From positions 128,001 through 192,000 of the forward strand of contig CAWBMV010000022.1 in the NCBI GenBank assembly GCA_963789955.1: 64,000 nucleotides of DNA, in the 5' to 3' direction. This document shows, in pieces, positions 1 through 64,000 of this stretch. The number at the start of each line of letters is the position of its first letter. The stretch's first letter is position 1. This DNA comes from an uncultured Candidatus Rokubacteria bacterium (GTDB lineage Bacteria > Methylomirabilota > Methylomirabilia > Rokubacteriales > CSP1-6). Both the position numbers and the translations under genes were made by a program. Below the pieces are notes generated by a model that worked only from the letters and a program-made list of their open reading frames with translations, ran no database searches and was not told where the DNA came from.

Positions 1-63
1 TCCCGGCGGTGCGCCTCGAGATCGAGTTCTAGTCTAGTTCCTGATCCCTCGTCGCCTCGCGCC

Positions 64-96
64 CGGGCCCGAGCCGGAACTTCCGGCTCGGGCCCG
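64..96. terminator. Perfect 16-bp inverted repeat just downstream of metH (terminator or REP-like hairpin)
   Basis: cgggcccgagccggaa-c-ttccggctcgggcccg, about 20 bp after the metH stop; no clear U-tract. Confidence 0.55.
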
Positions 97-115
97 CGGC
101 GTCTCCGAGATCGGG

Positions 116-3100
116 TCAGTCGGCCTTGAAGTACTTCGCCGCCGGATGATGGAACACGAGACCCGACACCGAGGCCTCCGGATCCATCATGAAGCCCTCG
201 GTCAAAGTCAGACCGAACGTCTCGGGCTCCAGGAGCCGGAACAAGGTGACCTGATCGGCGAGATTCGGACACGCTGGATACCCGAACGACACGCGGATGC
301 CCTGGTAGCGAGCCTTCAGCTTCTCGCTGATCGGCAGCTCCGGCGGATCTGGAAATCCCCAGAGGGTCCGCATCCGGGAATGAAGCATCTCCGCGAAGCC
401 CTCCGCGGACTCGATGGCCAGCGCCTGAAGCGCATGCGACCGCACGTACTCGCCGCGCTCCTTCCATGCTGAAGCGAGCTCTCTCACCCCCGCACCGCAG
501 GTGACCGCGAACAGCGCCACATAGTCGTCCGCGTCGTCGCGCACGTAGTCGGCGAGGCAGAGACGCTCGCCATCGCGCTGGCGCGGGAAGTCGAACCGTG
601 CGGTCTCGTTCCCGGACGAGTCGAACAGGATCACGGCGTCGCCGGCAGCCCGAGCACGATACCAGCGGTATACGCCCTGAGCCCCGAGCAGACGCTGATC
701 GACGGCGTCGCGCTTCAACGCTTCCACGATCTCGTGAACTTCCTGCGCCTTGGGGTCCCCGGCCGCCAGCAGGCGCTCGATGAGCCCCCGCACGCCGAGG
801 TGCTTGCCGTAGAGCATCTGGAGATTCAGGTACGGATAGATGTGCGTGAGGGGAACGTCACGGAGGACGTGCCGCTCGAGGTCGGGGGGCGCGGGCACGG
901 TGGCGCGCTCGAGCCGCCGCGCCGGAGCCGATGACGGCGCCGCCGGCCTCGCCTCACTCGTGGTCGCTGCGCTCGCCACCATCGACGCCTGCTCGCGCCT
1001 GAGGCGCGTGACCAGGGCGTCCCGGGTCGGCGCGGAGAAGAGCTGGTTGGCCAGGTCGAGCCCGTCCATGGCGTCCTTGGCGTAGACCGTCAGCCCGCCG
1101 TACTCGGCCGCGATTCGGGTCGCGGCGAATCGCTTCGTGAGCGCCGCCCCGCCGACGAACAGCGGGATCTCGATGGCGGCCGCGCGCAGGTCCTGCGCCG
1201 TCACCACCATCTGCTGGGCCGATTTCACGAGCAGGCCGGACAATCCGAACGCGTCCGGCTTGTGGGTGTGGTACGCCGCGATCAGCTCCTCGGGCGGGAC
1301 CTTGATGCCGAGGTTGATCACGCGATAGCCGTTGTTCGAGAGGATGATCTCGACCAGGTTCTTGCCGATGTCGTGAACGTCTCCCTTGACCGTGGCCAGT
1401 ACGATCGTGCCGCGCGTCGCGGCCTCGGCCTTTTCCATGAAGGGCTCGAGATGCGCGACGGCGGCCTTCATCGCCTCCGCCGATTGAAGCACCTCGGCGA
1501 CGATCAGCTGGTTGTCGTTGAACAGACGCCCGACCTCGTCCATGCCCCGCATCAGCGGGCCGTTGACGATCTCGAGCGGCGCTGCCTCGCGCAGCTTCGC
1601 GTTCAGGTCGTCGATCAGGCCGTCGCGGCTGCCCTCGACGATGTAGCGCGCGAGGCGCTCGTCGAGCGAGAGGGTCTCCGCGGGCGGCGGCGCCTTGCGC
1701 CGTTCCCGGAAATACGCCGCGAAGGCCGCGACCGGATCGGCGCCCCGCACGTAGATCAGATCCTCGGCCAGCCGCCGCTCCTCCTCCGGAATCGACGGAT
1801 ACCGCTCGAGCCGCTCGGTGTTCACGATCGCGTAGTCGAGGCCCGCCTTGGTGCAGTGGTAGAGGAAGACCGAGTTGAGGACCTCGCGACCGGCCGGCGG
1901 CAGGCCGAACGAGACGTTCGAGATCCCGAGGATCGTCTTGCAGTCCGGAAAGCGCTGCTTGATGGCGCGAATGCCTTCGATCGTCTCGACCGCGGCGCCG
2001 ACGTAGTTCGCGTCGCCGGTGCCGACCGGGAACACGAGCGCGTCGAAGATCAGGTCACGGGCCGGGAGCCCGTACTTGCGGGTGAGCAGATCGTGGCAGC
2101 GCTCGGCGATCGCGAGCTTGCGGGCCCGGGTGACCGCCATGCCCTGGCGCTTGTCCTCGTCGATGCAGCCGACGACGACCGCGCCGCCGTACGTGTGGAG
2201 CAACGGCACGACCTTCTCGAACCGTTCTTCGCCGTCTTCGAGGTTGATCGAGTTCACGATCGACTTGCCCTGGCAATGTCGAAGCGCCGCCTCGATCACC
2301 GCGGCGTCCGTGGAGTCGATCATGAGCGGGACCTTCACCTTGCGGGTGACCTGCGTCATGAATCGGTCCATGTCGGCGGGCTCGTCCCGATCGGGATTGG
2401 CCAGGCACACGTCGAGGACCTGCGCGCCGTTCTTGACCTGCGCGCGGCCGATCTCGGCGGCTTCCTCGAACTGGTCGGCGACGACCAGCTCCTTGAATCG
2501 CCGCGAGCCGATCACGTTCGTGCGCTCGCCGACGAACAGCGGGCGATTGTCGTCGGCCGGATAGAACACTTCGATCCCGCTGACCGCCTGCGCCTCCCGC
2601 GCCGCCGGCACGCGCGGGGCGCGGCCGCTCGCCAGCGCCTTCAACGCGCGGATGTGGGCCGGCGTCGTGCCGCAGCAGCCACCGATGAAGTTCACCCAGC
2701 CCTCGTCGACGAATCGCGTCATCTTGTACGCGAGGCTCGCCGGCGTCTCGGCGTACTGCCCGCGCTCGTCCGGCAGGCCCGCGTTCGGATAGACGCTCAC
2801 GCATCGAGTCGACAGTGCCGCCAGCGAGCGCAGGTGATCGGTCATGAATTCAGGCCCGGTGGCGCAGTTGAGCCCGATCGAGAAGAGGTCGAGATGCTCG
2901 AGGGCCACGTAGAGCGCCTCGACGCCCTGCCCGGCGAGCATCGTTCCCATGGGCTCGATCGTGATGCTGATCATCAGTGGCAGCTCGACGCCCGCCTCGC
3001 GCATCGCCGCGCGAACGCCGATCGCCGCCGCCTTGACGTTCAGGGTGTCCTGGACCGTCTCGAGCAGCAGCGCGTCCACGCCGCCGGCGATGAGCGCCGC

Positions 3101-3517
3101 CGCCTGGAGCGCGTACGCCTCGCGGACCTGGTCGAAGGTCACGTTGCGCGTCACGCTGATGGACCGCGTCGACGGCCCCATCGCGCCGACGACGAAGCGC
3201 TCCCCGGCGACCTCCCGCGCGAGGCGGGCGGCGGCCAAGGTGATTTCGTGGGCGCGCTCGGCCAGAGCGTACTCGGCGAGCACGTAGGGCGCGCAGCCGA
3301 ACGTGTTGGTCGAGATGAGATCGGCGCCGGCCTCGAGGTAGGCTTCGTGGACTTTGCGGATGACGCCGGGCCGCGTCAGGTTCAGGTACTCGTTGCAGCC
3401 CTCGTACTCCGCGCCTCCGAAGTCGTCGGCCGTCAGGCTCGCGGCCTGGATCATGGTGCCCATCGCCCCGTCGAGGACGAGGATCCGCTCCTTCACCGCC
3501 GCGCGGAGTCGCGACAT
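116..3517 (-). CDS. metH: Cobalamin-dependent methionine synthase
   Basis: Starts MSRLRAAVKERILVLDGAMGTMIQ; Hcy domain GLNC and GGCCG; pterin domain GERTN; B12 motif GDVHDIGKN; C-terminal reactivation domain GYPACP. The ORF-track extension to 4510 is antisense to the next gene. Confidence 0.97.
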   Translation of the reverse strand: MSRLRAAVKERILVLDGAMGTMIQAASLTADDFGGAEYEGCNEYLNLTRPGVIRKVHEAYLEAGADLISTNTFGCAPYVLAEYALAERAHEITLAAARLAREVAGERFVVGAMGPSTRSISVTRNVTFDQVREAYALQAAALIAGGVDALLLETVQDTLNVKAAAIGVRAAMREAGVELPLMISITIEPMGTMLAGQGVEALYVALEHLDLFSIGLNCATGPEFMTDHLRSLAALSTRCVSVYPNAGLPDERGQYAETPASLAYKMTRFVDEGWVNFIGGCCGTTPAHIRALKALASGRAPRVPAAREAQAVSGIEVFYPADDNRPLFVGERTNVIGSRRFKELVVADQFEEAAEIGRAQVKNGAQVLDVCLANPDRDEPADMDRFMTQVTRKVKVPLMIDSTDAAVIEAALRHCQGKSIVNSINLEDGEERFEKVVPLLHTYGGAVVVGCIDEDKRQGMAVTRARKLAIAERCHDLLTRKYGLPARDLIFDALVFPVGTGDANYVGAAVETIEGIRAIKQRFPDCKTILGISNVSFGLPPAGREVLNSVFLYHCTKAGLDYAIVNTERLERYPSIPEEERRLAEDLIYVRGADPVAAFAAYFRERRKAPPPAETLSLDERLARYIVEGSRDGLIDDLNAKLREAAPLEIVNGPLMRGMDEVGRLFNDNQLIVAEVLQSAEAMKAAVAHLEPFMEKAEAATRGTIVLATVKGDVHDIGKNLVEIILSNNGYRVINLGIKVPPEELIAAYHTHKPDAFGLSGLLVKSAQQMVVTAQDLRAAAIEIPLFVGGAALTKRFAATRIAAEYGGLTVYAKDAMDGLDLANQLFSAPTRDALVTRLRREQASMVASAATTSEARPAAPSSAPARRLERATVPAPPDLERHVLRDVPLTHIYPYLNLQMLYGKHLGVRGLIERLLAAGDPKAQEVHEIVEALKRDAVDQRLLGAQGVYRWYRARAAGDAVILFDSSGNETARFDFPRQRDGERLCLADYVRDDADDYVALFAVTCGAGVRELASAWKERGEYVRSHALQALAIESAEGFAEMLHSRMRTLWGFPDPPELPISEKLKARYQGIRVSFGYPACPNLADQVTLFRLLEPETFGLTLTEGFMMDPEASVSGLVFHHPAAKYFKAD

Positions 3518-3535
3518 AGAGTTATAGTAGCGCAC
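3518..3535. promoter_or_regulatory. Bidirectional leaderless promoter with overlapping -10 hexamers
   Basis: TATAGT (+, 3523-3528) lies 7 nt before ATG 3536; TACTAT (-, 3529-3524) lies 6 nt before ATG 3517; no room for an SD. Confidence 0.7.
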
Positions 3536-4733
3536 ATGATCACTACGGCCCTCTCGCTCGACGGTGTCCGCGTCATCGACCTCTCGCGTGTCCTGGCGGG
3601 GCCCTTCTGCGGCATGCTCCTGGCCGACATGGGGGCCGACGTCATCAAGGTGGAAGACACCGGCTCGGGCGACGAGTCGCGCACCTGGCCGCCGCACAAG
3701 GGCGGCGAGTCGGCGGCGTATCTGGTCATCAATCGCAACAAGCGCGATCTGACGCTCGATCTCAAGGCCCCGGAGGGTGCCGACGTCCTCCGCAATCTGG
3801 TGAAGGGCGCGGACGTGCTCATCGAGAATTTCCGGACGGGCACGATGGAGAGCTTCGGCCTGGGCTACGACGCGCTGTCCGCGATCAACCCCGGGCTCGT
3901 CTACTGCTCGATCTCGGCCTTCGGGCGGACCGGACCCCGGAAGGACGGCGCCGGGTACGAAGCGCTCATGCAGGCCTTCAGCGGGATCATGTCGATCACG
4001 GGAGAGCCCAACGGCCCGCCGGTCCGGGCCGGCGTCTCGTTTCTCGACCTGACGACCGGCATCTTCTCCGCGCTCGGCATCTGTAACGCGCTTCTGTACC
4101 GGGCGAAGACCGGCCTCGGCCAGCGCGTCGACGGCTCGCTCCTGGAGACCGCCGTGACCCTGCTGAACTATCACGCCGAGGGGTTTCTTCTCACCGGCAA
4201 CATCCCGAAGGCGCTCGGCTCGTCCCACCCGTCGCTCGCGCCCTACCGCAACTTCCGCTGCCGCGACGGCCAGTGGGTGTTCATCGCCGGCGCCAACGAC
4301 CGCTTCTGGCAGCGGCTGGTCGCGGCGCTCGACCTCGCTGCGCTGCGCGACGAACGCTTCGCGACGAACCTCGGCCGCGTACGCCATCGCGAGGACCTCG
4401 AGAAGGCCGTCGCGCGACGCGATCGCCACGTACGATCGCGAGCCGCTGCTGAAGCTGCTCGAGGAGGGTGGGGTTCCGGCGACGCCGGTGAATACGGTCG
4501 AGCAGGTCATGAACGATCCGCAGACCGCGGCGCGTCAGATGATCGAGCGAGTTCTGCACCCCAAGCTCGGCGAGATCCCGGTCATCGGCACGCCGACCAA
4601 ATACTCTCGGATGCGTCCGGGTGTCCGCAGACCGGCCCCACTGCAGGGCGAGCACACCGACGAGGTGCTGGCCGAGTGTGGCTACTCCGCCGAGGCGATC
4701 GGCGAGCTCCGAGCGAAAAAAGTGGTCCGATAG
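3536..4733 (+). CDS. CaiB/BaiF family (class III) CoA transferase; frame break near 4420
   Basis: LDGVRVIDLSRVLAGPFCGMLLADMGADVIKVE, NRNKR, ENFRTG; C-terminus APLQGEHTDEVLAECGYS in a second frame. Confidence 0.92.
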
Positions 4734-4736
4734 ACC

Positions 4737-5366
4737 ATCGAGGCTGCCACGCGATACACAGGACTCGCGCTCCTCGTCCTGGCCGGCTGCCTCCTCGCGA
4801 CTCCCGCCGCGGCCGAGCTCTATCGCTGGACCGACTCGGACGGGACGGTGCACTACACCGGAGATCTCGCCTCGATCCCACCCGAGTTCCGCGACTCGGC
4901 CGAGCTCCTCAACGCGCCTCAGCCGCGCCCGATTCCGCCGCCGGTCACCAACGAGCCGGTGGGGCTCAAGGTGACCCCGGGCGCGCCGATCACCGTCGAG
5001 GCTCGTCTGAACGGCGTTTCGCTCACGCTCATCGTGGACACGGGCGCCGACCGCACGGTGATCTCGCCCGAGGCCATCGAGCGCGCGGGATTGGGCGGCC
5101 AGGAAGGCCGCACGATCCAGGTCATCGGAGTCACCGGCACGTCGACGGCGTCACTCGTCACCATCCCGCTGCTCGACGTCGCCGGTGCCCGGATCGGGCC
5201 GATCGTCGTGGTCGCCCACGCACTGCCGCCGTCGTTTCGCGGGCCGGAGGGGTCGGGCGGCGCCGCCGGATATTCGATCGACGGCCTCCTGGGCCGGGAC
5301 GTGCTCGACGTGTTCACGCTCAACGTGGATACGGCCTCCGGGCACGCCACGCTCACGCCGCGCTGA
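4737..5366 (+). CDS. Secreted DUF4124-like plus retropepsin-like aspartyl protease; start uncertain
   Basis: In-frame signal-like GLALLVLAGCLLATPAAA, then ELYRWTDSDGTVHYT; catalytic IVDTGA; C-terminal DGLLGRD. No ATG/GTG upstream of 4848 in this frame. Confidence 0.8.
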   Translation: MEAATRYTGLALLVLAGCLLATPAAAELYRWTDSDGTVHYTGDLASIPPEFRDSAELLNAPQPRPIPPPVTNEPVGLKVTPGAPITVEARLNGVSLTLIVDTGADRTVISPEAIERAGLGGQEGRTIQVIGVTGTSTASLVTIPLLDVAGARIGPIVVVAHALPPSFRGPEGSGGAAGYSIDGLLGRDVLDVFTLNVDTASGHATLTPR

Positions 5367-5401
5367 CGGCCGGCTCGCACGCCCGGGAGTGCCCGTGCGG
5401 A

Positions 5402-6302
5402 TCAGCGCGGGTGCTTGACGCTCGGGCGCAGGCCACTCATTCGCGCGATCACGTCGAAGACGACCGCGAAGTCGTAGTCCGCCAGGTCGAGCCCGCGCGC
5501 GGCGGTCATGAGCTCGTCGGTGAGCGCGACACTCGGCAGCGGCACGCCGAGCGCCCGTCCCATCTCGAGCGCCAGGCCGAGGTCCTTCTGGATCATGTCG
5601 ACGTTGAACAGCGCCTCCGCCGGCATGCCGAGGACGAACGGACCGCGGTACTTGACCATCGGCGAGGCGATGACCGACTTCAGCAGCACCTCGACGGCGC
5701 GCTCGCGCAGGATCCCGGCCTTCTCGGCGAGCGCCACCGCCTCGCTGAACGCGAGCATCTGAACGGCGAGTCCGAGGTTCGTCGCGATCTTCATCGTGAC
5801 GGCGAGCCCGAGCTCGCCGACGTGGGTGATGGTCGGGCCGATGGCCAGCAACCACGGGCGGACCTTCTCGAGCGCCGCCGGATCGCCGCCGACCATGAAC
5901 GAGAGCTGTCCCGCGTCGACCGTCACGGCACTGCCGGACACGGGCGCGTCGATGAGGCTGGCGCCGCGCTCGGCGACCGCGCGCCCGAGCTCGCGCGTGA
6001 CGCTCGGGGCTCACCGTGCTCATCTCGGCCCAGACCGCGCCCGGCTTGAGCCCGGCGATCACACCGTCGGGGCCGAGGGCGACCGCGCGGAGCGCGGTGC
6101 TGTCCGTGACCATGCTGAAGACCGCGTCCGCCGCCTCGGCGACGGCACGCGGCGACTTCTCGAGCACGAGCCCCGCGGCGACCAGCGCGCGCGCCTTCTC
6201 CGGAGTCCGGTTGTAGCCGACGACCTGGTGTCCGGCCGTGAGCAGCCGCCTGGCCATGCGCCCGCCCATCGTGCCGAGCCCGACGAAGCCCAGCGGCGCC
6301 AT
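5402..6302 (-). CDS. NAD(P)-dependent beta-hydroxyacid dehydrogenase; frame break near 6005
   Basis: GFVGLGTMGGRMA, MSTVSP, DAPVSGS, KDLGLA. Confidence 0.88.
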
Positions 6303-6739
6303 CAGCCGGTGCCCTCGTCGACCACGGCGATCGCGCTGATCTCGAGCTTGCAGCGGGCGTGGGTGGCCAAGCGCGACACCTCGACCGTGGTGGTGGTCGG
6401 CAGGTGACCGCCGAGATACGCGGCCCACACGCGGTTCAGGTCGTCCTGCTCGGCGACGTCCGTCAGGAAGCGGGTGGCGGAGACCAGATCGGCGAACGTG
6501 CAGCCGGCGGCCTCGAGCGTCTTCTTGAGGTTCTCCATCGTGAGCACGGCCTGCTCGCGCATCGTCGCCGGAAGGTCGAACTCCTCGTCGCGATGCGGGT
6601 GGCTGTGATAGACGGCGGCCGCGGTGACCCCCGAGAGGAACACGAGCTTGCCGCGTCGCACGACGATTCCCGGCGCGTAGGGCATCACCACGTCGGTACG
6701 CCGATCGGCGTGGTGGACGATCGAGATTTCCTTCGTCAT
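6302..6739 (-). CDS. RidA/YjgF family protein
   Basis: VFLSG, QAVLTMENLKKTLEAAG, LEISAIA; SD GGAGG before the ATG. Confidence 0.85.
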   Translation of the reverse strand: MTKEISIVHHADRRTDVVMPYAPGIVVRRGKLVFLSGVTAAAVYHSHPHRDEEFDLPATMREQAVLTMENLKKTLEAAGCTFADLVSATRFLTDVAEQDDLNRVWAAYLGGHLPTTTTVEVSRLATHARCKLEISAIAVVDEGTG

Positions 6740-6816
6740 CGAAATCCTCCGCGAATGCCCAGGCATCCTACCATGGTGCGCGACGGCTCCTCGGCGACCC
6801 GGAGTACACTCGGCGC

Positions 6817-7170
6817 GTGCCGGTGATCCTCGTCTCCGACGACGACGCCGCAAGCCGGGACGCCCTCGTCGAGACCCTGCGGCGGCTCTTCCCTCGGGCC
6901 CGCGTGCGGGCCGTGCGGGGTGACCTCGAGCCCGAGGTCGTCGGGCGCGAGAAGGCCGATCTCGTACTGGCGAGCCTCGCCGCGGCGGAGCGTCTCTGTC
7001 GGGCCGGAGCGCCCACAGGCGTGTCGGTGGTCGCGTTGACCCGCGAGATGAGCCCGGATACCCTCTTCAGGGCCGAGGCGCTGGGCATGGCCGGGGCGCT
7101 GCGCGTCCCCGTCGGCGCCGAGCAGCTGGCGATGGCGCTCGGCCCGGTGCTCGACCCTGCACGGCAGTAA
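6817..7170 (+). CDS. Small degenerate receiver-domain-like protein
   Basis: ILVSDDD, DLVLASL and VVALT resemble a CheY fold without the canonical phospho-Asp/Lys; TACACT 6 nt before the GTG. Confidence 0.55.
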   Translation: MPVILVSDDDAASRDALVETLRRLFPRARVRAVRGDLEPEVVGREKADLVLASLAAAERLCRAGAPTGVSVVALTREMSPDTLFRAEALGMAGALRVPVGAEQLAMALGPVLDPARQ

Positions 7171-7209
7171 ACCTTCGAGACGAGAGGGAACGATCGGTTC
7201 GATGAACGC

Positions 7210-8020
7210 ATGCTGACGGAGCTTGCCGGACGGGTCGCCGTCGTGACGGGCGGGGCCAGCGGGATCGGGCGCGCGATGGCCGAGCTCTTCGCGCGCGAGC
7301 GGGCGAAAGTGGTCCTCGCCGACATCGACGAGCGCGCCCTCGCCGCGGTCGTCCAGTCGATCAAGGCGCGGGGCGGCGAGACGCTCGGCGTCCCGACCGA
7401 CGTCACCGATCTCACGTCCGTGCAGGCGCTCGCCGAGAGCGCGTTCAAGACCTTCGGCAAGGTCAACGTGCTCTGCAACAACGCCGGCGTCGCCCTGTGG
7501 GGCGGTCTCGAGACCGCCACGCACCGCGACTGGCAGTGGGTGCTCGGCGTCAATCTCTGGGGCGTCATCCACGGCGTCGAGGCGTTCGTGCCGCGGATGA
7601 TCGCGTCGAAGGAGCCCGGACACATCGTCAACACGGCGTCGATGGCGGGCTTGATCGCGTCGCGCGGGCTCGGCGTCTACAACACCTCGAAGTACGCGGT
7701 CGTCGGCCTCTCCGAGACCCTGGCGAAAGACCTCCGCGCCTACGGCATCGGCGTCTCGGTCTTGTGCCCGATGGGCGTGGCGACCCAGATCCGCGAGAGC
7801 GCCCGCAATCGCCCCGCCGACCTCGAGAACGAGGCGCCGGGCGCGTCGGAGCCGGTCGAGCTGATCGGGCGCACGCTCGCGCCGGCGACGGTGGCCGAGA
7901 TGGTGCTCGCCGCGATCCGCGCGAACCGTCTCTACGTGATCACGCACGAGGAAGCTCTCGAGGCGCTCCGTCGCCGGCACGAGCGACTCGAGCAAGCCAT
8001 TCTCGAGACCGAAGGCCTGA
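7210..8020 (+). CDS. SDR family oxidoreductase; 3' end uncertain because it reads in frame into the RNase D N-terminus
   Basis: TGGASGIG, CNNAG, YNTSK. Confidence 0.88.
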
Positions 8021-9175
8021 GCGGGACGCGCCCCATCGCCACGCTCGGGTCTCGCTGGGTCGAAACCGCCTCGGACCTCACCGAGGTTGCGCAGCGCCTC
8101 GCGGCGCCCGGCGAGATCGCCCTCGACACGGAGGGCGACAGCCTGCATCACTATCCCGAGCGCCTCTCGCCTCGTCCAGCTGGCCGTGACGTCCGGCGAT
8201 GCCTGGCTGGTCGACCCGATCGCGCTCGGCGACCTCGGACCGCTCGCCTCGGTGTTCACGACGCCGTCGATCGTCACCGTCCTGCACGCCGGCGACAACG
8301 ACCTGGTCCAGCTCAAGCGTCGGGGCTTCGCGTTCGCCGGGCTGTTCGACACGTCCATCGCCGCGCGCTTCCTCGGCGCCAAAGCCCTCGGGCTGGACGT
8401 CTTGCTCGGGACGTACCTCGGCGTCGAGCTCCCACCATCGCGCCAGCGCGACGACTGGTCGCGCCGCCCGCTGTCCGAGGCGCAGCGCCGCTACGCGGAG
8501 TCGGACGTGCTGCATCTGTTCGCGCTCAAGGCCCGGCTGACGGAGGAGCTCGAGCGGGTGGGGCGGCTCGCGTGGGTCCAGGAGGAATGCGCGGCGCTCG
8601 CAGCCCAGCCCGCGGTCGAGCGCGTCGCGGACCCGAACGCGTTCGCGCGGCTCAAGGGTGCGCGTGACCTGCCGCCGCAGAATCTCGCGATCCTGCGCGA
8701 GCTCTACGAGCTCCGCGAGCAGCTCGCCCGCACGATGGATCGCCCGCCGTTCAAGGTCCTCGCCGAAGAGACGCTGGTCCGGCTGGCTCAGACTCCTCCG
8801 GACGATCCGGCGGCGCTCGCGTTGATTCCGGGGTGCACGCCGAAAGTGATCGGACGCTGGGGTGAGGCGGTGCTGGCCGCGGTGGCCCGCGGTCGAGCGA
8901 TGCCGGAGGACGCGCTGCCGGTGCTCGAGCGCTCGCCGCGCCTGAGGATTCCCGGGGTTGCCGCCCGCCGCATCGAAGCGCTCCGGCAATGGCGGACGGA
9001 GGCGGCTCCGCGCTTCGGGCTCGAGCCGGGTCTGCTCCTGCCCAACCGGCTGATCACCACGGTCGCGCTCGCGGCGCCTCGCGACGCCGGCGCGCTCGCG
9101 ACGCTCGACGGTGTACGGCGCTGGCGCGCCGAGACCTTCGGCGGAGAGATCGTTGCCGCGCTCGCCGCGCCGTGA
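8017..9175 (+). CDS. rnd: Ribonuclease D-like 3'-5' exonuclease with HRDC domains; frame break near 8170
   Basis: IALDTEGDSLHHY, LHAGDND, LFDTSIAA, DWSRRPLS, YAESDV, DRPPFKVL. Confidence 0.85.
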
Positions 9176-9189
9176 GAAGGTGAAGCTCC

Positions 9190-9696
9190 ATGACTGACTG
9201 GCGCGATCTGCTCGTCGACGACGATTCCGGTCTCAGCGCGATCTTCCGCGAGGCCAAGACCGTGGCCGTGCTCGGCGCCAAGGCCGACTCGGCGGAGCCC
9301 GCGTACTACGTGCCGGCCTATCTGCATGCGCGCGGCTACCGGATCCGGCCGGTCAACCCGAGGTTCGCGGGCCGTCCGCTCCACGACGCGGAGACCGTCG
9401 CGTCGCTTCGTGACCTGGCCGAGCCGGCCGACGTGATCGAGATCTTCCGGCGCCCCGAATATCTGTCGGGTCACGCGGACGAGATCCTGGCTTTGCCGTG
9501 GCGCCCCAAGGCGGTCTGGTTCCAGCTCGGGATCCGACACGACGGCGCCGCCGAGAAGCTCGCGCGGGCCGGCATCCGCGTGGTCCAGGATCGCTGCATG
9601 ATGCCCGAGCACCGGCGGCTCAAGTCCCAGGGATCTCTGGGCCGACTGAAGAGGAGGAAGCCGGACACATGGCCGGCGAATACGCGTTCGTCATGA
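9190..9696 (+). CDS. CoA-binding protein (YccU-like)
   Basis: [33 protein letters not shown]; true stop may be near 9650. Confidence 0.85.
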
Positions 9697-11348
9697 AAGA
9701 TCTCCGGAAGGTCGTCCCGCCCAAGCGGGAGATCCTCCGCGGCATCTGGCTGTCGTTTTTCCACGGAGCGAAGATCGGCGTGCTCGGCGCGAACGGCGCC
9801 GGCAAGTCCTCGTTGCTCCGCATCATGGCCGGCGTCGACCGCGACTTCCTCGGTGAGGCGTTCCCCGCCTCGGGACTCCGGATCGGCTATCTGCCGCAGG
9901 AGCCGCAGCTCGATCCGGCCAAGGACGTCCGCGGCAACGTCGAGGAAGGCGTCGCCGAGGTCCGGGCACTGCTCACGCGATTCGAGGAGGTCAGCGCCAA
10001 GCTCGGCGAGCCGCTCGAGGCAGACGAGATGGAGAAGCTGCTCGATGAGCAGGCGAGGCTCCAGGACAAGATCGACGCCTCGAACGCCTGGGACCTCGAC
10101 CGCACCGTGGAGCTCGCGATGGACGCGCTCCGGGTCCCGCCGGGCGAGATGGACGTGACGAAGATCTCGGGCGGCGAGCGGCGGCGTGTCGCCCTCTGCC
10201 GGCTGCTCCTCGCGCGCCCGGACATGCTCCTCCTCGACGAGCCGACGAACCATCTGGATGCCGAGTCGGTCGCGTGGCTCGAACGGTTCCTCAAGGAGTA
10301 TCCGGGTACGGTCGTCGCGATCACCCACGACCGCTACTTCCTCGACAACGTGGCGGGCTGGATCCTCGAGCTCGACCGCGGCCACGGCATCCCGTGGGAG
10401 GGCAACTATTCGTCCTGGCTCGAGCAGAAGCGTCAGCGGCTCGAGCAGGAGGAGAAGGCCGATCTCTCGCGCGAGCGCACGCTCGCCCGCGAGCTCGAGT
10501 GGGTGCAGATGTCGCCGAGGGCCCGCCAGGCCAAGAGCAAGGCGCGCCTGCAGGCCTACGACGCGATGCTGAACGAGTCGTTCGACAAGCGCGCGTCCGC
10601 GCTCGAGATCGCGATTCCGCCCGGGCCGCGACTCGGCGACGTCGTCGTCGAGGCCGACGACGTGCGGAAGTCGTACGGCGATCGCGTCCTGGTCGAGGAC
10701 CTTTCGTTCAAGCTGCCGCGCGGCGGCATCGTCGGCGTCATCGGCCCCAACGGCGCCGGGAAGACGACCCTGTTCCGGATGATCGTCGGCCAGGAGAAGC
10801 CCGACGCCGGGACGTTGCGGGTGGGCGACACGGTGACGCCCGCCTACGTCGACCAGAGCCGCGATGCGCTCGACGCGCGCCGAACCGTCTGGGAGGAAAT
10901 CTCCGGCGGCGCCGACACGATCACGCTCGGCGACCGGACCGTGCAGTCGCGCAGCTACGTCGCCTCGTTCAACTTTCGCGGCACCGATCAGCAGAAGCGT
11001 GTCTCGGAGCTCTCGGGCGGCGAGCGCAACCGCCTGCATCTGGCGACGATGCTCAAGAGCGGCGCCAATCTCCTCTTGCTCGACGAGCCCACGAACGATC
11101 TCGATGTCGACACGCTGCGCGCGCTGGAGGACGCACTCCTGGACTTCGCCGGATGCGCGGTGGTGATCAGCCACGATCGCTGGTTCCTCGACCGGATCGC
11201 GACCCACATCCTGGCGTTCGAAGACGAAGGCCGTGTGGTCTGGTCCGAGGGCAACTACACCGACTACGAGGCCGATCGCCGCAAGCGGCTCGGCGCCGAG
11301 GCCGAGCGGCCGCATCGGCTACGGTTCAAGCGTCTGCGGCGCGACTGA
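9669..11348 (+). CDS. ettA: Energy-dependent translational throttle ABC-F protein EttA
   Basis: [44 protein letters not shown], second [11 protein letters not shown] and DEPTNDLD. Confidence 0.95.
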
Positions 11349-11994
11349 CGAGCGGGCGCGAGCAGCAGATCAGCGTGTTCTCGCCGGTGCGCCGCACGCG
11401 GCGAATCTTCACGTCGCGGAAGTAGAGCCGCAAGGTCCGCGCCATCGGCTTGGGATCGCCGTGCCGGTGACGGTTGATCACCAGCGATCCCCGCGGCGTC
11501 ACCAGCGGCACCATCGCCAGGAGCTTCGGCAGCGCCACCTCCGGCTCGTCGGCGTAGGTGACGTCCTCCATCACGTAGTCGAACTGCCGTCCGGCCCGCG
11601 CGAGCCCGGTGATCGCCGTCTCGGCGTCGGCGCAGACGATCTCGAGCTTCCCGATCCGATCCAGCCCGAACCACTCGCTGGCGACGCGCACGATGACGGG
11701 GTCGCGCTCGATCACGGTGATCTGTCGCGGAGCGGCGAGCCGATGGAGCAGATGAATCTGGGTCCCGCCACCGAGCCCGATCAGGAGCGCGGACGGCCGC
11801 CGCGGCAGCTCGATGAACGCGAGCGCCTTCCACCAGTACTCGCGCCGCACGCGCGTCCAGTTCCCGTCGAGCGGATAGATCGAAAGAATCTCGCCGTGAA
11901 CCATGAGCTGGCGCTCTTTGCCGCGGTCGACGACTCGAATCTTGCCCGACAGACGCGACCAGCCTCGGAAAGCGATTCGCGGCCGCTCGATCAC
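11326..11994 (-). CDS. Spermidine-synthase-like SAM-dependent methyltransferase
   Basis: [32 protein letters not shown]. Confidence 0.75.
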
Positions 11995-12090
11995 ACGGAG
12001 CGGCGCATGGTGGGCAGACCGATCGATCGCGCCGGGCTCGGGAGCTCCGGCCGGTGTGGAGCTTTCTACGCCGACGCGTGTCGTATCTGA

Positions 12091-12330
12091 ATCGCTCGCC
12101 TCGGCCGGCGGGGCCCCAGCCCCGCGACGCTCTGCGGCTCGCGGTTGATCGGATCGCTCGCCTCGATCGGCGGGGCCCCAGCCCCGCGACGCTCTGCGGC
12201 TCGCGGTTGATCGGGATCGCTCGCCTCGATCGGCGGGGCCCCAGCCCCGCGACGCTCTGCGGCTCGCGGTTGATCGGGATCGCTCGCCTCGATCGGCGGG
12301 GCCCCAGCCCCGCGACGCTCTGCGGCTCGC
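12091..12330. repeat. Tandem array of four 62-63 bp units (REP/BIME-like)
   Basis: Units start at 12091, 12153, 12216 and 12279; core gctcgcctcgatcggcggggccccagccccgcgacgctctgcggctcgc with internal hairpin gcggggc-ccca-gccccgc. Confidence 0.95.
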
Positions 12331-12331
12331 A

Positions 12332-13100
12332 CTACCGGGGCTGCATCCGGATCGCGCCGTCGAGGCGAATGGTTTCGCCGTTCAGCATCGAATTCTCGAT
12401 GATGTGCGCCGCCAGGGCGGCGAATTCGGGCGGCCGGCCGAGGCGCTGCGGGAACGGCACCTGCTTGCCGAGTGAAACGCGGATCGGATCGGGCAGGGTG
12501 GCCAGGAGCGGCGTGTCGAAGATCCCGGGTGCGATCGTCACGACGCGAATGCCGAGCTCGGCGAGATCACGCGCGACCGGCAAGGTCATGCCGACGATGC
12601 CGCCCTTCGAAGCGGAGTACGCGGCCTGGCCGATCTGACCATCGAAGGCCGCGACCGAGGCGGTGTTGATCACGACGCCTCGCTCGCCTTCGGGACCGGG
12701 AGCGTTCTTGGCCATGAGCGCGGCGGTGAGGCGGATGCAGTTGAAGGTTCCGATGAGGTTCACCTGGATGACGCGGGTGAATTCTTCGAGCTTCGCCGGG
12801 CCTGATTTGCCGACGGTCTTCATCGCGGTGCCGATGCCGGCGCAGTTGACGAGCACGTTGATGCCGCCGAGCCGGTCACCGGCGGTCTGGAGAGCCGCGC
12901 TCACCTCGTCGGCGTTCGTGACGTCGGCGGGGGTGAAGATCGCGCGCTGGCCCATGGCTTTTGCGGTTTCGGCGCCCGGCGACGCCGGACGGTCGAGCAA
13001 TGCGACGGTGGCCGCCAGCCGCGAGGAGACGTTCGGCAGTGGCGCGCCCGAGCCCCGAAGCGCCTCCGGTCACGACGGCTTTCACGCTGCGAAGTTCCAT
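12332..13100 (-). CDS. 3-hydroxyacyl-CoA dehydrogenase type 2-like SDR; frame break near 13015
   Basis: [47 protein letters not shown]. Confidence 0.92.
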
Positions 13101-13233
13101 TGGCTCCTCCTGGGCTCGCATTCTAGCCGATCGCGTCTGTCCGGGCTGATCCCCACTATCTAGTGGCGTTTTCCCGCTCGTTCCCCTACATCTTCGTCTT
13201 GCCTGATACTCGTCATGTGATTAGCATTTCGGC

Positions 13234-13794
13234 ATGGGCGACCGCCTGGCGCCGATTCGAGGCGAGATCACCGAGATCGTCGGCGGGCTCTCGTCCGGTC
13301 GCACCAGCCATCTGCTCGCGTGTCTGGGCGAGGTCGTGGACCGAGGCGAGACCGCGGCGCTCGTCGACACCGAGGAGATCTTCGACCCGGGATCGGCCGC
13401 GTCGGCCGGAATGGACCTCCGCCGTCTCCTGTGGGTTCGTTGTGGAAGCAATCGTGAGGTGGCGCTTCGCGCCGCCGACATGCTCGTTCGCTGTCCGGGA
13501 TTCGCGCTGGTCGCGCTGGATCTGGGCGAGCGGGTGCCACGCCTGACGACGACCATGGCGTTTCGGCTGAAGTTCGCGGTGCGGCGAACCGACGTCGCCC
13601 TGCTGATCGTCGGTCGTCGCCGTCTCACCGGAGCGAGCGCGGCGCTGGCCGTCGAGACGCTCCGAGAGGGGATCGAGTGGGCCGGGCCGGGGGCCGCCCC
13701 CACGCGGCTCGCGCGCGTACGCACGACGACGCGTGTGCTCCGTGCTCGCGGCGGCGCGCCCGGACGGCAACCGTCGAGCTGGTGGAGCGCGTGA
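13234..13794 (+). CDS. imuA: ImuA, RecA-like mutasome accessory protein
   Basis: GEITEIVGGLSSGRTS, AALVD, GMDLRRLLWVR; directly upstream of imuB-dnaE2; TAGCAT 6 nt before the ATG. Confidence 0.8.
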   Translation: MGDRLAPIRGEITEIVGGLSSGRTSHLLACLGEVVDRGETAALVDTEEIFDPGSAASAGMDLRRLLWVRCGSNREVALRAADMLVRCPGFALVALDLGERVPRLTTTMAFRLKFAVRRTDVALLIVGRRRLTGASAALAVETLREGIEWAGPGAAPTRLARVRTTTRVLRARGGAPGRQPSSWWSA

Positions 13795-15314
13795 GCCGGT
13801 TCGCGTGCATCCTGGTCGAGCATTTCGACGCGGCAGCCGTCGAGCGGTGCGAGCCCGCGCTCCGCGAGCGCCCGCTGGCGATTCTCAATCCCCGGGTCGA
13901 TCGCCCGAACGTCGGGCGCGCCGGCGCTCCGACGGCCAGGATCATGACGACCATCGAGGCGAACGTCGCCGCCCGCGAGCAAGGCGTGCGCCCGGGCATG
14001 ACCGAGACAGAAGCGCGGGCCCGCTGCCCGATGCTGGTCACGCGGCCGCGGGTCGAGGAACACGTCGCGTCGGCGCGTCACGCGCTGCTCGAGGCCGCGC
14101 TGGCCGTTTCGCCACGGATCGAGGACGGCGGAGCGGGGCTCGCGTACATCGATACGGTCGGGCTCGAGCGGCTCATCGGCGATCCCGCGACGATCGGACG
14201 ACGTCTCGTGCATCAGGTGCGAGCCATCGGGCTGATCCCGCGCATCGGGCTCGCGGCGAGCCGCACCGCCGCGCGGATGGCCGCGTCGACGGGATCGGGA
14301 GCGGTGACCGTCATTCCGCCCGGACACGAGCGCGCGATGCTCACGAGGATTTCCATCGCCGCACTCGATCTTGCTCCGGATTTCACGGCGACGCTCGGAC
14401 GCTGGGGAGTCCGGACGCTCGGCGAGCTGGCCGCGCTGCCTCGCGAAGGCCTGGCCGCGCGCCTGGGACCGGCCGGACTCCGCGCTCACGATCTGGCGCT
14501 CGGTCTCGACCGCGATCCATTTCGTCCGTGGACGCCGCCGCCGTTCTGGGAAGAAGCGCAGGGGCTCGAGTGGGAGATCGACTCGCTCGGCGTCCTCGCC
14601 GGGGTGCTCGAGACCGTGCTGGAGCGGCTCTGCCGGCGACTCACGGCGGTGTCGCTCGTCGCCGATTCGCTCGAGATCCGGCTCGGTCTCGCCTCCGGCG
14701 GTCATCATGCGCGAGACGTCTCGCTCGCGTACCCGATGAGCGAGGTCAAGCCGATGCTCACCTTGGCCGTCCTCGACCTCGAAGCGCATCCACCACCTGC
14801 GGCGGTGACGCGAGTCACGATCAGCGCCCATCCGATCCGTACTCGAGAGGGGCAGGGAGGGCTCTGGCAACCGCCCGCGCCTGCTCCTCGCGATCTGGTG
14901 ACGGTGCTCGCCCGCCTCGCGGCTCTCGTCGGCGCCGACAATCTGGGATCGCCCGTGTTGCTCGATTCGCACCGCTCCGATGCCTTCACGCTGTTCGCGT
15001 TTTCGCCGCCGAGCGATGCCGCAGCGGCCGGTCGCCGTGGCGAAGAGTCCCCCCAGGCTGGGCGGCGGCTCGCGCTGCGAAGGATGCGGCCGGCGCGGCG
15101 CGTGGAGGTCGAGATCGCGGGCGAGCGCCCGGTGCGCGTGGAGTCGCGATCCGTCATGGCCTCCGCCGGTCCATGGCGAGGGTCAGGCGAGTGGTGGGAC
15201 CACCAGGCCTGGGCGCGCGACGAGTGGGACGTGGTGCTGGGTGACGGTGCGCTCTGCCGGCTCGTCCGCGATCGACTCGCGGGCCACTGGTATCTCGACG
15301 GCTTCTACGACTGA
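13791..15314 (+). CDS. imuB: ImuB, inactive Y-family polymerase homolog
   Basis: AREQGVRPGM, SPRIEDG, WGVRTLGELAALP, clamp-like QGGLW, C-terminal GPWRGSGEWW and RDEWDV; GTGA overlap with imuA. Confidence 0.88.
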   Translation: MSRFACILVEHFDAAAVERCEPALRERPLAILNPRVDRPNVGRAGAPTARIMTTIEANVAAREQGVRPGMTETEARARCPMLVTRPRVEEHVASARHALLEAALAVSPRIEDGGAGLAYIDTVGLERLIGDPATIGRRLVHQVRAIGLIPRIGLAASRTAARMAASTGSGAVTVIPPGHERAMLTRISIAALDLAPDFTATLGRWGVRTLGELAALPREGLAARLGPAGLRAHDLALGLDRDPFRPWTPPPFWEEAQGLEWEIDSLGVLAGVLETVLERLCRRLTAVSLVADSLEIRLGLASGGHHARDVSLAYPMSEVKPMLTLAVLDLEAHPPPAAVTRVTISAHPIRTREGQGGLWQPPAPAPRDLVTVLARLAALVGADNLGSPVLLDSHRSDAFTLFAFSPPSDAAAAGRRGEESPQAGRRLALRRMRPARRVEVEIAGERPVRVESRSVMASAGPWRGSGEWWDHQAWARDEWDVVLGDGALCRLVRDRLAGHWYLDGFYD

Positions 15315-15317
15315 TCC

Positions 15318-18300
15318 GTGTTCATCGAGCTGCACGCGCAGTCGGCGTTCTCGTTCCTCGAAGGCGCCGAGCATCCCGAGGCGTTCGCCGCCGAGGCCGC
15401 GCGCCTCGACATGCCCGCGATCGCCCTGGTGGACCGCGACGGCGTCTACGGCGCGGCCCGGCTGGCTCGCGCCGCCGCGACAGCGGGCGTGAAGCCGATC
15501 GTCGGCAGCGAGCTCACCTTGGCCGACGGCTCACGCCTTCCGCTGCTCGTGGAAGATCGCGAGGGCTACCAGAACCTGTGCCGCCTGATCACGCGGATGA
15601 AGCTCGGAGCCCCGAAAGGATCGGCGTCACTCGCCCTGGAACACCTCGAGCCGAGCACCGCGGGGCTGGTGTGTCTCACCGGCGGCGCACGCGGCCCGCT
15701 GGCGCTGAGGCTCGCCGCCGGTGACGACGACGGCGCCCGCCGGATCCTGGATCAGCTGGTCGCGCTCTTCGGGCGCTCGAGCTGCTTCGTCGAAGTGCAA
15801 CGCCAGTATTCGCGCGAGCAGGAACAGATGCTCCAGCGGCTGGTGACGCTCGCCCGCTCGGCCCGCGTGCCGCTGGTCGCGTCCAACCAGCCGCTCTTCG
15901 CGCGTCCCGAGGGGCGCCCGCTGGCCGACGTCTTCACCTGCATCCGCGAGAAGACCGATCTCGATCACGCCGGCCGCCGGCTCCTGGCGAACGGCGAGCG
16001 CTCGCTGAAGAGTGCTCACGCGATGACCGAGCTGTTCCGGGACTTGCCCGATGCCCTCGACAATACCGGCGAGCTCGCCCTGAGGCTCGCCTTCACCTTG
16101 AAGGACCTGGGATATCGGTTCCCGGAGTTCCCGCTTCCGCCCGGCCAGACTCCGCTGGGCTACCTGCGGGAGCTGACCGAGCGCGGCGTGCGGGCGCGCT
16201 ACGGCGAGGGCACGCTCGCCGCGCGCGCGCGGCACCAGGTCGCGCACGAGCTCGAGCTCATCGGCCGGCTCGACCTCGCGGGCTATTTCCTGATCGTCTG
16301 GGACATCGTCGAGCACTGCCGCACCCACGACATCCTGGTCCAGGGACGCGGCTCGGCGGCCAACAGCGCGGTCTGCTACGCGCTCGGGATCACGGCGGTG
16401 GACCCCGTCGGCATGGAGCTCTTGTTCGAACGATTCCTCAGCGAAGCGCGCGGCGAATGGCCCGATATCGATCTGGATCTCCCGAGCGGCGAGCGGCGTG
16501 AAGCGGTGATCCAGCACGTCTACCGTCGATACGGACGGCTCGGCGCGGGGATGACCGCCAACGTGATCACGTACCGAGGCCGGAGCGCGGCACGCGAGGT
16601 GGGCCAGGCGCTCGGGCTTCCGAGCGACATGCGCGATCGGCTCGCGAAGCTCGTCGCCAACTGGGGCTACCAGGATCCGGAGGAGCTCCTGACCAAGCAT
16701 CTGCCCGAGGCCGGCTGCGATCCGACCTCACCGCGCATCCGCCGCTTCGCCACGCTCTGGACGCGGATCCAGGATTTGCCGCGCCATCTCGGCCAGCACT
16801 CGGGCGGGATGGTGATCGCCGCGGGCCGGCTCGACGACGTCGTGCCCATCGAGCCCGCGACGATGCCGGGTCGGGTCGTCGTCCAGTGGGACAAGGACGA
16901 CTGCGCGGGGCTCGGCATCGTGAAGGTGGATCTCCTCGGGTTGGGAATGATGTCGGTGCTCCAGGATTCGCTGACCCTGGTGCGCGAGACGGGCGGCTCG
17001 GTCGATCTGGCGCAGCTGCCGCCGGATGATCCCGGCCGTGTACCGGAGCTTACAAGAGGCCGACACGATCGGCGTGTTCCAGGTCGAGAGCCGCGCCCAG
17101 ATGGCGACGCTCCCGCGCGTCCGGCCCGAGCGCTTCTACGACCTCGTCGTGCAGGTGGCGATCATCCGCCCCGGACCGATCGTGGGCGACATGGTGCATC
17201 CCTACATCCGACGCCGGCGCGGCCGCGAGCCCGTGACGTATGCGCATCCGAGCCTCGAGCCGATCCTCCGTCGCACGCTCGGCGTGCCGCTCTTCCAGGA
17301 GCAGCTCCTGAAGATGGCGATGGTGACCGCCGGATTCACGGCGACGGAGGCGGAGGAGCTGCGGCGTGCGTTCGGCTTCAAGCGGAGCGAGCGCCTCATG
17401 GCCGAGGTCGAGACGAAGCTGCGCGCGGGCATGGCGCGTCAGGGAATCCACGGCACCGCCGCCGAGGAGATCGTCCACGCGATCACCGCGTTCGCGCTCT
17501 ATGGTTTTCCTGAGTGTGTCGTCGGTGACACGCGGGTGATCGACGCCGATACCGGGCGCTGGGTGGCGATCGAGGACATCGTGAGCGGACGCGTCCGTGT
17601 CGAGAGCACCCTGGCGTGCGACGAGACACATGCGACTACGCAAGCGCCGCGTGCTCGCGGCGACGCCGAGCGGGCCCCGGATGGTCTTTCGCGTTCGCAC
17701 GGCCCTCGGCCGGGAGCTCATGGCGACAGCCGAGCATCCTCTACTCACGATGAGCGGATGGCGCGCACTTGCGAGTCTTCGTGTCGGCGACCACGTGGCA
17801 GCCGCGCGCGCGCTTCCTGCGCTTGGGCGACGGCGCTGGCCGCGGTACAAGCTCATCGTGCTCGCAGACCTCATCGCTGAAGGCAACCTCTGTCATCCCA
17901 CGACGTTCTATTTCTATACGACCGATCCGCGGCACCGTGACGAGTTCGTGGACGCCGTGCAATGTTTTTCCAATACGCGCGCGACCATCGCGCGCCATCG
18001 GAACTGCTACAGCGTGCACGTCCGCCGCAACGGGGAAGCGGGCCGGATCGGAGCTGTTGAATGGGCGCGGGCACTCGGAATCTGGGGCGCGAACGCGCGT
18101 GCGAAGCGCTTCCCGGCGGAGGTATTCGAGCTTCGCGCGCCGGATCTTGCGTTGCTGCTCGCTCGCCTCTGGGAGGGCGATGGCTCGCTGTCGTCGTCGA
18201 GTCATGCGTCGTACGACACGGCCTCCCGTCGTCTGGCGATCGAAGTCCAGCATCTCCTTTTGCGACTCGGGATCGTGTCGAGGCTTTACACTCGCTCACA

Positions 18301-19696
18301 CCTGTACCGGGAGCGCCGCGTCACCAGCTTCGTCGTCACGATCACCGGCCAGGAGAACTTGAAGTGGTTCTACCGACGCATCGCCTGCCGTTTCCTTGAC
18401 CAACGTAAGCGGCTGAAGGCGAGAGTCCTCGTGCGGGAGGCTGCTCAGCGACGGGCCTCCCGTGATGTCGTTCCGGTCGCAGTCAAAGCTCTCATCGATC
18501 GTGAGCGGCAGCATCGAAGGGTGACCTGGCATGAGGTAGGACATGGAGCCGGCGTCTCACTGCGGGCGCTGGTCTCTCCAGATACTTCGAAGCGCGGATA
18601 TCGTCGCTGGGTGATCGGCCGATTGGCCGGGTACTTTGACTCGCCCGATTTGGCTCGCCTGGCCGAATCGGACCTCTACTGGGATCGAATCCTGGCGATC
18701 GACGCGCTCGAAGTCCGGGAGACGTACGATCTCCACATCGAAGGCGAGCATAACTTTCTCGCGAACGACCTGGTCGTCCACAACTCACACGCCTCCAGCT
18801 TCGCGCTGCTCGCCTACGCGAGCGCGTATCTGCGCGTCCACCACTCGGCGGCGTTCTACGCGGCGCTGCTCAACAACCAGCCGATGGGGTTCTATCACCC
18901 GGCGACCATCGTGAAGGACGCGCAGCGACACGGGCTGCGTATCCTGCCGATCGATGTCACGCGCTCGCAGTGGCTGTGCACGATCGAGCCGACCGACCGC
19001 GGCGACCCGGCGATGCGGATGGGCTTACGGTACGTCCGAGGACTGCGCGAGCGGGTGGGCCGCGCGATCGTCGAGGCGCGCGAGGCGCGCGCATTCGGCT
19101 CGACCCACGATCTCGCTCGCCGCGCTCAGCTCGACCGTGACGAGCTGGAGACCCTCGCGGCCATCGGAGCGCTGGCCCCTCTCGGCGGCACACGCCGGAC
19201 GAATCTCTGGACGGTGGCGGCGCCGCATCCCGGACCGTTGTTCGCGGATCCGCCACGCGAGCCGAGCCCACTGAGCGACATGACCGACGTCGAGCGGCTC
19301 GCCGCCGACTACGCCGGCACCAGCGTGACGCTCGGGCGCCATCCGATGGCGTTGCGCCGCGCGGCGCTCCGGACCCGCGGCGTGCTGAGCGCGCGGGAGC
19401 TCTCCGCGGTGCAGGACGGCGCGAAGGTCCAGGTGGCGGGGAGCGTCATCGTCCGCCAGCGTCCGGGCACCGCGAAGGGCTTCGTCTTCCTGTCCCTCGA
19501 GGACGAGACCGGGATCGCGAACGTGATCGTGACGCCGCCGATCTTCGCGCGGCATCGCCTGGCGCTGGTGTCCGAGCCCTATCTCCTGGTCGACGGGATC
19601 GCGCAGCGGCAAGACGGCGTCATCTCCGTGCGCGCGCGCCGTGCCCAGGGGCTTCCGGCGCTCGGTCACCACGTTCCGTCTCACGACTTCGGGTAA
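15318..19696 (+). CDS. dnaE2: Error-prone DNA polymerase DnaE2 (ImuC), intein-containing; frame breaks near 17035 and 17630
   Basis: ELHAQSAFSFLEGA, GRGSAANS, PDIDLD, RHLGQHSGG, YGFPE-intein-SHA, RQRPGTAKG, C-terminal SHDF motif. Confidence 0.95.
17515..18784 (+). mobile_element. Full-length intein with LAGLIDADG homing endonuclease, about 423 aa
   Basis: N-terminal CVVGDTRV; block B ATAEHPLLT; LADLIAEG, LWEGDGS, VQHLLLRLGI; C-terminal TYDLHIEGEHNFLANDLVVHN followed by Ser; interrupts the conserved GFPE|SHA. Confidence 0.95.
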
Positions 19697-19717
19697 GATG
19701 CAGCCCCGGAGGCATTC

Positions 19718-20476
19718 ATGTTCGATCTCAAGGGCAAAGTCGCGATCGTCACCGGTGGTAACGGCGGGATCGGCCTGGGCATGGCCCAGGGGCTCGCGAG
19801 CGCGGGCGCTCGCGTGGTCGTGGCCGCCCGCAACCAGACGAAGTCCGACGCGGCCGTGCGCGCGCTCGAGAAGCTCGGCGGCCAGCCGCTCTCGATCGCC
19901 GTCGATGTGGCGGACGAGGCGTCGGTCAATGCTCTGATCAAATCCACGGTCGACCGGTGCGGTCGTCTCGACATCCTCGTGAACAACGCGGGGACCAACG
20001 TCCGCAAGCAGCCCCAGGACTACACGCTCGCCGAGTGGCATCACGTCCTCGATACCAACTTGACCAGCGCCTTTCTGTGCTCGCGAGCGGCGTACGCGCC
20101 GATGAAGGCGGCCGGGGGCGGCAAGATCATCAACATCGGCTCGATGATGTCCATCTTCGGCGTCTCGTTCTCGCCCGCGTACGGTCCGAGCAAGGGCGGG
20201 CTGGTCCAGCTGACCAAGTCGCTCGCGACCGCCTGGGCCAAGGACAACATCCAGGTGAATGCCGTGCTTCCCGGGTGGATCGACACCGAGCTGACCCGGG
20301 GCGCGCGGCGCCAGGTCACCGAGCTCCACGACAACGTGCTCAGGCGCACTCCCGCCGGACGCTGGGGGACCCTCGAGGACATGGCCGGCGTCGCGGTGTT
20401 CCTGGCGAGCCCCGCCTCCGACTTCGTCACCGGTACCGCCATCCCGGTGGACGGCGGCTACTCCGTGCTCGGCTGA
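19718..20476 (+). CDS. SDR oxidoreductase (KduD/gluconate 5-dehydrogenase-like)
   Basis: TGGNGGIG, NNAG, YGPSKGG, NIQVNAVLPGW, PVDGGY. Confidence 0.9.
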   Translation: MFDLKGKVAIVTGGNGGIGLGMAQGLASAGARVVVAARNQTKSDAAVRALEKLGGQPLSIAVDVADEASVNALIKSTVDRCGRLDILVNNAGTNVRKQPQDYTLAEWHHVLDTNLTSAFLCSRAAYAPMKAAGGGKIINIGSMMSIFGVSFSPAYGPSKGGLVQLTKSLATAWAKDNIQVNAVLPGWIDTELTRGARRQVTELHDNVLRRTPAGRWGTLEDMAGVAVFLASPASDFVTGTAIPVDGGYSVLG

Positions 20477-20649
20477 CGACCGAATCCACGAGCCGAGCGG
20501 GCTGGACGCGAAATCACCGCTGGTACCATTTCGTCGATCCGCCGCAGCCGTGAGAATCCGCTGATTCTCGGACGCGAGAACGTCCTCGTCGAGGTGATTC
20601 GGGCCGAATTTCTTTGCGACGCTGCGGCGGCCCCTGCTAGGCTCCGAGC

Positions 20650-21054
20650 ATGAGCATTCAACGTACGCTCGCCGCGTTCCTCGTCCTCGCGCTCACGGCC
20701 GGATGCGCGACCACGTCGTCCAGGCCCGCTCGAAGCGAGTTCGAAGACATTCCGGTGCCGAAGGGGCTGACGTATCAGCCCAGCAAGTCCACGGTGATCG
20801 AATCGCCCTCGGTGAAGGCCGCGCGGCTCGTCTATCGCGGACGGCTGGAGGTCGACAGCCTCAGTGTCGCGATGCGGACCACCTTGGAGGCGAACGGCTG
20901 GCGCTCGGTCAGCAGCACCTCCACCGCGGACCATGGCATCACGCAGGTCTACGAGAAGTCGGGAAGCTCGCTCGAGGTTCACCTGATCGACGGCTGGTGG
21001 TACACGTTCGTCGAGCTGACGGCCAGCCGCGCGCAACAGCAAGCTACGAAGTAA
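20650..21054 (+). CDS. Putative lipoprotein
   Basis: Lipobox LTAGC after a hydrophobic signal; FEDIPVP. Confidence 0.75.
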   Translation: MSIQRTLAAFLVLALTAGCATTSSRPARSEFEDIPVPKGLTYQPSKSTVIESPSVKAARLVYRGRLEVDSLSVAMRTTLEANGWRSVSSTSTADHGITQVYEKSGSSLEVHLIDGWWYTFVELTASRAQQQATK

Positions 21055-21087
21055 GCCTCTCAGCGCCCGCGTAGCCGAAGGTCAGGG

Positions 21088-21115
21088 TCGGGGGAGGCGT
21101 CGACGCCTCCCCCGA
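21088..21115. terminator. Perfect 28-bp palindrome between convergent genes
   Basis: tcgggggaggcgtc|gacgcctcccccga. Confidence 0.65.
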
Positions 21116-21130
21116 TCCGGCCGCGAGCGG

Positions 21131-22627
21131 CTACGGCGTGCGCCAGGCCCCGCCGTCGCGGGCGATGAACGAGTCGGCCTCCGGCGGCCCCCAGGTCCCC
21201 GCTTCGTACAGGTAAGGCCCGGCCGCTCCGTCGTGCGCCCAGGCATCCAGTACGGGGCCCAGCAGAGACCAGGCCTGCTCGACCCAATCGGCTCGAGCGT
21301 AGAGCGTCGAATCCCCGTGCACTGCGTCGAGCAGGAGACGCTCGTACGCCTCCGGAGGCTCGGCGCCGAAGACCTCGCCGTAGCGAAAGTCGAGCCCGAC
21401 CGGCAGGAGCTTGAGGTCCGGGCCGGGCATCTTCGCGGCGACCGTCAGCGCGACTCCCTCGTCCGGCTGGATGCGGATCACGAGCTCATTGGGATCGACT
21501 CCGCCGGCCGGGTCGCGGTGGAAGATCATGTGCGGGGTGCGGTGGAAGCGGATCGCGATCTCGCTCACGCGCTTGGCCAGACGCTTGCCCGTGCGCAGAT
21601 AGAAGGGCACGCCCGCCCAGCGCCAGTTGTCGACCGTGAGCCGCAGGGCCGCGTACGTCTCGGTCCTCGAGTCCGGCGCGACCCCTTTCTCCTGCCGGTA
21701 GCCCGGTCCCTGCTTGCCGCCGACGAATCCGGGACCGTACTGGCCGCGGAGCGCGACCTCGTCGACCTTGCGCGGGTCGATCGGCCGGATGGCGCGCATG
21801 ACCTTGTTCTTCTCGTCGTGGACCGGGCCGGCGTCGAAGGTCACCGGCGGCTCGAGCGCGATGAGGCACAGCAGCTGGAGCAGGTGATTCTGCATCATGT
21901 CTCGCAGCGCGCCCGCTTCCTCGTAGTAGGCGCCGCGTGTCTCGACGCCGATCGTCTCGGCGACGGTGATCTGGACCTCGGCCACGTGGCTCCGATTCCA
22001 CAAGGGCTCGAAGATGCCGTTGGCGAAACGGAGCACGAGGAGGTTCTGGACGGTCTCCTTCCCGAGGTAGTGATCGATCCGGTAGATCTGCTCCTCGAGA
22101 AAGACCTGCCCGAGCCGGCTGTTGAGCGTGCGGGCGCTCTCGTAGTCGTGCCCGAACGGCTTCTCCACGATGATGCGGGTCCAGCCCCCCTGCGGGCGCG
22201 CCAGGCCGGAGGCGCCCAGGTTCTCGACGATGCTCTCGTAGAGGCTCGGGGGCGTCGCGAGATAGAAGAGACGATTCGCGGGCCCGGGGCGGTCCTTCTC
22301 GATGTCCCGCAGCGCGCGCTCGAGCGAGCCGTAGAGCGCGGGATTGGCCGGGTCGCCGGTGACGTAGGACAGCGACGCCGCGAAGCGATCCCAGACATTG
22401 GCCGACGGCGGCTTGACGCGCGCGAACTCGCGCACGGCGTCGCGCATGCGGTGGCGAAACTCGTCGTCGGTCACCTCGCTGCGCGCGCTGCCGATGATCG
22501 CGAACGGCTCGGGCAAGGTGCGCGCCGCGTAGAGGCTCCAGAGGGCGGGGACGAGCTTCCGTCGCGTCAGATCGCCCGAGGCGCCGAAGATGACGAGCGT
22601 GAAGGGCTCGTCGGACATCGCGGGCAT
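21131..22627 (-). CDS. zwf: Glucose-6-phosphate 1-dehydrogenase
   Basis: IFGASGDLTRRKL, EKPFG, RIDHYLGKE, RWAGVPFYLRTGK. Confidence 0.97.
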   Translation of the reverse strand: MPAMSDEPFTLVIFGASGDLTRRKLVPALWSLYAARTLPEPFAIIGSARSEVTDDEFRHRMRDAVREFARVKPPSANVWDRFAASLSYVTGDPANPALYGSLERALRDIEKDRPGPANRLFYLATPPSLYESIVENLGASGLARPQGGWTRIIVEKPFGHDYESARTLNSRLGQVFLEEQIYRIDHYLGKETVQNLLVLRFANGIFEPLWNRSHVAEVQITVAETIGVETRGAYYEEAGALRDMMQNHLLQLLCLIALEPPVTFDAGPVHDEKNKVMRAIRPIDPRKVDEVALRGQYGPGFVGGKQGPGYRQEKGVAPDSRTETYAALRLTVDNWRWAGVPFYLRTGKRLAKRVSEIAIRFHRTPHMIFHRDPAGGVDPNELVIRIQPDEGVALTVAAKMPGPDLKLLPVGLDFRYGEVFGAEPPEAYERLLLDAVHGDSTLYARADWVEQAWSLLGPVLDAWAHDGAAGPYLYEAGTWGPPEADSFIARDGGAWRTP

Positions 22628-22629
22628 CG

Positions 22630-23385
22630 CTAGCGAGCCCCGCCGATCGGATGGAGCGCCGCCGCCGCCCGGTCGGCCAGCCAGATGAGCTCGCCCTCGG
22701 TGGGACGGATCATTCCCGCCGGCACCAGAGCCTGGTCCGAGAGCACGGCCTTCACGATCTTCGCCTTCTCGGCGCCTGCGACCAGGAAGATCACGCGCGC
22801 GGCGGCGTTGAGCACCGGGAACGTGAGCGTGAGACGCTGCGGGATCTGCGCCGCCGAGACGTGGACGGCCGCGACGGTGCGGAACACCTCGCGCAGCACC
22901 GGAGAGCCGGGGAACAACGACGCCGTGTGCCCGTCGACGCCCAGGCCGAGGAGCACGAGATCGAAGCGCGGCAGCTCGCCGCGACGCGTGCCGAACGCCT
23001 CGCTGAGCACGGCGGCGTACGCCGCCGCGGCGTTGTCGGCGTCGGCGTCCTCGCCGCGCATCCGAAGAACCTGCGCGGGCGGAATGGGCACCCGCGACAG
23101 GAGCGTTTCATTCGCCATGCGGTAGTTCGACTCGGCGTGGTCCGGCGGCACGACGCGCTCGTCGCCGAAGAACGCCCACGTGCGGTCCCAGCGCACGCGC
23201 TCGCTGAACGCGGGCAGCGCCAGGCGCTCGTAGGTCTTGCGTGGCGTCTCGCCTCCGGCCAGGCACAGCATGAATCGGCCGCGCTCTCGGACGGCTTCGG
23301 TCGCGACGTCGATGATGAGGTTGGCGGCGGTCTCGGCGAGCGCCGCGGGATCCGCGCAGACGGTCAGGGTGGCGTCGGAAGCCAT
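22630..23385 (-). CDS. pgl: 6-phosphogluconolactonase
   Basis: LAGGETP, FGDERVVPPDHAESNY, GLGVDGHTASLFP, RLTLT. Confidence 0.95.
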   Translation of the reverse strand: MASDATLTVCADPAALAETAANLIIDVATEAVRERGRFMLCLAGGETPRKTYERLALPAFSERVRWDRTWAFFGDERVVPPDHAESNYRMANETLLSRVPIPPAQVLRMRGEDADADNAAAAYAAVLSEAFGTRRGELPRFDLVLLGLGVDGHTASLFPGSPVLREVFRTVAAVHVSAAQIPQRLTLTFPVLNAAARVIFLVAGAEKAKIVKAVLSDQALVPAGMIRPTEGELIWLADRAAAALHPIGGAR

Positions 23386-23392
23386 GATCAGA

Positions 23393-24836
23393 TCATACCC
23401 TCTCGTCCAGCCGGCGCTGGCGTTCGAGCGCTTCTCGGTACCGAATGTGATGTGCGGTATTGGGCACGAAGGTCTCCCCGGTGGCGTGGAAGGCCGATGA
23501 CAGATCGGGAAGAACCCTGAGTGCCTCCAGGGCGAGCAGGGCGGCGCCTCGACTGGTCGCTTCGGGCTCGACGGAATAGGTGATAGGGCGACCAATTGCA
23601 TCCGCGATGATCTGGGTCCAGGCGCGGGAGTGCCCAAGCGCCGCGCCCGAGGCCGACGATGGCATGTCCGGCCGAGGCGCAGGGCGCCAGCAGGTCGTAC
23701 ACGGCCGCGAGCCGAAGCGCCACCGACTCCAGCGCGGCGCGGACGATCTCGATGCCGCTCGTGTCGAGGCGAAGGCCGCTGATCGCTCCCCGGCGCCCGT
23801 CGCGCCACCCCGGCGCCCGCTCCCCGGCCAGGTGCGGGAGGATCGTGAGGCCGTGGCCATCCGGCGGCAACGCGGCCAGAGCCGCCTCGACCTCCTCGTC
23901 GCTCCCGAGCCGCAGCACGCGACGGCACCACGCATAGATGTTACCGCCTTCGGAGGTCGCGCCTCCCAGGATCGCGTGTTTGCGATCGACCCGGTAGCGC
24001 CAGAGCCCACGCGGTGGGGGCGGTTGATCGCGGGTCACGACCCGGAGCGCCGCGGACGTGCCCACGTTCAGGGCAATCCGCGTCGGATCGACGCAATCGG
24101 ACCCGACGTTGCTGGCGGCCCCGTCGCCGACGGCCGGGAACCAGCTCGCGGTTCGCAGCGCGGGCCAGCGACTCGCCCACGGGGCGCGCAGGCCGTGTCG
24201 AGGCTCGGTGCGATCGCACAGGGGAAAGAGACGCTGCTCGTCCACCTCGGCGGCCGCCATGGCTTCGACGTCCCACCGCGCGGTCTCCTGGTCGATGAGG
24301 CCGGTCCCTGACGCCATCGACACGCTCGTGGTCGCCTCGCCGAACAGGCTGATCTCGAGGAATTCCCCGAACGAGCCCCACCGCGCCACGCGACTGGCCT
24401 CGGTCGGTCGCTCACGGACGAGCCACCGCAGCTTGGCGGGCCAGTACGAGGAGTGCAGATGGCATCCCGTACGCGCGTGCACCGCGTCGTCGTCGAGCGC
24501 CGCGCGAAGCACCTGGGCTTCGGCGAAGCTTCGAGTATCCGCCCACATATATACGGGAGTGATCGGGCGCCCGCCCGCGTCGAAGCCGAGAAGCCCATGC
24601 CAGAATGTCGCCACACCGACCCCTCGGGTCTCCTCGGGAGGCCGATTGGGATGGATCGCGTCCAGGCATGCGACGACCGCCTCCAGCAGTCGGTGCGGGT
24701 CGTGCTCCACGCCGCCGTCCGAGGTGAGCCTCGGAGTGTACTTGACCTGGTGGGAGCGCCCTTCGATCGGCCGACCTTCGCCGTCGTAAAACGCGGCCCG
24801 GGCGGACGAGGTCCCGACGTCGAGCGCGATGACCAC
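23393..24836 (-). CDS. gntK: FGGY-family gluconokinase; frame break near 23650
   Basis: IALDVGTSS, WADTR, ASGTGL, GDGAASNVG, GTSAALR, GERAPGW, EATSRGAA; adjacent to pgl-zwf. Confidence 0.85.
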
Positions 24837-24927
24837 TGAGTTAAGATAGCCCCATGCCGGAGGCGGGGGAAATTCTCACCTCGAGGGGTCTGCTCGCCCG
24901 GTCTATCGGGATCACACGGAGAACGTC

Positions 24928-26596
24928 ATGAGCCAAATCAAAGTTCTGAGCCCAGTCGGTGTGGCTGCCGGCGACACGCTGAGCGTGCCGCCGCTGCCCG
25001 GATCGCTCGCCGGCCGCACGATCGGCTTCATCGACAACCGGAAGGCGAACTTCGATCTCCTCGCCGACGAGATCGGCGCGATCCTCTCCGCCGAGCATGG
25101 GGTCAAGACCGTCATCCGGCGGCGCAAGGCGAACGCCGCGACACCGGCCGCTCCGGAGATTCTCGCGGGCCTGGCGAAAGACTGCGACGTCGTCTTCGCC
25201 GGCTCGGCCGACTGAGGGTCCTGCACGTCGTGGAGTCTCCACGACGCCATCGAGCTGGCAAAGGCGGGAACCCCGAGTGCGGTCATCGGCACGACGGTCT
25301 TCCAGGGGCTCGCCCAGAGCGAGATGCGGGCGCTCGGCGTCTCGGGTCTTTCCATGGTCGCGATCGAGCATCCACTCGGCGGCGAGCGTAGCGAGGGCGT
25401 CGCCCGAAGAGCCCGCCAGGCCGTCGACCAGATCAAAGGCCTCCTCGGTAAAGCGGGCATCGGCGAAGCGAGCTTCGGCGCGCGCGAGATCGCGCGTGCG
25501 GAGCCGGCAAGCACCTCTCTCAGGCCACCCGCGGTCCAAGCCGGCCTCACGGACCCCGCTACAAACAAGCCCGCTACAACAGACGCCGTTACGGTAACCG
25601 ATACGCCGGAGGCCGTCCTCGCGGCCTTCTGCGAGCGTCAATGGTGTGATGGGCTGCCGATCATTCCACCCACCGAGGAGCGCGTGCAGGCCATGCTGGG
25701 AGGCGCGCCCGGCGCGCGCTCGCTCGGCGTGATGCCGCCGCTCTGGCGGCTCGCGACGCTCGAGAAGCTCGCGGTGAACGCCGTGATGGCCGGCTGCGAG
25801 CCCGCGGCGTTCCCGCTCATCGTCGCCGCGGTCGAGGCGATGCTCGACCCATCGTTCAACCTCTACGGCGTGCAGGCAACGACGCACTCGGTCGCGCCGC
25901 TCCTGATCGTCCACGGACCGATCGCCGCCGAGCTCGGCGTGCACTCCGGTAGTGGATGTTTCGGTCCCGGCTTCCGCGGCAACGCGACGATCGGTCGCGC
26001 GATCCGGCTCATCTTGCTGAACGTCGGCGGCGCCTGGCCGGGTCGTCACGATATGGCGACCCAGGGGAGCCCGGCGAAATTCTCCTATTGCATCGCCGAG
26101 CGCGCGGACGCGTCGCCCTGGGGCGCACTCCACGAGGACAACGTCGTCACCGTCTTCGGCGGCGAGCCGCCGCACAACGTGAACGACCACGTCTCGACGA
26201 CCGCCGCCGGCATTCTCGCGACGGTGGCCGACACCGCGGTCTCGCTCGGGTCGAACGTCGGCTGGTACTTTTCGCAGAGCCAGCTGCTCATCGTGCTGGG
26301 GCCGGAGCACGCCAAGACGGTCGCCGGCGACGGATTGAGCCGGGCCGACGTCCAGCGCTTCGTCTTCGAGAACGCGCGCCTGCCGCTGCGCACGTTGAAG
26401 CTCGGCGGCATGTGGGGCATCCAGGACTGGCCACCGCTGGATGAACGCCGTCACCGACGACAACGCACTCTTGCCGCAGGTGCCGTCGCCCGAGGACGTG
26501 ATGGTGATCGTCGCGGGCGGCCCGGGCAAGCACTCGGCGGTCGTCCCGAACTGCACCTTCAGTCGGGCCGTTTCGCGCCCGATCCGGCCGCTCTAG
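24928..26596 (+). CDS. UGSC-motif selenoprotein fused to a DGLP..PPT partner domain; Sec TGA at 25213-25215; frame break near 26435
   Basis: FAGSAD-TGA-GSCTSWSLHD continues in frame into ORF 25324 (DGLPIIPPTEERV, GPGFRGNATIGRA) and ends VAGGPGKHS...RPL; SECIS-like hairpin follows the TGA. Confidence 0.85.
25226..25246 (+). promoter_or_regulatory. Candidate bacterial SECIS element
   Basis: cgtcgtgga-gtc-tccacgacg, a perfect 9-bp stem with a G-containing loop starting at the 11th nt after the TGA. Confidence 0.75.
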
Positions 26597-26662
26597 CGGA
26601 CGCTGACGGCAGTCGTGCCTCAGGCCGTCGCGGGGCGCTGGCCGCCGCCGGCCGAGGCGCGC

Positions 26663-27574
26663 CTACGAACCAGATCGCCCGCGGTCGGCCAGCAGGAGCC
26701 CGAGCGCGGTCACCAGGAGCAACGCGCCCACGACCCCTGCAGCGCCAAGCCGCTCGCCGAAGAGCGCCACTCCCAGGATCGTGGCCGTCAACGGCTCGAG
26801 CAGGGTCGTGACACCGGCGACCGAGGCCGGCACGCTCCGCAGACCGAGCGTGTAGATCGCGTAGGCGGCCGCCGTCGCCACGCCCCCCAGATACAAGAGC
26901 CAGGGCCAGCCGAGCGCGAGCTGGGTCAACGGGGCCGCAGTCCACACGAGGGCCGGCGTCAACAGAAGCGCGCCGATCGTGAACGTGAGCGCCGTCGCGG
27001 GAAGCGGTGCCGAGCGTCGGAGCGTCGCCTTCGCCGCGAGCACGTAGAGCGCATAGGCGAGCCCCGCGACGAACGCGAGCAGGACGCCGGCGAGAAATCG
27101 CGGCGACAGGTCGAGCGTCCCGGCCGGCGTGGACACGAGCAGGGCAGTGCCGAGCACGCCGAGCAGGAGCGCGCCGCCCACGCGCGGCGCAAGCCGCTCG
27201 CCGAGCAGCCAGGGCGCGAGCGCCGCGATCATGAGCGGCGCCGAGCAAATCGCGACGAGCGCCACGACGGCGATACCGGCGAGCGTGACGGCCGTGAAAT
27301 ACGCGGCCTGGTAGGCGGCCATGCAGGCGCCCATCGCGAGACAGCGCCAGCGGTCACCCGTCGCGACGACGACACCGCGGGCGGTCACCGCGGTTGCGAC
27401 GAGCAGGAAGATCGCGGCGATCCACAGGCGCGCGACGCCGACCAGCAGAGGGCTCGCCGCGGCGCGCTCGGCGAGCACGGTCATCACCGAGCCGCTCGTG
27501 CCCCAGGAGATCGCGGCGAGCGCGATGAGGACCAGACCGATGACGGTCCGGGGGGCTTGACGCGCTCGATGCAC
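26663..27574 (-). CDS. EamA/DMT family transporter
   Basis: About 10 hydrophobic segments; ISWGTSG, LLGERL, LLEPLTA; TATGAT 6 nt before the GTG. Confidence 0.9.
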   Translation of the reverse strand: MHRARQAPRTVIGLVLIALAAISWGTSGSVMTVLAERAAASPLLVGVARLWIAAIFLLVATAVTARGVVVATGDRWRCLAMGACMAAYQAAYFTAVTLAGIAVVALVAICSAPLMIAALAPWLLGERLAPRVGGALLLGVLGTALLVSTPAGTLDLSPRFLAGVLLAFVAGLAYALYVLAAKATLRRSAPLPATALTFTIGALLLTPALVWTAAPLTQLALGWPWLLYLGGVATAAAYAIYTLGLRSVPASVAGVTTLLEPLTATILGVALFGERLGAAGVVGALLLVTALGLLLADRGRSGS

Positions 27575-27691
27575 CCCGCGATCATAGCTCGGGCGCGGCA
27601 TCGTTCGCGGCCTCTCGAAACCATCTGTTGAAAGGCGCGCCGCAGCCGGCGCGCACCACCCGGCGCACCGGAGCCACGAAGGAGTCTCTCC

Positions 27692-28594
27692 ATGAAGATC
27701 GGATTCATCGGAGTCGGCGCGATGGGCCAGCCGATGCTGGCGAACCTCGTGAAGCACGGCCATCAGGTCGTCGCGTACGACGTGATCGAGGCCGCGCTGG
27801 CCGGCGCGGTCAAGGCCGGCGCCACGCGCGCCGCGTCGTCCGCCGCGGCCGCGAGGGACAGCGAGCTGGTGATCACGATCCTCCCGTCGTCCTCGCACGT
27901 CGAGGCGGCCTATCTCGGCCAGGGGGGCGTGCTCGAAGGCGTGGGCGCCGGACGTCTGTGCATCGACATGTCCACGATCGATCCGAGCGTGTCGCGGCGA
28001 GTCGCCGACGCCGTGAGCAAGCGCGGTGCCCGCTTCATCGACGCGCCGGTGTCCGGTGGCGTGCCGCGCGCGACCGACGGGACGCTCGCCATCATGGTCG
28101 GCGGCGACGCGCGAGACTTCGAGGAGGCCCGGCCGGTGCTGGCGGCGATGGGCGCCAACGTCATCCACGTCGGGCCCGTGGGCGCGGGGGAGGTGGCCAA
28201 GCTCTGCAACAATCTGGTCGCGGGCGTCGCCGCGGTCGCGGTCAGTGAGGCGTTCCGGATCGCCGAAGGCTTCGGCGTCGACCCCAAGGTGTTGACCGAC
28301 GTCATCTCCAAGTCGTCGGGAAACACCTGGGTGATGGAGCACATGCATCCCGTGCCCGGGCTCGTGGGCAAGGCGCCCTCGAGCCGCGACTACGCGCCCG
28401 GCTTCACCACCGACCTGATGGCGAAGGATCTCGGGCTCGTCGTCAACGCCGCCCGCGAGCTGCGGGTGCCGGTGCTCGTGGCGCCGGCGGCGCAGCAGGC
28501 GCTCCGGCTCGCGTCGTCCCACGGCTTCGGGCGGAAGGACTTCTCGTCGATCTATATGTTCCTCAGAGCATCAAGCCGCGAATCACCGGTCTGA
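27692..28594 (+). CDS. mmsB: 3-hydroxyisobutyrate dehydrogenase
   Basis: KIGFIGVGAMG, DAPVSGG, KLCNN, PVPG...YAPGF...LMAKDLGL, KDFSS. Confidence 0.85.
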   Translation: MKIGFIGVGAMGQPMLANLVKHGHQVVAYDVIEAALAGAVKAGATRAASSAAAARDSELVITILPSSSHVEAAYLGQGGVLEGVGAGRLCIDMSTIDPSVSRRVADAVSKRGARFIDAPVSGGVPRATDGTLAIMVGGDARDFEEARPVLAAMGANVIHVGPVGAGEVAKLCNNLVAGVAAVAVSEAFRIAEGFGVDPKVLTDVISKSSGNTWVMEHMHPVPGLVGKAPSSRDYAPGFTTDLMAKDLGLVVNAARELRVPVLVAPAAQQALRLASSHGFGRKDFSSIYMFLRASSRESPV

Positions 28595-28632
28595 TATGCT
28601 GACCCGGGCGTGAGCGGCGGAGGAGGGCCATC

Positions 28633-28956
28633 GTGGCGATGTACGTGATGCTGAGCACGCTGTCCGAGTCGGGACGCAAGGTCCTCCGCGGGCGGCCCGG
28701 CTGGATTCGCAAGGTCAACGCCGACGTGCAGCGCATGGGCGCGCGCGTCGTCGCCCAGTACGCGGTGCTGGGCCCGTACGATTTCGTCACCATCATCGAG
28801 GCGCCGGACAACGCGACGATCTCGCGCGTGTCCGTCGAGCTCGGCGCTCGCGGGGGCGTCGCCGGCATGACGATGGCGGCGATCCCCCTCGACGAATTCA
28901 TCGGACGGCTGGAGCGCGGCACGGCCCGCCGACGCGGCGAAAGGAAGAGGCGTTGA
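28633..28956 (+). CDS. GYD domain protein
   Basis: QYAVLGPYDFVTIIEAPD; SD GGAGG. Confidence 0.8.
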   Translation: MAMYVMLSTLSESGRKVLRGRPGWIRKVNADVQRMGARVVAQYAVLGPYDFVTIIEAPDNATISRVSVELGARGGVAGMTMAAIPLDEFIGRLERGTARRRGERKRR

Positions 28957-29423
28957 AGGTTCTCAAGATCCATCCGGAGAAGTGCACGGGCTGTCTGCGC
29001 TGTGAGCTCGCCTGCTCGTACATGCAGACCGGCGACTACCAGCCCGCCAAGTCCGTGATTCGCGTCTCGCCCTTCGAGGGCCACACCTCCTATGCGCCCT
29101 ACACCTGCACCCAGTGCGCGGAGGGCTGGTGCATGACGGCGTGTCCGGTGGGCGCGATCACGATCAGCGCCGTCGGCGCCAAGGACGTCGTCGACGATCG
29201 ATGCGTGGGCTGCAAGCTCTGCACGATCGCCTGCCCGTACGGCACGATGTTCTACGACACGTCGACGCGCAAGGCCTTCAAGTGCAACCTCTGCGGCGGC
29301 GCTCCGGCCTGCGCCGAGGCGTGCCCGACGGCGGCCATCACCTACGAGGACGTCGAGACCGCCGACTGGCTCGGCGATTTCGCCCGCGAGCGGACCGCGC
29401 GGGTGCTCGTGGAGGCTCGCTGA
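28953..29423 (+). CDS. Multi-[4Fe-4S] ferredoxin subunit (AorA-like)
   Basis: Four Cys clusters: CTGCLRCELAC, CTQC..CMTACP, CVGCKLCTIACP, KCNLC..CAEACP; TTG start overlapping the upstream stop. Confidence 0.92.
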   Translation: MKVLKIHPEKCTGCLRCELACSYMQTGDYQPAKSVIRVSPFEGHTSYAPYTCTQCAEGWCMTACPVGAITISAVGAKDVVDDRCVGCKLCTIACPYGTMFYDTSTRKAFKCNLCGGAPACAEACPTAAITYEDVETADWLGDFARERTARVLVEAR

Positions 29424-30748
29424 TGGCGCGCCGGCACCTGATCATCGGCGGCGGCACCGCCGGCATGAACGCGATGCGGACGATTCGCGAGGAAGAGGTC
29501 GAGCGCTCGACGATCACCCTGGTGAGCGCGGAGAAACCCTATTCGCGGATGGTCCTGCCGTACTATCTCGATCGCTCGATCGCCGAGTCGCACGTGTTCA
29601 CCGCGACCGCGAGGGTGCTGGCCGATTGGGGCGTCAAGACGCACCTGGGCAAGCGCGCGACCGCGCTCGACACGAAGGCGAACGTGTGCACGCTCGACGA
29701 CGGCACGACGGTCGAGTACGACGACTGCCTGATCGCGACGGGCTCCTCTGCGGTCCGGGCCCCGGTTCCCGGCGCGGACGGGCCGGGGGTTCACTCGTTC
29801 TGGACCCTCGATCAGGCCGCGGCGTGCTCGCGCAGATCCGGCCGGGCAGCCACGTGGTCATGGTCGGCGCCGGCTTCATCTCGTTCACGATCCTGAACTC
29901 GATCCTCTCGCTCGGCGCCAAGCTGACGATCGTGGAGGTCGCGCCGCGCATCCTGCCGCGCATGATCGACGACACGGGCGCGGCGCTGGTCCAGACGTGG
30001 CTCGAGAAGCACGGCGTGGCGGTCCGCACGGGCGCGAAGCTCACCGCCATCGACGAGGCGAAGGGCCGGCGGCGGCTCAAGATGGCCGCGGGCGGCGATC
30101 TCGTCGCCGACGTCGTGATCATGGCGACCGGCATCCGGACGAACCTCGACTGGCTCAACGGCTCCGAGGTGACGATCAATCAGGGCGTCGTCGTCGACGA
30201 TCATCTGCGCTCGAGCGTCCCGAACGTCTACGCCGCCGGCGACGTCGCCGAGGGGCGCGACCTGATCTCGCAGACCAACGCGGTGCACGCCATCGAGCCG
30301 ACGGCCCAGGAGCACGGGCGCGTGGTCGGCGCCAACATGGCCGGCAAGGACGTGCGCTATCGCGGGCAGCCTCATCATGAACATCGTCGAGGTCTGCCAC
30401 CTCGACGTCGCGTCGTTCGGCGCCTGGGACGACGCGAAGGCCGAGACGATGAGCGGCGTCAAGGCCGATCGGCCGGCGTATCGCAAGCTCCTCTGGCGGG
30501 GCGATCGGCTGACCGGCGCGATCATCCTCGGCCCCTCGACCGACATCTGGACCACCAACGACGTCGGGATGCTCAAGGGGCTCGTGCAGTCGGGCGTCTC
30601 GCTTGGAGCCTGGAAGGCGCACCTGAAGAAGAACCCGTTCGACATCAAGCCCGCGTTCATCGCCACGAAGACGACGAGCACCTTGCTTCCCGAAACCGTC
30701 CTGGGACGCCCGTCGAAAGCGCCCGGGGAAAGTCCGGTGGCCGTATGA
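29423..30748 (+). CDS. FAD/NAD-dependent oxidoreductase (AorC-like); frame breaks near 29815 and 30368
   Basis: IIGGGTAG, LIATGS, VGAGFI, NVYAAGDVAE. Confidence 0.88.
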
Positions 30749-32696
30749 GTCCAGCAACCGCGAGCGCACCGAAGCAGCTCAAGAGCGAAACCCCTCACGG
30801 CCGCGCGCCCCGGCGGATTCGCCGGCAAGCTCCTGCGCGTCGACCTCACGCGCCGCAAGTGCTGGGCCGAGCCCTGGGGCCCGGAGCGAATGCGCGAGCA
30901 GCTCGGCGGCGTCGGTCTCGGCGCGATGATCCTCTATCGCGAGACGGCGGCGAAGGGCGGCAAGAAGAACGTCGCGTGGGACCATCCGGACAATCGCCTC
31001 GTGCTGGGCACGGGCCCGCTCGCCGGCCTGCCGGTGTGGGGCACCGGCGGTCTCACCGTGTGCACGATCGGGGCCGGCACCAACGGCCCGACCTCGACGC
31101 AGGCCAACGGATTCTTCGGGACCAATCTCAAGTACTGCGGCTACGACGCGATCATCATCCAGGGGCAGTCGAAGGACTGGGTCTACCTCTACATCAACGA
31201 CGACGTCATCGAGCTTCGCGACGCCAAGTCGTTGATCGGCCTCGACACCTGGGAGACGCAGAACGCGCTCTACCGTGAGACCGGTCTCGTCGGCCATCAG
31301 CTCTCGGTCTACTCGATCGGCCCCGCCGGCGAGAACCTCGTCAAGTTCGCCGCCATCCAGGGCGACTTCGGTCACGTCGCGTCGAAGAACGGCTGCGGCG
31401 CGGTCATGGGCAAGAAGCGGCTCAAGGCGGTCGCGATCGTCAAGGGCACGAAGGCGCTGCGCGCCGCCGATCCGCGCGGGCGTGATGCAGGCCGCCGACG
31501 ACATGTCGCACGATCTCCGGACCGACCCCTCCGCGCGCTCGCTCTACGAGTACGGCACGCTGCCCGGTGTCGTGAACCTGTCCAAGATGGGCGCGCTGCC
31601 GATCAAGAACTACACGACCAACCTGACGTCGAACGTCGCGGGCGCCGACATGGCGGCGTGGGAGGCGCCGAAGCTCCGCGAGAACTTCGACCACCGCGGG
31701 CACCAGTGCAACGCGTGCGGCATGCACCACTGCCACATGTCGGTGATCCGGCACGGCGAGAAGAAGGGCCAGATCGTCGACGAGCCCGAGTACGAGGGCT
31801 GGTCGGGCTGCGGCTGGGCGATCGGCGCGACCGACCGCGACGGCGTCGCCTGGCTCAACACCGAGTGCGACAGCGCGTGCGTCGACGTCAACGAGTGGGG
31901 CTGGCTCTGCGGCTGGGTCATGGAGTGCCAGGAGAAGGGCTACATCACGCGCGAGCAGCTCGGCTTCGAGCTCAAGTGGGGCGATATCAAGGGCGCCGCC
32001 CGTCTCCTGCAGATGGTATCTCGACGCGAAGGCTTCGGTGACGTGCTCGCCGAGGGCGTCAAGCGCGCCGCCGAGAAGCTCGGCGGACCCGCCAAGGACT
32101 GCGCGGTCTACATCGAGAAGGGCGCGACGCCCCGCGGCCACGACCACCGCGCGCGATGGGAGGAGATGCTCGATACGTGCACCTCGTCCACCGCGACGAT
32201 GGAGACGGGCAATCCCGTGCACCCGACGGAGATCGGCCAGCCCGCGCGGATCAATCCCTTCGACGGCGAGCAGGTCGCGAAGTACGTCGCCGGGCTCCGC
32301 GGGCGGCGCAGCTTCGAGGATTCGCTCGGCATCTGCATCTTCACGTCGCGTACCCGGCTCGAGAACATCTGCCGCGCGCTCTCGGCGGCGACGGGCTGGA
32401 CCTTCACGGTCGAGGAAGCGCAGCGCTTCGGGCGGCGCACCGCGATCATCAATCGAGCGACCGCGCTCCGGTGCGGCCACACCGGCGCGATGGAATACCC
32501 GTCGGCCCGGTACGGCTCGACCCCGGTCGACGGGCCCGCGAAGGGGCAGGCCATCCGCGCGCAGTGGGAAAAGATGCTCGACACCTGGTACGCCGAGGTC
32601 GGTTTCGATCGCAAGACGGGCAAGCCGTGGCCGAAAACCCTGAAGGATCTGGGTCTCGACTGGCTCTCGAAGGACCTCTGGGGCAAGAAGTCGTAG
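30745..32696 (+). CDS. Aldehyde ferredoxin oxidoreductase family tungstopterin enzyme; frame breaks near 30795 and 31480
   Basis: GKLLRVDLT, SIGPAGENLV, GAVMGKKRLKAVA, CNACGMHHC, EPEYE, LAEGVKRAA, DSLGIC. Confidence 0.92.
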
Positions 32697-32802
32697 CGCG
32701 CTAGAGCCGTCCCGCGAAGCCCTCCGAGCGGTCGTCCTTGACCCTCTCCGGGTCGGTGTGCTATTTGTTGGCACTTCTTTCGACACGGATCACGGGGGTC
32801 CT

Positions 32803-33688
32803 ATGGCGCAAGTGATTGGATTTATTGGGCTCGGCATCATGGGACGCCCGATGGCCCGTAACCTATTGAAGGCCGGCTACTCCCTGGTGGTCCACAGCCG
32901 GAGCCGGGGGCCGGTCGACGAGATCGCCGGGGCCGGCGCCAAAGCAGGCACCTCGCCGCGGGACGTCGCCGCCCAATGCGACGTGCTGATCACGATGCTG
33001 CCGAACTCACCCGACGTCGAGCAGGTCGTGCTCGGCCGTGACGGCGTGATCGAAGGCGCTCGGCCCGGCATGATCCTCGCTGGACATGTCCACGATCTCT
33101 CCGCTCGTCTCCCAGAAGGTCGGCGCGGCGCTCGCGGCCAAGTCCGTGAAGATGCTCGACGCGCCCGTGTCCGGCGGTGAGAAGGGCGCGATCGACGGCG
33201 CGCTGTCGATCATGGTCGGCGGTGACAAGGCGGTCTTCGACAAGGCCTTGCCGATCTTCCAGGCGATGGGGAAGACGATCACCCACCTCGGGCCGCTCGG
33301 CGCCGGCGGGTTCACCAAGCTCGCGAACCAGATCATCGTCGCGGTCAACCTGACTGCGCTCGGCGAGGCGCTGACCCTGGCCAAGAAAGCGGGGCTCGAC
33401 CGGGAGCTCACCTTGACCGCGCTGGCCGGAGGACTGGCCGGGTCGAAGTGCCTCGACCAGAAGAAGCCGAACTACCTCGCGGACACCTACAACCCGGGCT
33501 TCAAGATCGACCTGCACTACAAGGACCTCGGGCTCATCATGGAATCCGCCCGCGCGCTCGGCGTGCCGTTGCCGACGACGGCGGCGGTCCAGGAGTTGTT
33601 CAGCGCGCTCCGCGTGAAGGGGCGCGGAGGCCTCGATCACTCGGGTGTGATCACCTTGCTGGAAGACCTCGCGGGCCTCTCGAAGTGA
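32803..33688 (+). CDS. 2-hydroxy-3-oxopropionate reductase-like (GarR/GlxR family); frame break near 33078
   Basis: GFIGLGIMGRPMA, ITMLPNSPDV, DAPVSGGE, KLANQIIVA, PGFKIDLHYKDL. Confidence 0.88.
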
Positions 33689-34722
33689 GGGCCACCGTCG
33701 ATCGTGCCGGGCTGGACCCTCAGGGCCGGCTTCCCAAGGTGCAGATCCGTCGAGTTCGCAAGGGCGACCTGTCGAAGGTCCGCGACGTCATGGAGCAGAC
33801 CTTCGGCGATTTCCTCGAGCGCCAGCTGGGCACGCGGCCGCGCCAGGCGTTCGGCGGCGCGCAGTACGTCCACCATCGCTGGCTCATGGAGCCGTGGGGC
33901 TGCTTCGTCGCCGAGGAAGACAGCTCGAAGATCGTCGGCGCCGCGCTCGCGGTGACGTGGGGGACCGTCGGCGTGCTCGGCCCGGTCGCCGTACTGACGA
34001 ACTATCACAATCAGACGATCGGGCAACAGCTCATCCGGGCGGCGCAGGATTTCTTCGACGAGAACAAGGCGACGCTCCACGGCTGCGTGACGTACCCGAC
34101 GAGCCCGAAGCATCTGTACCTCTACCACAAGTTCGGCTACCGGCCCAAGCAGCTGACCGCGATCATGAGCCGGGCGATCGACCGCGGACCGGCCCGCGTG
34201 GCGGCGCTGGCGAAGGCCGGGGTGAAGACGTCGCTGACGGCGCGTCGCTACTCGACGCTCGAAGAAGCGAAGAAGAAAGCCGCGCTCGCCCGGATTCACA
34301 AGATCACCAATGCGGTCTGCCGCGGCATGGATCTGGCCAAGGAGATCGAGATCGTCGAAGGCCTGGCGCTGGGCGACACCTTGCTGCTCGAGCGCGGGCG
34401 CGACCTCATCGGCTTCGCGATCTGCCACACCCCCGGTGTCAGCGAGGCGCCGGTCGGCGCCCTGTACGTGAAGTACCTCGCGATCGATCCGCCGCATCGA
34501 AAGCCCGAGCACCTCGAGCAGTTCGTGACGATCATCGAGGGATTCGGCCAGGAGCTGGGTGTGCAACGGGTGATCCTGCCCGTGTATGCTCGCTACTGGA
34601 CCGCGTACAACGTCCTCATCCAATGCGGATATCAGATCGACTTCACCATGATCCGGATGCAGCGGGGCAAGCAGGAGGACTACGAGGACCCCTCGGACCT
34701 CGTGCTCGACGACTGGCGCTGA
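33685..34722 (+). CDS. GNAT family N-acetyltransferase (tandem GNAT)
   Basis: FVAEED, LGPVAVLTNYHNQTIGQQL, LYHKFGY. Confidence 0.8.
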   Translation: MRATVDRAGLDPQGRLPKVQIRRVRKGDLSKVRDVMEQTFGDFLERQLGTRPRQAFGGAQYVHHRWLMEPWGCFVAEEDSSKIVGAALAVTWGTVGVLGPVAVLTNYHNQTIGQQLIRAAQDFFDENKATLHGCVTYPTSPKHLYLYHKFGYRPKQLTAIMSRAIDRGPARVAALAKAGVKTSLTARRYSTLEEAKKKAALARIHKITNAVCRGMDLAKEIEIVEGLALGDTLLLERGRDLIGFAICHTPGVSEAPVGALYVKYLAIDPPHRKPEHLEQFVTIIEGFGQELGVQRVILPVYARYWTAYNVLIQCGYQIDFTMIRMQRGKQEDYEDPSDLVLDDWR

Positions 34723-35097
34723 CCCGCGTCCTGGCGCGGGCGGCCGCCGCCGCTGCCCTCGTGCTGCTTCTGGCGGCGAGTACCTGAAGCGCACTCACTG
34801 CTCCTCGAGTCGTCGCCCGCCGCGGGCGCGACCCTGAGCGAAGGGCCGCCGCAGATCTCACTGCGCTTCAACAACCGCATCGAGAAGAAGCTCTCGAGCA
34901 TCCGCGTGCTCGACGAGCGGGGCGCATCGCGGCCGGCTACCGTGCTGGCGAGTGACGGCGCCGCCGACCGGCTGACCGCCGCGGTGTCCGCGCTGACGGC
35001 CGGCGCCTGGCGTGTCGAGTGGCAGGTGCTCTCGACGGACGGCCACATCGTCAGCGGTAACTTTTCGTTCCGCGTCGCGCCCTCGGCCAGGCGATGA
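34719..35097 (+). CDS. copC: CopC-like copper-binding protein; frame break near 34783, start uncertain
   Basis: AHSLLLESSPAAG, LRFN, WQVLSTDGHIVSG; signal peptide in the adjacent frame. Confidence 0.8.
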
Positions 35098-36228
35098 GTC
35101 CGGCCAGCCAGCGCCTCGCCGGCCGGGCCACCGTCGAAGGAACGCGGCGCTACGCGGACAAGCTCGCCGGACGACTGGCCGCCGGGCATTTCCGTGAGCT
35201 CGCGGGCGGAGTCGCCGCCTCGACGCTCGGCCTCGGCACCTACCTCGGCCCCGAGGACGGCGCCACGGACGTCCTCTACCAGGACGCCGCGGTTCGCGCC
35301 CTCGAGCTCGGCGTCAACCTCCTCGACACCGCGGTGAACTATCGCCACCAGCGCAGCGAGCGCGCGATCAGGACCGCGCTCGGTATCGCGATCAGTCGAG
35401 GCGTGATCCGTCGCGACGAAGTCGTGGTGGCGACGAAGGGCGGCTTCATTCCATTCGACGGGGCGGTCCCGCGCGATCCGCGCGCCTATTTCGCGGCGAC
35501 ATACGTCGAGACGGGGATCGTCAAGCCGGGCGACGTGGCGAAGGGCGGACACTGCATGACTCCGCGGTACCTTCGCGACCAGATCGACCGTAGCCGCGCC
35601 AATCTCGGCCTCGAGACGCTCGACGTCTACTACATCCACAATCCCGAGACGCAGCTCGGCGAGGTCAGCCGCGCGGAGTTCATGACCCGCATGCGCGCCG
35701 GCGTTCGGCGCGCTCGAGGAGGCGGTCGCGGCGGGGAGCATCGCGCAGTACGGGACCGCGACGTGGACCGGCTATCGCGTGGATCCAGACGATCCCGGCT
35801 ACCTCTCGCTGTCCGATCTCGTCGCCGTCGCCCAGGACGCCGGCGGAGCCGATCACCACTTCAAGGTGATCCAGCTGCCGTACAACCTCGGGATGACCGA
35901 AGCCTTCACCCGCGCGAACCAGCGAGTGAAGGACCGCGTGGTGCCGGTGCTCGAAGCCGCCCGCGAGCACGCGATCGCCGTGGTCGCCTCGGCGTCGCTC
36001 CACCAGGGGCAGCTCACGCGGTTGCCGCCGATGATGGCGGAGTACGTTCCGGGGCTCACGACCGACGCGCAGCGCGCGCTCCAGTTCGTGCGCTCGACGC
36101 CCGGCATCACCGCGGCGCTCGTCGGAATGAAAACACCGGCCCATGTCGACGAAAACGCGACGGTCGGCACGCTCGCGCCGATGGGCTGGGAGCAGTTCCA
36201 GCGCCTGTTCAGCGCGGCGGGCGGCTGA
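35094..36228 (+). CDS. Aldo/keto reductase; frame break near 35705
   Basis: LGLGTYLG, DTAVNYRHQRSE, VATKGG, LDVYYIHNPE, IQLPYN. Confidence 0.9.
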
Positions 36229-36314
36229 TTCCCCGGCCTCGCCGGCCGAGGCGGCGGTGCCCGGTCGTGCCGCAAAACATTGCACAGGGCAACTGCGTCG
36301 GGTAGGGTGAACGG

Positions 36315-36774
36315 GTGATCACGCTCGAGCGTGACCCCACGCGCGCCATCGGAATCCGCCCCGCTGTCTCCGCCGTCATCTTCGACCGACGCGGCCGTCT
36401 CCTGCTCCAGCAGCGCTCCGACGGCGGACAGTGGGGCTTGCCCGGCGGCTCGGTCGAGATCGGGGAGTCGGTGCGCGAGGCCGTCGTGCGTGAAGTGCGC
36501 GAGGAGACCGGATTGACCGTCGCGGCGCGACGGCTGGTCGGCGTGTATTCCGCGCCCGCCCTCCAGCTCGTGCGCTATCCGGATGGCAACGTCTGGCACT
36601 ACGTGAGCATGTGCTTCGAGTGCACGGTGCGCAGCGGGACCTTGCAAATCGTGCGACGAGACCCTGGCGCTCGAGTATTTCCCGTTGCGGCGGCTACCGT
36701 CCACGCTCTTGGCGTACCATCGGGTTCGTATCCGCGACGCGTCCGCTCGCAAGGCCGCGCCGTTCATTCGTTGA
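36315..36774 (+). CDS. NUDIX hydrolase; frame break near 36648
   Basis: Nudix box GGSVEIGESVREAVVREVREETG. Confidence 0.9.
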
Positions 36775-36790
36775 GGGGGAAAGACGCCTG

Positions 36791-37538
36791 ATGCGACGCA
36801 TCCACCACGTCGGCATCGTCGTGAACCGGCTGCAGGACGCCTACCGTTTCTACCGCGACACGCTGGGGCTTCCGCTCATCAAGGAAGCGACGATCTCCGA
36901 CCAGCACGTGCGCGCCGCGCTGCTCGGCGCCGGCGAGAGCGAGATCGAGCTTCTCGAGCCCCTGGACTCCACGTCGGGCATCGGACGTTTTCTGGCGCGG
37001 CGAGGTGAAGGGCTCCATCACCTCTGCTTCGATACACCCGACATCGTCAAGACGCTGACCTCGCTCAAGGAAATGCGGCGTCGAGCTGCTCGACGCGGCG
37101 CCGCGGGCCGGACTCGCCGGCCAGATCGCGTTCGTCCACCCGAAGGCGTGCTGCGGCGTCCTCGTCGAGCTGGCCACGCCGTCGGCGACCACGGCTGACG
37201 TGCCGTCACCGGTCCGGCTCAAGCGCCTCGTGGTCGGCGCGGCCGACGTCCGTCGCGCCAGCGACGTGCTGCGCTCGCTGTTCGGGCTCGAGGAGGTCGC
37301 GATGAACGGCGGTCCGCGCTCGATGCTCGCGGTCGGTCGCGGCGCGGTGCTGGTGGTCCCGGCCGAGGAAGTCGGCGGGATGGAGGGGCTGGTCGCGCTC
37401 TCGATGCTGGCGGAGGATTTCCCCGCGCTGATCGAGGCGTTCACGCGCGCCGGGACCTCGGTGCTGCGCGGCACCGGCGAAGTCACGGTGCAGCCGAGCT
37501 CGAGCCACGGCGTGAACCTGCACATCAGCCGCTACTAG
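36791..37538 (+). CDS. mce: Methylmalonyl-CoA epimerase-like VOC protein with an extra C-terminal VOC-like domain; frame break near 37075
   Basis: IHHVGIVV, EIELLEP, FLARRGEGLHHLC, AFVHPKACCGVLVEL. Confidence 0.75.
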
Positions 37539-37540
37539 GC

Positions 37541-37672
37541 GCGGCAGGCGGTCGATAACGGCCCATCTGCTTCGTTGGCGACTTCGGCTCTCGCTGCGAC
37601 GTATGCGACATACGCCTCGCGCGCGGCCTCAGCCGCTGCCTCGCATCTGAGCCCTTCTCGACCGCCTGCTGC
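37541..37672. mobile_element. MITE-like element of about 132 bp with terminal inverted repeats
   Basis: gcggcaggcggtcga ... tcgaccgcctgctgc, imperfect to about 25 bp; internal hairpin cgtatg-cga-catacg; lies between convergent genes. Confidence 0.7.
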
Positions 37673-37751
37673 GTGCCACCTTCCGAAGAAGCAGGCTCGA
37701 TTCGCGAGAAACAGGCTCGATTCGAGGCGAATCTTGCTCTCGAAGCTCGCG

Positions 37752-39432
37752 TTAGTCGGGACGGCGGATGGCGGCGACCGGGGTGGGGAACTCGTCGGGA
37801 TCGATCGGGATCTCGATGATCGCGGGCGAGTTCTCGGATAGCGCTTTCTGGACGGTATCGCCGACCTGGTCGGGGTGCTCGACGTAGTAGCCGGCGGCAC
37901 CGAACAGGCGAGCGAACTGGTCGTAGCGCGGATTGCCGATGTCGCAGCCGATGTAGCGGCCGGCGTAGAAATGTTTCTGGTACGCCTTCTCCGATCCCCA
38001 GCAGTTGTTGTTCATCACGATCGTCACGACGCCGATGCGGTGCCTGACCGCGGTCTCGATCTCTTGTGAGTTCATCAGGTAGCCGCCGTCGCCGTGGATG
38101 GCGACCACCGGAGCGTCCGGGCGGCCGAGCTTGGCGCCCAGCGCCACCGGAAACGCGAAGCCGAGCCCGCCGAGATCGAGCGGCGTCAGGAACGTGCGCG
38201 GCCGCGCGAAGCTCAGGCGGTCGTATCCGTAGGCCGGCGCGGCCCCCGCGTCGAGCGCCACGATCGTCTCCGGCGGGAGCGCGCGACGCAGCTCCGCGTA
38301 GACTCGCTGCGGCTTCATCGGCGTGACCGAGAGCGCTTCCTCGGACGCGAGCCGCGCCTGGCGCTGCGCGCGGAGCGTCTCGGCTTCCTGAATCCAGGAC
38401 TCATGGCGCGCCGGACCGCCCTCCCGAGCCAGCGCGCCCAGCAGGGCCTGACACGTCTCGCGCGCGTCGGCGTGGATGCCCACGGCCACCGGATAGTAGC
38501 GTCCGATGTCGCGCGCCTCGATGTCGACCTGGATGAGCGCCGTGCCGGCGCGGATGTAGCGGTCGTCGAACTGCGTCGTGAACTGAGCGAGGCGCGAGCC
38601 GATGGCCACGATCACGTCCGCTCTGCGGCACGCCGCGGCCGCCTCGGGCGCGCCGGCGCGGCCGAGCGGGCCGAGATACCAGGGATGCGTGTTGGGAACG
38701 GCGTCGTTCCGGCCGTACGCCGTGATCATGGGGATCCCGTAGCGCTCGCTGAGCTCGACCACCAGCTCGTTGGCGCCGGCGCGGTTCGCGCCTCCGCCGA
38801 CGAGCAGAAGCGGACGCTCGGCCTGCCGGAGGCAGTCGTGCCGCTTCGCGGACGGCATCCGGATGCGGCGGCTGCGCGTGAGTGACCCGGTAGCTTCCGG
38901 GCGACAGGGCCGCCGCCGCCGGGAGCTTGCCGCTCAGCACGTCGCGTGGGATCTCGACGAAGACCGGGCCCGGGCGACCGCTCATCGCCGCGCGGAGCGC
39001 GCCTCGCAGGAGCTCCGGGATGCGCGCCGACTTGTTGATCTGGATCGCCTGCTTCGTCACCGGCCGGAACATGCCGACCAGGTCGTACTCCTGGAACGCG
39101 TCTTTCTGATAGTGATCGAGCGCGATCCCGCCGACGATGACGACGACCGGCGAGTGGGCGACGTGTGCCGCGGCCACGCCGGTGAGGAGATTGGTGGCAC
39201 CGGGTCCGCTCGTCACCAGGCACACGCCGGGCAGGTCGGTGACGCGCGCCAGGCCATCGGCCATGAAGGCCGCGGCCTGCTCGTGGCGGACATTGATGTA
39301 CTCGACGCTCGTGTCGTCGTAGAGCCTGTCGAGGACGTCCAGAAACGTCGAGCCCACAATTCCGAAAATGTGACGAACGCCCTCGGCCTTCAGCAGCTCT
39401 ACGACCGCCCGCCCACCGGTCCAGTCGTCCAT
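37752..39432 (-). CDS. ThDP-dependent enzyme resembling sulfoacetaldehyde acetyltransferase (Xsc); frame break near 38835
   Basis: FGIVGS, RHEQAAAFMADG, SGPGATN, GDGG...NNNCWGSEKAYQKHFY. Confidence 0.85.
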
Positions 39433-39568
39433 GTGCCCGCGCCTCCTGTGCGTCTCCGCGCCGCCTCGTCCGGCGGGCGCGCCACAGGATACCGGCTCAC
39501 CCGCCGTAAACAAAGTCAGACGGCGGGTCGTCGTACGGCCAGATAGTTTCGCAAGGAGGCTTTCCAAT

Positions 39569-40090
39569 ATGAGACGCCTGCAGCGCACGATTGGCATGAT
39601 GGCTTTGCTCCTGCTCGGGATCGGCGTGTCCGCCGCCCAGGCGGAGCCCCAGTTCGCCGGCTCCTGGGTCCTCGACCGTTCCCAGAGCCAGTTTCCCAAG
39701 CACGAGGGCCGGACGCAGACGGCGCCTGACGCTCAGCGTCAACCGCCCCAGGTCACGCTCGTGGTCGCCCAGCAGGGCAATACGCTGAAGGTCACACGGA
39801 CCTTCGTCATGGGTACGCACGAGCGCTCGTCGACCGACCTCGTCGTCGCCGACGGCTCCGACAAGATCGAAACGGGCTACCGCGGTACCGCGACAGTCCG
39901 TTCGGCCTTCGACGGCGACCGCCTGGTCATCACCCATACCCGCACGAAGAAGACCGACCAGGGCGACCAGACCAGGACCCGGCAGTCCGTGTGGACGCTC
40001 TCGCCCGACGGTCGAGTCCTGACGATCGACACCACCATGCACAGCCCGCGTGGCGACCACGCGATGAAGACCGTGTACCAGCGCAGCTGA
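39569..40090 (+). CDS. Secreted beta-rich hypothetical protein
   Basis: SD AAGGAGG; signal peptide; FAGSWVLDRSQS, WTLSPDGRVLT. Confidence 0.75.
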   Translation: MRRLQRTIGMMALLLLGIGVSAAQAEPQFAGSWVLDRSQSQFPKHEGRTQTAPDAQRQPPQVTLVVAQQGNTLKVTRTFVMGTHERSSTDLVVADGSDKIETGYRGTATVRSAFDGDRLVITHTRTKKTDQGDQTRTRQSVWTLSPDGRVLTIDTTMHSPRGDHAMKTVYQRS

Positions 40091-40107
40091 TTCCACAACG
40101 ACCCACC

Positions 40108-40140
40108 AGAGCCGCCCTCCCTCGGGGGCGGCTCTTTCTT
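40108..40140 (+). terminator. Rho-independent terminator
   Basis: agagccgccc-loop-gggcggctct followed by ttctt. Confidence 0.8.
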
Positions 40141-40205
40141 GCTCGCGATCGTCTCCATGAGTTTCTTGTCGCCGATGCCCCGCGACGACTATGCTGCGCT
40201 GGGCG

Positions 40206-41789
40206 ATGATGTCGATCCGGACGGCGGCAACCTCGGGTATTCGGCGACGAGATTTCGTGGCCGGCGGGCTCGCGCTCGGTGTCACGCACGCCGCGCCATC
40301 GTTCGTCCGCCGCCTCGCGGCCCAGCCGCGACTGCCGGGTCCGCCGTTCACGCTCGGTGTCGCCTCCGGCTATCCCACCGCGACAGGCGTGGTGCTCTGG
40401 ACACGCCTGGCTCCGTCGCCGCTCATGCCCGGAGGCGGCATGCCGCCCGAGGTCGTGCCGTGCGAATGGGAAGTGGCGACCGACGAGCGTATGGCGAAAG
40501 TCGTCCAGCGCGGCGTCGCCGCCGCCACACCCGCGTTCGCACACGCGGTCCACGTCGAGGTGGAGAGCCTCGAGCCGGCGCGCTGGTACTGGTATCGATT
40601 TCGCGCCGGCGGTGAGGTGAGTCCGGTCGGCCGGACGCGCACCGCGCCCGTCGCGAGCGAGAACAACGAGCGCCTGCGGTTCGCCTTCGCCTCCTGCCAG
40701 CAATACGAGCAGGGCTACTTCACCGCGTACCGGCACATGGTCGCCGACGACCTCGACCTGATCGTGCACCTCGGCGACTACATCTACGAAGCGTCGTGGG
40801 GTCAAGACCACGTGCGCAAGCACGGCGCCCCGGAGCCGCACACGCTCGACGACTACCGGATCCGGCACGCGCTCTACAAGACCGATCCCGACCTTCGCGC
40901 CGCGCACGCGGCCTGTCCATGGCTCCTCACGTGGGACGATCACGAGGTCCAGAACGACTACGCGAACGACCGCTCGGAGCATCTGGACACGCCGCAGTGG
41001 TTCCTCGAGCGTCGCGCCGCCGCCTACCGTGCGTACTACGAGCACATGCCGTTGCGCCGGCAGATGGTGCCGTACGGGCCGCACATGCGCCTGTTCACCC
41101 GGGCCACGTTCGGCCGGCTGGTGCAATTTCACATGCTCGACGATCGGCAATACCGCTCGCATCAGCCGTGTGCTCCGCCGGGCCGCGGCGGAGCCAACGT
41201 CGTCGAAGATTGCCCGGCGCGGCTCGACCCGCGTCTCACGATGCTCGGCGACGCCCAGGAGCAATGGCTCTCGGCGGGCCTCGACCGGTCGCCGGCGCGC
41301 TGGAACGTGATCGGGCAGCAAACGCTGATGGCCCAGCTCGACCGCAAGCCCGGACCCGGCCAGCAGTTCTGGACCGACGGTTGGGACGGCTATCCCGCGC
41401 CTCGACGGCGCCTGCTCGACTATCTCGGGCAGCGCAAGCCGGCCAATCCGATCGTCATCGGCGGTGACGTGCACTCGTTCTGGGTGGCCGATCTCAAGCC
41501 GGACTTCGACGATCCACGCTCGCCGGTGGTGGCCTCGGAGTTCGTCGGCACCTCGATCACGTCACAGTTCAGGACCCGCCAGGAAAACGTCGACGCGCTG
41601 CTGCCCGACAACCCGCACATTCGACTCGGCAATGGCTCTCGGCGCGGCTACGTGCGCATGGAGATCACGCCGCAGCGGCTGCGCGCCGACCTGCGCACGG
41701 TGCGGAGCGTCACCCGGCCGGGCGCCGAGGCCGACACGCTGGCCACCTTCGTAGTCGAGGACGGACGGCCCGGCGCGGTCCGCGGGTAG
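40206..41789 (+). CDS. phoD: Alkaline phosphatase D (Tat-exported)
   Basis: RRRDFV Tat motif, FTLGVASG, FASCQ, HLGDYIYE, WDDHEV.ND, DDRQYR, DGWDGY, GDVH. Confidence 0.95.
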   Translation: MMSIRTAATSGIRRRDFVAGGLALGVTHAAPSFVRRLAAQPRLPGPPFTLGVASGYPTATGVVLWTRLAPSPLMPGGGMPPEVVPCEWEVATDERMAKVVQRGVAAATPAFAHAVHVEVESLEPARWYWYRFRAGGEVSPVGRTRTAPVASENNERLRFAFASCQQYEQGYFTAYRHMVADDLDLIVHLGDYIYEASWGQDHVRKHGAPEPHTLDDYRIRHALYKTDPDLRAAHAACPWLLTWDDHEVQNDYANDRSEHLDTPQWFLERRAAAYRAYYEHMPLRRQMVPYGPHMRLFTRATFGRLVQFHMLDDRQYRSHQPCAPPGRGGANVVEDCPARLDPRLTMLGDAQEQWLSAGLDRSPARWNVIGQQTLMAQLDRKPGPGQQFWTDGWDGYPAPRRRLLDYLGQRKPANPIVIGGDVHSFWVADLKPDFDDPRSPVVASEFVGTSITSQFRTRQENVDALLPDNPHIRLGNGSRRGYVRMEITPQRLRADLRTVRSVTRPGAEADTLATFVVEDGRPGAVRG

Positions 41790-41838
41790 CCTCCGATGGC
41801 CCACGCGGGACAATAGGGGTACTCTGAAGCCCCGAGCC

Positions 41839-43383
41839 ATGCGATTCCTCGCGGTCCACCCCGGCCCCCTGATGTACACGAAGATCTTTCTCCGCCTGGA
41901 GCCGCTCGGGCTCGAGCTGGTCGCCGCGGCCGTCCGCCACGCCGGTCACGAAGCGCGGCTCATCGACCTGCAGGCCGCGACACACAAGGATTACTTCAGG
42001 CTCGTCGACGACTGGCAGCCGGACGTCGTGGCGTTTTCGTGCAATTACCTGGCGAACGTTCCTGAAGTCGTCGATCTGGCCAAGCTGACTCGCGCTCGAC
42101 GTCCCGACACGTTCATCTTCGTCGGCGGCCACAGCGCGTCCTTCACGGCGCAGGAGCTGCTCGAGCACGCGGGCGGCGCCATCGATTGCATCCTCAAGGG
42201 CGAGGGCGAGGCGTCCGTCGCCGAGCTCCTCGAAGCCGTCGAGCACGACCGGCGAGCGATCGCCCAGGTGCCCGGCGTCGTCAGCCTCGACGGAGAGGGG
42301 CCGCCTCCCCGCCTGGTCGAGAACCTCGATGCGCTCGTCCCGGCCCGCGACCTCCTCAAGCGCCGGCGGAAGTACTTCCTGGGCACGCTCGATCCCTGCG
42401 CCTCGATCGAGTTCGCCCGCGGCTGTCCGTGGGACTGTTCTTTCTGCAGCGCGTGGACGTTCTACGGACGGAGCTACCGCGTGATCAGTCCCGAGCGGGC
42501 AGTGGAAGATCTGGCCTCGATCCGGGAGCCCGGCGTCTTCATCGTGGACGACGTGGCGTTCGTGCAGGCCAAGCACGGTTTCGAGATCGGCGAGGCCATC
42601 GCGCGCCGTGGGATTCGCAAGCAGTACTACCTCGAGACGCGCGGCGACGTGCTGCTCCGCAACAAGGACGTGTTCAAGATGTGGACGCGTCTGGGCCTGC
42701 AGTACATGTTCCTCGGACTGGAGGCGATCGACGAGGAGGGGCTGCGCAAGTACCGCAAGCGGATCTCGCTCGGCCACGCCTTCGAGGCGCTCGAGTTCGC
42801 GCGCTCGCTCGGCATCCAGGTGGCCATCAACCTGATCGCCGATCCCGACTGGGACCGCGAGCGTTTCGCCGTGGTCCGCCAATGGTGCCTGGAGATTCCG
42901 GAGATCGTGAACATCTCCGTCAACACGCCGTATCCGGGCACCGAGACCTGGCGCACCGAGGCGCGCAGAATTCACTCGCGCGACTACCGACTCTACGACA
43001 TCCAGCACTCGGTGCTCCCGACGCGGCTGCCGCTCGCCGACTTCTACGAAGAGCTGGTCCGCACCCAGCGCGTGCTGGCGATGAAGCACATGGGGTGGAC
43101 GGCGTTCCGGGATCTGACGTCGATCGTGCTCGGCCATCTCGTGCGCGGGCAGACGAACTTCGTCCGGAGCCTCTGGAAGTTCGACCGTGTGTTCGATCCC
43201 AAGCTCCTGCTGGCCGATCATCACCGCCCAGTCTCCTATGAGATGAAGCTGCCGCCGCCCGTGCAGGAGAAGGTCGATCCACGGCTGCTCTACGTGCTGC
43301 AGGCGCCGGGCCGCAAGGGCCGCGCGATCGACGAGGCGACCGAGCAGTTCGTCGACGCCACGCGGATGGGAACGAGCGAATAG
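41839..43383 (+). CDS. hpnR: B12-binding radical SAM enzyme, hopanoid C-3 methylase-like
   Basis: VHPGPLMYTKIFLRLEPLGLE N-terminus, VGGHSAS, CPWDCSFCSAW, QYYLETRGD, TPYPGTE. Confidence 0.85.
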   Translation: MRFLAVHPGPLMYTKIFLRLEPLGLELVAAAVRHAGHEARLIDLQAATHKDYFRLVDDWQPDVVAFSCNYLANVPEVVDLAKLTRARRPDTFIFVGGHSASFTAQELLEHAGGAIDCILKGEGEASVAELLEAVEHDRRAIAQVPGVVSLDGEGPPPRLVENLDALVPARDLLKRRRKYFLGTLDPCASIEFARGCPWDCSFCSAWTFYGRSYRVISPERAVEDLASIREPGVFIVDDVAFVQAKHGFEIGEAIARRGIRKQYYLETRGDVLLRNKDVFKMWTRLGLQYMFLGLEAIDEEGLRKYRKRISLGHAFEALEFARSLGIQVAINLIADPDWDRERFAVVRQWCLEIPEIVNISVNTPYPGTETWRTEARRIHSRDYRLYDIQHSVLPTRLPLADFYEELVRTQRVLAMKHMGWTAFRDLTSIVLGHLVRGQTNFVRSLWKFDRVFDPKLLLADHHRPVSYEMKLPPPVQEKVDPRLLYVLQAPGRKGRAIDEATEQFVDATRMGTSE

Positions 43384-43441
43384 CGCCTAATGTTCTCCCC
43401 GGTGGAATCTGCTGAATCAAATCTGAGAAGGAGGCGGCATC

Positions 43442-43786
43442 GTGAGCGCTAAGCCGTGTGTGCTGGAGTTCGGGATGGGTGTCGACGTGCACGGGCGTGA
43501 CGCGACCAAGGCGGCGTGCCGCGCCGTGTCGGACGCGATCCGCCATTCGAGCCTGCCCCTGTTCCAGGAGGTCCGGGAGCGCGGCGGGCGCATGCTGGTG
43601 GACGTGACCATCGGCGTCCCTGACCCTGATTCGGTGAAGCTCGACGTGGTCCGGCAGGAGCTTCCGCACGGCGAGGTGACCGTCCATGCCGTCAACGGCG
43701 GGCTTCGCTCGCCGAGCTCCGACACCCTGATCGCCTGCGCCGCCATCACGGTGAGCGTCGAGTATCCCGCGGGCGCCTCGCGATGA
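43442..43786 (+). CDS. Lin0512 family protein
   Basis: EFGMGVDVHGRDATKAACRAVSDAIRHSSL. Confidence 0.85.
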   Translation: MSAKPCVLEFGMGVDVHGRDATKAACRAVSDAIRHSSLPLFQEVRERGGRMLVDVTIGVPDPDSVKLDVVRQELPHGEVTVHAVNGGLRSPSSDTLIACAAITVSVEYPAGASR

Positions 43787-44253
43787 GCGTCACCAGGACG
43801 GGCACCGGGCTCAAGCGGCTCCAGCACCTGGTCCTGTGGGTTGCAAATGTCGACCGCAGCGTGCGTTTCTACTGCGACGTGGTGGGCTTCGAGACCCAGC
43901 GGCGCTACCCGAACGCGGCGTTCTTGAAGATCCCGGGCACGCCCGACGATCACAACCTCGGCCTGTTCGAGCAGACGGGCGTGCCGCGCCCCGACGAGCG
44001 CGTGGCACGCATGTATCACTCGGCGTGGGAGGTCGAGGATCTCGCCGACCTTGCCCGAGCGCGTCAGCGCCTGATCGACGCCGGGGCTCTGGTCGGATCG
44101 TCGAATCACGGCGTGAGCCTGTCGCTCTACGCCAAGGATCCGGACGGCCTCGAGTTCGAGATCTTCTGGACGGTCCCTGGTGGGGTGTCCGCCCGCACCA
44201 CCGAGCTTGATCTCGAGGGCGAGCTCGCGCACCGAAGCCCAGCGATACCCTGA
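43783..44253 (+). CDS. VOC/glyoxalase family protein
   Basis: HLVLWV, HNLGLF, YHSAWEV, HGVSLSLYAKDPDGLEFE. Confidence 0.88.
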   Translation: MSVTRTGTGLKRLQHLVLWVANVDRSVRFYCDVVGFETQRRYPNAAFLKIPGTPDDHNLGLFEQTGVPRPDERVARMYHSAWEVEDLADLARARQRLIDAGALVGSSNHGVSLSLYAKDPDGLEFEIFWTVPGGVSARTTELDLEGELAHRSPAIP

Positions 44254-44260
44254 CGTGAGA

Positions 44261-44288
44261 GCCGGGGCGCCCCGAAGGGCGCCCCGGC
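44261..44288. terminator. GC-rich hairpin between convergent genes
   Basis: gccggggcgccc-cgaa-gggcgccccggc. Confidence 0.65.
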
Positions 44289-44302
44289 CGAACACCGAAC
44301 GG

Positions 44303-45646
44303 CTACAAAGAGCGCAGGAAGTTCAGCAAGTCCTGCGTGTCGTCGTCCCTGAGATTGTTGAAGTTGTCGATCACCTTGTTGGCCTCGGACGGCCCGAATC
44401 TCGAGTTGCCGCCGCTCTGGTGGGCCCGGATCGCTGTCACGAGGTCGGTCGTACGACCGTCGTGAAGGAAGAAGATCCGCTGGCCGAGGCCCCACAGCGG
44501 GGCAGTCCTGAACTCGTCGCCACGGGCTGCGCCCTGGAGGATGTCGTCGGCGAGCCCGGGCCCCATCTGGTGCAAGGCTATGTCGGAGAACAGATTCGCG
44601 TTCTGCTTGCTCAGGGCCGCCACCGTGGTGTTGTCGGGGGTCCTCAGCGTCGGGGTGTGGCAGAGGGCGCAGCCGACGTCGGTGAAGCGCTGCCGGCCCC
44701 TGGCGATCGAGAACGACGATGCGCCGTTGAAGCTCGTCACGGGAGTCGGCGGCGCCAGGAAGCGCTGGAAGTTGGCGAAGTTGATGATGGCGGGGATCGC
44801 GCGCACACTCGGTGTCACGTCGTTAGGAACCGTCGCGGTCTGGCAGCCCGGCGTCTCATCGCGCTCCTGCTGGAACGCTTCGTTGGTGATCCCCATCTCG
44901 ACGTTGTATGCCTCGCCCGAGAAGATCAGGAGCGATTTGTTCTGAGCCTTCCACCCGAACCGGGTGACGGTCCCGTCATTGCCGTTGCGGTTGACGCGCC
45001 CGCTGATCCCGAAATTCGCTTTGGTGGTCGAGTTGGAGCTCAGATTGGCGAGGATCGCGCTGTCGGTGATCTGCTCCATCAGCCCGGTGCCGAAGGTCGG
45101 CGTAGGAATGCGGAAGGCGATGTTGTTGTTGCGGACCTGCCTCTCGAAATCCTCCTGCTGAATGTTGCAGTTTGGCGCAGCCGTGTGCCCGGCGATCACG
45201 AAGAGGGCATGGACACCACCGTCGCGGGAACCGTCGGAATTGAACTGGAAGCGAGCCTCGCGAATGGGGCCGTTCGGCGTGATGAAGGACGGAATCCGGT
45301 TTCTTGCCCCGAAGCCGAGGGCTCCCACCACGTCGAATAGGGGATTCTGTGCCGGGCTCGTGCCACCGATGTCCGGCTGGGAATGACAGCCCCCGCACCC
45401 ATTGAAGTTGAACCGCGGGCCGAGGCCATCACCGACTTCTTCCACCTCGTTAAAGTCGGCCCGCCCATCCGTGAACATGTCCCGCTCGTCAGCGTTCAAG
45501 CCGGCGAGCATGCCACCTGCTCCCGCGGCGCCCCCCCGTACACCCGGGTCGCGGGGCCCTCGAAATTGCGCCGGCAGGTTCTGAGCCACTCCGAGCAACA
45601 CGATGGTTATCACCGCGAACAGGATCCGCACTCTCACTTTGCTCAT
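44303..45646 (-). CDS. Secreted di-heme oxidoreductase (DHOR) family protein
   Basis: Signal peptide; GLGPRFN, CGGCH, RFGWKAQ, CALCH, FRTAPLWGLG, LHDGR. Confidence 0.88.
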   Translation of the reverse strand: MSKVRVRILFAVITIVLLGVAQNLPAQFRGPRDPGVRGGAAGAGGMLAGLNADERDMFTDGRADFNEVEEVGDGLGPRFNFNGCGGCHSQPDIGGTSPAQNPLFDVVGALGFGARNRIPSFITPNGPIREARFQFNSDGSRDGGVHALFVIAGHTAAPNCNIQQEDFERQVRNNNIAFRIPTPTFGTGLMEQITDSAILANLSSNSTTKANFGISGRVNRNGNDGTVTRFGWKAQNKSLLIFSGEAYNVEMGITNEAFQQERDETPGCQTATVPNDVTPSVRAIPAIINFANFQRFLAPPTPVTSFNGASSFSIARGRQRFTDVGCALCHTPTLRTPDNTTVAALSKQNANLFSDIALHQMGPGLADDILQGAARGDEFRTAPLWGLGQRIFFLHDGRTTDLVTAIRAHQSGGNSRFGPSEANKVIDNFNNLRDDDTQDLLNFLRSL

Positions 45647-45704
45647 TGTTGCTCCTTGCGCAAAATGCACGGCTCGCACCCTTTGAAGAGCGGGCCAGAG
45701 CGAG

Positions 45705-45720
45705 CGCAAGCAGTGTGCCA
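45705..45720 (-). promoter_or_regulatory. Sigma54 -24/-12 promoter for the DHOR gene
   Basis: TGGCACACTGCTTGCG (GG-N10-GC), about 60 nt before the ATG. Confidence 0.75.
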
Positions 45721-46022
45721 GACCCTTCAATGTCCATAAGTACCGGAAATCCATACGATATCTGGAAATGTCTCAACATGAAGAGGTCTTTGGTTTCTCA
45801 AGCGTGCGACGGCAAAGACCGCGGATTCCCAGGTGAGAGAACCTTCAGGCCCGACCTTGTTCCAAGATGACGGGACAAGCTATTGTGGTAGAGTCGCGCC
45901 CGGCGGGGCTTCCGCACGGATGCGAATCGCGGTGGCTCCCTCGCCGCGCGGAGCGTGTCCGCCAGCGACCGGCAGTTTCGCAGCATCAGGGCTGCGTCAG
46001 GGTAATCAGAGGTGATCCGCGT

Positions 46023-47384
46023 ATGACCGCGTCGATACTCGTCGTCGACGACGAGCCCGCGATCCAGGACATCCTGACCTGGGCACTCTCGGCTGAGGGA
46101 TATCGGGTCGCCACGGCCGGAAACGGCGAGGAAGCGCTGGCCCGCGTCGAGGGAGAGGAATTCGACATCATCGTCACCGACATCGTGATGCCGGGGATCG
46201 ATGGTCTGGAAGTGCTCGAGCGGTCCCGCGTGCTCAACCCGCGCGCCGCCGTGATCGTGATGACCGCGTACGCCGCGCTGGAGACCGCGATCGCCGCGCT
46301 CCGCCGGGGCGCCAGCGACTATCTCGAGAAGCCGTTCTCGGTCGACCTCCTGAAGGAGCGGGTCCAGCGCCTGCTCCAGTATCGCGAAACGATCTGGAAG
46401 GACCGGCTCGTCCAGCGCGCGATGCAGCCGCGCGCGGTCGGGCACTCGCTGGTCGGCGAGAGCGATGCGATCCGCTCGCTCCGCGAGCAGATCGCACTCG
46501 CGGCCCGCACGCCGAGCAACGTGTTGATCACGGGCGAGAGCGGCGTGGGCAAGGAACTGGTCGCGCATGCCGTCCACGACGAAGGCGTGCGCCACGACGC
46601 CGCGTTCGTGGCGATCAACTGCGGCGCGATCCCGGAGGCCCTGCTCGAGAGCCAGCTGTTCGGCCACCTGCGCGGCGCGTTCACCACGGCGGTGCAGGCG
46701 AATCAAGGCCTGTTCGTCGCGGCGAGCCAGGGCACGCTGTTTCTCGACGAGATCGGCGAGATGCCGCTGCCGCTGCAGGTCAAGCTCCTGCGCGTCATCG
46801 AGGACAAGTGCGTCCTGCCGGTCGGGGGGACCAAGGCCGTGCCGGTGGACACGCGCATCATCGCCAGCACGAACCGTGATCTCGAGCGTGAAGTCGAGGC
46901 CGGGCGCTTCCGCGAGGATCTGTTCTACCGGCTCAACGTCGTGCACCTCGTCGTGCCGCCGCTGCGGGACCGGCGCGGCGACATCCCGGTCCTCGTCGAT
47001 CACCTGGTCGACCGGCTGAACACCAAGCTCGGCACGCACTGCCTCGGCGTCGAGCGCGATGCGCTGTGGTCGCTGATCGGCCGGCCGTGGAAGGGCAACG
47101 TGCGGGAGCTCGAGAACGTCCTCGAGCGGGCCATCGTCCTCGGCGGCAGCGATCTCATCTCGCTGCGCGACCTGTCCGCGGAGCCCGTGACCGGCCAGGG
47201 TTCACCGCCTCAGGATCTCCGTGGCGCGGTTCGTCGGTTCGAGCGCCAGCACCTGAAAGAGGTCCTGGCCACGACGCAGTCCGACAAGCGCAAGGCGGCC
47301 CGCATGCTGGGGATCAGCCTGGCCTCGCTCTACCGCAAGCTCCGCGGCGAGGAAGACGAGGCCCCGCCGGCGTTCTCGAAGTAG
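46023..47384 (+). CDS. NtrC-family sigma54-dependent response regulator
   Basis: [55 protein letters not shown]-terminal HTH. Confidence 0.95.
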
Positions 47385-47403
47385 CGAACGCGCGAATGAG
47401 GCG

Positions 47404-48261
47404 CTAGAGCGCGGACGCCGTCTTCAGACGGACCAGCACGTCCGCCTCGAAGTCGGTGAGGCTCTCGCCGAACGCGGCGTCGAAGTTCTTCCGGCGATCG
47501 CTCGCGCGCCTGAACGACGCGAAGTACGTCCGTATCGCCTCGAACCCTCGACGCTCGACCAGGTAGTCCGTCATGAGAAATGCGAGCTGGTAGACGGGAA
47601 TCGAGCCCTCCTGCAGATGCCAGGCGGTAAAGCCCCGCGGAGTTCCGCGCGCCTCGAGATCGAGCTTTCCCTGGAGCAGGGTCACGTGGCTGCGAATGCC
47701 GGTCATCGCCGCCTGCCGACGGTGCTCCAGGGTGTCCAGCCCGAGGTGCTCGAGCGTGGAGAACGCGACCCACTCGGCCACGCCTTCGGCGAGCCACTGC
47801 TCGCCGCGCCCCTCGCCGCCGGTGAGCTCGATCTGCGACACATGGGTGAGCTCGTGGGCGATCAAGCGTAGCCACTCGCGCTGCGTACGATCCGTCGGCT
47901 GGTCGTTGAGGAGCATCTGGCCGCGCGCGCCCACGCCGATGGCGAAATCGCTCAGCTGCGCGGCCTGCACCGGCGAGACCCGCGCATCTCGCATCAGCCC
48001 CTGCTCGAAGGCGCGGCGGCCACCGTAGACCAGCACGGTCACGCGGTCAGGAACCGGGAGCCCGAAGCTCTTTGCCATGATCGCGGCGATCCCGCGGACG
48101 GCGTCGTCGGTCGTGCGCAACGCGCGCGCATCGGTTGGCGCCGCCAGGGAGGGGTCGAGCTGCAACGGTACGACGACCCGACCGTCGGTGCCACCCGCGA
48201 GTACGGTGACGACACACAGCAGGCATGCCGTGATCACGACTCGACGCAGTACGAGCAGCAC
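47404..48261 (-). CDS. Secreted zinc metallopeptidase-like protein (peptidase MA-like)
   Basis: AHELTH and WLAEGVAE; SD AGGAG before the GTG; signal peptide. Confidence 0.75.
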   Translation of the reverse strand: MLLVLRRVVITACLLCVVTVLAGGTDGRVVVPLQLDPSLAAPTDARALRTTDDAVRGIAAIMAKSFGLPVPDRVTVLVYGGRRAFEQGLMRDARVSPVQAAQLSDFAIGVGARGQMLLNDQPTDRTQREWLRLIAHELTHVSQIELTGGEGRGEQWLAEGVAEWVAFSTLEHLGLDTLEHRRQAAMTGIRSHVTLLQGKLDLEARGTPRGFTAWHLQEGSIPVYQLAFLMTDYLVERRGFEAIRTYFASFRRASDRRKNFDAAFGESLTDFEADVLVRLKTASAL

Positions 48262-48455
48262 GGTTCTCCTTCGAGGGAGAAGGATCGAGGGCGATTCCCT
48301 ACGTCGAGCGGATTGTGACACACCGTTGACGAACTGAAAAGATGCGCGGGCTGGTGCCGGAAGGGCGTCGCCAGCCTCGCGACCCGGACCGTCGCGAGGC
48401 TGGCGCTCGAAGGCGAGACTACCGGTTGGGCATCGCCGGCGTGCTCTTGGGAGCC

Positions 48456-48659
48456 TCACTGCCGGGAGCCGGGCTGCCGCTCGGCGGGGAGCCCATGGTG
48501 CCGCCGGTGTCTGGGTGAAGTCGGCGGCGCGGTAGGCGGCGAGGCCGACGGCGTCCGGTCGCGGGTCGGGTTCTCCCCGACGCGATTCGAATCGTTGCAC
48601 GCAGCCGTGAGCCCGGTCAGCAGTACGAGCGCACAAAGTCCAGATAGAACTTTTCTCAT
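48456..48659 (-). CDS. Small Pro/Ser-rich lipoprotein; 3' end uncertain
   Basis: Lipobox LTAAC; PSASP. Confidence 0.6.
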   Translation of the reverse strand: MRKVLSGLCALVLLTGLTAACNDSNRVGENPTRDRTPSASPPTAPPTSPRHRRHHGLPAERQPGSRQ

Positions 48660-48689
48660 GGTGTGCAGTCCCTCCGGGAAGGGGTGTCC

Positions 48690-49007
48690 CTATCCCTTGA
48701 TTTCGATCGACTTGGCGACCTTCTGGCCTGCCCTGTCTTCGTACTCGGCGGTGATCTGTGTTCCCGGCTTCAACTGGTCCTTCGCGACCTTGACCGTGCT
48801 CGGAATCGAGAGCTCGGTGCCGTCCTCGAGCGTCACCAAGCTGCCGCGGACGGACTTGATCCTGCCTTCCACCCTCTGGCCCATCCGATCGGACTTCTGG
48901 CCCATCTTGGGTTGGGCCGGATCGGTCTTCATCTGAGCATTCGTCACGGTCGTGCCGAACGTTGCCATCAGAAGCGCCGCGACTCCGACTGCCAGTACTC
49001 GCTTCAT
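48690..49007 (-). CDS. Small secreted OB-fold-like protein (DUF1344-like)
   Basis: Signal peptide; VEGRIKSV, VTLEDGTEL, LKPG; SD AGGAGG. Confidence 0.75.
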   Translation of the reverse strand: MKRVLAVGVAALLMATFGTTVTNAQMKTDPAQPKMGQKSDRMGQRVEGRIKSVRGSLVTLEDGTELSIPSTVKVAKDQLKPGTQITAEYEDRAGQKVAKSIEIKG

Positions 49008-49063
49008 CGAGCCCTCCTGATCATCGCGCCCTCCTTTTGAGTGGGGAGATCAGAGGCAAGTCG

Positions 49064-49079
49064 AGCAAGGCCAGTGCCA
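49064..49079 (-). promoter_or_regulatory. Sigma54 -24/-12 promoter
   Basis: TGGCACTGGCCTTGCT (GG-N10-GC). Confidence 0.75.
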
Positions 49080-49332
49080 CGCGACTCGCGTCGAATGAAG
49101 GCAGCGTGGACTGTGTAGCCGTTACATGACGGCGTCGCCCAACCCAGGAGAGCCCTGGCGATTTCGATGGGTGCTTTCCTGCAACGCGGCCGCTGGAAGG
49201 CACCGAGTAGAGATGACCGGCGTGTAGAACTTTCGACGAACGGCGTGTAGAAATTGCCGCGGTCTCGCCGCCACGCGCGTCTTCAGGTACTCACCACGCT
49301 GGAAATCCTCGACTGACCCGCGAGTACGGCTC

Positions 49333-49348
49333 TGGCACGGACTTAGCA
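49333..49348 (+). promoter_or_regulatory. Sigma54 -24/-12 promoter
   Basis: TGGCACGGACTTAGCA (GG-N10-GC), 24 nt before ATG 49373. Confidence 0.7.
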
Positions 49349-49372
49349 CCCATTTCGTGTGGAGGTGAAAGG

Positions 49373-49876
49373 ATGAAGACGATCAAGGGAACGCGTGCGG
49401 CTCTGATCACCTCTGCGCTCACACTCATGGCATCGCCCGCGAGGGCTTGGGCTCAGAGCGTGGTCGCACCTCAGGTGCCCACCAATGCCACCAGCGATGC
49501 GACTCAGTCGGGCGCGGTGACGACGGTCGTGGTGGTCGGTTCGCTGCTGGCCGTCCTGGTAGTGCTCGGAGCTCTCATCAAGATCCTCGACCTCAAGCGC
49601 AAGCGGGACGGCGAAGCCGTCGTCGTGCAGGCGCGAATCTCGGACGCGGTGCTGCGTGACCCCAGGCTGTTCAGTCTGCCGATCACGCCGACGGCGCACG
49701 TGCCGCTGTGGAAGGGCACGCCGGTGACCGTCGAGGTGGCCGGTCAGGTTCCGTCCGAAGATCTTCGCGAGGCGGCGATCAGCCTCGTCGAGCGCGAAGC
49801 CTCGCAGCTGGGTCCAGAGGTCCACGTCGAGTCGAGGATCGGGATCGTGCCCACCATGGCTCGGCGGTCGGCGTGA
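49373..49876 (+). CDS. Hypothetical membrane protein
   Basis: Signal peptide, one TM segment and a small soluble domain; SD GGAGG. Confidence 0.7.
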   Translation: MKTIKGTRAALITSALTLMASPARAWAQSVVAPQVPTNATSDATQSGAVTTVVVVGSLLAVLVVLGALIKILDLKRKRDGEAVVVQARISDAVLRDPRLFSLPITPTAHVPLWKGTPVTVEVAGQVPSEDLREAAISLVEREASQLGPEVHVESRIGIVPTMARRSA

Positions 49877-50130
49877 TGGTCGGGCGGCCCCCCGCGGAGC
49901 GGAGACCGGCGTTGCCGACGATGCCTCTCGCCGACGTCGAGGGGGTCGCCCAACTCTGTCGTTGCGCGGGCGATACTCCGGCGGCTCAGTTCGGTTGCCT
50001 CGACTGCGGCGCGCCCTGCTGCTCGGCCTGCGCGGTTCCGCTGGAATCGGTCGCCTACTGCCGTCGTTGCGCGACGGAGCTACTGGGCGCGACCGCGATG
50101 CCGAAGTCCGTATCGTTCGAGCTCTACTGA
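49876..50130 (+). CDS. Small Cys-rich putative zinc-finger protein
   Basis: CRC, CLDCGAPCCSAC, YCRRC; TGATG overlap with the upstream gene. Confidence 0.65.
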   Translation: MVGRPPAERRPALPTMPLADVEGVAQLCRCAGDTPAAQFGCLDCGAPCCSACAVPLESVAYCRRCATELLGATAMPKSVSFELY

Positions 50131-50205
50131 ACCGGCGTCGAGAAACCCGATGACCGCCGAAGACCATCGGACGTTGGTCGAGGCGGAGAGGAGCGAGCGG
50201 ATCAG

Positions 50206-50561
50206 ATGCAAACCATGTGGAGCGCGTCACTGTGGAGCTCGACGATGATCGGTGTGCGGGGTGACGGCGGCCTCACTCCGCGGCGGCGGTCGGACGCGAC
50301 CGCGCCTGCTGCGGGCGGGAGCGCGCCCGCGCGGGACGCCCAGGCGCAGCGGCCTCCGTTCGTGCGCGAGGCCCAGCGCGCGCTTCGGGACCTCGGATAT
50401 CACCCCGGCCCGATCGATGGGATGTTCGGTCCGAGATGCGGATGGCGCTGGAGAAGTATCAGCTCGCCGAGAAGCTGCCCGTCACCGGTCAGCTCGACGC
50501 GGAGACGATGGAGCGACTGGACGTCTACAAACGCCTGTTCAGCCCGGACCGCGCGCGGTAG
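50206..50561 (+). CDS. Peptidoglycan-binding domain protein; frame break near 50435
   Basis: VREAQRALRDLGYHPGPIDGMFGP followed in another frame by ALEKYQLAEKLPVTGQLD. Confidence 0.7.
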
Positions 50562-50641
50562 TACGTCGACGGCCGCCCAAGCGACCGCCTGCCTGGTGCA
50601 ACGATGGCCCCTGCCGTACAATGCTCCTACTGGAGGGCACC

Positions 50642-51251
50642 ATGGCCAACGACCGTCGCGCCCGTCCCGCCGCAGGCTCTGCCGCCGCGCGGCATCAACC
50701 ACATGGTCCTCAACGTGCGCAACCTCGAGGTGTCGCACAAGTTCTGGACCGAGATCATCGGGTTCCACTGCGTAGCCGAGCTCAAGCCGATTCCAGGACG
50801 TCAGCGCCCCAAGATGCGCTTCTATAGCGGTCTCGACGCCAAGGGCGACGTGACTCACCACGACCTGGCGCTGGCCGAGGTTCAGCCGGGCAACAACGGC
50901 GGCGCGCCGGAGGAGTGGAACCTGATGTCGGGCCGGGTCGGGCTCAACCACGTCGCGATCGCGTGGCCGGACCGCGAGTCGTGGTTGAAGCAGCTGGCAT
51001 TTCTCCAGAGCAAGGGTGTGCCGTTCCTCCGGAGGGTCAACCACGGGATGACCCACAGCGTCTACATCGCCGACCCCGACGGACACGGCATCGAGGTCCT
51101 TTACGAGCTGCCGCGCGAGGTGTGGGAGGGCGATATCGACGGCGCGCAGAACTACGCCGAGATGCTCCCGACGGAAGGCCCCGAGTCGCTCGTCGATCGC
51201 ACGGCGAATCCCGTGTTCAGCGGGCAGGCGACTCCGGCCGCTCGAGCCTGA
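50642..51251 (+). CDS. VOC family protein; frame break just after the start
   Basis: GINHMVLNV, HHDLAL, GLNHVAI, HGMTHSVYIADPDGHGIE. Confidence 0.85.
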
Positions 51252-51312
51252 TCCCCGCAGCGCCTGACTTGATCGGCGCCGACCGCGCGCAGCCGGGCGC
51301 GGTCGCGCCGGA

Positions 51313-51622
51313 TCAGGTCGCTCTGGGCGTCGGCCACCCAAGCGATTCGCAGACGCCCCGCCCCATGATCCACTCCTGGTCGCCGGCGGATAACCACGGC
51401 AGCTCGTCGGTGAAGAACGTCACGGCCCGGCGCCATGTGCAAGGAAGCCGTGTCCAGTCTGTTCCCCAGAACATGCGCCGCGGACCAAACGTGTCGTACA
51501 CGCTCCGAATGTGCTGCTGGACGTCGCGACAGGGGTAGGCCTCGACCGAGTAGCAGGGCAGCGCGGAGGCCTTGACCGCGACGTTCGGGTGGCGCGCGAA
51601 TCTGGGCGTCGACGATCAGCAT
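51313..51622 (-). pseudogene. Amidohydrolase_2 family gene remnant with a large internal deletion
   Basis: N-terminal MLIVDAQI joined directly to C-terminal ARHPNVAVK...FGPRRMFWGTDW...WIMG. Confidence 0.7.
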
Positions 51623-51642
51623 CGCGTGAGCCTGCGGGTTGC

Positions 51643-53354
51643 TTACGACGTCCGCGCGAGAGGCCCCCGCAGAAGCTGACCCGGCAGCGCGCCGGTGTGC
51701 TTGCCGTCGCGCAACAGGACCTCGCCGTTGACGACCGTCGCCGCGATCCCGCGCGTGCGCTGCACGAGGCGGCGCGCGCCCGACGGCAGATCGTCCACGA
51801 CTTCCGGCATCTCCGCGGCGATCGTCTCCGGGTCGAAGACGACCAGATCGGCCGCCATCCCTTCGCGGACGAGCCCGCGATTGGCGAAGCCCCACAAGGT
51901 CGCTGGCACGAGCGTGAGCATGCGGACGGCCTGCTCGAGCGTGAACGCCTGCTTGCGCCGGACCCAGTGGTAGAGCAGGTGCGTCTGCAGCGACGAATCC
52001 ATGAGCTGCGACACGTGCGCGCCCGAGTCGGAGAACGTGACGACGGCACGCGGGTGGCGCATCAGCTCGAGGGCGTAGTCCTGGTCCTCATTGGCGATCG
52101 GCTGCAGGAAGAACAGGTCGAGGTCCTTGGCCAGGGCCAGATCGATCATGGTCTCGGCCGGATGCTGGCCGCGCTCGCGCGCGACCTCGGCGACGGTGCG
52201 ATGCGGCCCTTCGACCGTATCGAAGACGAGCAGCCAATCGTAGTCGGGCGGCTTCGCCTCGGTTCCGACCGGCCGCCGGCCGTCCTTCTCACCGGAGGCC
52301 TCGATGAGTCGACGGCGCAGCTCGGGATCGCGCAGACGCCGGCGCTGCTCGGCGAGCGGCAGCGCGCGCAGCTCCTTCCACACCGGGAGCCGATCGAACG
52401 GCATTTGCGTCTTGAACGACAGCAGCGCGCTCAACGACCGGCTGTGGACCTGCGCGAACATCCGGCCGCCCGCCGCGGCCGTCTCGTCGAGTAGCGCGAG
52501 GTATTTACGCCACGCGTCCGGCACGCCCCGGCGGCTGAAGACGCCGAACGTGATCGGGCGCCCGGTCTCGACGGCGAGATCGCGCAGCCGCGTGTGATAC
52601 TCGCGGAGCCCGGGTCGTTCGCGGTGCGGTCGACGCCTTCGCCGGCGATCTCGAATAGCCCGGCGTTCAGATCGCCCATCACGCCGACCAGCCGGCGCAC
52701 TTCGTCCCACGTCGCCAGACGGCTGGCGACCGGCTGACCGTTCGGCGTCTCGTGGGCCGGCGAGCGCGACGTGGTGAAGCCGATCGCGCCGGCGCGGATC
52801 GCGTCGCGCACCTGACGCTCCATCGCCCTGAGATCGTCCTCGGTGGCCGCCTGCTCGAACGCGCGCTCGCCCATCACGAACGTGCGCACGGCCGAGTGGC
52901 CCACGTAGCCGCCGTAGTTGATGCCCTTGGGCAAGGCCTCGAGCGTGTCGAGGAACTCGGGGAACGTGGTCCAGCGCCACTTGATCCCGGCTTCCATCGC
53001 CGCCGGCGAAATGTCCTCGGCGCGCTGGAGATTGCGGACGACGAGGTGCTTGTTCTCCTCGGCGCAGGGAGCCAGGGTGAAGCCGCAGTTGCCCATCACG
53101 ACGCTGGTGATGCCGTGATAGCAGGACGAGGTTCCGAGCGGATCCCAGAAGATCTGCGCGTCCATGTGCGTGTGGCCGTCGACGAAGCCCGGCGTGACGA
53201 CGTGGCCTTCGGCGTCGATCACCTCGCGCGCGCGCTCGCGGATGCGCCCGATCGTGGTGATGCGGCCGTGCCGCACGCCGACGTCGGCCCGATACCGCGG
53301 AAGCCCGGATCCATCGATGACCGTGCCGTTCTTGATTACCAGGTCGTACGACAT
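51643..53354 (-). CDS. N-acyl-D-amino-acid deacylase family amidohydrolase; frame break near 52610
   Basis: DLVIKNGTVIDGSG, PGFVDGHTHMD, GNCGF, SDSGAH, ADLVVFDP. Confidence 0.9.
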
Positions 53355-53399
53355 TCTCAGCTCTCCTCAGGACGCGTCGGGGTCAGTGACACCTTCCGA

Positions 53400-53611
53400 T
53401 TTCGAATTCATTGACTCGCGTCAGCGGAGGCCGCTTCGGCTTACTACCGCTTTCGAATCAATTGACTCGCCTCAGCGGAGGCCGCTTCGGCTCGTACTAC
53501 CGCTTTCGAATTGATAGACTCGCCTCAGCGGAGGCCGCTTCGGCTCGTACTACCGCTTTCGAATTCATTGACTCGCCTCAGCGGAGGCACCGCTTCGGCT
53601 CGTACTACCGC
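53400..53611. repeat. Tandem array of four 51-55 bp units
   Basis: Units start at 53400, 53451, 53504 and 53557; consensus tttcgaattcattgactcgcctcagcggaggccgcttcggctcgtactaccgc. Confidence 0.95.
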
Positions 53612-54165
53612 TGGCCCTGTGCCCGGTCGGCGATCTGGACCGACTTCTTCTCGGGGTCGAAGCGTAAGGTCTTCTTCGTCTCGACGTCGCCGCCCGTGAC
53701 GCGGAGGAAGAACGTGTCGTCGCCGTATTCGATCGAGTGGATGTCGCCGACCGCGAACACCGAGGCATGGCCGGCCTCGTTCATGAAGTCGCGTGAGACC
53801 TCGACCTCGGCGTAGCCGGGCTTGCTGCCGTCGTCCAGTCGGCGCCACCGGCGCATGCGCGTCGGGTTCTTGTAGTTGCCGTAGATCACCCAGCACGGGC
53901 CGTGGTCGTGGGGCACGGACTTGCCGCCTTTTTCACGCCCGTGCACCAGCACGTGCACGTCGGTCTCGGGATCGTGGCCGATCGTCGTGCGCTCGCGATA
54001 GGGCACCGGGTCGCCCAGGTGCTTCTTCAGGAGCTCGGGGTTGCGCAGGAGCTTCTCGAGGTGATCGCGGATCTCGGCGAGCCCTGACGGGACGCCCTTC
54101 GCCTTGATGGTGGCTCGAGTATCGGCGAGGAACTGATCGAGGGTGTACGCGGTTTCGCTGGCCAT
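53605..54165 (-). CDS. Cupin / thiol-dioxygenase-like protein
   Basis: PHDHGPCWVIYG and DIHS (three-His cupin pattern); SD AAGGAG. Confidence 0.7.
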   Translation of the reverse strand: MASETAYTLDQFLADTRATIKAKGVPSGLAEIRDHLEKLLRNPELLKKHLGDPVPYRERTTIGHDPETDVHVLVHGREKGGKSVPHDHGPCWVIYGNYKNPTRMRRWRRLDDGSKPGYAEVEVSRDFMNEAGHASVFAVGDIHSIEYGDDTFFLRVTGGDVETKKTLRFDPEKKSVQIADRAQGQR

Positions 54166-54257
54166 GGCAATCTCCTTTTGATCCGAACTCTCTGCCCTGG
54201 ATGATATCAGGTCACGGACGAGCGGAGGGCGGCAGCCTTGTAGCATACTTGGCGGCC

Positions 54258-55438
54258 ATGAAAGTCTTCGTCTTCGATCTTCTGCCGTACGCCGAGCATC
54301 TGGATCACCTGAAGGACGGCAAGGAGCTTCCGTGGCCGTTGCCGCGACGCCATTTCAAGCCCGAGGTCGCCGCGCGGACCTATGCCGAGCACCTCGACGC
54401 CTGGGAGGCCATGGACCGCCTCGGCTACGACGGGGTGGGATTCAACGAGCATCACACCTCGCCGTACGGCCTGATGAACTCGCCGAACTTATTGGCCGCG
54501 GCGGCCGCTCAGCGTACCCAGCGGCTCAAGCTCCTCGTGTACGGCAATCTGCTGCCGCTCCACGATCCGCTCCGGCTCGCCGAGGAGCTGGCGATGCTCG
54601 ACTGCATGTCGAACGGGCGCATCGTTTCCGGATTCGCCCGCGGCATTCCGCGCGAGCACAACGTCTACAACGTCTCGCTGGCCGACTCGCGCGCCCGCTT
54701 CGAAGAGGCCTGGGAGATCATCCGCCGCGCGTGGACGGAAGAGGTCTTCTCGTACGAGGGCCGTTTCTGGTCGTATCGCGACGTCGCCATCTGGCCGCGG
54801 CCCGTGCAGACGCCGCATCCGCCCGTGTGGGTGCCGGTCACCGGCAGCAAGGAGACGATCGAGTGGGCGGGACGCCACGACATTCCCATCACGCCCGGGC
54901 CTGGCGCCGATCCGCGGATTGCGTGAGGACATCATCCGCTACTACGAGCGCTGCCTCGCCCGAGCACGGTCATCGGCTCACGCCGGATCACCTGATCATC
55001 CAGGCGACCGCGTACGTGGCGGACAGCAAGGCCCAGGCGGTGCGGGAAGCCGGACCCTACGTGCTCTACTTCAACCGGACGCTCTTCAGCCACGGCAACA
55101 TCACGGAGTCCTCGCTCCAGCGCGACGCCGGCTATTTGAGCTCGGGGTCGTTCGACTACGTGAGACCCGAGAACATGCATGCCGTGTCGGGCTCGCGCGA
55201 GCGCTATCGCGACATGACGATGGCCGACGTCGAGCGCGAGGCCGAGCAGTGGCCCTGGGGCACCGCGGACGAGGTCATCGAGAAGATCATCGCGGCCGCC
55301 GACCACGCCGGGGCCTCGACCGTGCTGGTCAACATGAACCGCGGCGCCATGCCGCAGGAGATGTTCCTCGAGCAGGTGCACCGGTTCGGCAGCAAGGTGC
55401 TCCCCGCGCTGAGGTCCCATACCGTCACGGCTCGATGA
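54258..55438 (+). CDS. LLM class flavin-dependent oxidoreductase; frame breaks near 54900 and 54960
   Basis: FNEHH, SPNL, PLRLAEELAMLD, GFARG, PRPVQTPHPPVW. Confidence 0.88.
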
Positions 55439-56292
55439 TCGATCGCCGCGTCGCAGTGATCCTGGCGACGGTCGCCCTGATCCTCTGGCCGCGAGGCGTT
55501 CCGGCCGCCGAACCGACTCCCGAGCTCGTCGCCCGGGGGAAATATGTGTTCGGCGCCGCCGGCGGCTGCGCGTGCCACACGACCCCTGACGGAGCCGGCC
55601 TGAATGCCGGCGGCACGAAGTTCGACCTGTCCTTCTTCGGCGTCGTCTACACGCCGAACATCACGCCGGACGCCGAGACCGGGATCGGGAAGTGGACCGA
55701 CGCGCAGGTGATCAACGCCATTCGCCGCGGCGAGCGCCCGGACGGCGCGAAGCTGTTTCCGATCCATCCGTACAAGTACTTCAGCAACATCGCCGACGAC
55801 GAGATCGAAGCGCTGGTCGCCTATCTGAGATCCGTGAAGGCGATCACATCATCGGTGCCGGCACGATCTCTGAAGATTCCGGTTCCCACGAGAACGATCG
55901 TTCCCGCGGTGAAGATCGCGCCGCGAGACGGGCGGGCGCGTGGCGCGTATCTCGCGGGTGGGGCGGGGCACTGCGCCGAGTGCCACACGCCCAGGCGATT
56001 CGACGCGTCCACGGACGACACGAAATTCCTCGCGGGCGGGCCGGGACCGGAGCGAAGCCTGGCGGCCAACATCACGCCGCACAACGAGACCGGGATCGGC
56101 CGCTGGACCGAGGCTCAGATCGCGCGGTTCCTGCGAACCGGCGTGAAGCCCTCGGGGCAGGAAGCGTCCTCGCTGATGCGGACCGTCATCGTCGGCACGT
56201 CGGCCGGATTCAGGGACCTCACGGAGGCGGACGCCCTCGCGATCGCCCGGTACCTCAAGACCGTGCCGCCGATCGAGAACAAGGTCCGCTAG
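55435..56292 (+). CDS. Periplasmic di-heme cytochrome c
   Basis: Signal peptide; ARGKY...GCACHT, PNITPDAETGIG, RGAYL...CAECHTPR, ANITP. Confidence 0.88.
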   Translation: MIDRRVAVILATVALILWPRGVPAAEPTPELVARGKYVFGAAGGCACHTTPDGAGLNAGGTKFDLSFFGVVYTPNITPDAETGIGKWTDAQVINAIRRGERPDGAKLFPIHPYKYFSNIADDEIEALVAYLRSVKAITSSVPARSLKIPVPTRTIVPAVKIAPRDGRARGAYLAGGAGHCAECHTPRRFDASTDDTKFLAGGPGPERSLAANITPHNETGIGRWTEAQIARFLRTGVKPSGQEASSLMRTVIVGTSAGFRDLTEADALAIARYLKTVPPIENKVR

Positions 56293-56298
56293 AGCCGG

Positions 56299-57496
56299 CT
56301 ACTCGTCGCGGGCGCCCGACGTTCTCTGCTTGAACTCCGCGGGGACGTCACGGCCCGCATCGGTGAACGCGCGGCGGATCGCCTCGACGTTCGGGCTGAA
56401 GATCGTCTTGCGGTTGTCGCGCGCCCACTCGTTCGAGCCGCGCGTCGTCTCGAGCGAGCCCTGGAAGCGCGGCATCACGTAACGGGCGAAGAGCTCGTAC
56501 GAGCGCAGGGTCTGCTCGCGCGTCGCCCACTCGTGGGCGCGGAAGAGCAGGCCGCCGAAGCCGCCGCCGCTCTGCTCGCTGCAGGTGCTCGATGCCCGCG
56601 CACGACCGTCTCGACCGAGCCGACCAGCGTGGTGCCCATCTTCACGCCCTCGGTCAGCGGATCGTCGGAGCGGCCCGGCGGCCGGCCGAGCGTTTCCTCG
56701 AAGTAGGTGACGGTCTCGTGGCGCTCGGCGTCGCTTCACCTGCCGCAGCGCTTCTTCGTCGTCCTCGGCCACGTGCACGTTGACGACGAGCCGCCATTCC
56801 TTCCGGTCCATCGTCTTGCCGTGCTTGGCGGCCGTCTCCTCGCCGAGCTTCCACTGATTCGCCAGCGCTTCGGGCCCACCCGGAAGTCCCGCGCCGAGCG
56901 AGAGCACGCCGAGGCCGTGACGGCCCGCGGCGATCACGCCGGCCGGCGTCATGACGCTCGCCACTGCGATCGGGAAGTGCGGCGCGGTATACGGCGCCAG
57001 GTGCAAACGCGCCTGCCGCAGCTCGAACCAGTCGGTCTTCATCGTCACCGGCTCCTCGCAGCGGAGGAGCTGCATGATCGCGTCGAGCGATTCGTCCATC
57101 CGTCGGACGCTGGGTCACCGGCTCGATGCCGAGCATGTACGCATCGGAAACGAGCGCGCCCGGGCCGCAGCCGAGCATCGAGCGGCCGCGCGTCATGTGA
57201 TCGAGCTGGACGAAGCGCTGCGCCACCAGCAGGGGGTGGTGGTAGGGCAGGCTCGTCACGCCCGAGCCGAGCATGATGTGACGCGTGCGCTCGGCGGCGG
57301 CGGCGATGAAGAGCTCGGGCGAGGCGATCAGCTCCCAGCCGGCGGAATGGTGCTCGCCGACCCACACCTCGTCGTAGCCGAGGTAATCCAGCCACTCGAT
57401 CAGCTCCATGTCGCGTCCGAGGGCCAGGGTGGGGTTCTCGCCGATCCGATGGAACGGGGCCAGGAAGATTCCGAAGCGCATTCCTTTGTGGGCCAT
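56299..57496 (-). CDS. LLM class monooxygenase (limonene 1,2-monooxygenase-like); about 3 frame breaks
   Basis: RFGIFLAPFH, GEHHSAGWE, LPYHHP, LDHMTRGR, AHEWA, SYELFARYVMP. Confidence 0.88.
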
Positions 57497-57563
57497 GGTG
57501 AGGATCCTAGCACGGGGCCCGCTGAATCGCGCGCGAGGCCGCGCGGTGCTACCATGCCGCCCC

Positions 57564-58608
57564 ATGACAGATCGAACGATCCGCGTGGGGTTCGTGGGCG
57601 CCGGCGCCAATTCGCGCAAGCATCACATTCCAAAGCTCAAGGCTCAGCCGGGAGTCGAGCTGGCCGCGGTGGCGAACCGGTCGAAGGAATCCGGCGATCG
57701 GATCGCGCGCGAGTTCGGGATCGCGCGGGTCTATGCCGACTGGCGCGAGCTGGTGCGTGCCCCGGACATCGACGCGGTGTGTATCGGTACGTGGCCGAAC
57801 ACGCACAGCGAGATCACGCGCGCGGTGCTCGAGCACGGCAAGCACGTGCTCTGCGAGGCGCGCATGGCGATGAACGCCGCCGAGGCGCGCACCATGCTCG
57901 ACGCCGCGCGCCGAGCGCCGCAGCTCGTGACGCAGCTCGTGCCGGCGCCGAACACGCTCGAGGTCGATTCGACCCTGCAGGCGTTGCTGGCCGAGGGCTA
58001 CGTCGGCGACGTCCTGGCCGTCGAGATCCAGGCCAATCAGGGCCAGTTCGTCGACGCCGAGGCGCCGCTCCACTGGCGGCAGGATGCCGCCCTCAGCGGC
58101 CTCAACGTCATGACGATGGGCATCTGGTACGAGGCGCTGATGCGCTGGCTCGGTCCGGCGCGCCGTGTGATGGCGCTCACCAAGATCGCGGTGCCCCGGC
58201 GCAAGGACGCGGCGGGCGCCTGGCAGGACGTGCGCGTGCCCGATCACGTCGAGATTCTCGCGACTCTGGGGCGTGGTGCATCGGCGCACATGCGCTTCAG
58301 CACGGTCACGGCGCTGGCGCCGCCCAGCGAGGTGTGGATCTTCGGGACGGAGGGCACGCTCCGGGTCGAGTCCGACGCCAGGCGCGTCTCCGGCGGACGG
58401 CGCGGCGACAAGGCCCTGCGCGAGATCCCGATCCCCGCGCGAGCGCCGCATCGGCTGGCGCGTCGAGGAAGAGTTCGTCAACGCGATCCGCGGCCGCGAG
58501 AAGGTCACGCGCACGACCTTCGAGGACGGCGTGCGCTACATGGAGTTCACCGAGGCCGTCTGGAAGAGTGCCCAGAGCGGTCAGGCGGCCGACGTCGCCG
58601 AGCTGTGA
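57564..58608 (+). CDS. Gfo/Idh/MocA family oxidoreductase; frame break near 58445
   Basis: RVGFVGAG, IDAVCIGTWP, GKHVLCEARMA, TTFEDG. Confidence 0.88.
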
Positions 58609-58615
58609 CGAGCGT

Positions 58616-58810
58616 CTAGCGCTCCTTCGTCAGCACGCGAACCACCACGATCACGACGGCGCCCACCAGGAGCGCCAGCCCGGCGAAGAGGAGCGCGGCC
58701 GTCAGCGGGCTCATCGGCGCGTCCCGCAGCGGGCCGCCGTGATCGGCCGCCGCCGGCGCCGCGGCGACGAGGCTCGCGAGCGCCGCGAAACGACGCATCG
58801 AGGCGATCAC
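58616..58810 (-). CDS. Small membrane protein
   Basis: Signal-like N-terminus, ADHGG, one TM segment; GTGA overlap with the upstream gene. Confidence 0.55.
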   Translation of the reverse strand: MIASMRRFAALASLVAAAPAAADHGGPLRDAPMSPLTAALLFAGLALLVGAVVIVVVRVLTKER

Positions 58811-59277
58811 CCGCCGGTCTTCGCCGCCGCCTGAAGCTCTCGCACGTGCTCGGCCCAGTGGCGCGCGAGTACCTCGAGCCGCTGCCGTCCCGTGATCGTC
58901 TCGCCGTTCGCGCGCCGGAAGCACGGCTTGTCGAGGTGCGTCGAGCTCCGCGCGGCCTGCACGAGCCGCGCGTGCGCCTGCCGGAGCTGGGTCAGGAGCT
59001 CGTCGAAGCTCTCGTGCGCGTGGAGCCGGCGGCACACCTCGTTGATCGTGTCGGCATCGCCCGGCAGCGGCCAGGGCGGCCCGCCGAGCGCGGCCGCCTG
59101 GATCCCCCAGGCGGTCGCATCGTGGAAGTAGAGGAAGTGCATCAACACGTCGCGCGCCTGCCAGCGATCGACCCTCGCGCTGGTCGTCCGGCCGGCGCCG
59201 TCGAAGTACCCCAGGGTTTCCTTGACGACGCGATCGAGCTCGCTCAGGAGCGCTTCGTTCGAGGGCGACGTGCTCAT
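58807..59277 (-). CDS. DinB/MDMPI-like helical protein
   Basis: WQARDVLMH and HWAEHVREL. Confidence 0.7.
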   Translation of the reverse strand: MSTSPSNEALLSELDRVVKETLGYFDGAGRTTSARVDRWQARDVLMHFLYFHDATAWGIQAAALGGPPWPLPGDADTINEVCRRLHAHESFDELLTQLRQAHARLVQAARSSTHLDKPCFRRANGETITGRQRLEVLARHWAEHVRELQAAAKTGG

Positions 59278-59290
59278 CCCGTGACTCCCT

Positions 59291-60841
59291 TCAGCGGGGT
59301 TTCTTCTTGAGGAAGAGATTGATGTCGTCCGGCGTGATCAGGTCGGGTGCGGTCCAGCCGTCGAGGTCGTACTCGGCCATGCATTGCTCGGCGAATCCTC
59401 TGAACTGCGCCGCCCGGCCGCTGTCATGCGCCATCTGCCACGCGATCAGCCGAACGGTCTCCGGCGCGCCCGCATAGTTCCGCTCGTACAGCTCGTGCCG
59501 GCTGCCGAACTCGGTGCCGATGGCGTCCCACAAGAGCTTCATCAGCTTGATCCGGTCCACCGCGTCGGTGCCGTCGGAGCCGCGCAGGTACTTCTCGAGC
59601 AACGGACGCAGCGCCGGCGACTTGAAGTCGACCGCGTGCGAGTTGAGATAGATCAGCCCGCTGGCCAGGATGCTCTCGGTCAGCTCCTTGATCCGCGGAT
59701 AGGCGACCGGCGCGAAGACCCGGTAGGCCTGCGCGGACTCTGGATTCGGCAGCACCGTCGCGCCCGACCACGGCACCGGGTTGCGCGTCATCGCGTCGGT
59801 GAGCCCCCAGAACAGGTTGCGCCAGGCGATCACCTCGCCGACCGTCGCCTGCACGTTCTTCGTGTCGGTCGAGCCGACGGCGTCGACCGCCTTCAGGAGC
59901 AGACCGGCGATGAAGTCGAGCTTCACGGCCAGGCGTGTGCAGCCGTGGAGCATCGCGCGCGGGAAGAACCCGGAGCCCTGGAAGAACGTGTTCGATTTCT
60001 GCACGTTCTCGTAGACGAAGACGTTCTCCCACGGGACCAGGGCGTGATCGAGGACCAGGATCGCGTCGTTCTCGTCCATCCGGCTCGAGAGCGGATAGTC
60101 GAACGGGCTGCCCATCACCTCGGCGGTCATCGTGTAGGACGGCCGGCAGATCAGCTTCACGCCCGGCGTGTTCATCGAGGCGATGAAGACCGCGGCGAAC
60201 TCCTTGGTCTTGATCGGGGTGGTCGAGGGATGCGCGATGAAGTTGGCGTGCGTCAGCGCCGAGCCGGTGGCGACGACCTTCGCGCCGCTGACGATCAGGC
60301 CGGCGTCGGTCTCCTTCTCGACGTGCACGTAGACGTCGGCCACCTGGTCCGGGGGCTTCTGCCGATCGACCGGCGGCTGGACGAGGGCGTGATTCAGGTA
60401 GAGGACGCGCTCCTGCGCCGCGCGATACCACCGGCGCGCGTTGTCCTGATACGGCGCGTAGAAGTCGGCGTTGGCGCCGAGCGTCGCCAGGAAGGCCGCC
60501 TTGTAGTCCGGCGAGCGCCCCATCCAGCCGTAGGTCAGGCGCGACCACGCGGCGATCGCGTCGCGCGCCGCGACCAGCTCGTCGGCGCTCGTCGGCGCGC
60601 GAAAGTAGCGGTGCGTGTAGCCGCCGGAGCCGGTATCGGTCGGACACGTCAAGGTGGCCTGCGACGCCGGATCGTGGAGCGCGTCGTAGAGCCGCGCCAG
60701 CATCCGCGCGGGATTGCGAAAGGCCGGGTGCGTCGTGACGTCGTCGACCCGCTCGCCGTAGATCCAGATCTCGCGGCCGTCGCGCAGGCTCTCGAGGAAC
60801 TCCTTGCCGGTGAACGGCCGTGTGGGGCCCGTGGTCATCAC
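59291..60841 (-). CDS. hpaB: 4-hydroxyphenylacetate 3-monooxygenase oxygenase component family
   Basis: [56 protein letters not shown]. Confidence 0.9.
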
Positions 60842-60848
60842 GGCTGCC

Positions 60849-61737
60849 TCAGGCGGCGACGGCCGGCCGAACCTTGGTGGCGACCAGGTCGAGCAGCTCG
60901 AGCATGCGCCCGAGATCGTCGCGGCGGAAGTCGACCATCAGATGCGCGAGGCCGAGTCGCTGGTACTCGCCGAAGAGGTCGGTGACCGCCTGCGCGCCCT
61001 GCCGAACGAGATCATCGCTGAGGGCGAGCCGCAGCGAGGTCGTCAGTGATTTCCACGGGCGCCCGGCGGCGTCGGCGGCGGCCCGCAGGCGCGCGATGCG
61101 GTCGCGCATCTCCGCGGGGGTCTTGCCCGACGCGTGCCATCCGTCGCCGAGCGTGACGACGCGGCGAAAGGCGCCGGCGCTGTCGCCGCCGACCCAGATG
61201 GGCGGATGCGGCTTCTGGACCGGCTTGGGGGCGAAGCCGATGTCGCTGAAGCGGTAGAACTCCCCGTCGAAGGCCGGCCGATCCGACGTCCACAGCTCCT
61301 TGAAGACGCGCAGCATCTCGTCCGCTTGCTGGCCGCGCACGATGGAACGGCGCGCCGAGGATCTCGAGCTCCTGCTTCCACCAGCCCACGCCGACACCGC
61401 AGATCAGCCGTCCGTTCGAGAGCGTGTCGATCGTGGTCAGCATCTTGGCCATGAGGACGGGGTGGCGATGACCGAGCACGAAGACCGAGGCGCCGAGACG
61501 CGCCTTGGTCGTGCACATCGCCGCCGCCGCGAGTAAGGTGACGGGCTCGAGATACGGCTTTTCGGGCGGATGGGGGAATCGGCCGCCCGGATAGCCGGAT
61601 GACGTATAGGGAAAGACGACGTGATCGCTGACCCAGAGAGAGGCCATCCCGAGCCCTTCGGCCTGACGGGCGAACGTCACGAGCGCGTCGCGGGTGGCGA
61701 CGGGGCCTTGCATGGGAAGCTGGCAGCCGATGTCCAT
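60849..61737 (-). CDS. LLM class, probably F420-dependent, oxidoreductase; frame break near 61340
   Basis: [45 protein letters not shown]. Confidence 0.85.
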
Positions 61738-61779
61738 GGTGACTCCTTTCGACTCACGTGATCCGAGTGGCTCTCGGTG

Positions 61780-63304
61780 TCACCCCCGCCGCACGAGCTC
61801 GGCGGCCTCCACGATGGCCCTCAGCTTCGCCTCGGCGACGCTCGCGGAGCTGACCGGATTGTCGGCGAAGGTCGCGAAGCCGCAATCGGGCGTCAGCAGC
61901 ACGCGATCCGCGCCGAAGAGCTTCACGGCGCGCCGCGCGCGCTCGGCGATCTCCTCGACCGTCTCCACGCGATCGTGCTTCTGGTTGACGACGCCGACGC
62001 CGATGCGGACGTCTCGCGGCAGGTCGGCGAGCACGTCCAGCTCACCGGCGCGCGGCGTGCACAGCTCGAGAAAGAGCGTACCGACGTCGAGCGAGGACAG
62101 GAGCGAGACCAGCGGGCGGTAGTCGCCGGCCAGCGCCGCCTCCTCGTTCCGGGTCCAGTTGCCCCGGCACACGTGCAGCCCGAGCCTCGAGCGTGGCAGA
62201 CCGGCGACGACCCGATTGACGAGCCCGCGCGCGAACTCGAGCTCGCGCGCCCGCGTCGCCCTTCTCGCTGAGCGCGCCGCACATGAAGCTCCGCGTGTTC
62301 TTGGCGCCGGTGTAGACCACTTCGGCGAGCACCGGCTCGTCGAGCTGCACGAGCGCGACGCCGGCGGCGAGCAGGAAGTGGATCTCCTCGCGCAGGACCC
62401 GCACGACGTCGTCGGCCAGGTGCTCCCGTGATCGATAGAAGCGATCCGAGACGCACTCGAGCCACATCAATCGGGTGAGGAGATAGGGCCCGGGCAGCGC
62501 GATCTTCACCGGCTTGTCGGTCAGCCCGTGAACGAATGCGTGCTCGTGAGCGGCCAGCGGTCGACTCCGGCCGAGCGGGCCGAAGAGGGCGGGATGACGG
62601 ACCTCGGAGGCCGGAACGTCGAGCGAGCGCATCTCGCGCTCGAACTTCTCGGGATCGTCGACGAGCGGGAGCAGGTCCGTGAGCGGGATCAGCTGACAAT
62701 TGTCGAGCCGCCCGCCCACGAAGCTCGCGTAGTTGTCGCGCCGCTGCTCGCCGTCCGAGATGACGTCGGCGCCCGACCGGAGCTGCGCGTCGACCGCGAG
62801 GCGGACCGCGTCGTCGGCGGTCGCCTGGAACTCCGCCTCGCCGAGCCGGCCTTCGAGGTGCTCGTGGATCGCCTGGAGCATCCAGCGCGGGCGCGGCCAG
62901 CTCCCGATGCCCATCACGGACAGCGGGCGGATGGCGGACGCCGCGGCCGGCGCCGGAAGCGTGGCCGGGACGGTGACGGCGACCGCCTGGCGCGTCACGG
63001 GCGCCAGCGCCGCCGCGCTCGCGCGCCGTGAGGGCTTACGCTCGGCCAGCGTGCCCTTGCAGACGAGAAAGCTTCGCTCCTTGCCCCGCCGGACGAACGA
63101 CACGAGCTCGTTGCCGGTCATCCGGCACCAGGCGGGGAAGTCCTCTTCGACCGAAATCTCGGTGGAACGAAACTCGAGGAGCTGGCCGCGCTCCAGCGGG
63201 TCCATGTGCTGGCGGATCAGGAGAAGGAGCCCGTTGCCGCAGTCCAGATCTCCGCCGTCGAAGCTCAGGTCGGCTTCGTGCTGGTGACGGTCAACGGGCT
63301 CCAT
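61780..63304 (-). CDS. TusA-like domain fused to a cobalamin-independent methionine synthase (MetE C-terminal)-like domain; frame break near 62250
   Basis: N-terminal FDGGDLDCGNG...PAWCRMTGN; Ala/Pro linker; GSWPRP, DGEQRR, VQLDEP, HVCRGN, PDCGF. Confidence 0.85.
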
Positions 63305-63313
63305 CGCCGAGGC

Positions 63314-63676
63314 TTAGTAGCTGACGCAGGGGCTGCCCTCGGACAGGAACTCCACGAGCTTCGCGCCGCCGACGATCGCGGCACCGGCCACCAGGTTGTT
63401 CTCGTCGAGCTTGCGCTTCTTGAAGCACGGCGAGCAGACGTAGATCGTGCCGCCGGCCTTCGCGAAGTTGTCCATCAGCTCGCGCAGCGGCGCGAACCCC
63501 TCCTCGCGGATGTCGTCGGCGTAGCCCTTCTGGGCGAGGCGCACGCCCTCGACGCTCAGGAACACCAGGGTCTCCTTGCCCGAGCCGACCGCGGCGTTGG
63601 CGACCACGAAGCCCACCGTGGCCTTGTCCTGGTTGTCCTTCGCGTGGGTGAGGCTGACACAGAATCGGTTGGCCAT
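63314..63676 (-). CDS. DsrE/DsrF-like protein
   Basis: VFLSVEGVRL, GGTIYVCSPCFKKR, IVGGAKLVE. Confidence 0.85.
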   Translation of the reverse strand: MANRFCVSLTHAKDNQDKATVGFVVANAAVGSGKETLVFLSVEGVRLAQKGYADDIREEGFAPLRELMDNFAKAGGTIYVCSPCFKKRKLDENNLVAGAAIVGGAKLVEFLSEGSPCVSY

Positions 63677-63679
63677 GAC

Positions 63680-63925
63680 TCAGTTCTCCTTTCGACGGAT
63701 CTGGTACACGGGATGCTGCTCTGCGATCAACGTGTGGCCGGTCATGCGGCACCAGGCCGGAATATCGGCCCGCGCGCCGGGGTCGCGCGCGGTGAGCTGC
63801 AGGAGCTGCCCCGGTTTCATTGCCTCCATGCGCAGGCGAAGCTCGAGCACGAGATCGCCGCAGCCGAGATCGCCCGCATCCCACTGGGTGTCGGCGGCTC
63901 GCGGAGCCGGCGTACTGGAGGTCAT
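63680..63925 (-). CDS. TusA/SirA family sulfur carrier
   Basis: WDAGDLGCGDL, DPGARADIPAWCRMTGH. Confidence 0.88.
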   Translation of the reverse strand: MTSSTPAPRAADTQWDAGDLGCGDLVLELRLRMEAMKPGQLLQLTARDPGARADIPAWCRMTGHTLIAEQHPVYQIRRKEN

Positions 63926-63999
63926 GGGTCGCTGCGCTCCCCGTTGCGCTCGTAGATCTGCTCGATCCTTCGTGTGTCCAGGCGCGAGGCCGGCGTGTC
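63922..63999 (-). CDS. 3' end of an upstream gene truncated by the window edge
   Basis: Open frame ...DTPASRLDTRRIEQIYERNGERSDP-stop with ATGA overlap onto the TusA-like start. Confidence 0.45.
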   Translation of the reverse strand, partial: DTPASRLDTRRIEQIYERNGERSDP

Positions 64000-64000
64000 C

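Follow-up and report, generated by a model that had tools for sequence, protein, structure and literature searches.

Inteins are said to prefer essential genes and conserved sites, and it is still debated whether they act as parasites or as regulators. The window analysed here, a stretch of 64,000 nucleotides from an uncultured Candidatus Rokubacteria bacterium (GCA_963789955.1 CAWBMV010000022.1:128001-192000), puts that question to an intein in an error-prone polymerase gene: is the element functional, where did it come from, and does it serve itself or its host? The gene, dnaE2, is the last of a cassette that reads imuA (13234-13794), imuB (to 15314) and dnaE2 (15318-19696) on the + strand:

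13210..13223, + strand: candidate LexA-type box, a 5-4-5 palindrome with imperfect arms that covers the probable -10 region of the cassette promoter
13234..13794, + strand: imuA, RecA-like, with Walker A and B motifs, resembling the ImuA3 group
13791..15314, + strand: imuB, Y-family-like, with an approximate start codon in the open reading frame 13677-15314
15318..17514, + strand: dnaE2 N-extein, with PHP, palm (PDIDLD, KVDLLGL) and fingers, its last residues being YGFPE
18785..19696, + strand: dnaE2 C-extein, with Ser+1 (TCN-family codon) and His, HhH, OB fold and SHDF tail

The initial annotation had named the host as the error-prone DnaE2 of an imuABC cassette, and this identification holds. 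All three host pieces score best against the NCBIfam error-prone DNA polymerase model PRK05672, whose cut-off is exceeded by two intact DnaE2 homologues (P0123 and P0078); the protein ends in an SHDF-type tail, and imuA and imuB lie upstream. The imuA product matches Pfam RecA (E 2e-10) and NCBIfam ImuA (E 3e-4, below the NCBIfam family cut-offs), and the imuB product belongs to the IMS family (Pfam IMS, E 2e-16). Homologues of imuB lie 5' of dnaE2 in four relatives (L001-L004).

The intein comprises 423 residues (17515-18784). Its Cys1 codon stands at 17515, right after YGFPE, and a His-Asn pair closes it at 18784, with SHASSF next. These limits and junctions, as well as the homing endonuclease, agree exactly with those first annotated. 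Both kinds of domain are matched by Pfam in the frame downstream of a break near 17626 (Intein_splicing, E 5e-18; LAGLIDADG_3, PF14528, E 5e-16), and empty alleles read straight through as YGFPESHA. The predicted layout is a HINT splicing domain with a two-motif LAGLIDADG endonuclease and an accessory domain, the limits of the latter two being approximate:

17515..17815, + strand: intein N-terminal splicing region, with Cys1 and block B Thr71 (17726) and His74 (17735)
17828..18385, + strand: LAGLIDADG endonuclease domain, with Glu122 (17879) in block C, Lys197 (18104) in block D and Asp222 (18179) in block E
18386..18649, + strand: helical accessory domain between the endonuclease and the C-terminal splicing region, its helices taken from the model of the L002 orthologue
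18650..18784, + strand: intein C-terminal splicing region, with block F Asp and His and the His-Asn end

The window intein has the full set of class 1 residues as listed in PMC7765530, including Cys1, the His-Asn end and Ser+1, and 115-120 of 120 homologues have them at each position; Cys1, the block B His, the block F Asp and His-Asn are each conserved in 120/120. By these sequence features it belongs to class 1, and the precursor is predicted to splice itself. The endonuclease shows the two helices with acidic catalytic residues and the block D Lys that mark LAGLIDADG enzymes, and among the homologues the block C acid and block D Lys are found in 120/120 and the block E Asp in 117/120. Asp222 reads as Asn in two of the four related-strain contigs (places 18179 and 18181), which suggests that some strains are already losing the endonuclease to decay. 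Third-position GC is 0.74 in the insert and 0.89 in the exteins. A single-sequence fold model reached a pLDDT of only 40 and was discarded; the L002 orthologue (87% identical), modelled from a 74-row alignment, reached 94. The latter model matches solved inteins and hence the HINT fold, with TliVMA (7QSS) on top (TM-score 0.74), and PI-PfuI and PI-SceI also among its matches.

The insertion point corresponds to K758|S759 of Escherichia coli Pol III alpha (mapped by counting on from F756), so that the intein sits ahead of the Ser-His pair equivalent to S759-H760. In PMC8485763, H760 is described as a modelled steric gate, and changes at S759 as altering fidelity. Since the insertion adjoins this modelled gate, the unspliced precursor should be inactive.

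The window's dnaE2 is interrupted by two single-base (+1) breaks, at ~17034 in the N-extein and at ~17626 in the intein:

17030..17035, + strand: extra base in the N-extein, absent in four of four runs and in relatives L001, L002 and L011-L014
17626..17627, + strand: extra base in the intein, absent in four of four runs and in relatives L001-L004

The initial annotation had seen a break near 17630, which is indeed in the window, had made no mention of the other, and had allowed that a real frameshift there would mean a pseudogene. Taken at face value, the two breaks would mean that dnaE2 is a pseudogene disrupted by frameshifts and that its intein is no more than a dead relic. We consider this very improbable and have rejected it. 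Both extra bases are missing from all four public runs, whose covering contigs come from related strains and not from reads of the source sample (their long contigs over the intein show 24-32 letter differences from the window in 1314-1528), and the verdict rests on these four runs together with the relatives. Three relatives (L001, L002 and L003) encode the entire DnaE2 plus intein protein in a single frame; in a fourth (L004) the intein is in frame, and the gene has a break of its own farther upstream. The sole dnaE1 found in this assembly serves as a control: it carries three +1 insertions with respect to four of four relatives compared, and the assembly's lexA is also split across two frames. 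Because the extra bases are missing in all four runs and the essential dnaE1 carries three such insertions, we read both breaks as assembly errors and dnaE2 as intact.

An intein in this dispensable polymerase had been thought unexpected, a view that the survey of relatives contradicts: the DnaE2 intein allele is common, occurs in several phyla and is not a one-off. In a protein search, the intein followed [YF]GFPE in all of the DnaE2 protein clusters listed (at least 120), among whose source names are Methylomirabilota, Steroidobacteraceae, Sulfurifustis variabilis, Kofleriaceae and Myxococcales. The named relatives put the organism itself in Methylomirabilota (Rokubacteria). Of the 159 genomes in the window's family, 123 have a match to the site, and these yield 124 distinct sites (a duplicate row, G090, was merged, and the 36 genomes with no match are not counted). 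Of these sites, 49 are filled and 75 are empty, so that the empty alleles which the initial annotation suggested looking for do exist; the empty sites comprise 36 with an AGY Ser, 35 with a TCN Ser and four with Ala at +1. The filled alleles comprise 16 full-length inteins (~403-424 residues), 31 mini-inteins (137-157) and two of unresolved length, and mini-inteins are kept in 13 of the 20 scored genomes of one genus (g37). Two of the 20 matching genomes of a second family are filled, and the intein is rare farther afield, occurring in none of the 103 non-centre dnaE2-type sites from 300 sampled Pseudomonadota genomes (the phylum of L003) and in none of the 14 such sites from 250 genomes of the phylum of L004. 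A quick extein tree has at least four supported filled-empty sister pairs (L008-L016, L007-L020, L010-L035 and L006-L011 are pairs of this kind), the window's closest exteins are empty, and full, mini and empty alleles interleave among close relatives. No close plasmid or phage carrier of the allele was found, the best full-length matches having 31% and 26% identity.

Where the dnaE2 allele came from can be judged from insertion sites and from intein and extein phylogenies, comparisons that the initial annotation had proposed along with the suggestion of a jump from dnaE1. The insertion point is the same as that of DnaE1 inteins of the GFNK|SH type: DnaE1 inteins inserted at the aligned point make up 43 of the scored 50%-identity representatives; they are collinear and at most 44% identical over the query. 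Among these representatives, the nearest relatives outside DnaE2 are same-site DnaE1 inteins (40-44%), followed by inteins of DnaB and other P-loop hosts. A phylogeny of 103 inteins, restricted to representatives with both ends and with five delimited representatives removed by hand as mis-cut or deleted, puts the 20 DnaE2 inteins in one clade (SH-aLRT 100). This clade is sister to 13 DnaE1 inteins (SH-aLRT 99; 96 in a reduced set), and both lie within a DnaE-site clade (support 100). Six of the 13 sister-clade hosts were scanned, and for all six the top-scoring model was that of replicative Pol III alpha. One cluster in the sister group is named Chloroflexota. Insertion point and intein clade are shared, and the sequences give good support for a single origin of the DnaE2 inteins and the same-site DnaE1 allele. 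Transfer from dnaE1 to dnaE2 is the likely direction, not a proven one, since nesting within the DnaE1 inteins has SH-aLRT support but a single clade of all DnaE1 inteins is not rejected by an AU test on a 30-row set (p 0.059).

The source, however, was not this lineage's own dnaE1. At that point of dnaE1, another intein is found in many relatives (16 loci). It is only 30% identical to the window intein, and grouping with this Rokubacterial allele is rejected (AU test on the 30-row set, p 0.0002), so descent from the local dnaE1 intein is ruled out. The two genes were filled independently within the same genomes: dnaE2 alone is filled in the genome studied here and in G007 and G059, dnaE1 alone in G013, G016, G003 and G010, and both in G002, G036 and G029.

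Purifying selection acts on the endonuclease domain, whose dN/dS is ~0.08-0.17 in 14 of 15 pairs, the remaining pair's dS being saturated. Within the genus, intein identity (77-87%) is below extein identity (90-94%), whereas across phyla it is higher (56-60% versus 46-50%), which points to transfer between phyla. Intein dS (0.87-1.9) exceeds extein dS (0.47-0.85) in all 15 pairs of filled relatives, partly through codon bias; a recent sweep between these species is therefore unsupported, and vertical descent with repeated empty-allele replacement fits equally well. A co-conversion tract, sought as lowered divergence near the site among filled alleles, was not seen; divergence is raised in all three pair classes. 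Mini-inteins are incapable of homing alone. That they outnumber the full-length forms (31 versus 16) and are kept throughout most of one genus leaves room for either a host benefit or slow loss.

Control of the cassette by LexA through the candidate box is weakly supported. The palindrome at 13210-13223 is kept 5' of imuA in relatives, and a similar one precedes lexA, but none was seen at recA; a genome scan with the box gave 156 loose matches, compared with 69 for a reversed control, and no clear regulon. If the palindrome is a LexA box, homing would be tied to DNA damage.

From these observations we consider it likely that the intein resides in an intact dnaE2, that it is able to splice itself, as predicted, and that it has spread selfishly, its endonuclease cutting intein-free dnaE2 alleles. 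A single ancient transfer, from an intein at the same site of dnaE1, would have founded the dnaE2 allele; to judge from the trees, that allele may then have passed between phyla and acquired a target preference of its own. The intein would be translated with DnaE2, as part of a polymerase that is probably inactive until class 1 splicing restores YGFPE-SHA. The released endonuclease would cut empty dnaE2 alleles met after DNA uptake, and repair of the cut would copy the intein, together with the adjoining codon, into the empty allele. Under LexA control, endonuclease and polymerase would be made together after DNA damage, while recombination is active. Full, mini and empty alleles do alternate, and a codon does travel with the intein; gene conversion at the site is our interpretation of that pattern. 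An allele that already holds the intein is not cut by its homing endonuclease. The intein is therefore no steady source of inducing breaks, and the initial proposal that the endonuclease makes the breaks which induce such cassettes is unlikely as stated.

A further feature of the site is the codon for Ser+1. A Ser switch from TCN to AGY is a silent change that alters non-wobble bases. Ser+1 is TCN in 48 of the 49 filled alleles but in only 35 of the 71 Ser-empty ones, the others being AGY (one filled allele, 36 empty). The link between codon and allele state persists within genera (stratified test, p 2e-6, although kin are not independent), and in the window's genus the filled alleles have TCN and their empty sisters AGY. 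Precise deletion of the intein would leave TCN, so that filled-TCN/empty-AGY pairs should need recombination at the site, which would mean either that the intein was gained with co-conversion or that an empty allele with AGY took its place. Of the 28 Ser columns that are invariant across 14 same-genus genes, just two, Ser+1 and Ser+4, mix codon families, and in three intein-free control genera the Ser+1 family is fixed (18/18, 17/17 and 14/14 matches). Near the site, synonymous divergence amounts to 1.6-1.8 times the gene median in the window's genus and to 0.84-1.27 times in the controls. We read the codon pattern as a footprint of gene conversion, and possibly also one of resistance.

Resistance would refine the selfish explanation rather than replace it: hosts would have escaped by silently recoding Ser+1 from TCN to AGY, which changes non-wobble bases at the cut site, leaving empty alleles that resist the endonuclease. 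The distribution of AGY, the confinement of mixing to two columns, the fixed codon in the control genera and the raised divergence are all as such escape would have it, and target-site escape has a precedent in the yeast WHO elements described in bioRxiv 10.64898/2026.08.13.744650. We nevertheless hold it only tentatively. AGY is also usual where the intein is rare (82 AGY and 21 TCN dnaE2 sites in the Pseudomonadota sample), and may thus be ancestral, with TCN merely co-converted; 35 TCN empty alleles are still uninvaded; the control genera mix other Ser columns (3/8, 2/11 and 2/18); and the excess divergence is modest and not significant for empty alleles of other genera (ratio 1.23). Low GC3 at the insertion site was dropped as an intein footprint, the same dip being present in two of the three intein-free control genera. 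An arms race, in which SOS-controlled homing is countered by escape of the mutator gene through the TCN to AGY change at Ser+1, about half of the empty alleles are immune and fixation has been stopped, is more doubtful still.

A different role had been suggested at the outset, that of a conditional post-translational switch on mutagenesis, with splicing withheld until stress (single-stranded DNA, metal or redox). The place of the insertion, next to the steric gate modelled in PMC8485763, would suit a switch, the unspliced polymerase then being inactive, and PMC11377839 reports conditional splicing for Mtb RecA and cites RadA and DnaB; the persistence of mini-inteins in most scored genomes of g37 (13/20) could be read in the same way. 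Sister species, however, differ in the presence of the intein, and neither the 75 empty sites of the 124 in the family nor any of the 103 non-centre sites of the Pseudomonadota sample has an intein. Retained splicing is expected in any case, because the polymerase needs it. We know of no sequence mark that defines conditionally splicing inteins. We found no evidence for a switch and judge it unlikely, and we retain the selfish intein as the explanation of this locus.

What makes the system useful is that the common allele sits in a non-essential, probably inducible polymerase. Its full, mini and empty states in sister species, and the independent allele at the same point of an essential paralogue within the same genomes, provide a natural paired test of parasite versus regulator; a likely intein jump between paralogues is documented; and the Ser+1 codon offers a two-oligonucleotide test of whether a silent codon change lets hosts escape. 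The element belongs to a known kind, inteins of the Pol III alpha fingers being known, but DnaE2 as the host was not found described. The initial annotation would be refuted, by its own account, if the allele proved to be already common and described in DnaE2: common it is, and we found no paper describing it, in a literature search that lay outside InBase and most subscription papers. The papers examined that name dnaE2 together with an intein concern the cyanobacterial split gene or excise inteins before analysis, and surveys of C-family polymerases (PMC3919608, PMC6511836 and PMC12926913) excise them or leave them unmentioned in the text available.

Compared with known systems, the window intein is closest in protein family and region to the DnaE1 finger-domain inteins. 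Novikova et al. (PMC4760082) describe a Pol III alpha finger hot spot with 116 inteins at points a-d and g within 75 residues; the host here is instead DnaE2, a paralogue that is not essential. Main-text passages of that paper say nothing of DnaE2, and neither this name nor the term "error-prone" occurs in the one supplement file searched. It differs from the split cyanobacterial DnaE allele in being contiguous, with Ser+1. In predicted layout (HINT, LAGLIDADG and accessory domain) it resembles TliVMA (7QSS), whose accessory domain is described in PMC8966425, PI-PfuI (1DQ3), PI-TkoII (2CW7) and PI-SceI; in contrast to the TliVMA-type inteins, with which it shares 14-18% identity, its host gene is bacterial and its endonuclease is predicted from sequence and model. 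The closest solved splicing domains, found as PDB matches of its N-terminal splicing region, are those of the class 1 Ssp and Npu DnaB and Mtu RecA inteins (E 7e-23 to 1MI8). RecA of Mtu is a damage-induced host, as DnaE2 likewise would be. All of these inteins have another host and site, and DnaB and other P-loop inteins fall outside the DnaE clade (support 100). The cassette shares its gene order and families with the ImuA-ImuB-DnaE2 mutasome of PMC12926913, the main text of which does not contain the word intein, and the window's ImuA keeps its Walker motifs as ImuA3 does. The haloarchaeal MCM-d intein (PMC10643990) offers a parallel for the codon pattern, its filled and empty alleles likewise differing at +1 with co-conversion on invasion. 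The difference in MCM-d is an amino acid, Pro, which blocks splicing, whereas in dnaE2 it is mostly a silent switch of codon family, although four of the 75 empty dnaE2 sites do have Ala+1.

Single-base insertion errors are frequent in the source assembly (G000), as is apparent from its dnaE1, the replicative Pol III alpha paralogue, and its lexA; frame breaks in windows of this assembly are therefore to be doubted. The sugar kinase gene in the window has an extra base relative to both L001 and L002, loci of relatives, and this is probably a further assembly error.

G000:C17:70421-74002, dnaE1 without an intein at the intein site, three +1 insertions
G000:C7:45193-45832, lexA, split
Window 23388-24836, minus strand, sugar kinase gene, one base too many at 23653

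The window also holds repeats that appear in the ORF list as a repeated peptide and are probably intergenic. A palindrome common to the imuA and lexA promoters is kept in relatives, and none was seen upstream of recA. It may be a lineage-specific LexA box.

Window 12066-12332, between two genes, a unit of about 57 bases present in three nearly identical copies
Window 13210-13223, 5-4-5 palindrome, imuA promoter
G000:C7:45865, 5-4-5 palindrome, lexA promoter

Outside the window, the dnaB of the source genome (G000:C1, about 481500-485500) contains another endonuclease intein, unrelated to that of dnaE2. It lies at the P-loop after GRPSMGK, begins with Ala, and ends in His-Asn followed by Thr; it belongs to the Ala-start inteins, class 2 or class 3. 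Rokubacterial DnaE1 inteins at the same site as the dnaE2 intein (loci L036-L048, L050, and L051) form a lineage of their own, with full (421-422 residues), deleted (379), and mini (152-155) forms. The homologous protein P0184 has a DnaE1 intein of the same family at residue 807, with junctions that appear shifted by one residue and Cys+1.

One genome bin, G148, has two dnaE2 sites, one empty with a TCN serine codon and one with a mini-intein (G148:C10 and G148:C13). The DnaE2 of Sulfurifustis variabilis (P0078) carries, apart from the intein, a Pro-rich low-complexity insertion of about 130 residues (residues about 475-615). In the empty dnaE2 alleles of genomes G034, G109, G027, G020, and G039, Ala replaces the conserved Ser+1. 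These alleles lack a nucleophile for splicing, and polymerase fidelity is possibly changed in them; the replaced serine is the equivalent of E. coli S759.

Follow-up and report, generated by a model that had tools for sequence, protein, structure and literature searches.

The UGSC gene at positions 24928..26596 of the window, by which we mean the whole 64,000-nt stretch of DNA analyzed, very likely encodes a single selenoprotein in which an in-frame TGA is read through and the UGSC domain is followed in frame by a large second domain, the DGLP or "Unknown_1" partner. With about even confidence, we regard this 555-aa protein as a thioredoxin-system-driven, selenoprotein B-like reductase of a small organic substrate. 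The locus itself is an ordinary member of the UGSC family, and its type of fusion has been in print since 2008; what the present analysis adds is the likely kinship of UGSC with GrdB/PrdB, the occurrence of partner-thioredoxin reductase fusions, and the Robertmurraya operon.

The coding sequence (24928..26596, plus strand, as are all features of the gene given below) is preceded by a Shine-Dalgarno-like GGAGA (24918..24922) that was recognized in the sequence 5 nt upstream of the ATG. ORF 24928-25215 terminates at the TGA at 25213-25215, between AGSAD and GSCTSWSLHD, and the same frame stays open beyond it. As assembled, the frame breaks near 26433-26435 (+1 base) and continues to 26811, and the conserved C terminus with its TAG (26594-26596) sits in another frame than the assembled upstream part. 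The frame-shifting extra base at 26433..26435 is most likely an assembly error, since the contigs of four of four independent runs have a one-base gap near 26434; one of these contigs is otherwise identical over 116 nt. The C terminus is intact in 13 of 14 fused orthologues. The original prediction of a read-through product of about 555 aa thus holds once the extra base is discounted, a frame break that it had not mentioned; it also anticipated that standard gene callers would split the gene, and indeed the best 120 database matches cover 60 to 79% of the query and none covers its full length. Single-base frameshifts split several other genes in the window (17026-17880, 29423-32696, and 35094-36305), which fits assembly indel errors. 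Genes that we take from their translations to be ImuB-like and DnaE2-like lie at 13677-19696; the polymerase is frameshifted and interrupted by what resembles an intein, with C... and ...HN/S at its junctions and an endonuclease-like segment between them. Contigs from RNA libraries span the UGSC gene, one of them crossing the TGA, and such contigs show neither transcription nor the identity of the TGA. No sigma-70 promoter was found at the gene, and no convincing terminator.

The assignment of the TGA to selenocysteine (U96, 25213..25215) was examined in orthologous loci, taken as the best 30 from 61 genomes of the order of the Rokubacteria-like host. Twenty-eight of these, including the window's own, contain the motif, and the other 2 lack that part. 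All 28 have TGA at the Sec position and TGC at 25222..25224, the codon of Cys99, which is likely the resolving thiol of the UxxC motif. Homologues with Cys at the TGA, for which the original prediction had proposed a search, do exist: a set of 150 representatives (50% identity) yielded 50 alignments spanning both domains, and after 3 double-partner proteins were dropped, 29 of the remaining 47 full-length homologues had Cys in this column. In the other 18 (P0127, P0136, and P0143 among them) the column holds Ser, Ala, Ile, or Leu and the conserved residues of the partner domain are retained; Sec/Cys therefore appears dispensable in some members. In 80 loci sampled from many phyla, 72 of 77 UGSC domains carry TGA and 5 a Cys codon. 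Every one of the 61 genomes searched contains between 1 and 11 UGSC matches, and TGA is present in all 150 of the matches listed, which amounts to a systematic annotation gap. The genome also encodes the machinery whose presence had been proposed as a check, with selA, selB, and the gene for tRNA-Sec (selC) clustered at G000:C1:731972-736707 and selD on contig C6.

The predicted SECIS element just 3' of the TGA is a perfect 9-bp stem with a GUC loop (25226..25246; CGTCGTGGA-GTC-TCCACGACG) whose first base is the 11th nucleotide after the TGA. The bSECIS model demands a loop of 3 to 9 nt with a G in its first two places, 16 to 37 nt from the UGA, and a stem of 4 to 16 bp with an energy of at most -7.5 kcal/mol (given in PMC13188914). 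The hairpin lies within these limits, having a 3-nt loop that starts with GU, 19 nt from the UGA, and a folding energy of -13.5 kcal/mol. A single hairpin is modest evidence only: 39 of 1,500 random TGA sites of the contig scored as well (199 of 1,500 passed a loose model), and stems of at least 9 pairs arose in 2.5% of 5,000 synonymous recodings (P = 0.025). Its folding energy was not unusual against synonymous recoding (P = 0.21). The conservation of the hairpin is strong evidence. Over the 28 loci, the share of the major codon is 0.98 within the hairpin versus 0.74 outside, and all 28 have the rare Ser codon AGT, which provides the GU of the loop. Among 69 distinct sequences, two-sided changes were found at 8 of the 9 pairs, and none of 500 shuffles attained the pairing or covariation score of the hairpin, with the reservation that the signal is weaker at the three outermost pairs and that kinship among sequences inflates such tests. 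The paired fraction was 83% at the hairpin versus 21 to 47% in slid controls. In a simplified SECIS test, 2 of the 9 paralogous hairpins of the genome fell short of the energy cutoff. No Rfam family was found anywhere in the 64,000-nt window.

The first domain (residues 6 to 174, 24943..25449) belongs to the UGSC family, as had been proposed: it scored 158.8 bits against PF24696 (cutoff, 25) and 128 bits against NF041046 (cutoff, 125), and the U/C-G-S-C motif falls at the Sec position of the profiles. A sequence search of the PDB gave no significant match. In a fold search with the modeled domain, the best structural matches were flavodoxin-like or Rossmann-like folds, and we predict a flavodoxin-like alpha/beta fold. 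Named relatives among the homologues come from Rokubacteria/Methylomirabilota.

Nine UGSC loci occur in the genome, and TGA is present in every one. Of these, six are fusions and three stand directly after a DGLP gene; two further DGLP genes (G000:C1:495725-496516 and C1:156515-157277) have no UGSC neighbor. Two pairs of UGSC loci are near identical and share their neighbors (G000:C13:30660-32381 with C8:38170-39891, and G000:C3:53207-54817 with C4:1346-2188); they may reflect recent duplication or coassembled strains (contamination, 5%). The orthologous loci are divided into 15 fused and 13 split. This split form, together with the three unfused loci of the genome, agrees with the statement in the original prediction that the partner is often a separate neighboring gene. 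In related genera, the two halves are overlapping genes, and stop and start codons overlap in 6 of 8 split orthologues among those listed. In a tree of 45 rows, we counted five state changes, with the fused genus nested among split forms; the tree was midpoint rooted, has two long branches, and includes one "split" row that seems to be misassembled. Within the fused genus, a single motif-bearing locus is split (L027:500-700); it appears to include an inverted duplicate of itself and is likely a misassembly. The tree suggests that the fusion of the present clade was derived from an overlapping gene pair. Fusions in the reverse domain order also exist. At the 80 sampled loci, the partner is fused to the UGSC domain or lies no more than 1.5 kb from it in 76 of 77 cases, a figure that is biased because loci were ranked by their coverage of the fused query.

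The partner domain (about 330 aa, 25600..26593) has its DGLP motif at 25648 and conserved Cys codons at 25795 and 26089; in full-length homologues, D, N, R, E, and W residues are nearly invariant. It has no family in Pfam or NCBIfam. When a partner protein that occurs naturally on its own was searched against the ESM Atlas, only unnamed clusters came back, the nearest named entry being UGSC at 0.88, and profile comparisons of the partner with GrdE, with the N-terminal half of GrdB, and with itself for internal repeats gave no match. The two domains are joined by a variable linker (25444..25602) that is predicted to be disordered and coincides with the stop/start junction of the split orthologues. 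Its composition (A11, T7, G5, and P5 of 53 residues) bears out the Thr/Pro/Ala-rich linker that had been predicted. The spacing from Sec to WxDGLP ranges from 118 to 143 aa among fused orthologues. In the model of a fused orthologue (pTM, 0.93), pLDDT drops below 50 at residues 184 to 203, that is, in the linker, and the UGSC domain is predicted to pack on the large partner domain. The partner also occurs in other architectures. Proteins of about 720 aa contain the partner domain twice in tandem and have no UGSC (P0145, P0225, and P0305 to P0312). A small NifU-like CxxC domain, whose Pfam match (E = 0.008) falls short of the cutoff, is fused at either end of the partner (P0147, P0184, P0252, and P0253). 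In P0313 a family III CoA-transferase is fused to the partner; genes for family III CoA-transferases also adjoin the UGSC locus in genomes of family f4 and at G000:C3/C4.

Profile-profile comparison by hhalign aligned UGSC with GrdB/PrdB at a probability of 95% (E = 2e-8) over 69 columns, with Sec over Sec; when all Cys were masked, the probability was 84%, and a reversed control gave 0.3%. When the GrdB/PrdB profile was run over the whole genome, 7 of the 9 UGSC loci outranked every unrelated segment. Searched in the opposite direction, with UGSC as the profile, the genome did not give its two PrdB-like genes among the best 40 rows. UGSC does not reach the threshold of PF07355, and the genome search gave only two other loci at E values of up to 1. 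From these comparisons, the UGSC domain is likely a distant relative of the catalytic Sec module of GrdB/PrdB, a kinship that is confident over only about 70 residues. The partner is not of the GrdE/PrdA type (probability of 0.1% against a GrdE profile that is shallow, with 7 rows). The genome carries two PrdB-like selenoprotein genes with in-frame TGA and UxxC (G000:C22:52088-52950 and G000:C1:590600-591950; L042 and L043). Neither GrdE/PrdA nor GrdA was found in this 87%-complete genome, in searches for GrdA/GrdE components that had no positive control signal. No solved relative of GrdB was found in the PDB.

Fusions of the partner point to the source of electrons. A thioredoxin-reductase domain with CxxC is present in 31 of 119 longer partner homologues. 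Such fusions are spread over two or more parts of the tree, and one has the reverse order; 22 labeled rows fall within one 24-row clade, and seven with another motif cannot all belong there. For the main clade, 9 metagenome loci were examined; upstream DNA was readable at 8, and at each of these a Sec-UGSC gene stands directly in front of the partner-thioredoxin reductase gene, a count that covers this one clade only. One partner homologue is fused to a ferredoxin-thioredoxin reductase (FTR) beta domain, and the present genome encodes a stand-alone thioredoxin reductase.

Robertmurraya sp. 2P01SA, a named single-chromosome record with selB in the genome, has a fused Sec gene in an organic-acid catabolic operon (L128:3775-13235) that also encodes an enoyl-CoA hydratase (ECH), MmgE/PrpD, a TRAP transporter, DUF6282, Ldh_2, a thioesterase, and MaoC and stands behind a PrpR-like activator. 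Beyond the orthologous clade, 70 loci were compared, and the most frequent neighbor family reached no more than 14 of them. The commonest were short-chain dehydrogenases, luciferase-like monooxygenases, TctC and other uptake proteins, and enoyl-CoA hydratases, followed by acyl-CoA dehydrogenases, CoA-transferases, MmgE/PrpD, and TauD, all of them families that are common in general. The window's own neighbors (an FGGY kinase, EamA, and an NAD-dependent dehydrogenase) either differ in strand or are simply syntenic, and they are silent on the substrate. Synteny with kinase/zwf, EamA, and aldehyde-oxidoreductase genes was considered as a functional clue and rejected, since it holds within the family only.

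The "redox enzyme" label of the original prediction is plausible for the fusion, and a reaction can be proposed. The partner domain would bind and polarize the substrate, the role of GrdE/PrdA in selenoprotein B systems but without kinship to them. The selenolate of U96 would then attack a carbon-heteroatom or heteroatom-heteroatom bond, as is described for protein B in PMC10838667, C99 would release the product and leave an Se-S bond, and NADPH/thioredoxin reductase, directly or via thioredoxin, would rereduce that bond. Paralogues might serve different substrates in organic-acid catabolism. We treat the two domains as one functional unit because all nine UGSC loci of the genome are fused to or directly behind a DGLP gene, the split orthologues overlap (6 of the 8 listed), both orders of fusion occur, and the model reached a pTM of 0.93. 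Electron supply by the thioredoxin system is proposed because the partner fuses to thioredoxin reductase behind Sec-UGSC genes, and a catabolic role because the Robertmurraya fusion lies in an organic-acid catabolic operon.

Unlikely, in our judgment, is a second role for the same fused selenoprotein, that of a thioredoxin-fed general stress or repair oxidoreductase acting on peroxide, sulfoxide, or disulfide. The UxxC motif would suit it, and this is the role assumed for most UxxC selenoproteins; the thioredoxin-reductase and FTR-beta fusions of the partner, AhpD/CMD-like genes near some paralogues, and the grouping of UGSC with Trx-like redox proteins in PMC2398784 point the same way. However, the best structural matches are flavodoxin-like or Rossmann-like, a conserved partner of 330 aa is needed, 1 to 11 copies are kept in each of the 61 genomes, and the operon in Robertmurraya is catabolic. 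Less probable still is that U96, C99, and the two partner cysteines hold a metal or Fe-S cluster where the two domains meet, in a hydro-lyase/isomerase or cluster-handling protein; in the alpha subunit of class I fumarate hydratase, three Fe-S cysteines are the cluster ligands. Lower again in probability is selenium-independent catalysis by the partner, with the UGSC domain as a regulatory or activating redox switch. The 18 of 47 full-length fusions without Cys/Sec, the two DGLP genes of the genome without a UGSC neighbor, the tandem DGLP-DGLP proteins, and the near invariance of the partner's D, N, R, E, and W residues would all be compatible with it, but the costly UGA plus SECIS is kept in 72 of the 77 UGSC domains at the 80 sampled loci and the UGA in all 150 matches listed among relatives, and UGSC appears akin to a catalytic Sec module. 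Finally, that the TGA is a true stop or a sequencing error, leaving two separate genes or a pseudogene, is very improbable: the assembly does have indel errors and several broken ORFs, but the TGA recurs in 28 of 28 orthologues and is replaced by Cys in homologues, the hairpin combines frozen synonymous codons with covariation, selA, selB, selC, and selD are present, and the profile of the UGSC family runs across the TGA. The same evidence upholds the read-through originally predicted.

Returning to the selenoprotein B-like reductase, the family-level evidence makes the function-less UGSC accessible to experiment as an enzyme of two domains for which an electron donor can now be named. Natural variants with Cys in place of Sec would not require Sec machinery for expression, and Robertmurraya, with its informative operon, is a candidate test system. 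More tentatively, UGSC and its partner could form a third, widespread branch of selenoprotein B chemistry that is self-contained, is driven by NADPH/thioredoxin, and uses a substrate-binding domain of undescribed fold. If this were true, abundant soil and aquatic bacteria would have multiplied a UGSC-partner enzyme to cleave many organic compounds reductively, beyond the clostridial Stickland world.

Compared with the UGSC family as described (NF041046 and PF24696; PMC1976440 and PMC2398784), the protein shares the U-G-S-C motif and the UGA with SECIS, and the descriptions there point to no difference in kind. In the text and Fig. S1A of PMC2398784, Zhang and Gladyshev (2008) presented UGSC fused to "Unknown_1," with the same domain order and the same partner as here; compared by eye, the block AVN..MAGC.P....G...T......NG of Fig. 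S1A corresponds to residues 281 to 335 of the present protein. The in-frame fusion that the original prediction described is supported, but the novelty it implied is not: the fusion was already in print, occurs at six loci in this genome, and is widespread in both domain orders. Unlike the 2008 example, the present fusion was found in a Rokubacteria-like genome from soil, which holds nine paralogues. That paper suggested a Trx-like fold, whereas the best match of our model is flavodoxin-like. The family is listed without function in the 2026 review PMC13188914, and the available parts of PMC2398784, PMC13188914, and PMC1976440 contain no link of UGSC to GrdB/PrdB or thioredoxin reductase (subscription literature was outside the scope). 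GrdB/PrdB (PF07355) and UGSC have a related strand-U-x-x-C-helix-E-x-x-G-x-P-T-strand module with Sec in register, and in both the enzyme comes in two parts with several paralogues per genome; the chemistry of GrdB and the substrate-specific multiplication of protein B are covered in PMC10838667. Unlike GrdB/PrdB, UGSC does not have the third Cys of UxxCxxC. Judged by sequence, the UGSC fusion would work like GrdB/PrdB but is not one of them.

Follow-up and report, generated by a model that had tools for sequence, protein, structure and literature searches.

The window analysed here, a 64,000-nucleotide stretch of a contig from an uncultured Candidatus Rokubacteria bacterium, ends in a compact operon encoding a small TusA-like carrier, a DsrE-family protein and a second TusA-like domain fused to a MetE-like zinc core (Table 1). 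As the sequence-only reading of this DNA had described, the three genes are tightly packed on the minus strand, with gaps of 3 and 9 bp, and are coupled to a further upstream gene, here recognized as phnC-like, whose stop codon overlaps the tusA start by 4 nt (ATGA). The motifs that it had listed are also all present: DAGDLGCG and DGGDLDCG, rather than CPxP, in the two TusA-like domains, CSPC in DsrE, and HVC and PDCG in the MetE-like part. Reading beyond position 64,000, which it had advised, brought into view an ABC importer upstream.

Table 1. Features of the operon and the upstream importer, in window positions unless prefixed L001
Feature	Position	Strand	Remarks
tusA-like gene	63680-63925	minus	81 aa; Pfam TusA PF01206, E 5.5e-11
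dsrE	63314-63676	minus	120 aa; DsrE PF02635, E 2.9e-15
tusA::MetE-core fusion gene	61780-63304	minus	507 aa in intact relatives; frameshifted in window
TusA-like domain 2	63056-63304	minus	N-terminal to MetE-like core, residues 1-83; PF01206, E 4.1e-06
Cys342 codon, in RSFMCGALS	62279-62281	minus	outside MetE zinc set
HVC, zinc ligands His377 and Cys379	62167-62175	minus	invariant, 159/159
PDCG, zinc ligand Cys474	61879-61890	minus	158/159, one gap
phnC-like ABC ATPase, 3' end	63922-64000	minus	gene runs past window edge
phnE-like permease	L001:6701-7516	minus	PhnE TIGR01097, above cut-off
HtxB-like 'hybrid' periplasmic binding protein	L001:7517-8392	minus	290 bits to HtxB 5ME4

The TusA::MetE fusion that had been claimed from the window is intact in relatives but is not a single open frame in the window itself, a point missed earlier: one extra base at about 62247-62249 places HVC and PDCG in another frame, and PF01717 is matched on either side of the break. 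This frameshift is most likely an assembly error, because the extra base is absent from four close relatives and from the contigs of 4/4 independent runs, and because the fetched loci yielded 159 full-length fusion ORFs. A second one-base frameshift, in the phnC-like gene (L001:6325-6328), is absent from the contigs of three of the four runs. Parts of the operon are covered by contigs from RNA libraries, which are no proof of transcription.

The operon is widespread, with 180 relatives among 265 pattern matches in GTDB genomes (the best 80 were fetched, at 61-92% identity) and 449 among 571 pattern matches in metagenomes, where loci are partly redundant and counts do not represent independent events. 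Given these 180 and 449 relatives, the arrangement is not a product of chance. The conserved neighbourhood that had been proposed as a check was found, with tusA, dsrE and the fusion gene as a unit: among 111 loci with enough upstream DNA, DsrE was present in 109 and free TusA in 103, as called by a codon-score script that may miss short genes, and at least one dedicated uptake or envelope module occurs in 83. Cultured environmental carriers belong to Duganella, Massilia, Paraburkholderia and Paracoccus; a phylum-wide sample of 380 Pseudomonadota genomes yielded no new fusions, too few for a case-control comparison. In a sister clade TusA domain 2 is fused to OsmC instead of the MetE-like core, and a distant subfamily pairs that core with an OsmC-like protein, without adjacent TusA or DsrE. 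An Rfam scan of nine loci returned no matches. One accessory protein, a membrane protein, has a CxxC motif. For accessory proteins H168 and H522 the ESM Atlas offered no usable family; the former may resemble MerC, with no Pfam support. No study of the module was found in a literature search whose coverage excluded most subscription journals and preprint supplements.

The MetE-like core retains a His/Cys/Glu/Cys zinc ligand set, with H377, C379 and E413 in all 159 aligned sequences and C474 in 158; His377/Cys379 correspond to H641/C643 and Cys474 to C726 of E. coli MetE. The homocysteine-binding residues S135, E186 and D322 (MetE S433/E484/D599) are likewise invariant in an 86-row alignment, residue roles and MetE numbering being those of PMC7857596. 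As noted from the window, the N-terminal folate barrel of MetE is absent, and TusA takes its place in the 507 aa protein; the full MetE model TIGR01371 gives 54 bits against a cut-off of 930. The predicted structure of the fusion (pLDDT 90.6) has MesD (3RPD) as its best fold match (E 1.7e-21), which is also the best sequence match (E 2e-26, 96 bits), and the UROD-like barrel superfamily matches the same model. No corrinoid partner occurs among the recurring neighbours, and DUF1852 (MesX) is absent from 62 scanned neighbours and from the recurring neighbour clusters. The conservation of both residue sets points to homocysteine on the zinc, yet the folate domain is absent and no corrinoid partner recurs; as all three homocysteine-binding residues are kept, the sequence suggests that homocysteine or methionine, and not the TusA cysteine, would occupy the zinc site. 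Routine methionine synthesis, attributed earlier to metH in the window (125-3493), is indeed covered, since metH is found in 46 of 50 hosts.

The carrier cysteines of TusA and DsrE are nearly invariant. In the free TusA-like protein, Cys22 (GDLGCG) is found in 123 of 133 rows, with 10 gaps, and Cys59 (PAWCR) in 132; in TusA domain 2, Cys22 is found in 152 of 159 (7 gaps) and Cys60 in 158; and both Cys81 and Cys84 of the DsrE CSPC motif occur in 159/159. Both cysteines of the TusA-like carrier are matched in E. coli TusA (3LVJ), the first aligning with that of CPEP. The PAWCRMTG motif singled out earlier does occur twice, but its cysteine is not special, aligning with that of PGFCTFM in E. coli TusA. 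The CPxP of TusA sulfurtransferases is replaced by CGD or CGN, and the TusA equivalog NF001423 scores 43.6 bits against a cut-off of 78. The closest solved structure to DsrE is 3MC3, a DsrE3A homologue.

The earlier description of the enzyme was right about its zinc motifs and overlooked an extra residue, Cys342, which is a cysteine in 172/172 fusion-type loci and has no equivalent in 18 other MetE-like matches of the same genome. The predicted structure places it at the tip of a hairpin, within the loop that follows the D322 strand. At this position the sister clade has 15 cysteines and five in-frame TGA codons among 20 loci; the TGA-bearing genes fall into at least two separate clades, and SelA is present in 5/5 of their hosts. 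A search for a SECIS element showed hairpins just downstream of the TGA, but hairpins also form in Cys-type genes of similar GC content. The position is probably a selenocysteine in some relatives, and the main text of a 2026 review of more than 110 prokaryotic selenoprotein families contains no such form under PF01717 or MetE. Selenocysteine in an enzyme is a mark of a reactive residue, not of a selenium substrate.

For the importer, the phnC-like ATPase matches PhnC TIGR02315 on its N-terminal part (E 1.5e-28), and the binding protein scores far higher against HtxB than against PtxB (82 bits) or PhnD (60 bits). It keeps W52/Y97/T129/S130/R178/D206 of HtxB, whereas N128S, F158H and M176F are found in 49/49 operon binding proteins (49 of 50, one Rv1680-like outlier, L186, being dropped). 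Thus, of the HtxB-specific set W52, N128, F158, M176, R178 and D206, only W52, R178 and D206 remain, and the protein has the features of the hybrid HtxB-like class: about 50% identity to HtxB, a Trp cap and S128/H158/F-or-Y176. The passages surveyed in the two papers on this class (PMC5700983, PMC6629693) give neither gene context nor a measured ligand for hybrids. The hybrid importer occurs in 46 of the 111 related loci and is missing in 65; SsuA-type importers occur in three, and a PhnD-fold protein is associated with the core in two independent ways. Within the binding-protein clade, one member (99/99 support) is encoded behind an HtxA-like dioxygenase (48% to HtxA) in an htxABCD-like operon, and another hybrid belongs to an arsenosugar-like cluster; family membership thus does not fix the ligand.

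Selenium genes lie near 11 of 184 fusion-type loci: selA in six related loci (with trxB in a Paracoccus locus), selB in two and selD in three. SelD is encoded by 45/50 hosts versus 21/100 random Pseudomonadota, and by both of two distant small-genome homologues. Within Planctomycetota, however, it is found in 14/15 fusion carriers versus 148/213 non-carriers (p 0.07), and within the family of genome G023 in 14/14 versus 206/237 (p 0.23), with SelA in 4/14 versus 74/237 (p 1.0). That the operon occurs almost only in selenium users is true but weak, since the host lineages are themselves 73% and 88% SelD-positive. A role in selenium supply for selenocysteine was rejected for lack of SelA enrichment. 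The recurring neighbours include no sHdr or tRNA-thiolation genes.

We tentatively read the operon as a corrinoid-free route by which methylated selenium, and perhaps sulfur, is salvaged, the chemistry being inferred. The cargo of the importer would be a small oxyanion whose small substituent points at the Trp cap, the most plausible being methylseleninate (CH3SeO2-) or selenite, or their sulfur analogues. It would be reduced by the dithiols of TusA and the CxxC of DsrE and kept as Cys-S-Se-CH3, and the adduct would pass to Cys342 at the catalytic face; there homocysteine activated by zinc would accept the methyl group, giving methionine and a protein perselenide. The relay or thioredoxin would then move selenium on towards SelD, and importer-less loci would use methylselenol or methanethiol of volatile or internal origin. 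The invariance of Cys342, the TGA in 5/20 sister genes and the nearby selenium genes speak for such a salvage route, as do the conserved zinc and homocysteine-binding residues, the SelD of the hosts and of the two distant homologues, the YedE directly upstream in one locus and the association with PhnD-fold proteins. Against it, the lineage-matched SelD controls are weak and SelA is null. In a Cys-S-Se-CH3 adduct, moreover, the normal target of a thiolate is the sulfur or selenium and not the carbon. A precedent for salvage is Methanococcus, which under selenium starvation induces a TusA system, YedE, phosphonate/phosphate-type transporters and the methylselenide demethylase SdmABC, and uses methylseleninate (PMC11097638). 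It is rather doubtful that the operon is a dedicated selenium-scavenging pathway, in which a high-affinity selenite/methylseleninate importer would serve a cobalamin-free methylselenol demethylase with Cys/Sec replacing the corrinoid, the sister clade then being an unlisted MetE-fold selenoprotein family.

A somewhat unlikely alternative, close to what the sequence-only reading had proposed, is that a desulfurase loads sulfur (or selenium) on the free TusA, from which it would pass through DsrE and TusA domain 2 to Cys342, with the zinc site coupling it to an acceptor such as a bound amino-acid electrophile, for example in a PLP-free homocysteine route, and with the importer supplying thiosulfate, sulfite or the acceptor. 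NifS/IscS-like genes are co-oriented with the operon in L094, L096, L099, L100 and L135, which suggests that sulfur flows to the enzyme and not away from it, as salvage would have it; a SufS-like gene is divergent in Paracoccus-type loci, and the first TusA cysteine holds the persulfide position. DsrE3A-to-TusA thiosulfonate transfer is documented (PMC4175335), and the SsuA-type importers, together with a YedE directly upstream in one locus, point the same way. However, only 6/111 loci have a desulfurase within 7 kb, CPxP is replaced, no homoserine-activating genes were found among the recurring neighbours, and neither a SAM nor an SAH riboswitch was found in the nine scanned loci.

It is unlikely that the operon carries out O2-independent phosphite or hypophosphite oxidation, with the P-H bond activated by zinc and the electrons going to a disulfide or persulfide on a carrier, so that the unit would stand in for HtxA or PtxD. 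HtxB is the closest solved relative of the binding protein, whose Trp cap is kept; phosphite binding is predicted for the hybrid class by Adams et al. (PMC6629693); the clade member behind the HtxA-like dioxygenase has a 14/18 Pho-box match; and no anaerobic pathway for hypophosphite oxidation is known (10.64898/2026.03.11.711166). Nevertheless, a crude consensus scan of 50 upstream regions revealed no excess of Pho boxes (the best matches reached 10-13 of 18, as in shuffled sequence), htxA or ptxD occurs in 0/111 loci, a PtxD-like match in 2/50 hosts and C-P lyase in only 11/27 importer-bearing hosts. A hypophosphite operon, our first idea, was lowered to an improbable one on these counts. 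The loci that miss the importer also argue against phosphorus oxidation, which leaves the homocysteine-binding residues unexplained.

These residues and the zinc ligands, with MesD as the best fold match, would suit a fifth family of core methionine synthases using an ordinary methyl donor, in which TusA and DsrE would serve only to maintain Cys342 in its reduced form or to pass the methyl group on. MetH redundancy is no bar to it, because MesD co-occurs with MetH in 75% of cases according to PMC7857596. It is quite unlikely, however, as the methionine synthase models reach at best 94 and 69 bits on the two pieces and 183 on the sister core against a cut-off of 406, MesX and corrinoid partners are missing among the recurring neighbours, and the uptake and envelope modules go unexplained. 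Very unlikely is a role in metalloid metabolism, such as binding of As(III) species by the dithiol carriers and demethylation or thiolation of methylarsenic by the enzyme: the hybrid in the arsenosugar-like cluster, the binding-protein fold shared by AioX and ArrX, and the accessory CxxC motif favour it, but ars genes are not among the recurring neighbours of the operon (one ArsR-family regulator is found in L095), and high-affinity import suits nutrition, not detoxification.

Each part of the module belongs to a known family. The module shares with MesA-MesD, especially MesD (3RPD; Price et al. 2021, PMC7857596), a single barrel without the folate domain and with zinc and homocysteine residues kept, but structural identity is 24%, an N-terminal TusA domain and the Cys342/Sec loop are added, and in place of MesX or corrinoid proteins it has TusA, DsrE, OsmC-like proteins and importers as partners. 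Its 96 bits lie far below the family thresholds of that paper, and no DUF1852 is found among the scanned neighbours; the main text does not mention TusA or DsrE. SdmABC of Methanococcus (PMC11097638) would be analogous in the job proposed for the operon, the freeing of selenium from methyl-selenium, in methyltransferases annotated as UROD-like, the superfamily matching the fusion model, and in its co-induction with a TusA system and YedE. It is, however, archaeal and combines a corrinoid protein and two methyltransferases with coenzyme M, whereas the operon has no corrinoid protein among its recurring neighbours and its acceptor would be homocysteine. With htxABCD and the hybrid HtxB proteins (PMC5700983 and PMC6629693) the operon shares about 48% identity to an HtxB, the Trp cap, D206/R178 and the order binding protein-permease-ATPase, but it has the hybrid substitutions and lacks htxA, ptxD and a Pho-box signal. 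The Metallosphaera DsrE3A/TusA relay (PMC4175335) and the IscS-TusA relay are alike in the position of the TusA catalytic cysteine and the likeness of DsrE to 3MC3; the operon differs in CG[D/N] for CPxP, the DsrE CxxC and its link to a zinc alkyltransferase fold. The genomics-inferred SAO system (Haft and Gwadz, 10.1101/2022.07.06.499078) likewise joins an uptake ABC transporter, a DsrE-like CxxC protein and a Cys/Sec-exchange enzyme, but the latter is MerB-like, the transporter belongs to another family, and the system is confined to anaerobes.

Many soil and freshwater bacteria may use the operon to obtain selenium or sulfur from methylated compounds. According to a review (PMC9312934), prokaryotes have no identified high-affinity selenium transporter, and the only methylselenide demethylase that we found described is the corrinoid-dependent archaeal system. 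The operon ties the questions of selenium transport, methylselenide use, the predicted ligand of hybrid HtxB proteins and anaerobic hypophosphite oxidation to one small set of proteins, and an enzyme of MetE fold that relies on an extra Cys/Sec and on carrier proteins would, if true, represent new chemistry under most readings.

The tusA-like, dsrE and fusion genes were confirmed as a minus-strand set with gaps of 3 and 9 bp, and the upstream gene thought to be coupled to them overlaps tusA by 4 nt. Pfam assigns the domains that the sequence-only reading had proposed (TusA; DsrE; TusA plus Meth_synt_2), and the metH gene reported in the window is also present. Both domains of the TusA::MetE-like fusion are encoded; however, its single open frame is broken in the window by one surplus base, which puts the HVC and PDCG motifs in another frame. 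As this base is missing from four close relatives and from the contigs of 4/4 runs, the frameshift is most likely an assembly error. One-base frameshifts also seem to split an LLM oxidoreductase, an oxidoreductase and phnC (window 50000-64000 and L001:6325-6328); such splits are typical of long-read assembly, and apparent pseudogenes in this genome should therefore be treated with care. The second TusA cysteine, noted earlier in both TusA-like domains, is common to E. coli TusA and hence no novelty.

Features of the module, its genomic surroundings and related loci (L001, own locus extended past the window edge; other L-handles, fetched loci; G000, own genome)
Feature	Location	Remark
tusA-like	window 63680-63925 (-)	
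dsrE	window 63314-63676 (-)	
tusA::metE-like fusion	window 61780-63304 (-)	surplus base at ~62247-62249
metH	window 125-3493	
HtxB-like binding protein	L001:7517-8392	past window edge
phnE-like permease	L001:6701-7516	past window edge
phnC-like ATPase		past window edge, contiguous with tusA
Apparent frameshift splits (examples)	window 60849-61737, 57408-58608; L001:6325-6328	
4-Hydroxyphenylacetate 3-monooxygenase-like oxygenase	window 59291-60841 (-)	
Extended free TusA	L013:6879-7496, L014:6710-7297, L038, L045, L061, L073	
Membrane/secreted protein pair (examples)	L082:9853-11937; L101:5801-7963	
MetE-like core with FMC motif	L221:6765-10392, L186:6436-9576	beside Rv1679-like acyl-CoA dehydrogenase and Rv1680-like PhnD-fold genes
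htxABCD-like operon	L083:10761-14584	Ciceribacter plasmid NZ_LS974446.1; diverged HtxA-like dioxygenase (48%), hybrid binding protein, Pho-box-like site upstream
Arsenosugar-like cluster	L084:6043-13003	Roseomonas plasmid NZ_CP061178.1; TIGR04282 glycosyltransferase, two radical SAM genes
selD and transglutaminase-like gene	G000:C6:164505-166660 (L088)	

The search for relatives and neighbourhoods revealed a conserved unit, with 180 relatives among 265 pattern matches in GTDB genomes (best 80 fetched) and 449 among 571 in metagenomes (80 fetched), in hosts including Rokubacteria, Betaproteobacteria, Planctomycetota, Acidobacteria and Paracoccus. Among 111 fusion-type loci, each with at least 5.5 kb of upstream DNA, DsrE was present in 109, free TusA in 103 and an HtxB-like protein in 46. 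Thirty-one of these loci have a second DsrE, 20 a transglutaminase-like protein, 18 an uncharacterised pair of membrane and secreted proteins and 6 a desulfurase; htxA and ptxD occurred in 0/111. Several small genomes (2.5-3.1 Mb) carry the three core genes alone. The unpublished genome G026 (locus L043) contributes one row to the host tallies, and no claim hangs on it alone. In 21 loci, a membrane protein with CxxC and a secreted protein with CPTGH, matching no Pfam or NCBIfam family, substitute for or join the ABC importer. Some free TusA proteins, mostly from Planctomycetota, bear an N-terminal extension of ~100 aa with several conserved, CxxC-type cysteines that possibly binds metal. The flanking oxygenase and LLM-class oxidoreductases accompany the operon solely in close Rokubacteria relatives and lie outside the conserved unit.

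The unit also exists in other layouts. A sister clade (44-49% identity) has tusA, dsrE and tusA::OsmC with a separate core gene, and locus L200 encodes a fusion-type core as a separate gene. A third form, found in two small Pseudomonadota genomes and detailed from one, has no TusA or DsrE adjoining the core, which is accompanied there by an OsmC-like protein, a PhnD-fold protein and an acyl-CoA dehydrogenase-like gene. Of the loci with an FMC-bearing core, L221 has an OsmC-like gene and a thioredoxin-like gene alongside; a MetE-like core was also matched in L222.

All four MetE zinc ligands, among them those in the motifs noted in the MetE-like half, and three of three homocysteine-binding residues are conserved (residue roles from Price et al., PMC7857596). 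The predicted structure (pLDDT 90.6) best matches MesD (3RPD); however, the enzyme belongs neither to MesD nor to full MetE, and the operon's carriers are TusA-like but without CPxP. The distinctive residue is Cys342 in RSFMCGALS, a cysteine in 172/172 fusion-type loci; at this position 20 sister loci have 15 cysteines, 5 in-frame TGA codons and nothing else. The TGA forms are spread over at least two clades, and SelA is present in 5/5 of their hosts. In a check for a SECIS element, RNA hairpins folded a short way past the TGA, as they also did in Cys-type genes of comparable GC content. PF01717, MetE and PF01206 are not listed in the main text of a review from 2026 on selenoproteins of prokaryotes (PMC13188914). 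In the model, the loop following the D322-bearing strand carries Cys342 at the tip of a hairpin, a position that from TIM-barrel anatomy would be on the catalytic face. Eighteen further MetE-like matches in the own genome, at 25-33% identity, make up a large and unexplained set of paralogues, and the Cys342 motif was not seen in them.

Reading beyond position 64000 disclosed ABC importer genes contiguous with tusA. In many Betaproteobacteria the importer is placed between dsrE and the fusion gene, which ties it to the unit. Its binding protein scores 290 bits against hypophosphite-binding HtxB and at most 83 bits against PtxB or PhnD. The operon proteins retain W52, R178 and D206 but differ from true HtxB by N128S, F158H and M176F (49/49 copies), and by sequence fall into the class that Bisson et al. 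(PMC5700983) and Adams et al. (PMC6629693) describe as 'hybrid', for which phosphite was put forward as the ligand by modelling. A hybrid HtxB-like importer that may take up an arsenical is found within the arsenosugar-like cluster of a Roseomonas plasmid.

The operon anatomy and the conserved residues are observed. Tentatively, the largest share of features would be accounted for by methyl-selenium (or methyl-sulfur) salvage, a possible scheme whose chemistry we infer throughout: a small oxyanion would be imported, reduced and tethered on cysteines of TusA and DsrE, its methyl group would pass via Cys342 to zinc-bound homocysteine, and selenium would be released towards SelD. A precedent by function, not by homology, is selenium-starved Methanococcus, which is described as using methylseleninate and inducing YedE and a TusA system together with phosphonate/phosphate-type transporters and SdmABC, a corrinoid demethylase (PMC11097638). 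One locus has YedE directly upstream of tusA, and three have SsuA-type importers. In Paracoccus the unit is flanked by selB, a desulfurase gene, selA and trxB. Selenium genes lie near 11/184 fusion-type loci (6 related loci with selA, a further 2 with selB and 3 more with selD). SelD is found in 45/50 hosts versus 21/100 random Pseudomonadota; however, the host lineages are rich in SelD. The background in Planctomycetota is 183/251, with 14/15 for fusion carriers (p 0.07) and 35/38 for fusion plus sister carriers (p 0.003, ancestry ignored). For the family of host genome G023, SelD was detected in 14/14 carriers against a background of 220/251 (p 0.23), and SelA in 4/14 carriers versus 74/237 others. 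Given these lineages and SelA counts, a link to selenocysteine synthesis is unsupported. In the own genome, selD is directly followed by a transglutaminase-like gene whose 46-59% identity to the one next to the Paracoccus cluster hints at a transglutaminase-like family associated with selenium.

Persulfide-fed insertion is a somewhat doubtful alternative, consistent with NifS-like genes co-oriented with the unit in five loci and with the DsrE3A/TusA chemistry described in PMC4175335. Oxidation of reduced phosphorus is unlikely: the binding protein is kin to HtxB, and one clade member (99/99 support) lies on the Ciceribacter plasmid behind the HtxA-like dioxygenase, where the Pho-box match is 14/18, but a Pho-box excess is absent in 50 upstream regions, PtxD-like matches occur in just 2/50 hosts, C-P lyase is found in 11/27 importer-bearing and 3/23 other hosts, and another hybrid binding protein sits in an arsenosugar-like cluster. 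According to 10.64898/2026.03.11.711166, no pathway of anaerobic hypophosphite oxidation is known. There is little likelihood of an ordinary core methionine synthase; the enzyme has the same build but scores well under the cut-off of every methionine synthase model, and metH is present in 46/50 hosts. A small chance remains for an explanation outside those considered, and arsenic handling, to which the Roseomonas importer would relate, is improbable.

No study of the module was found in the literature searched, which lay outside subscription journals and preprint supplements. The SAO system (10.1101/2022.07.06.499078) is a loose parallel, and a review states that no high-affinity selenium transporter has been identified in prokaryotes (PMC9312934). 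The system is real and widespread, apparently undescribed so far, and offers a clear catalytic marker together with a testable substrate question.
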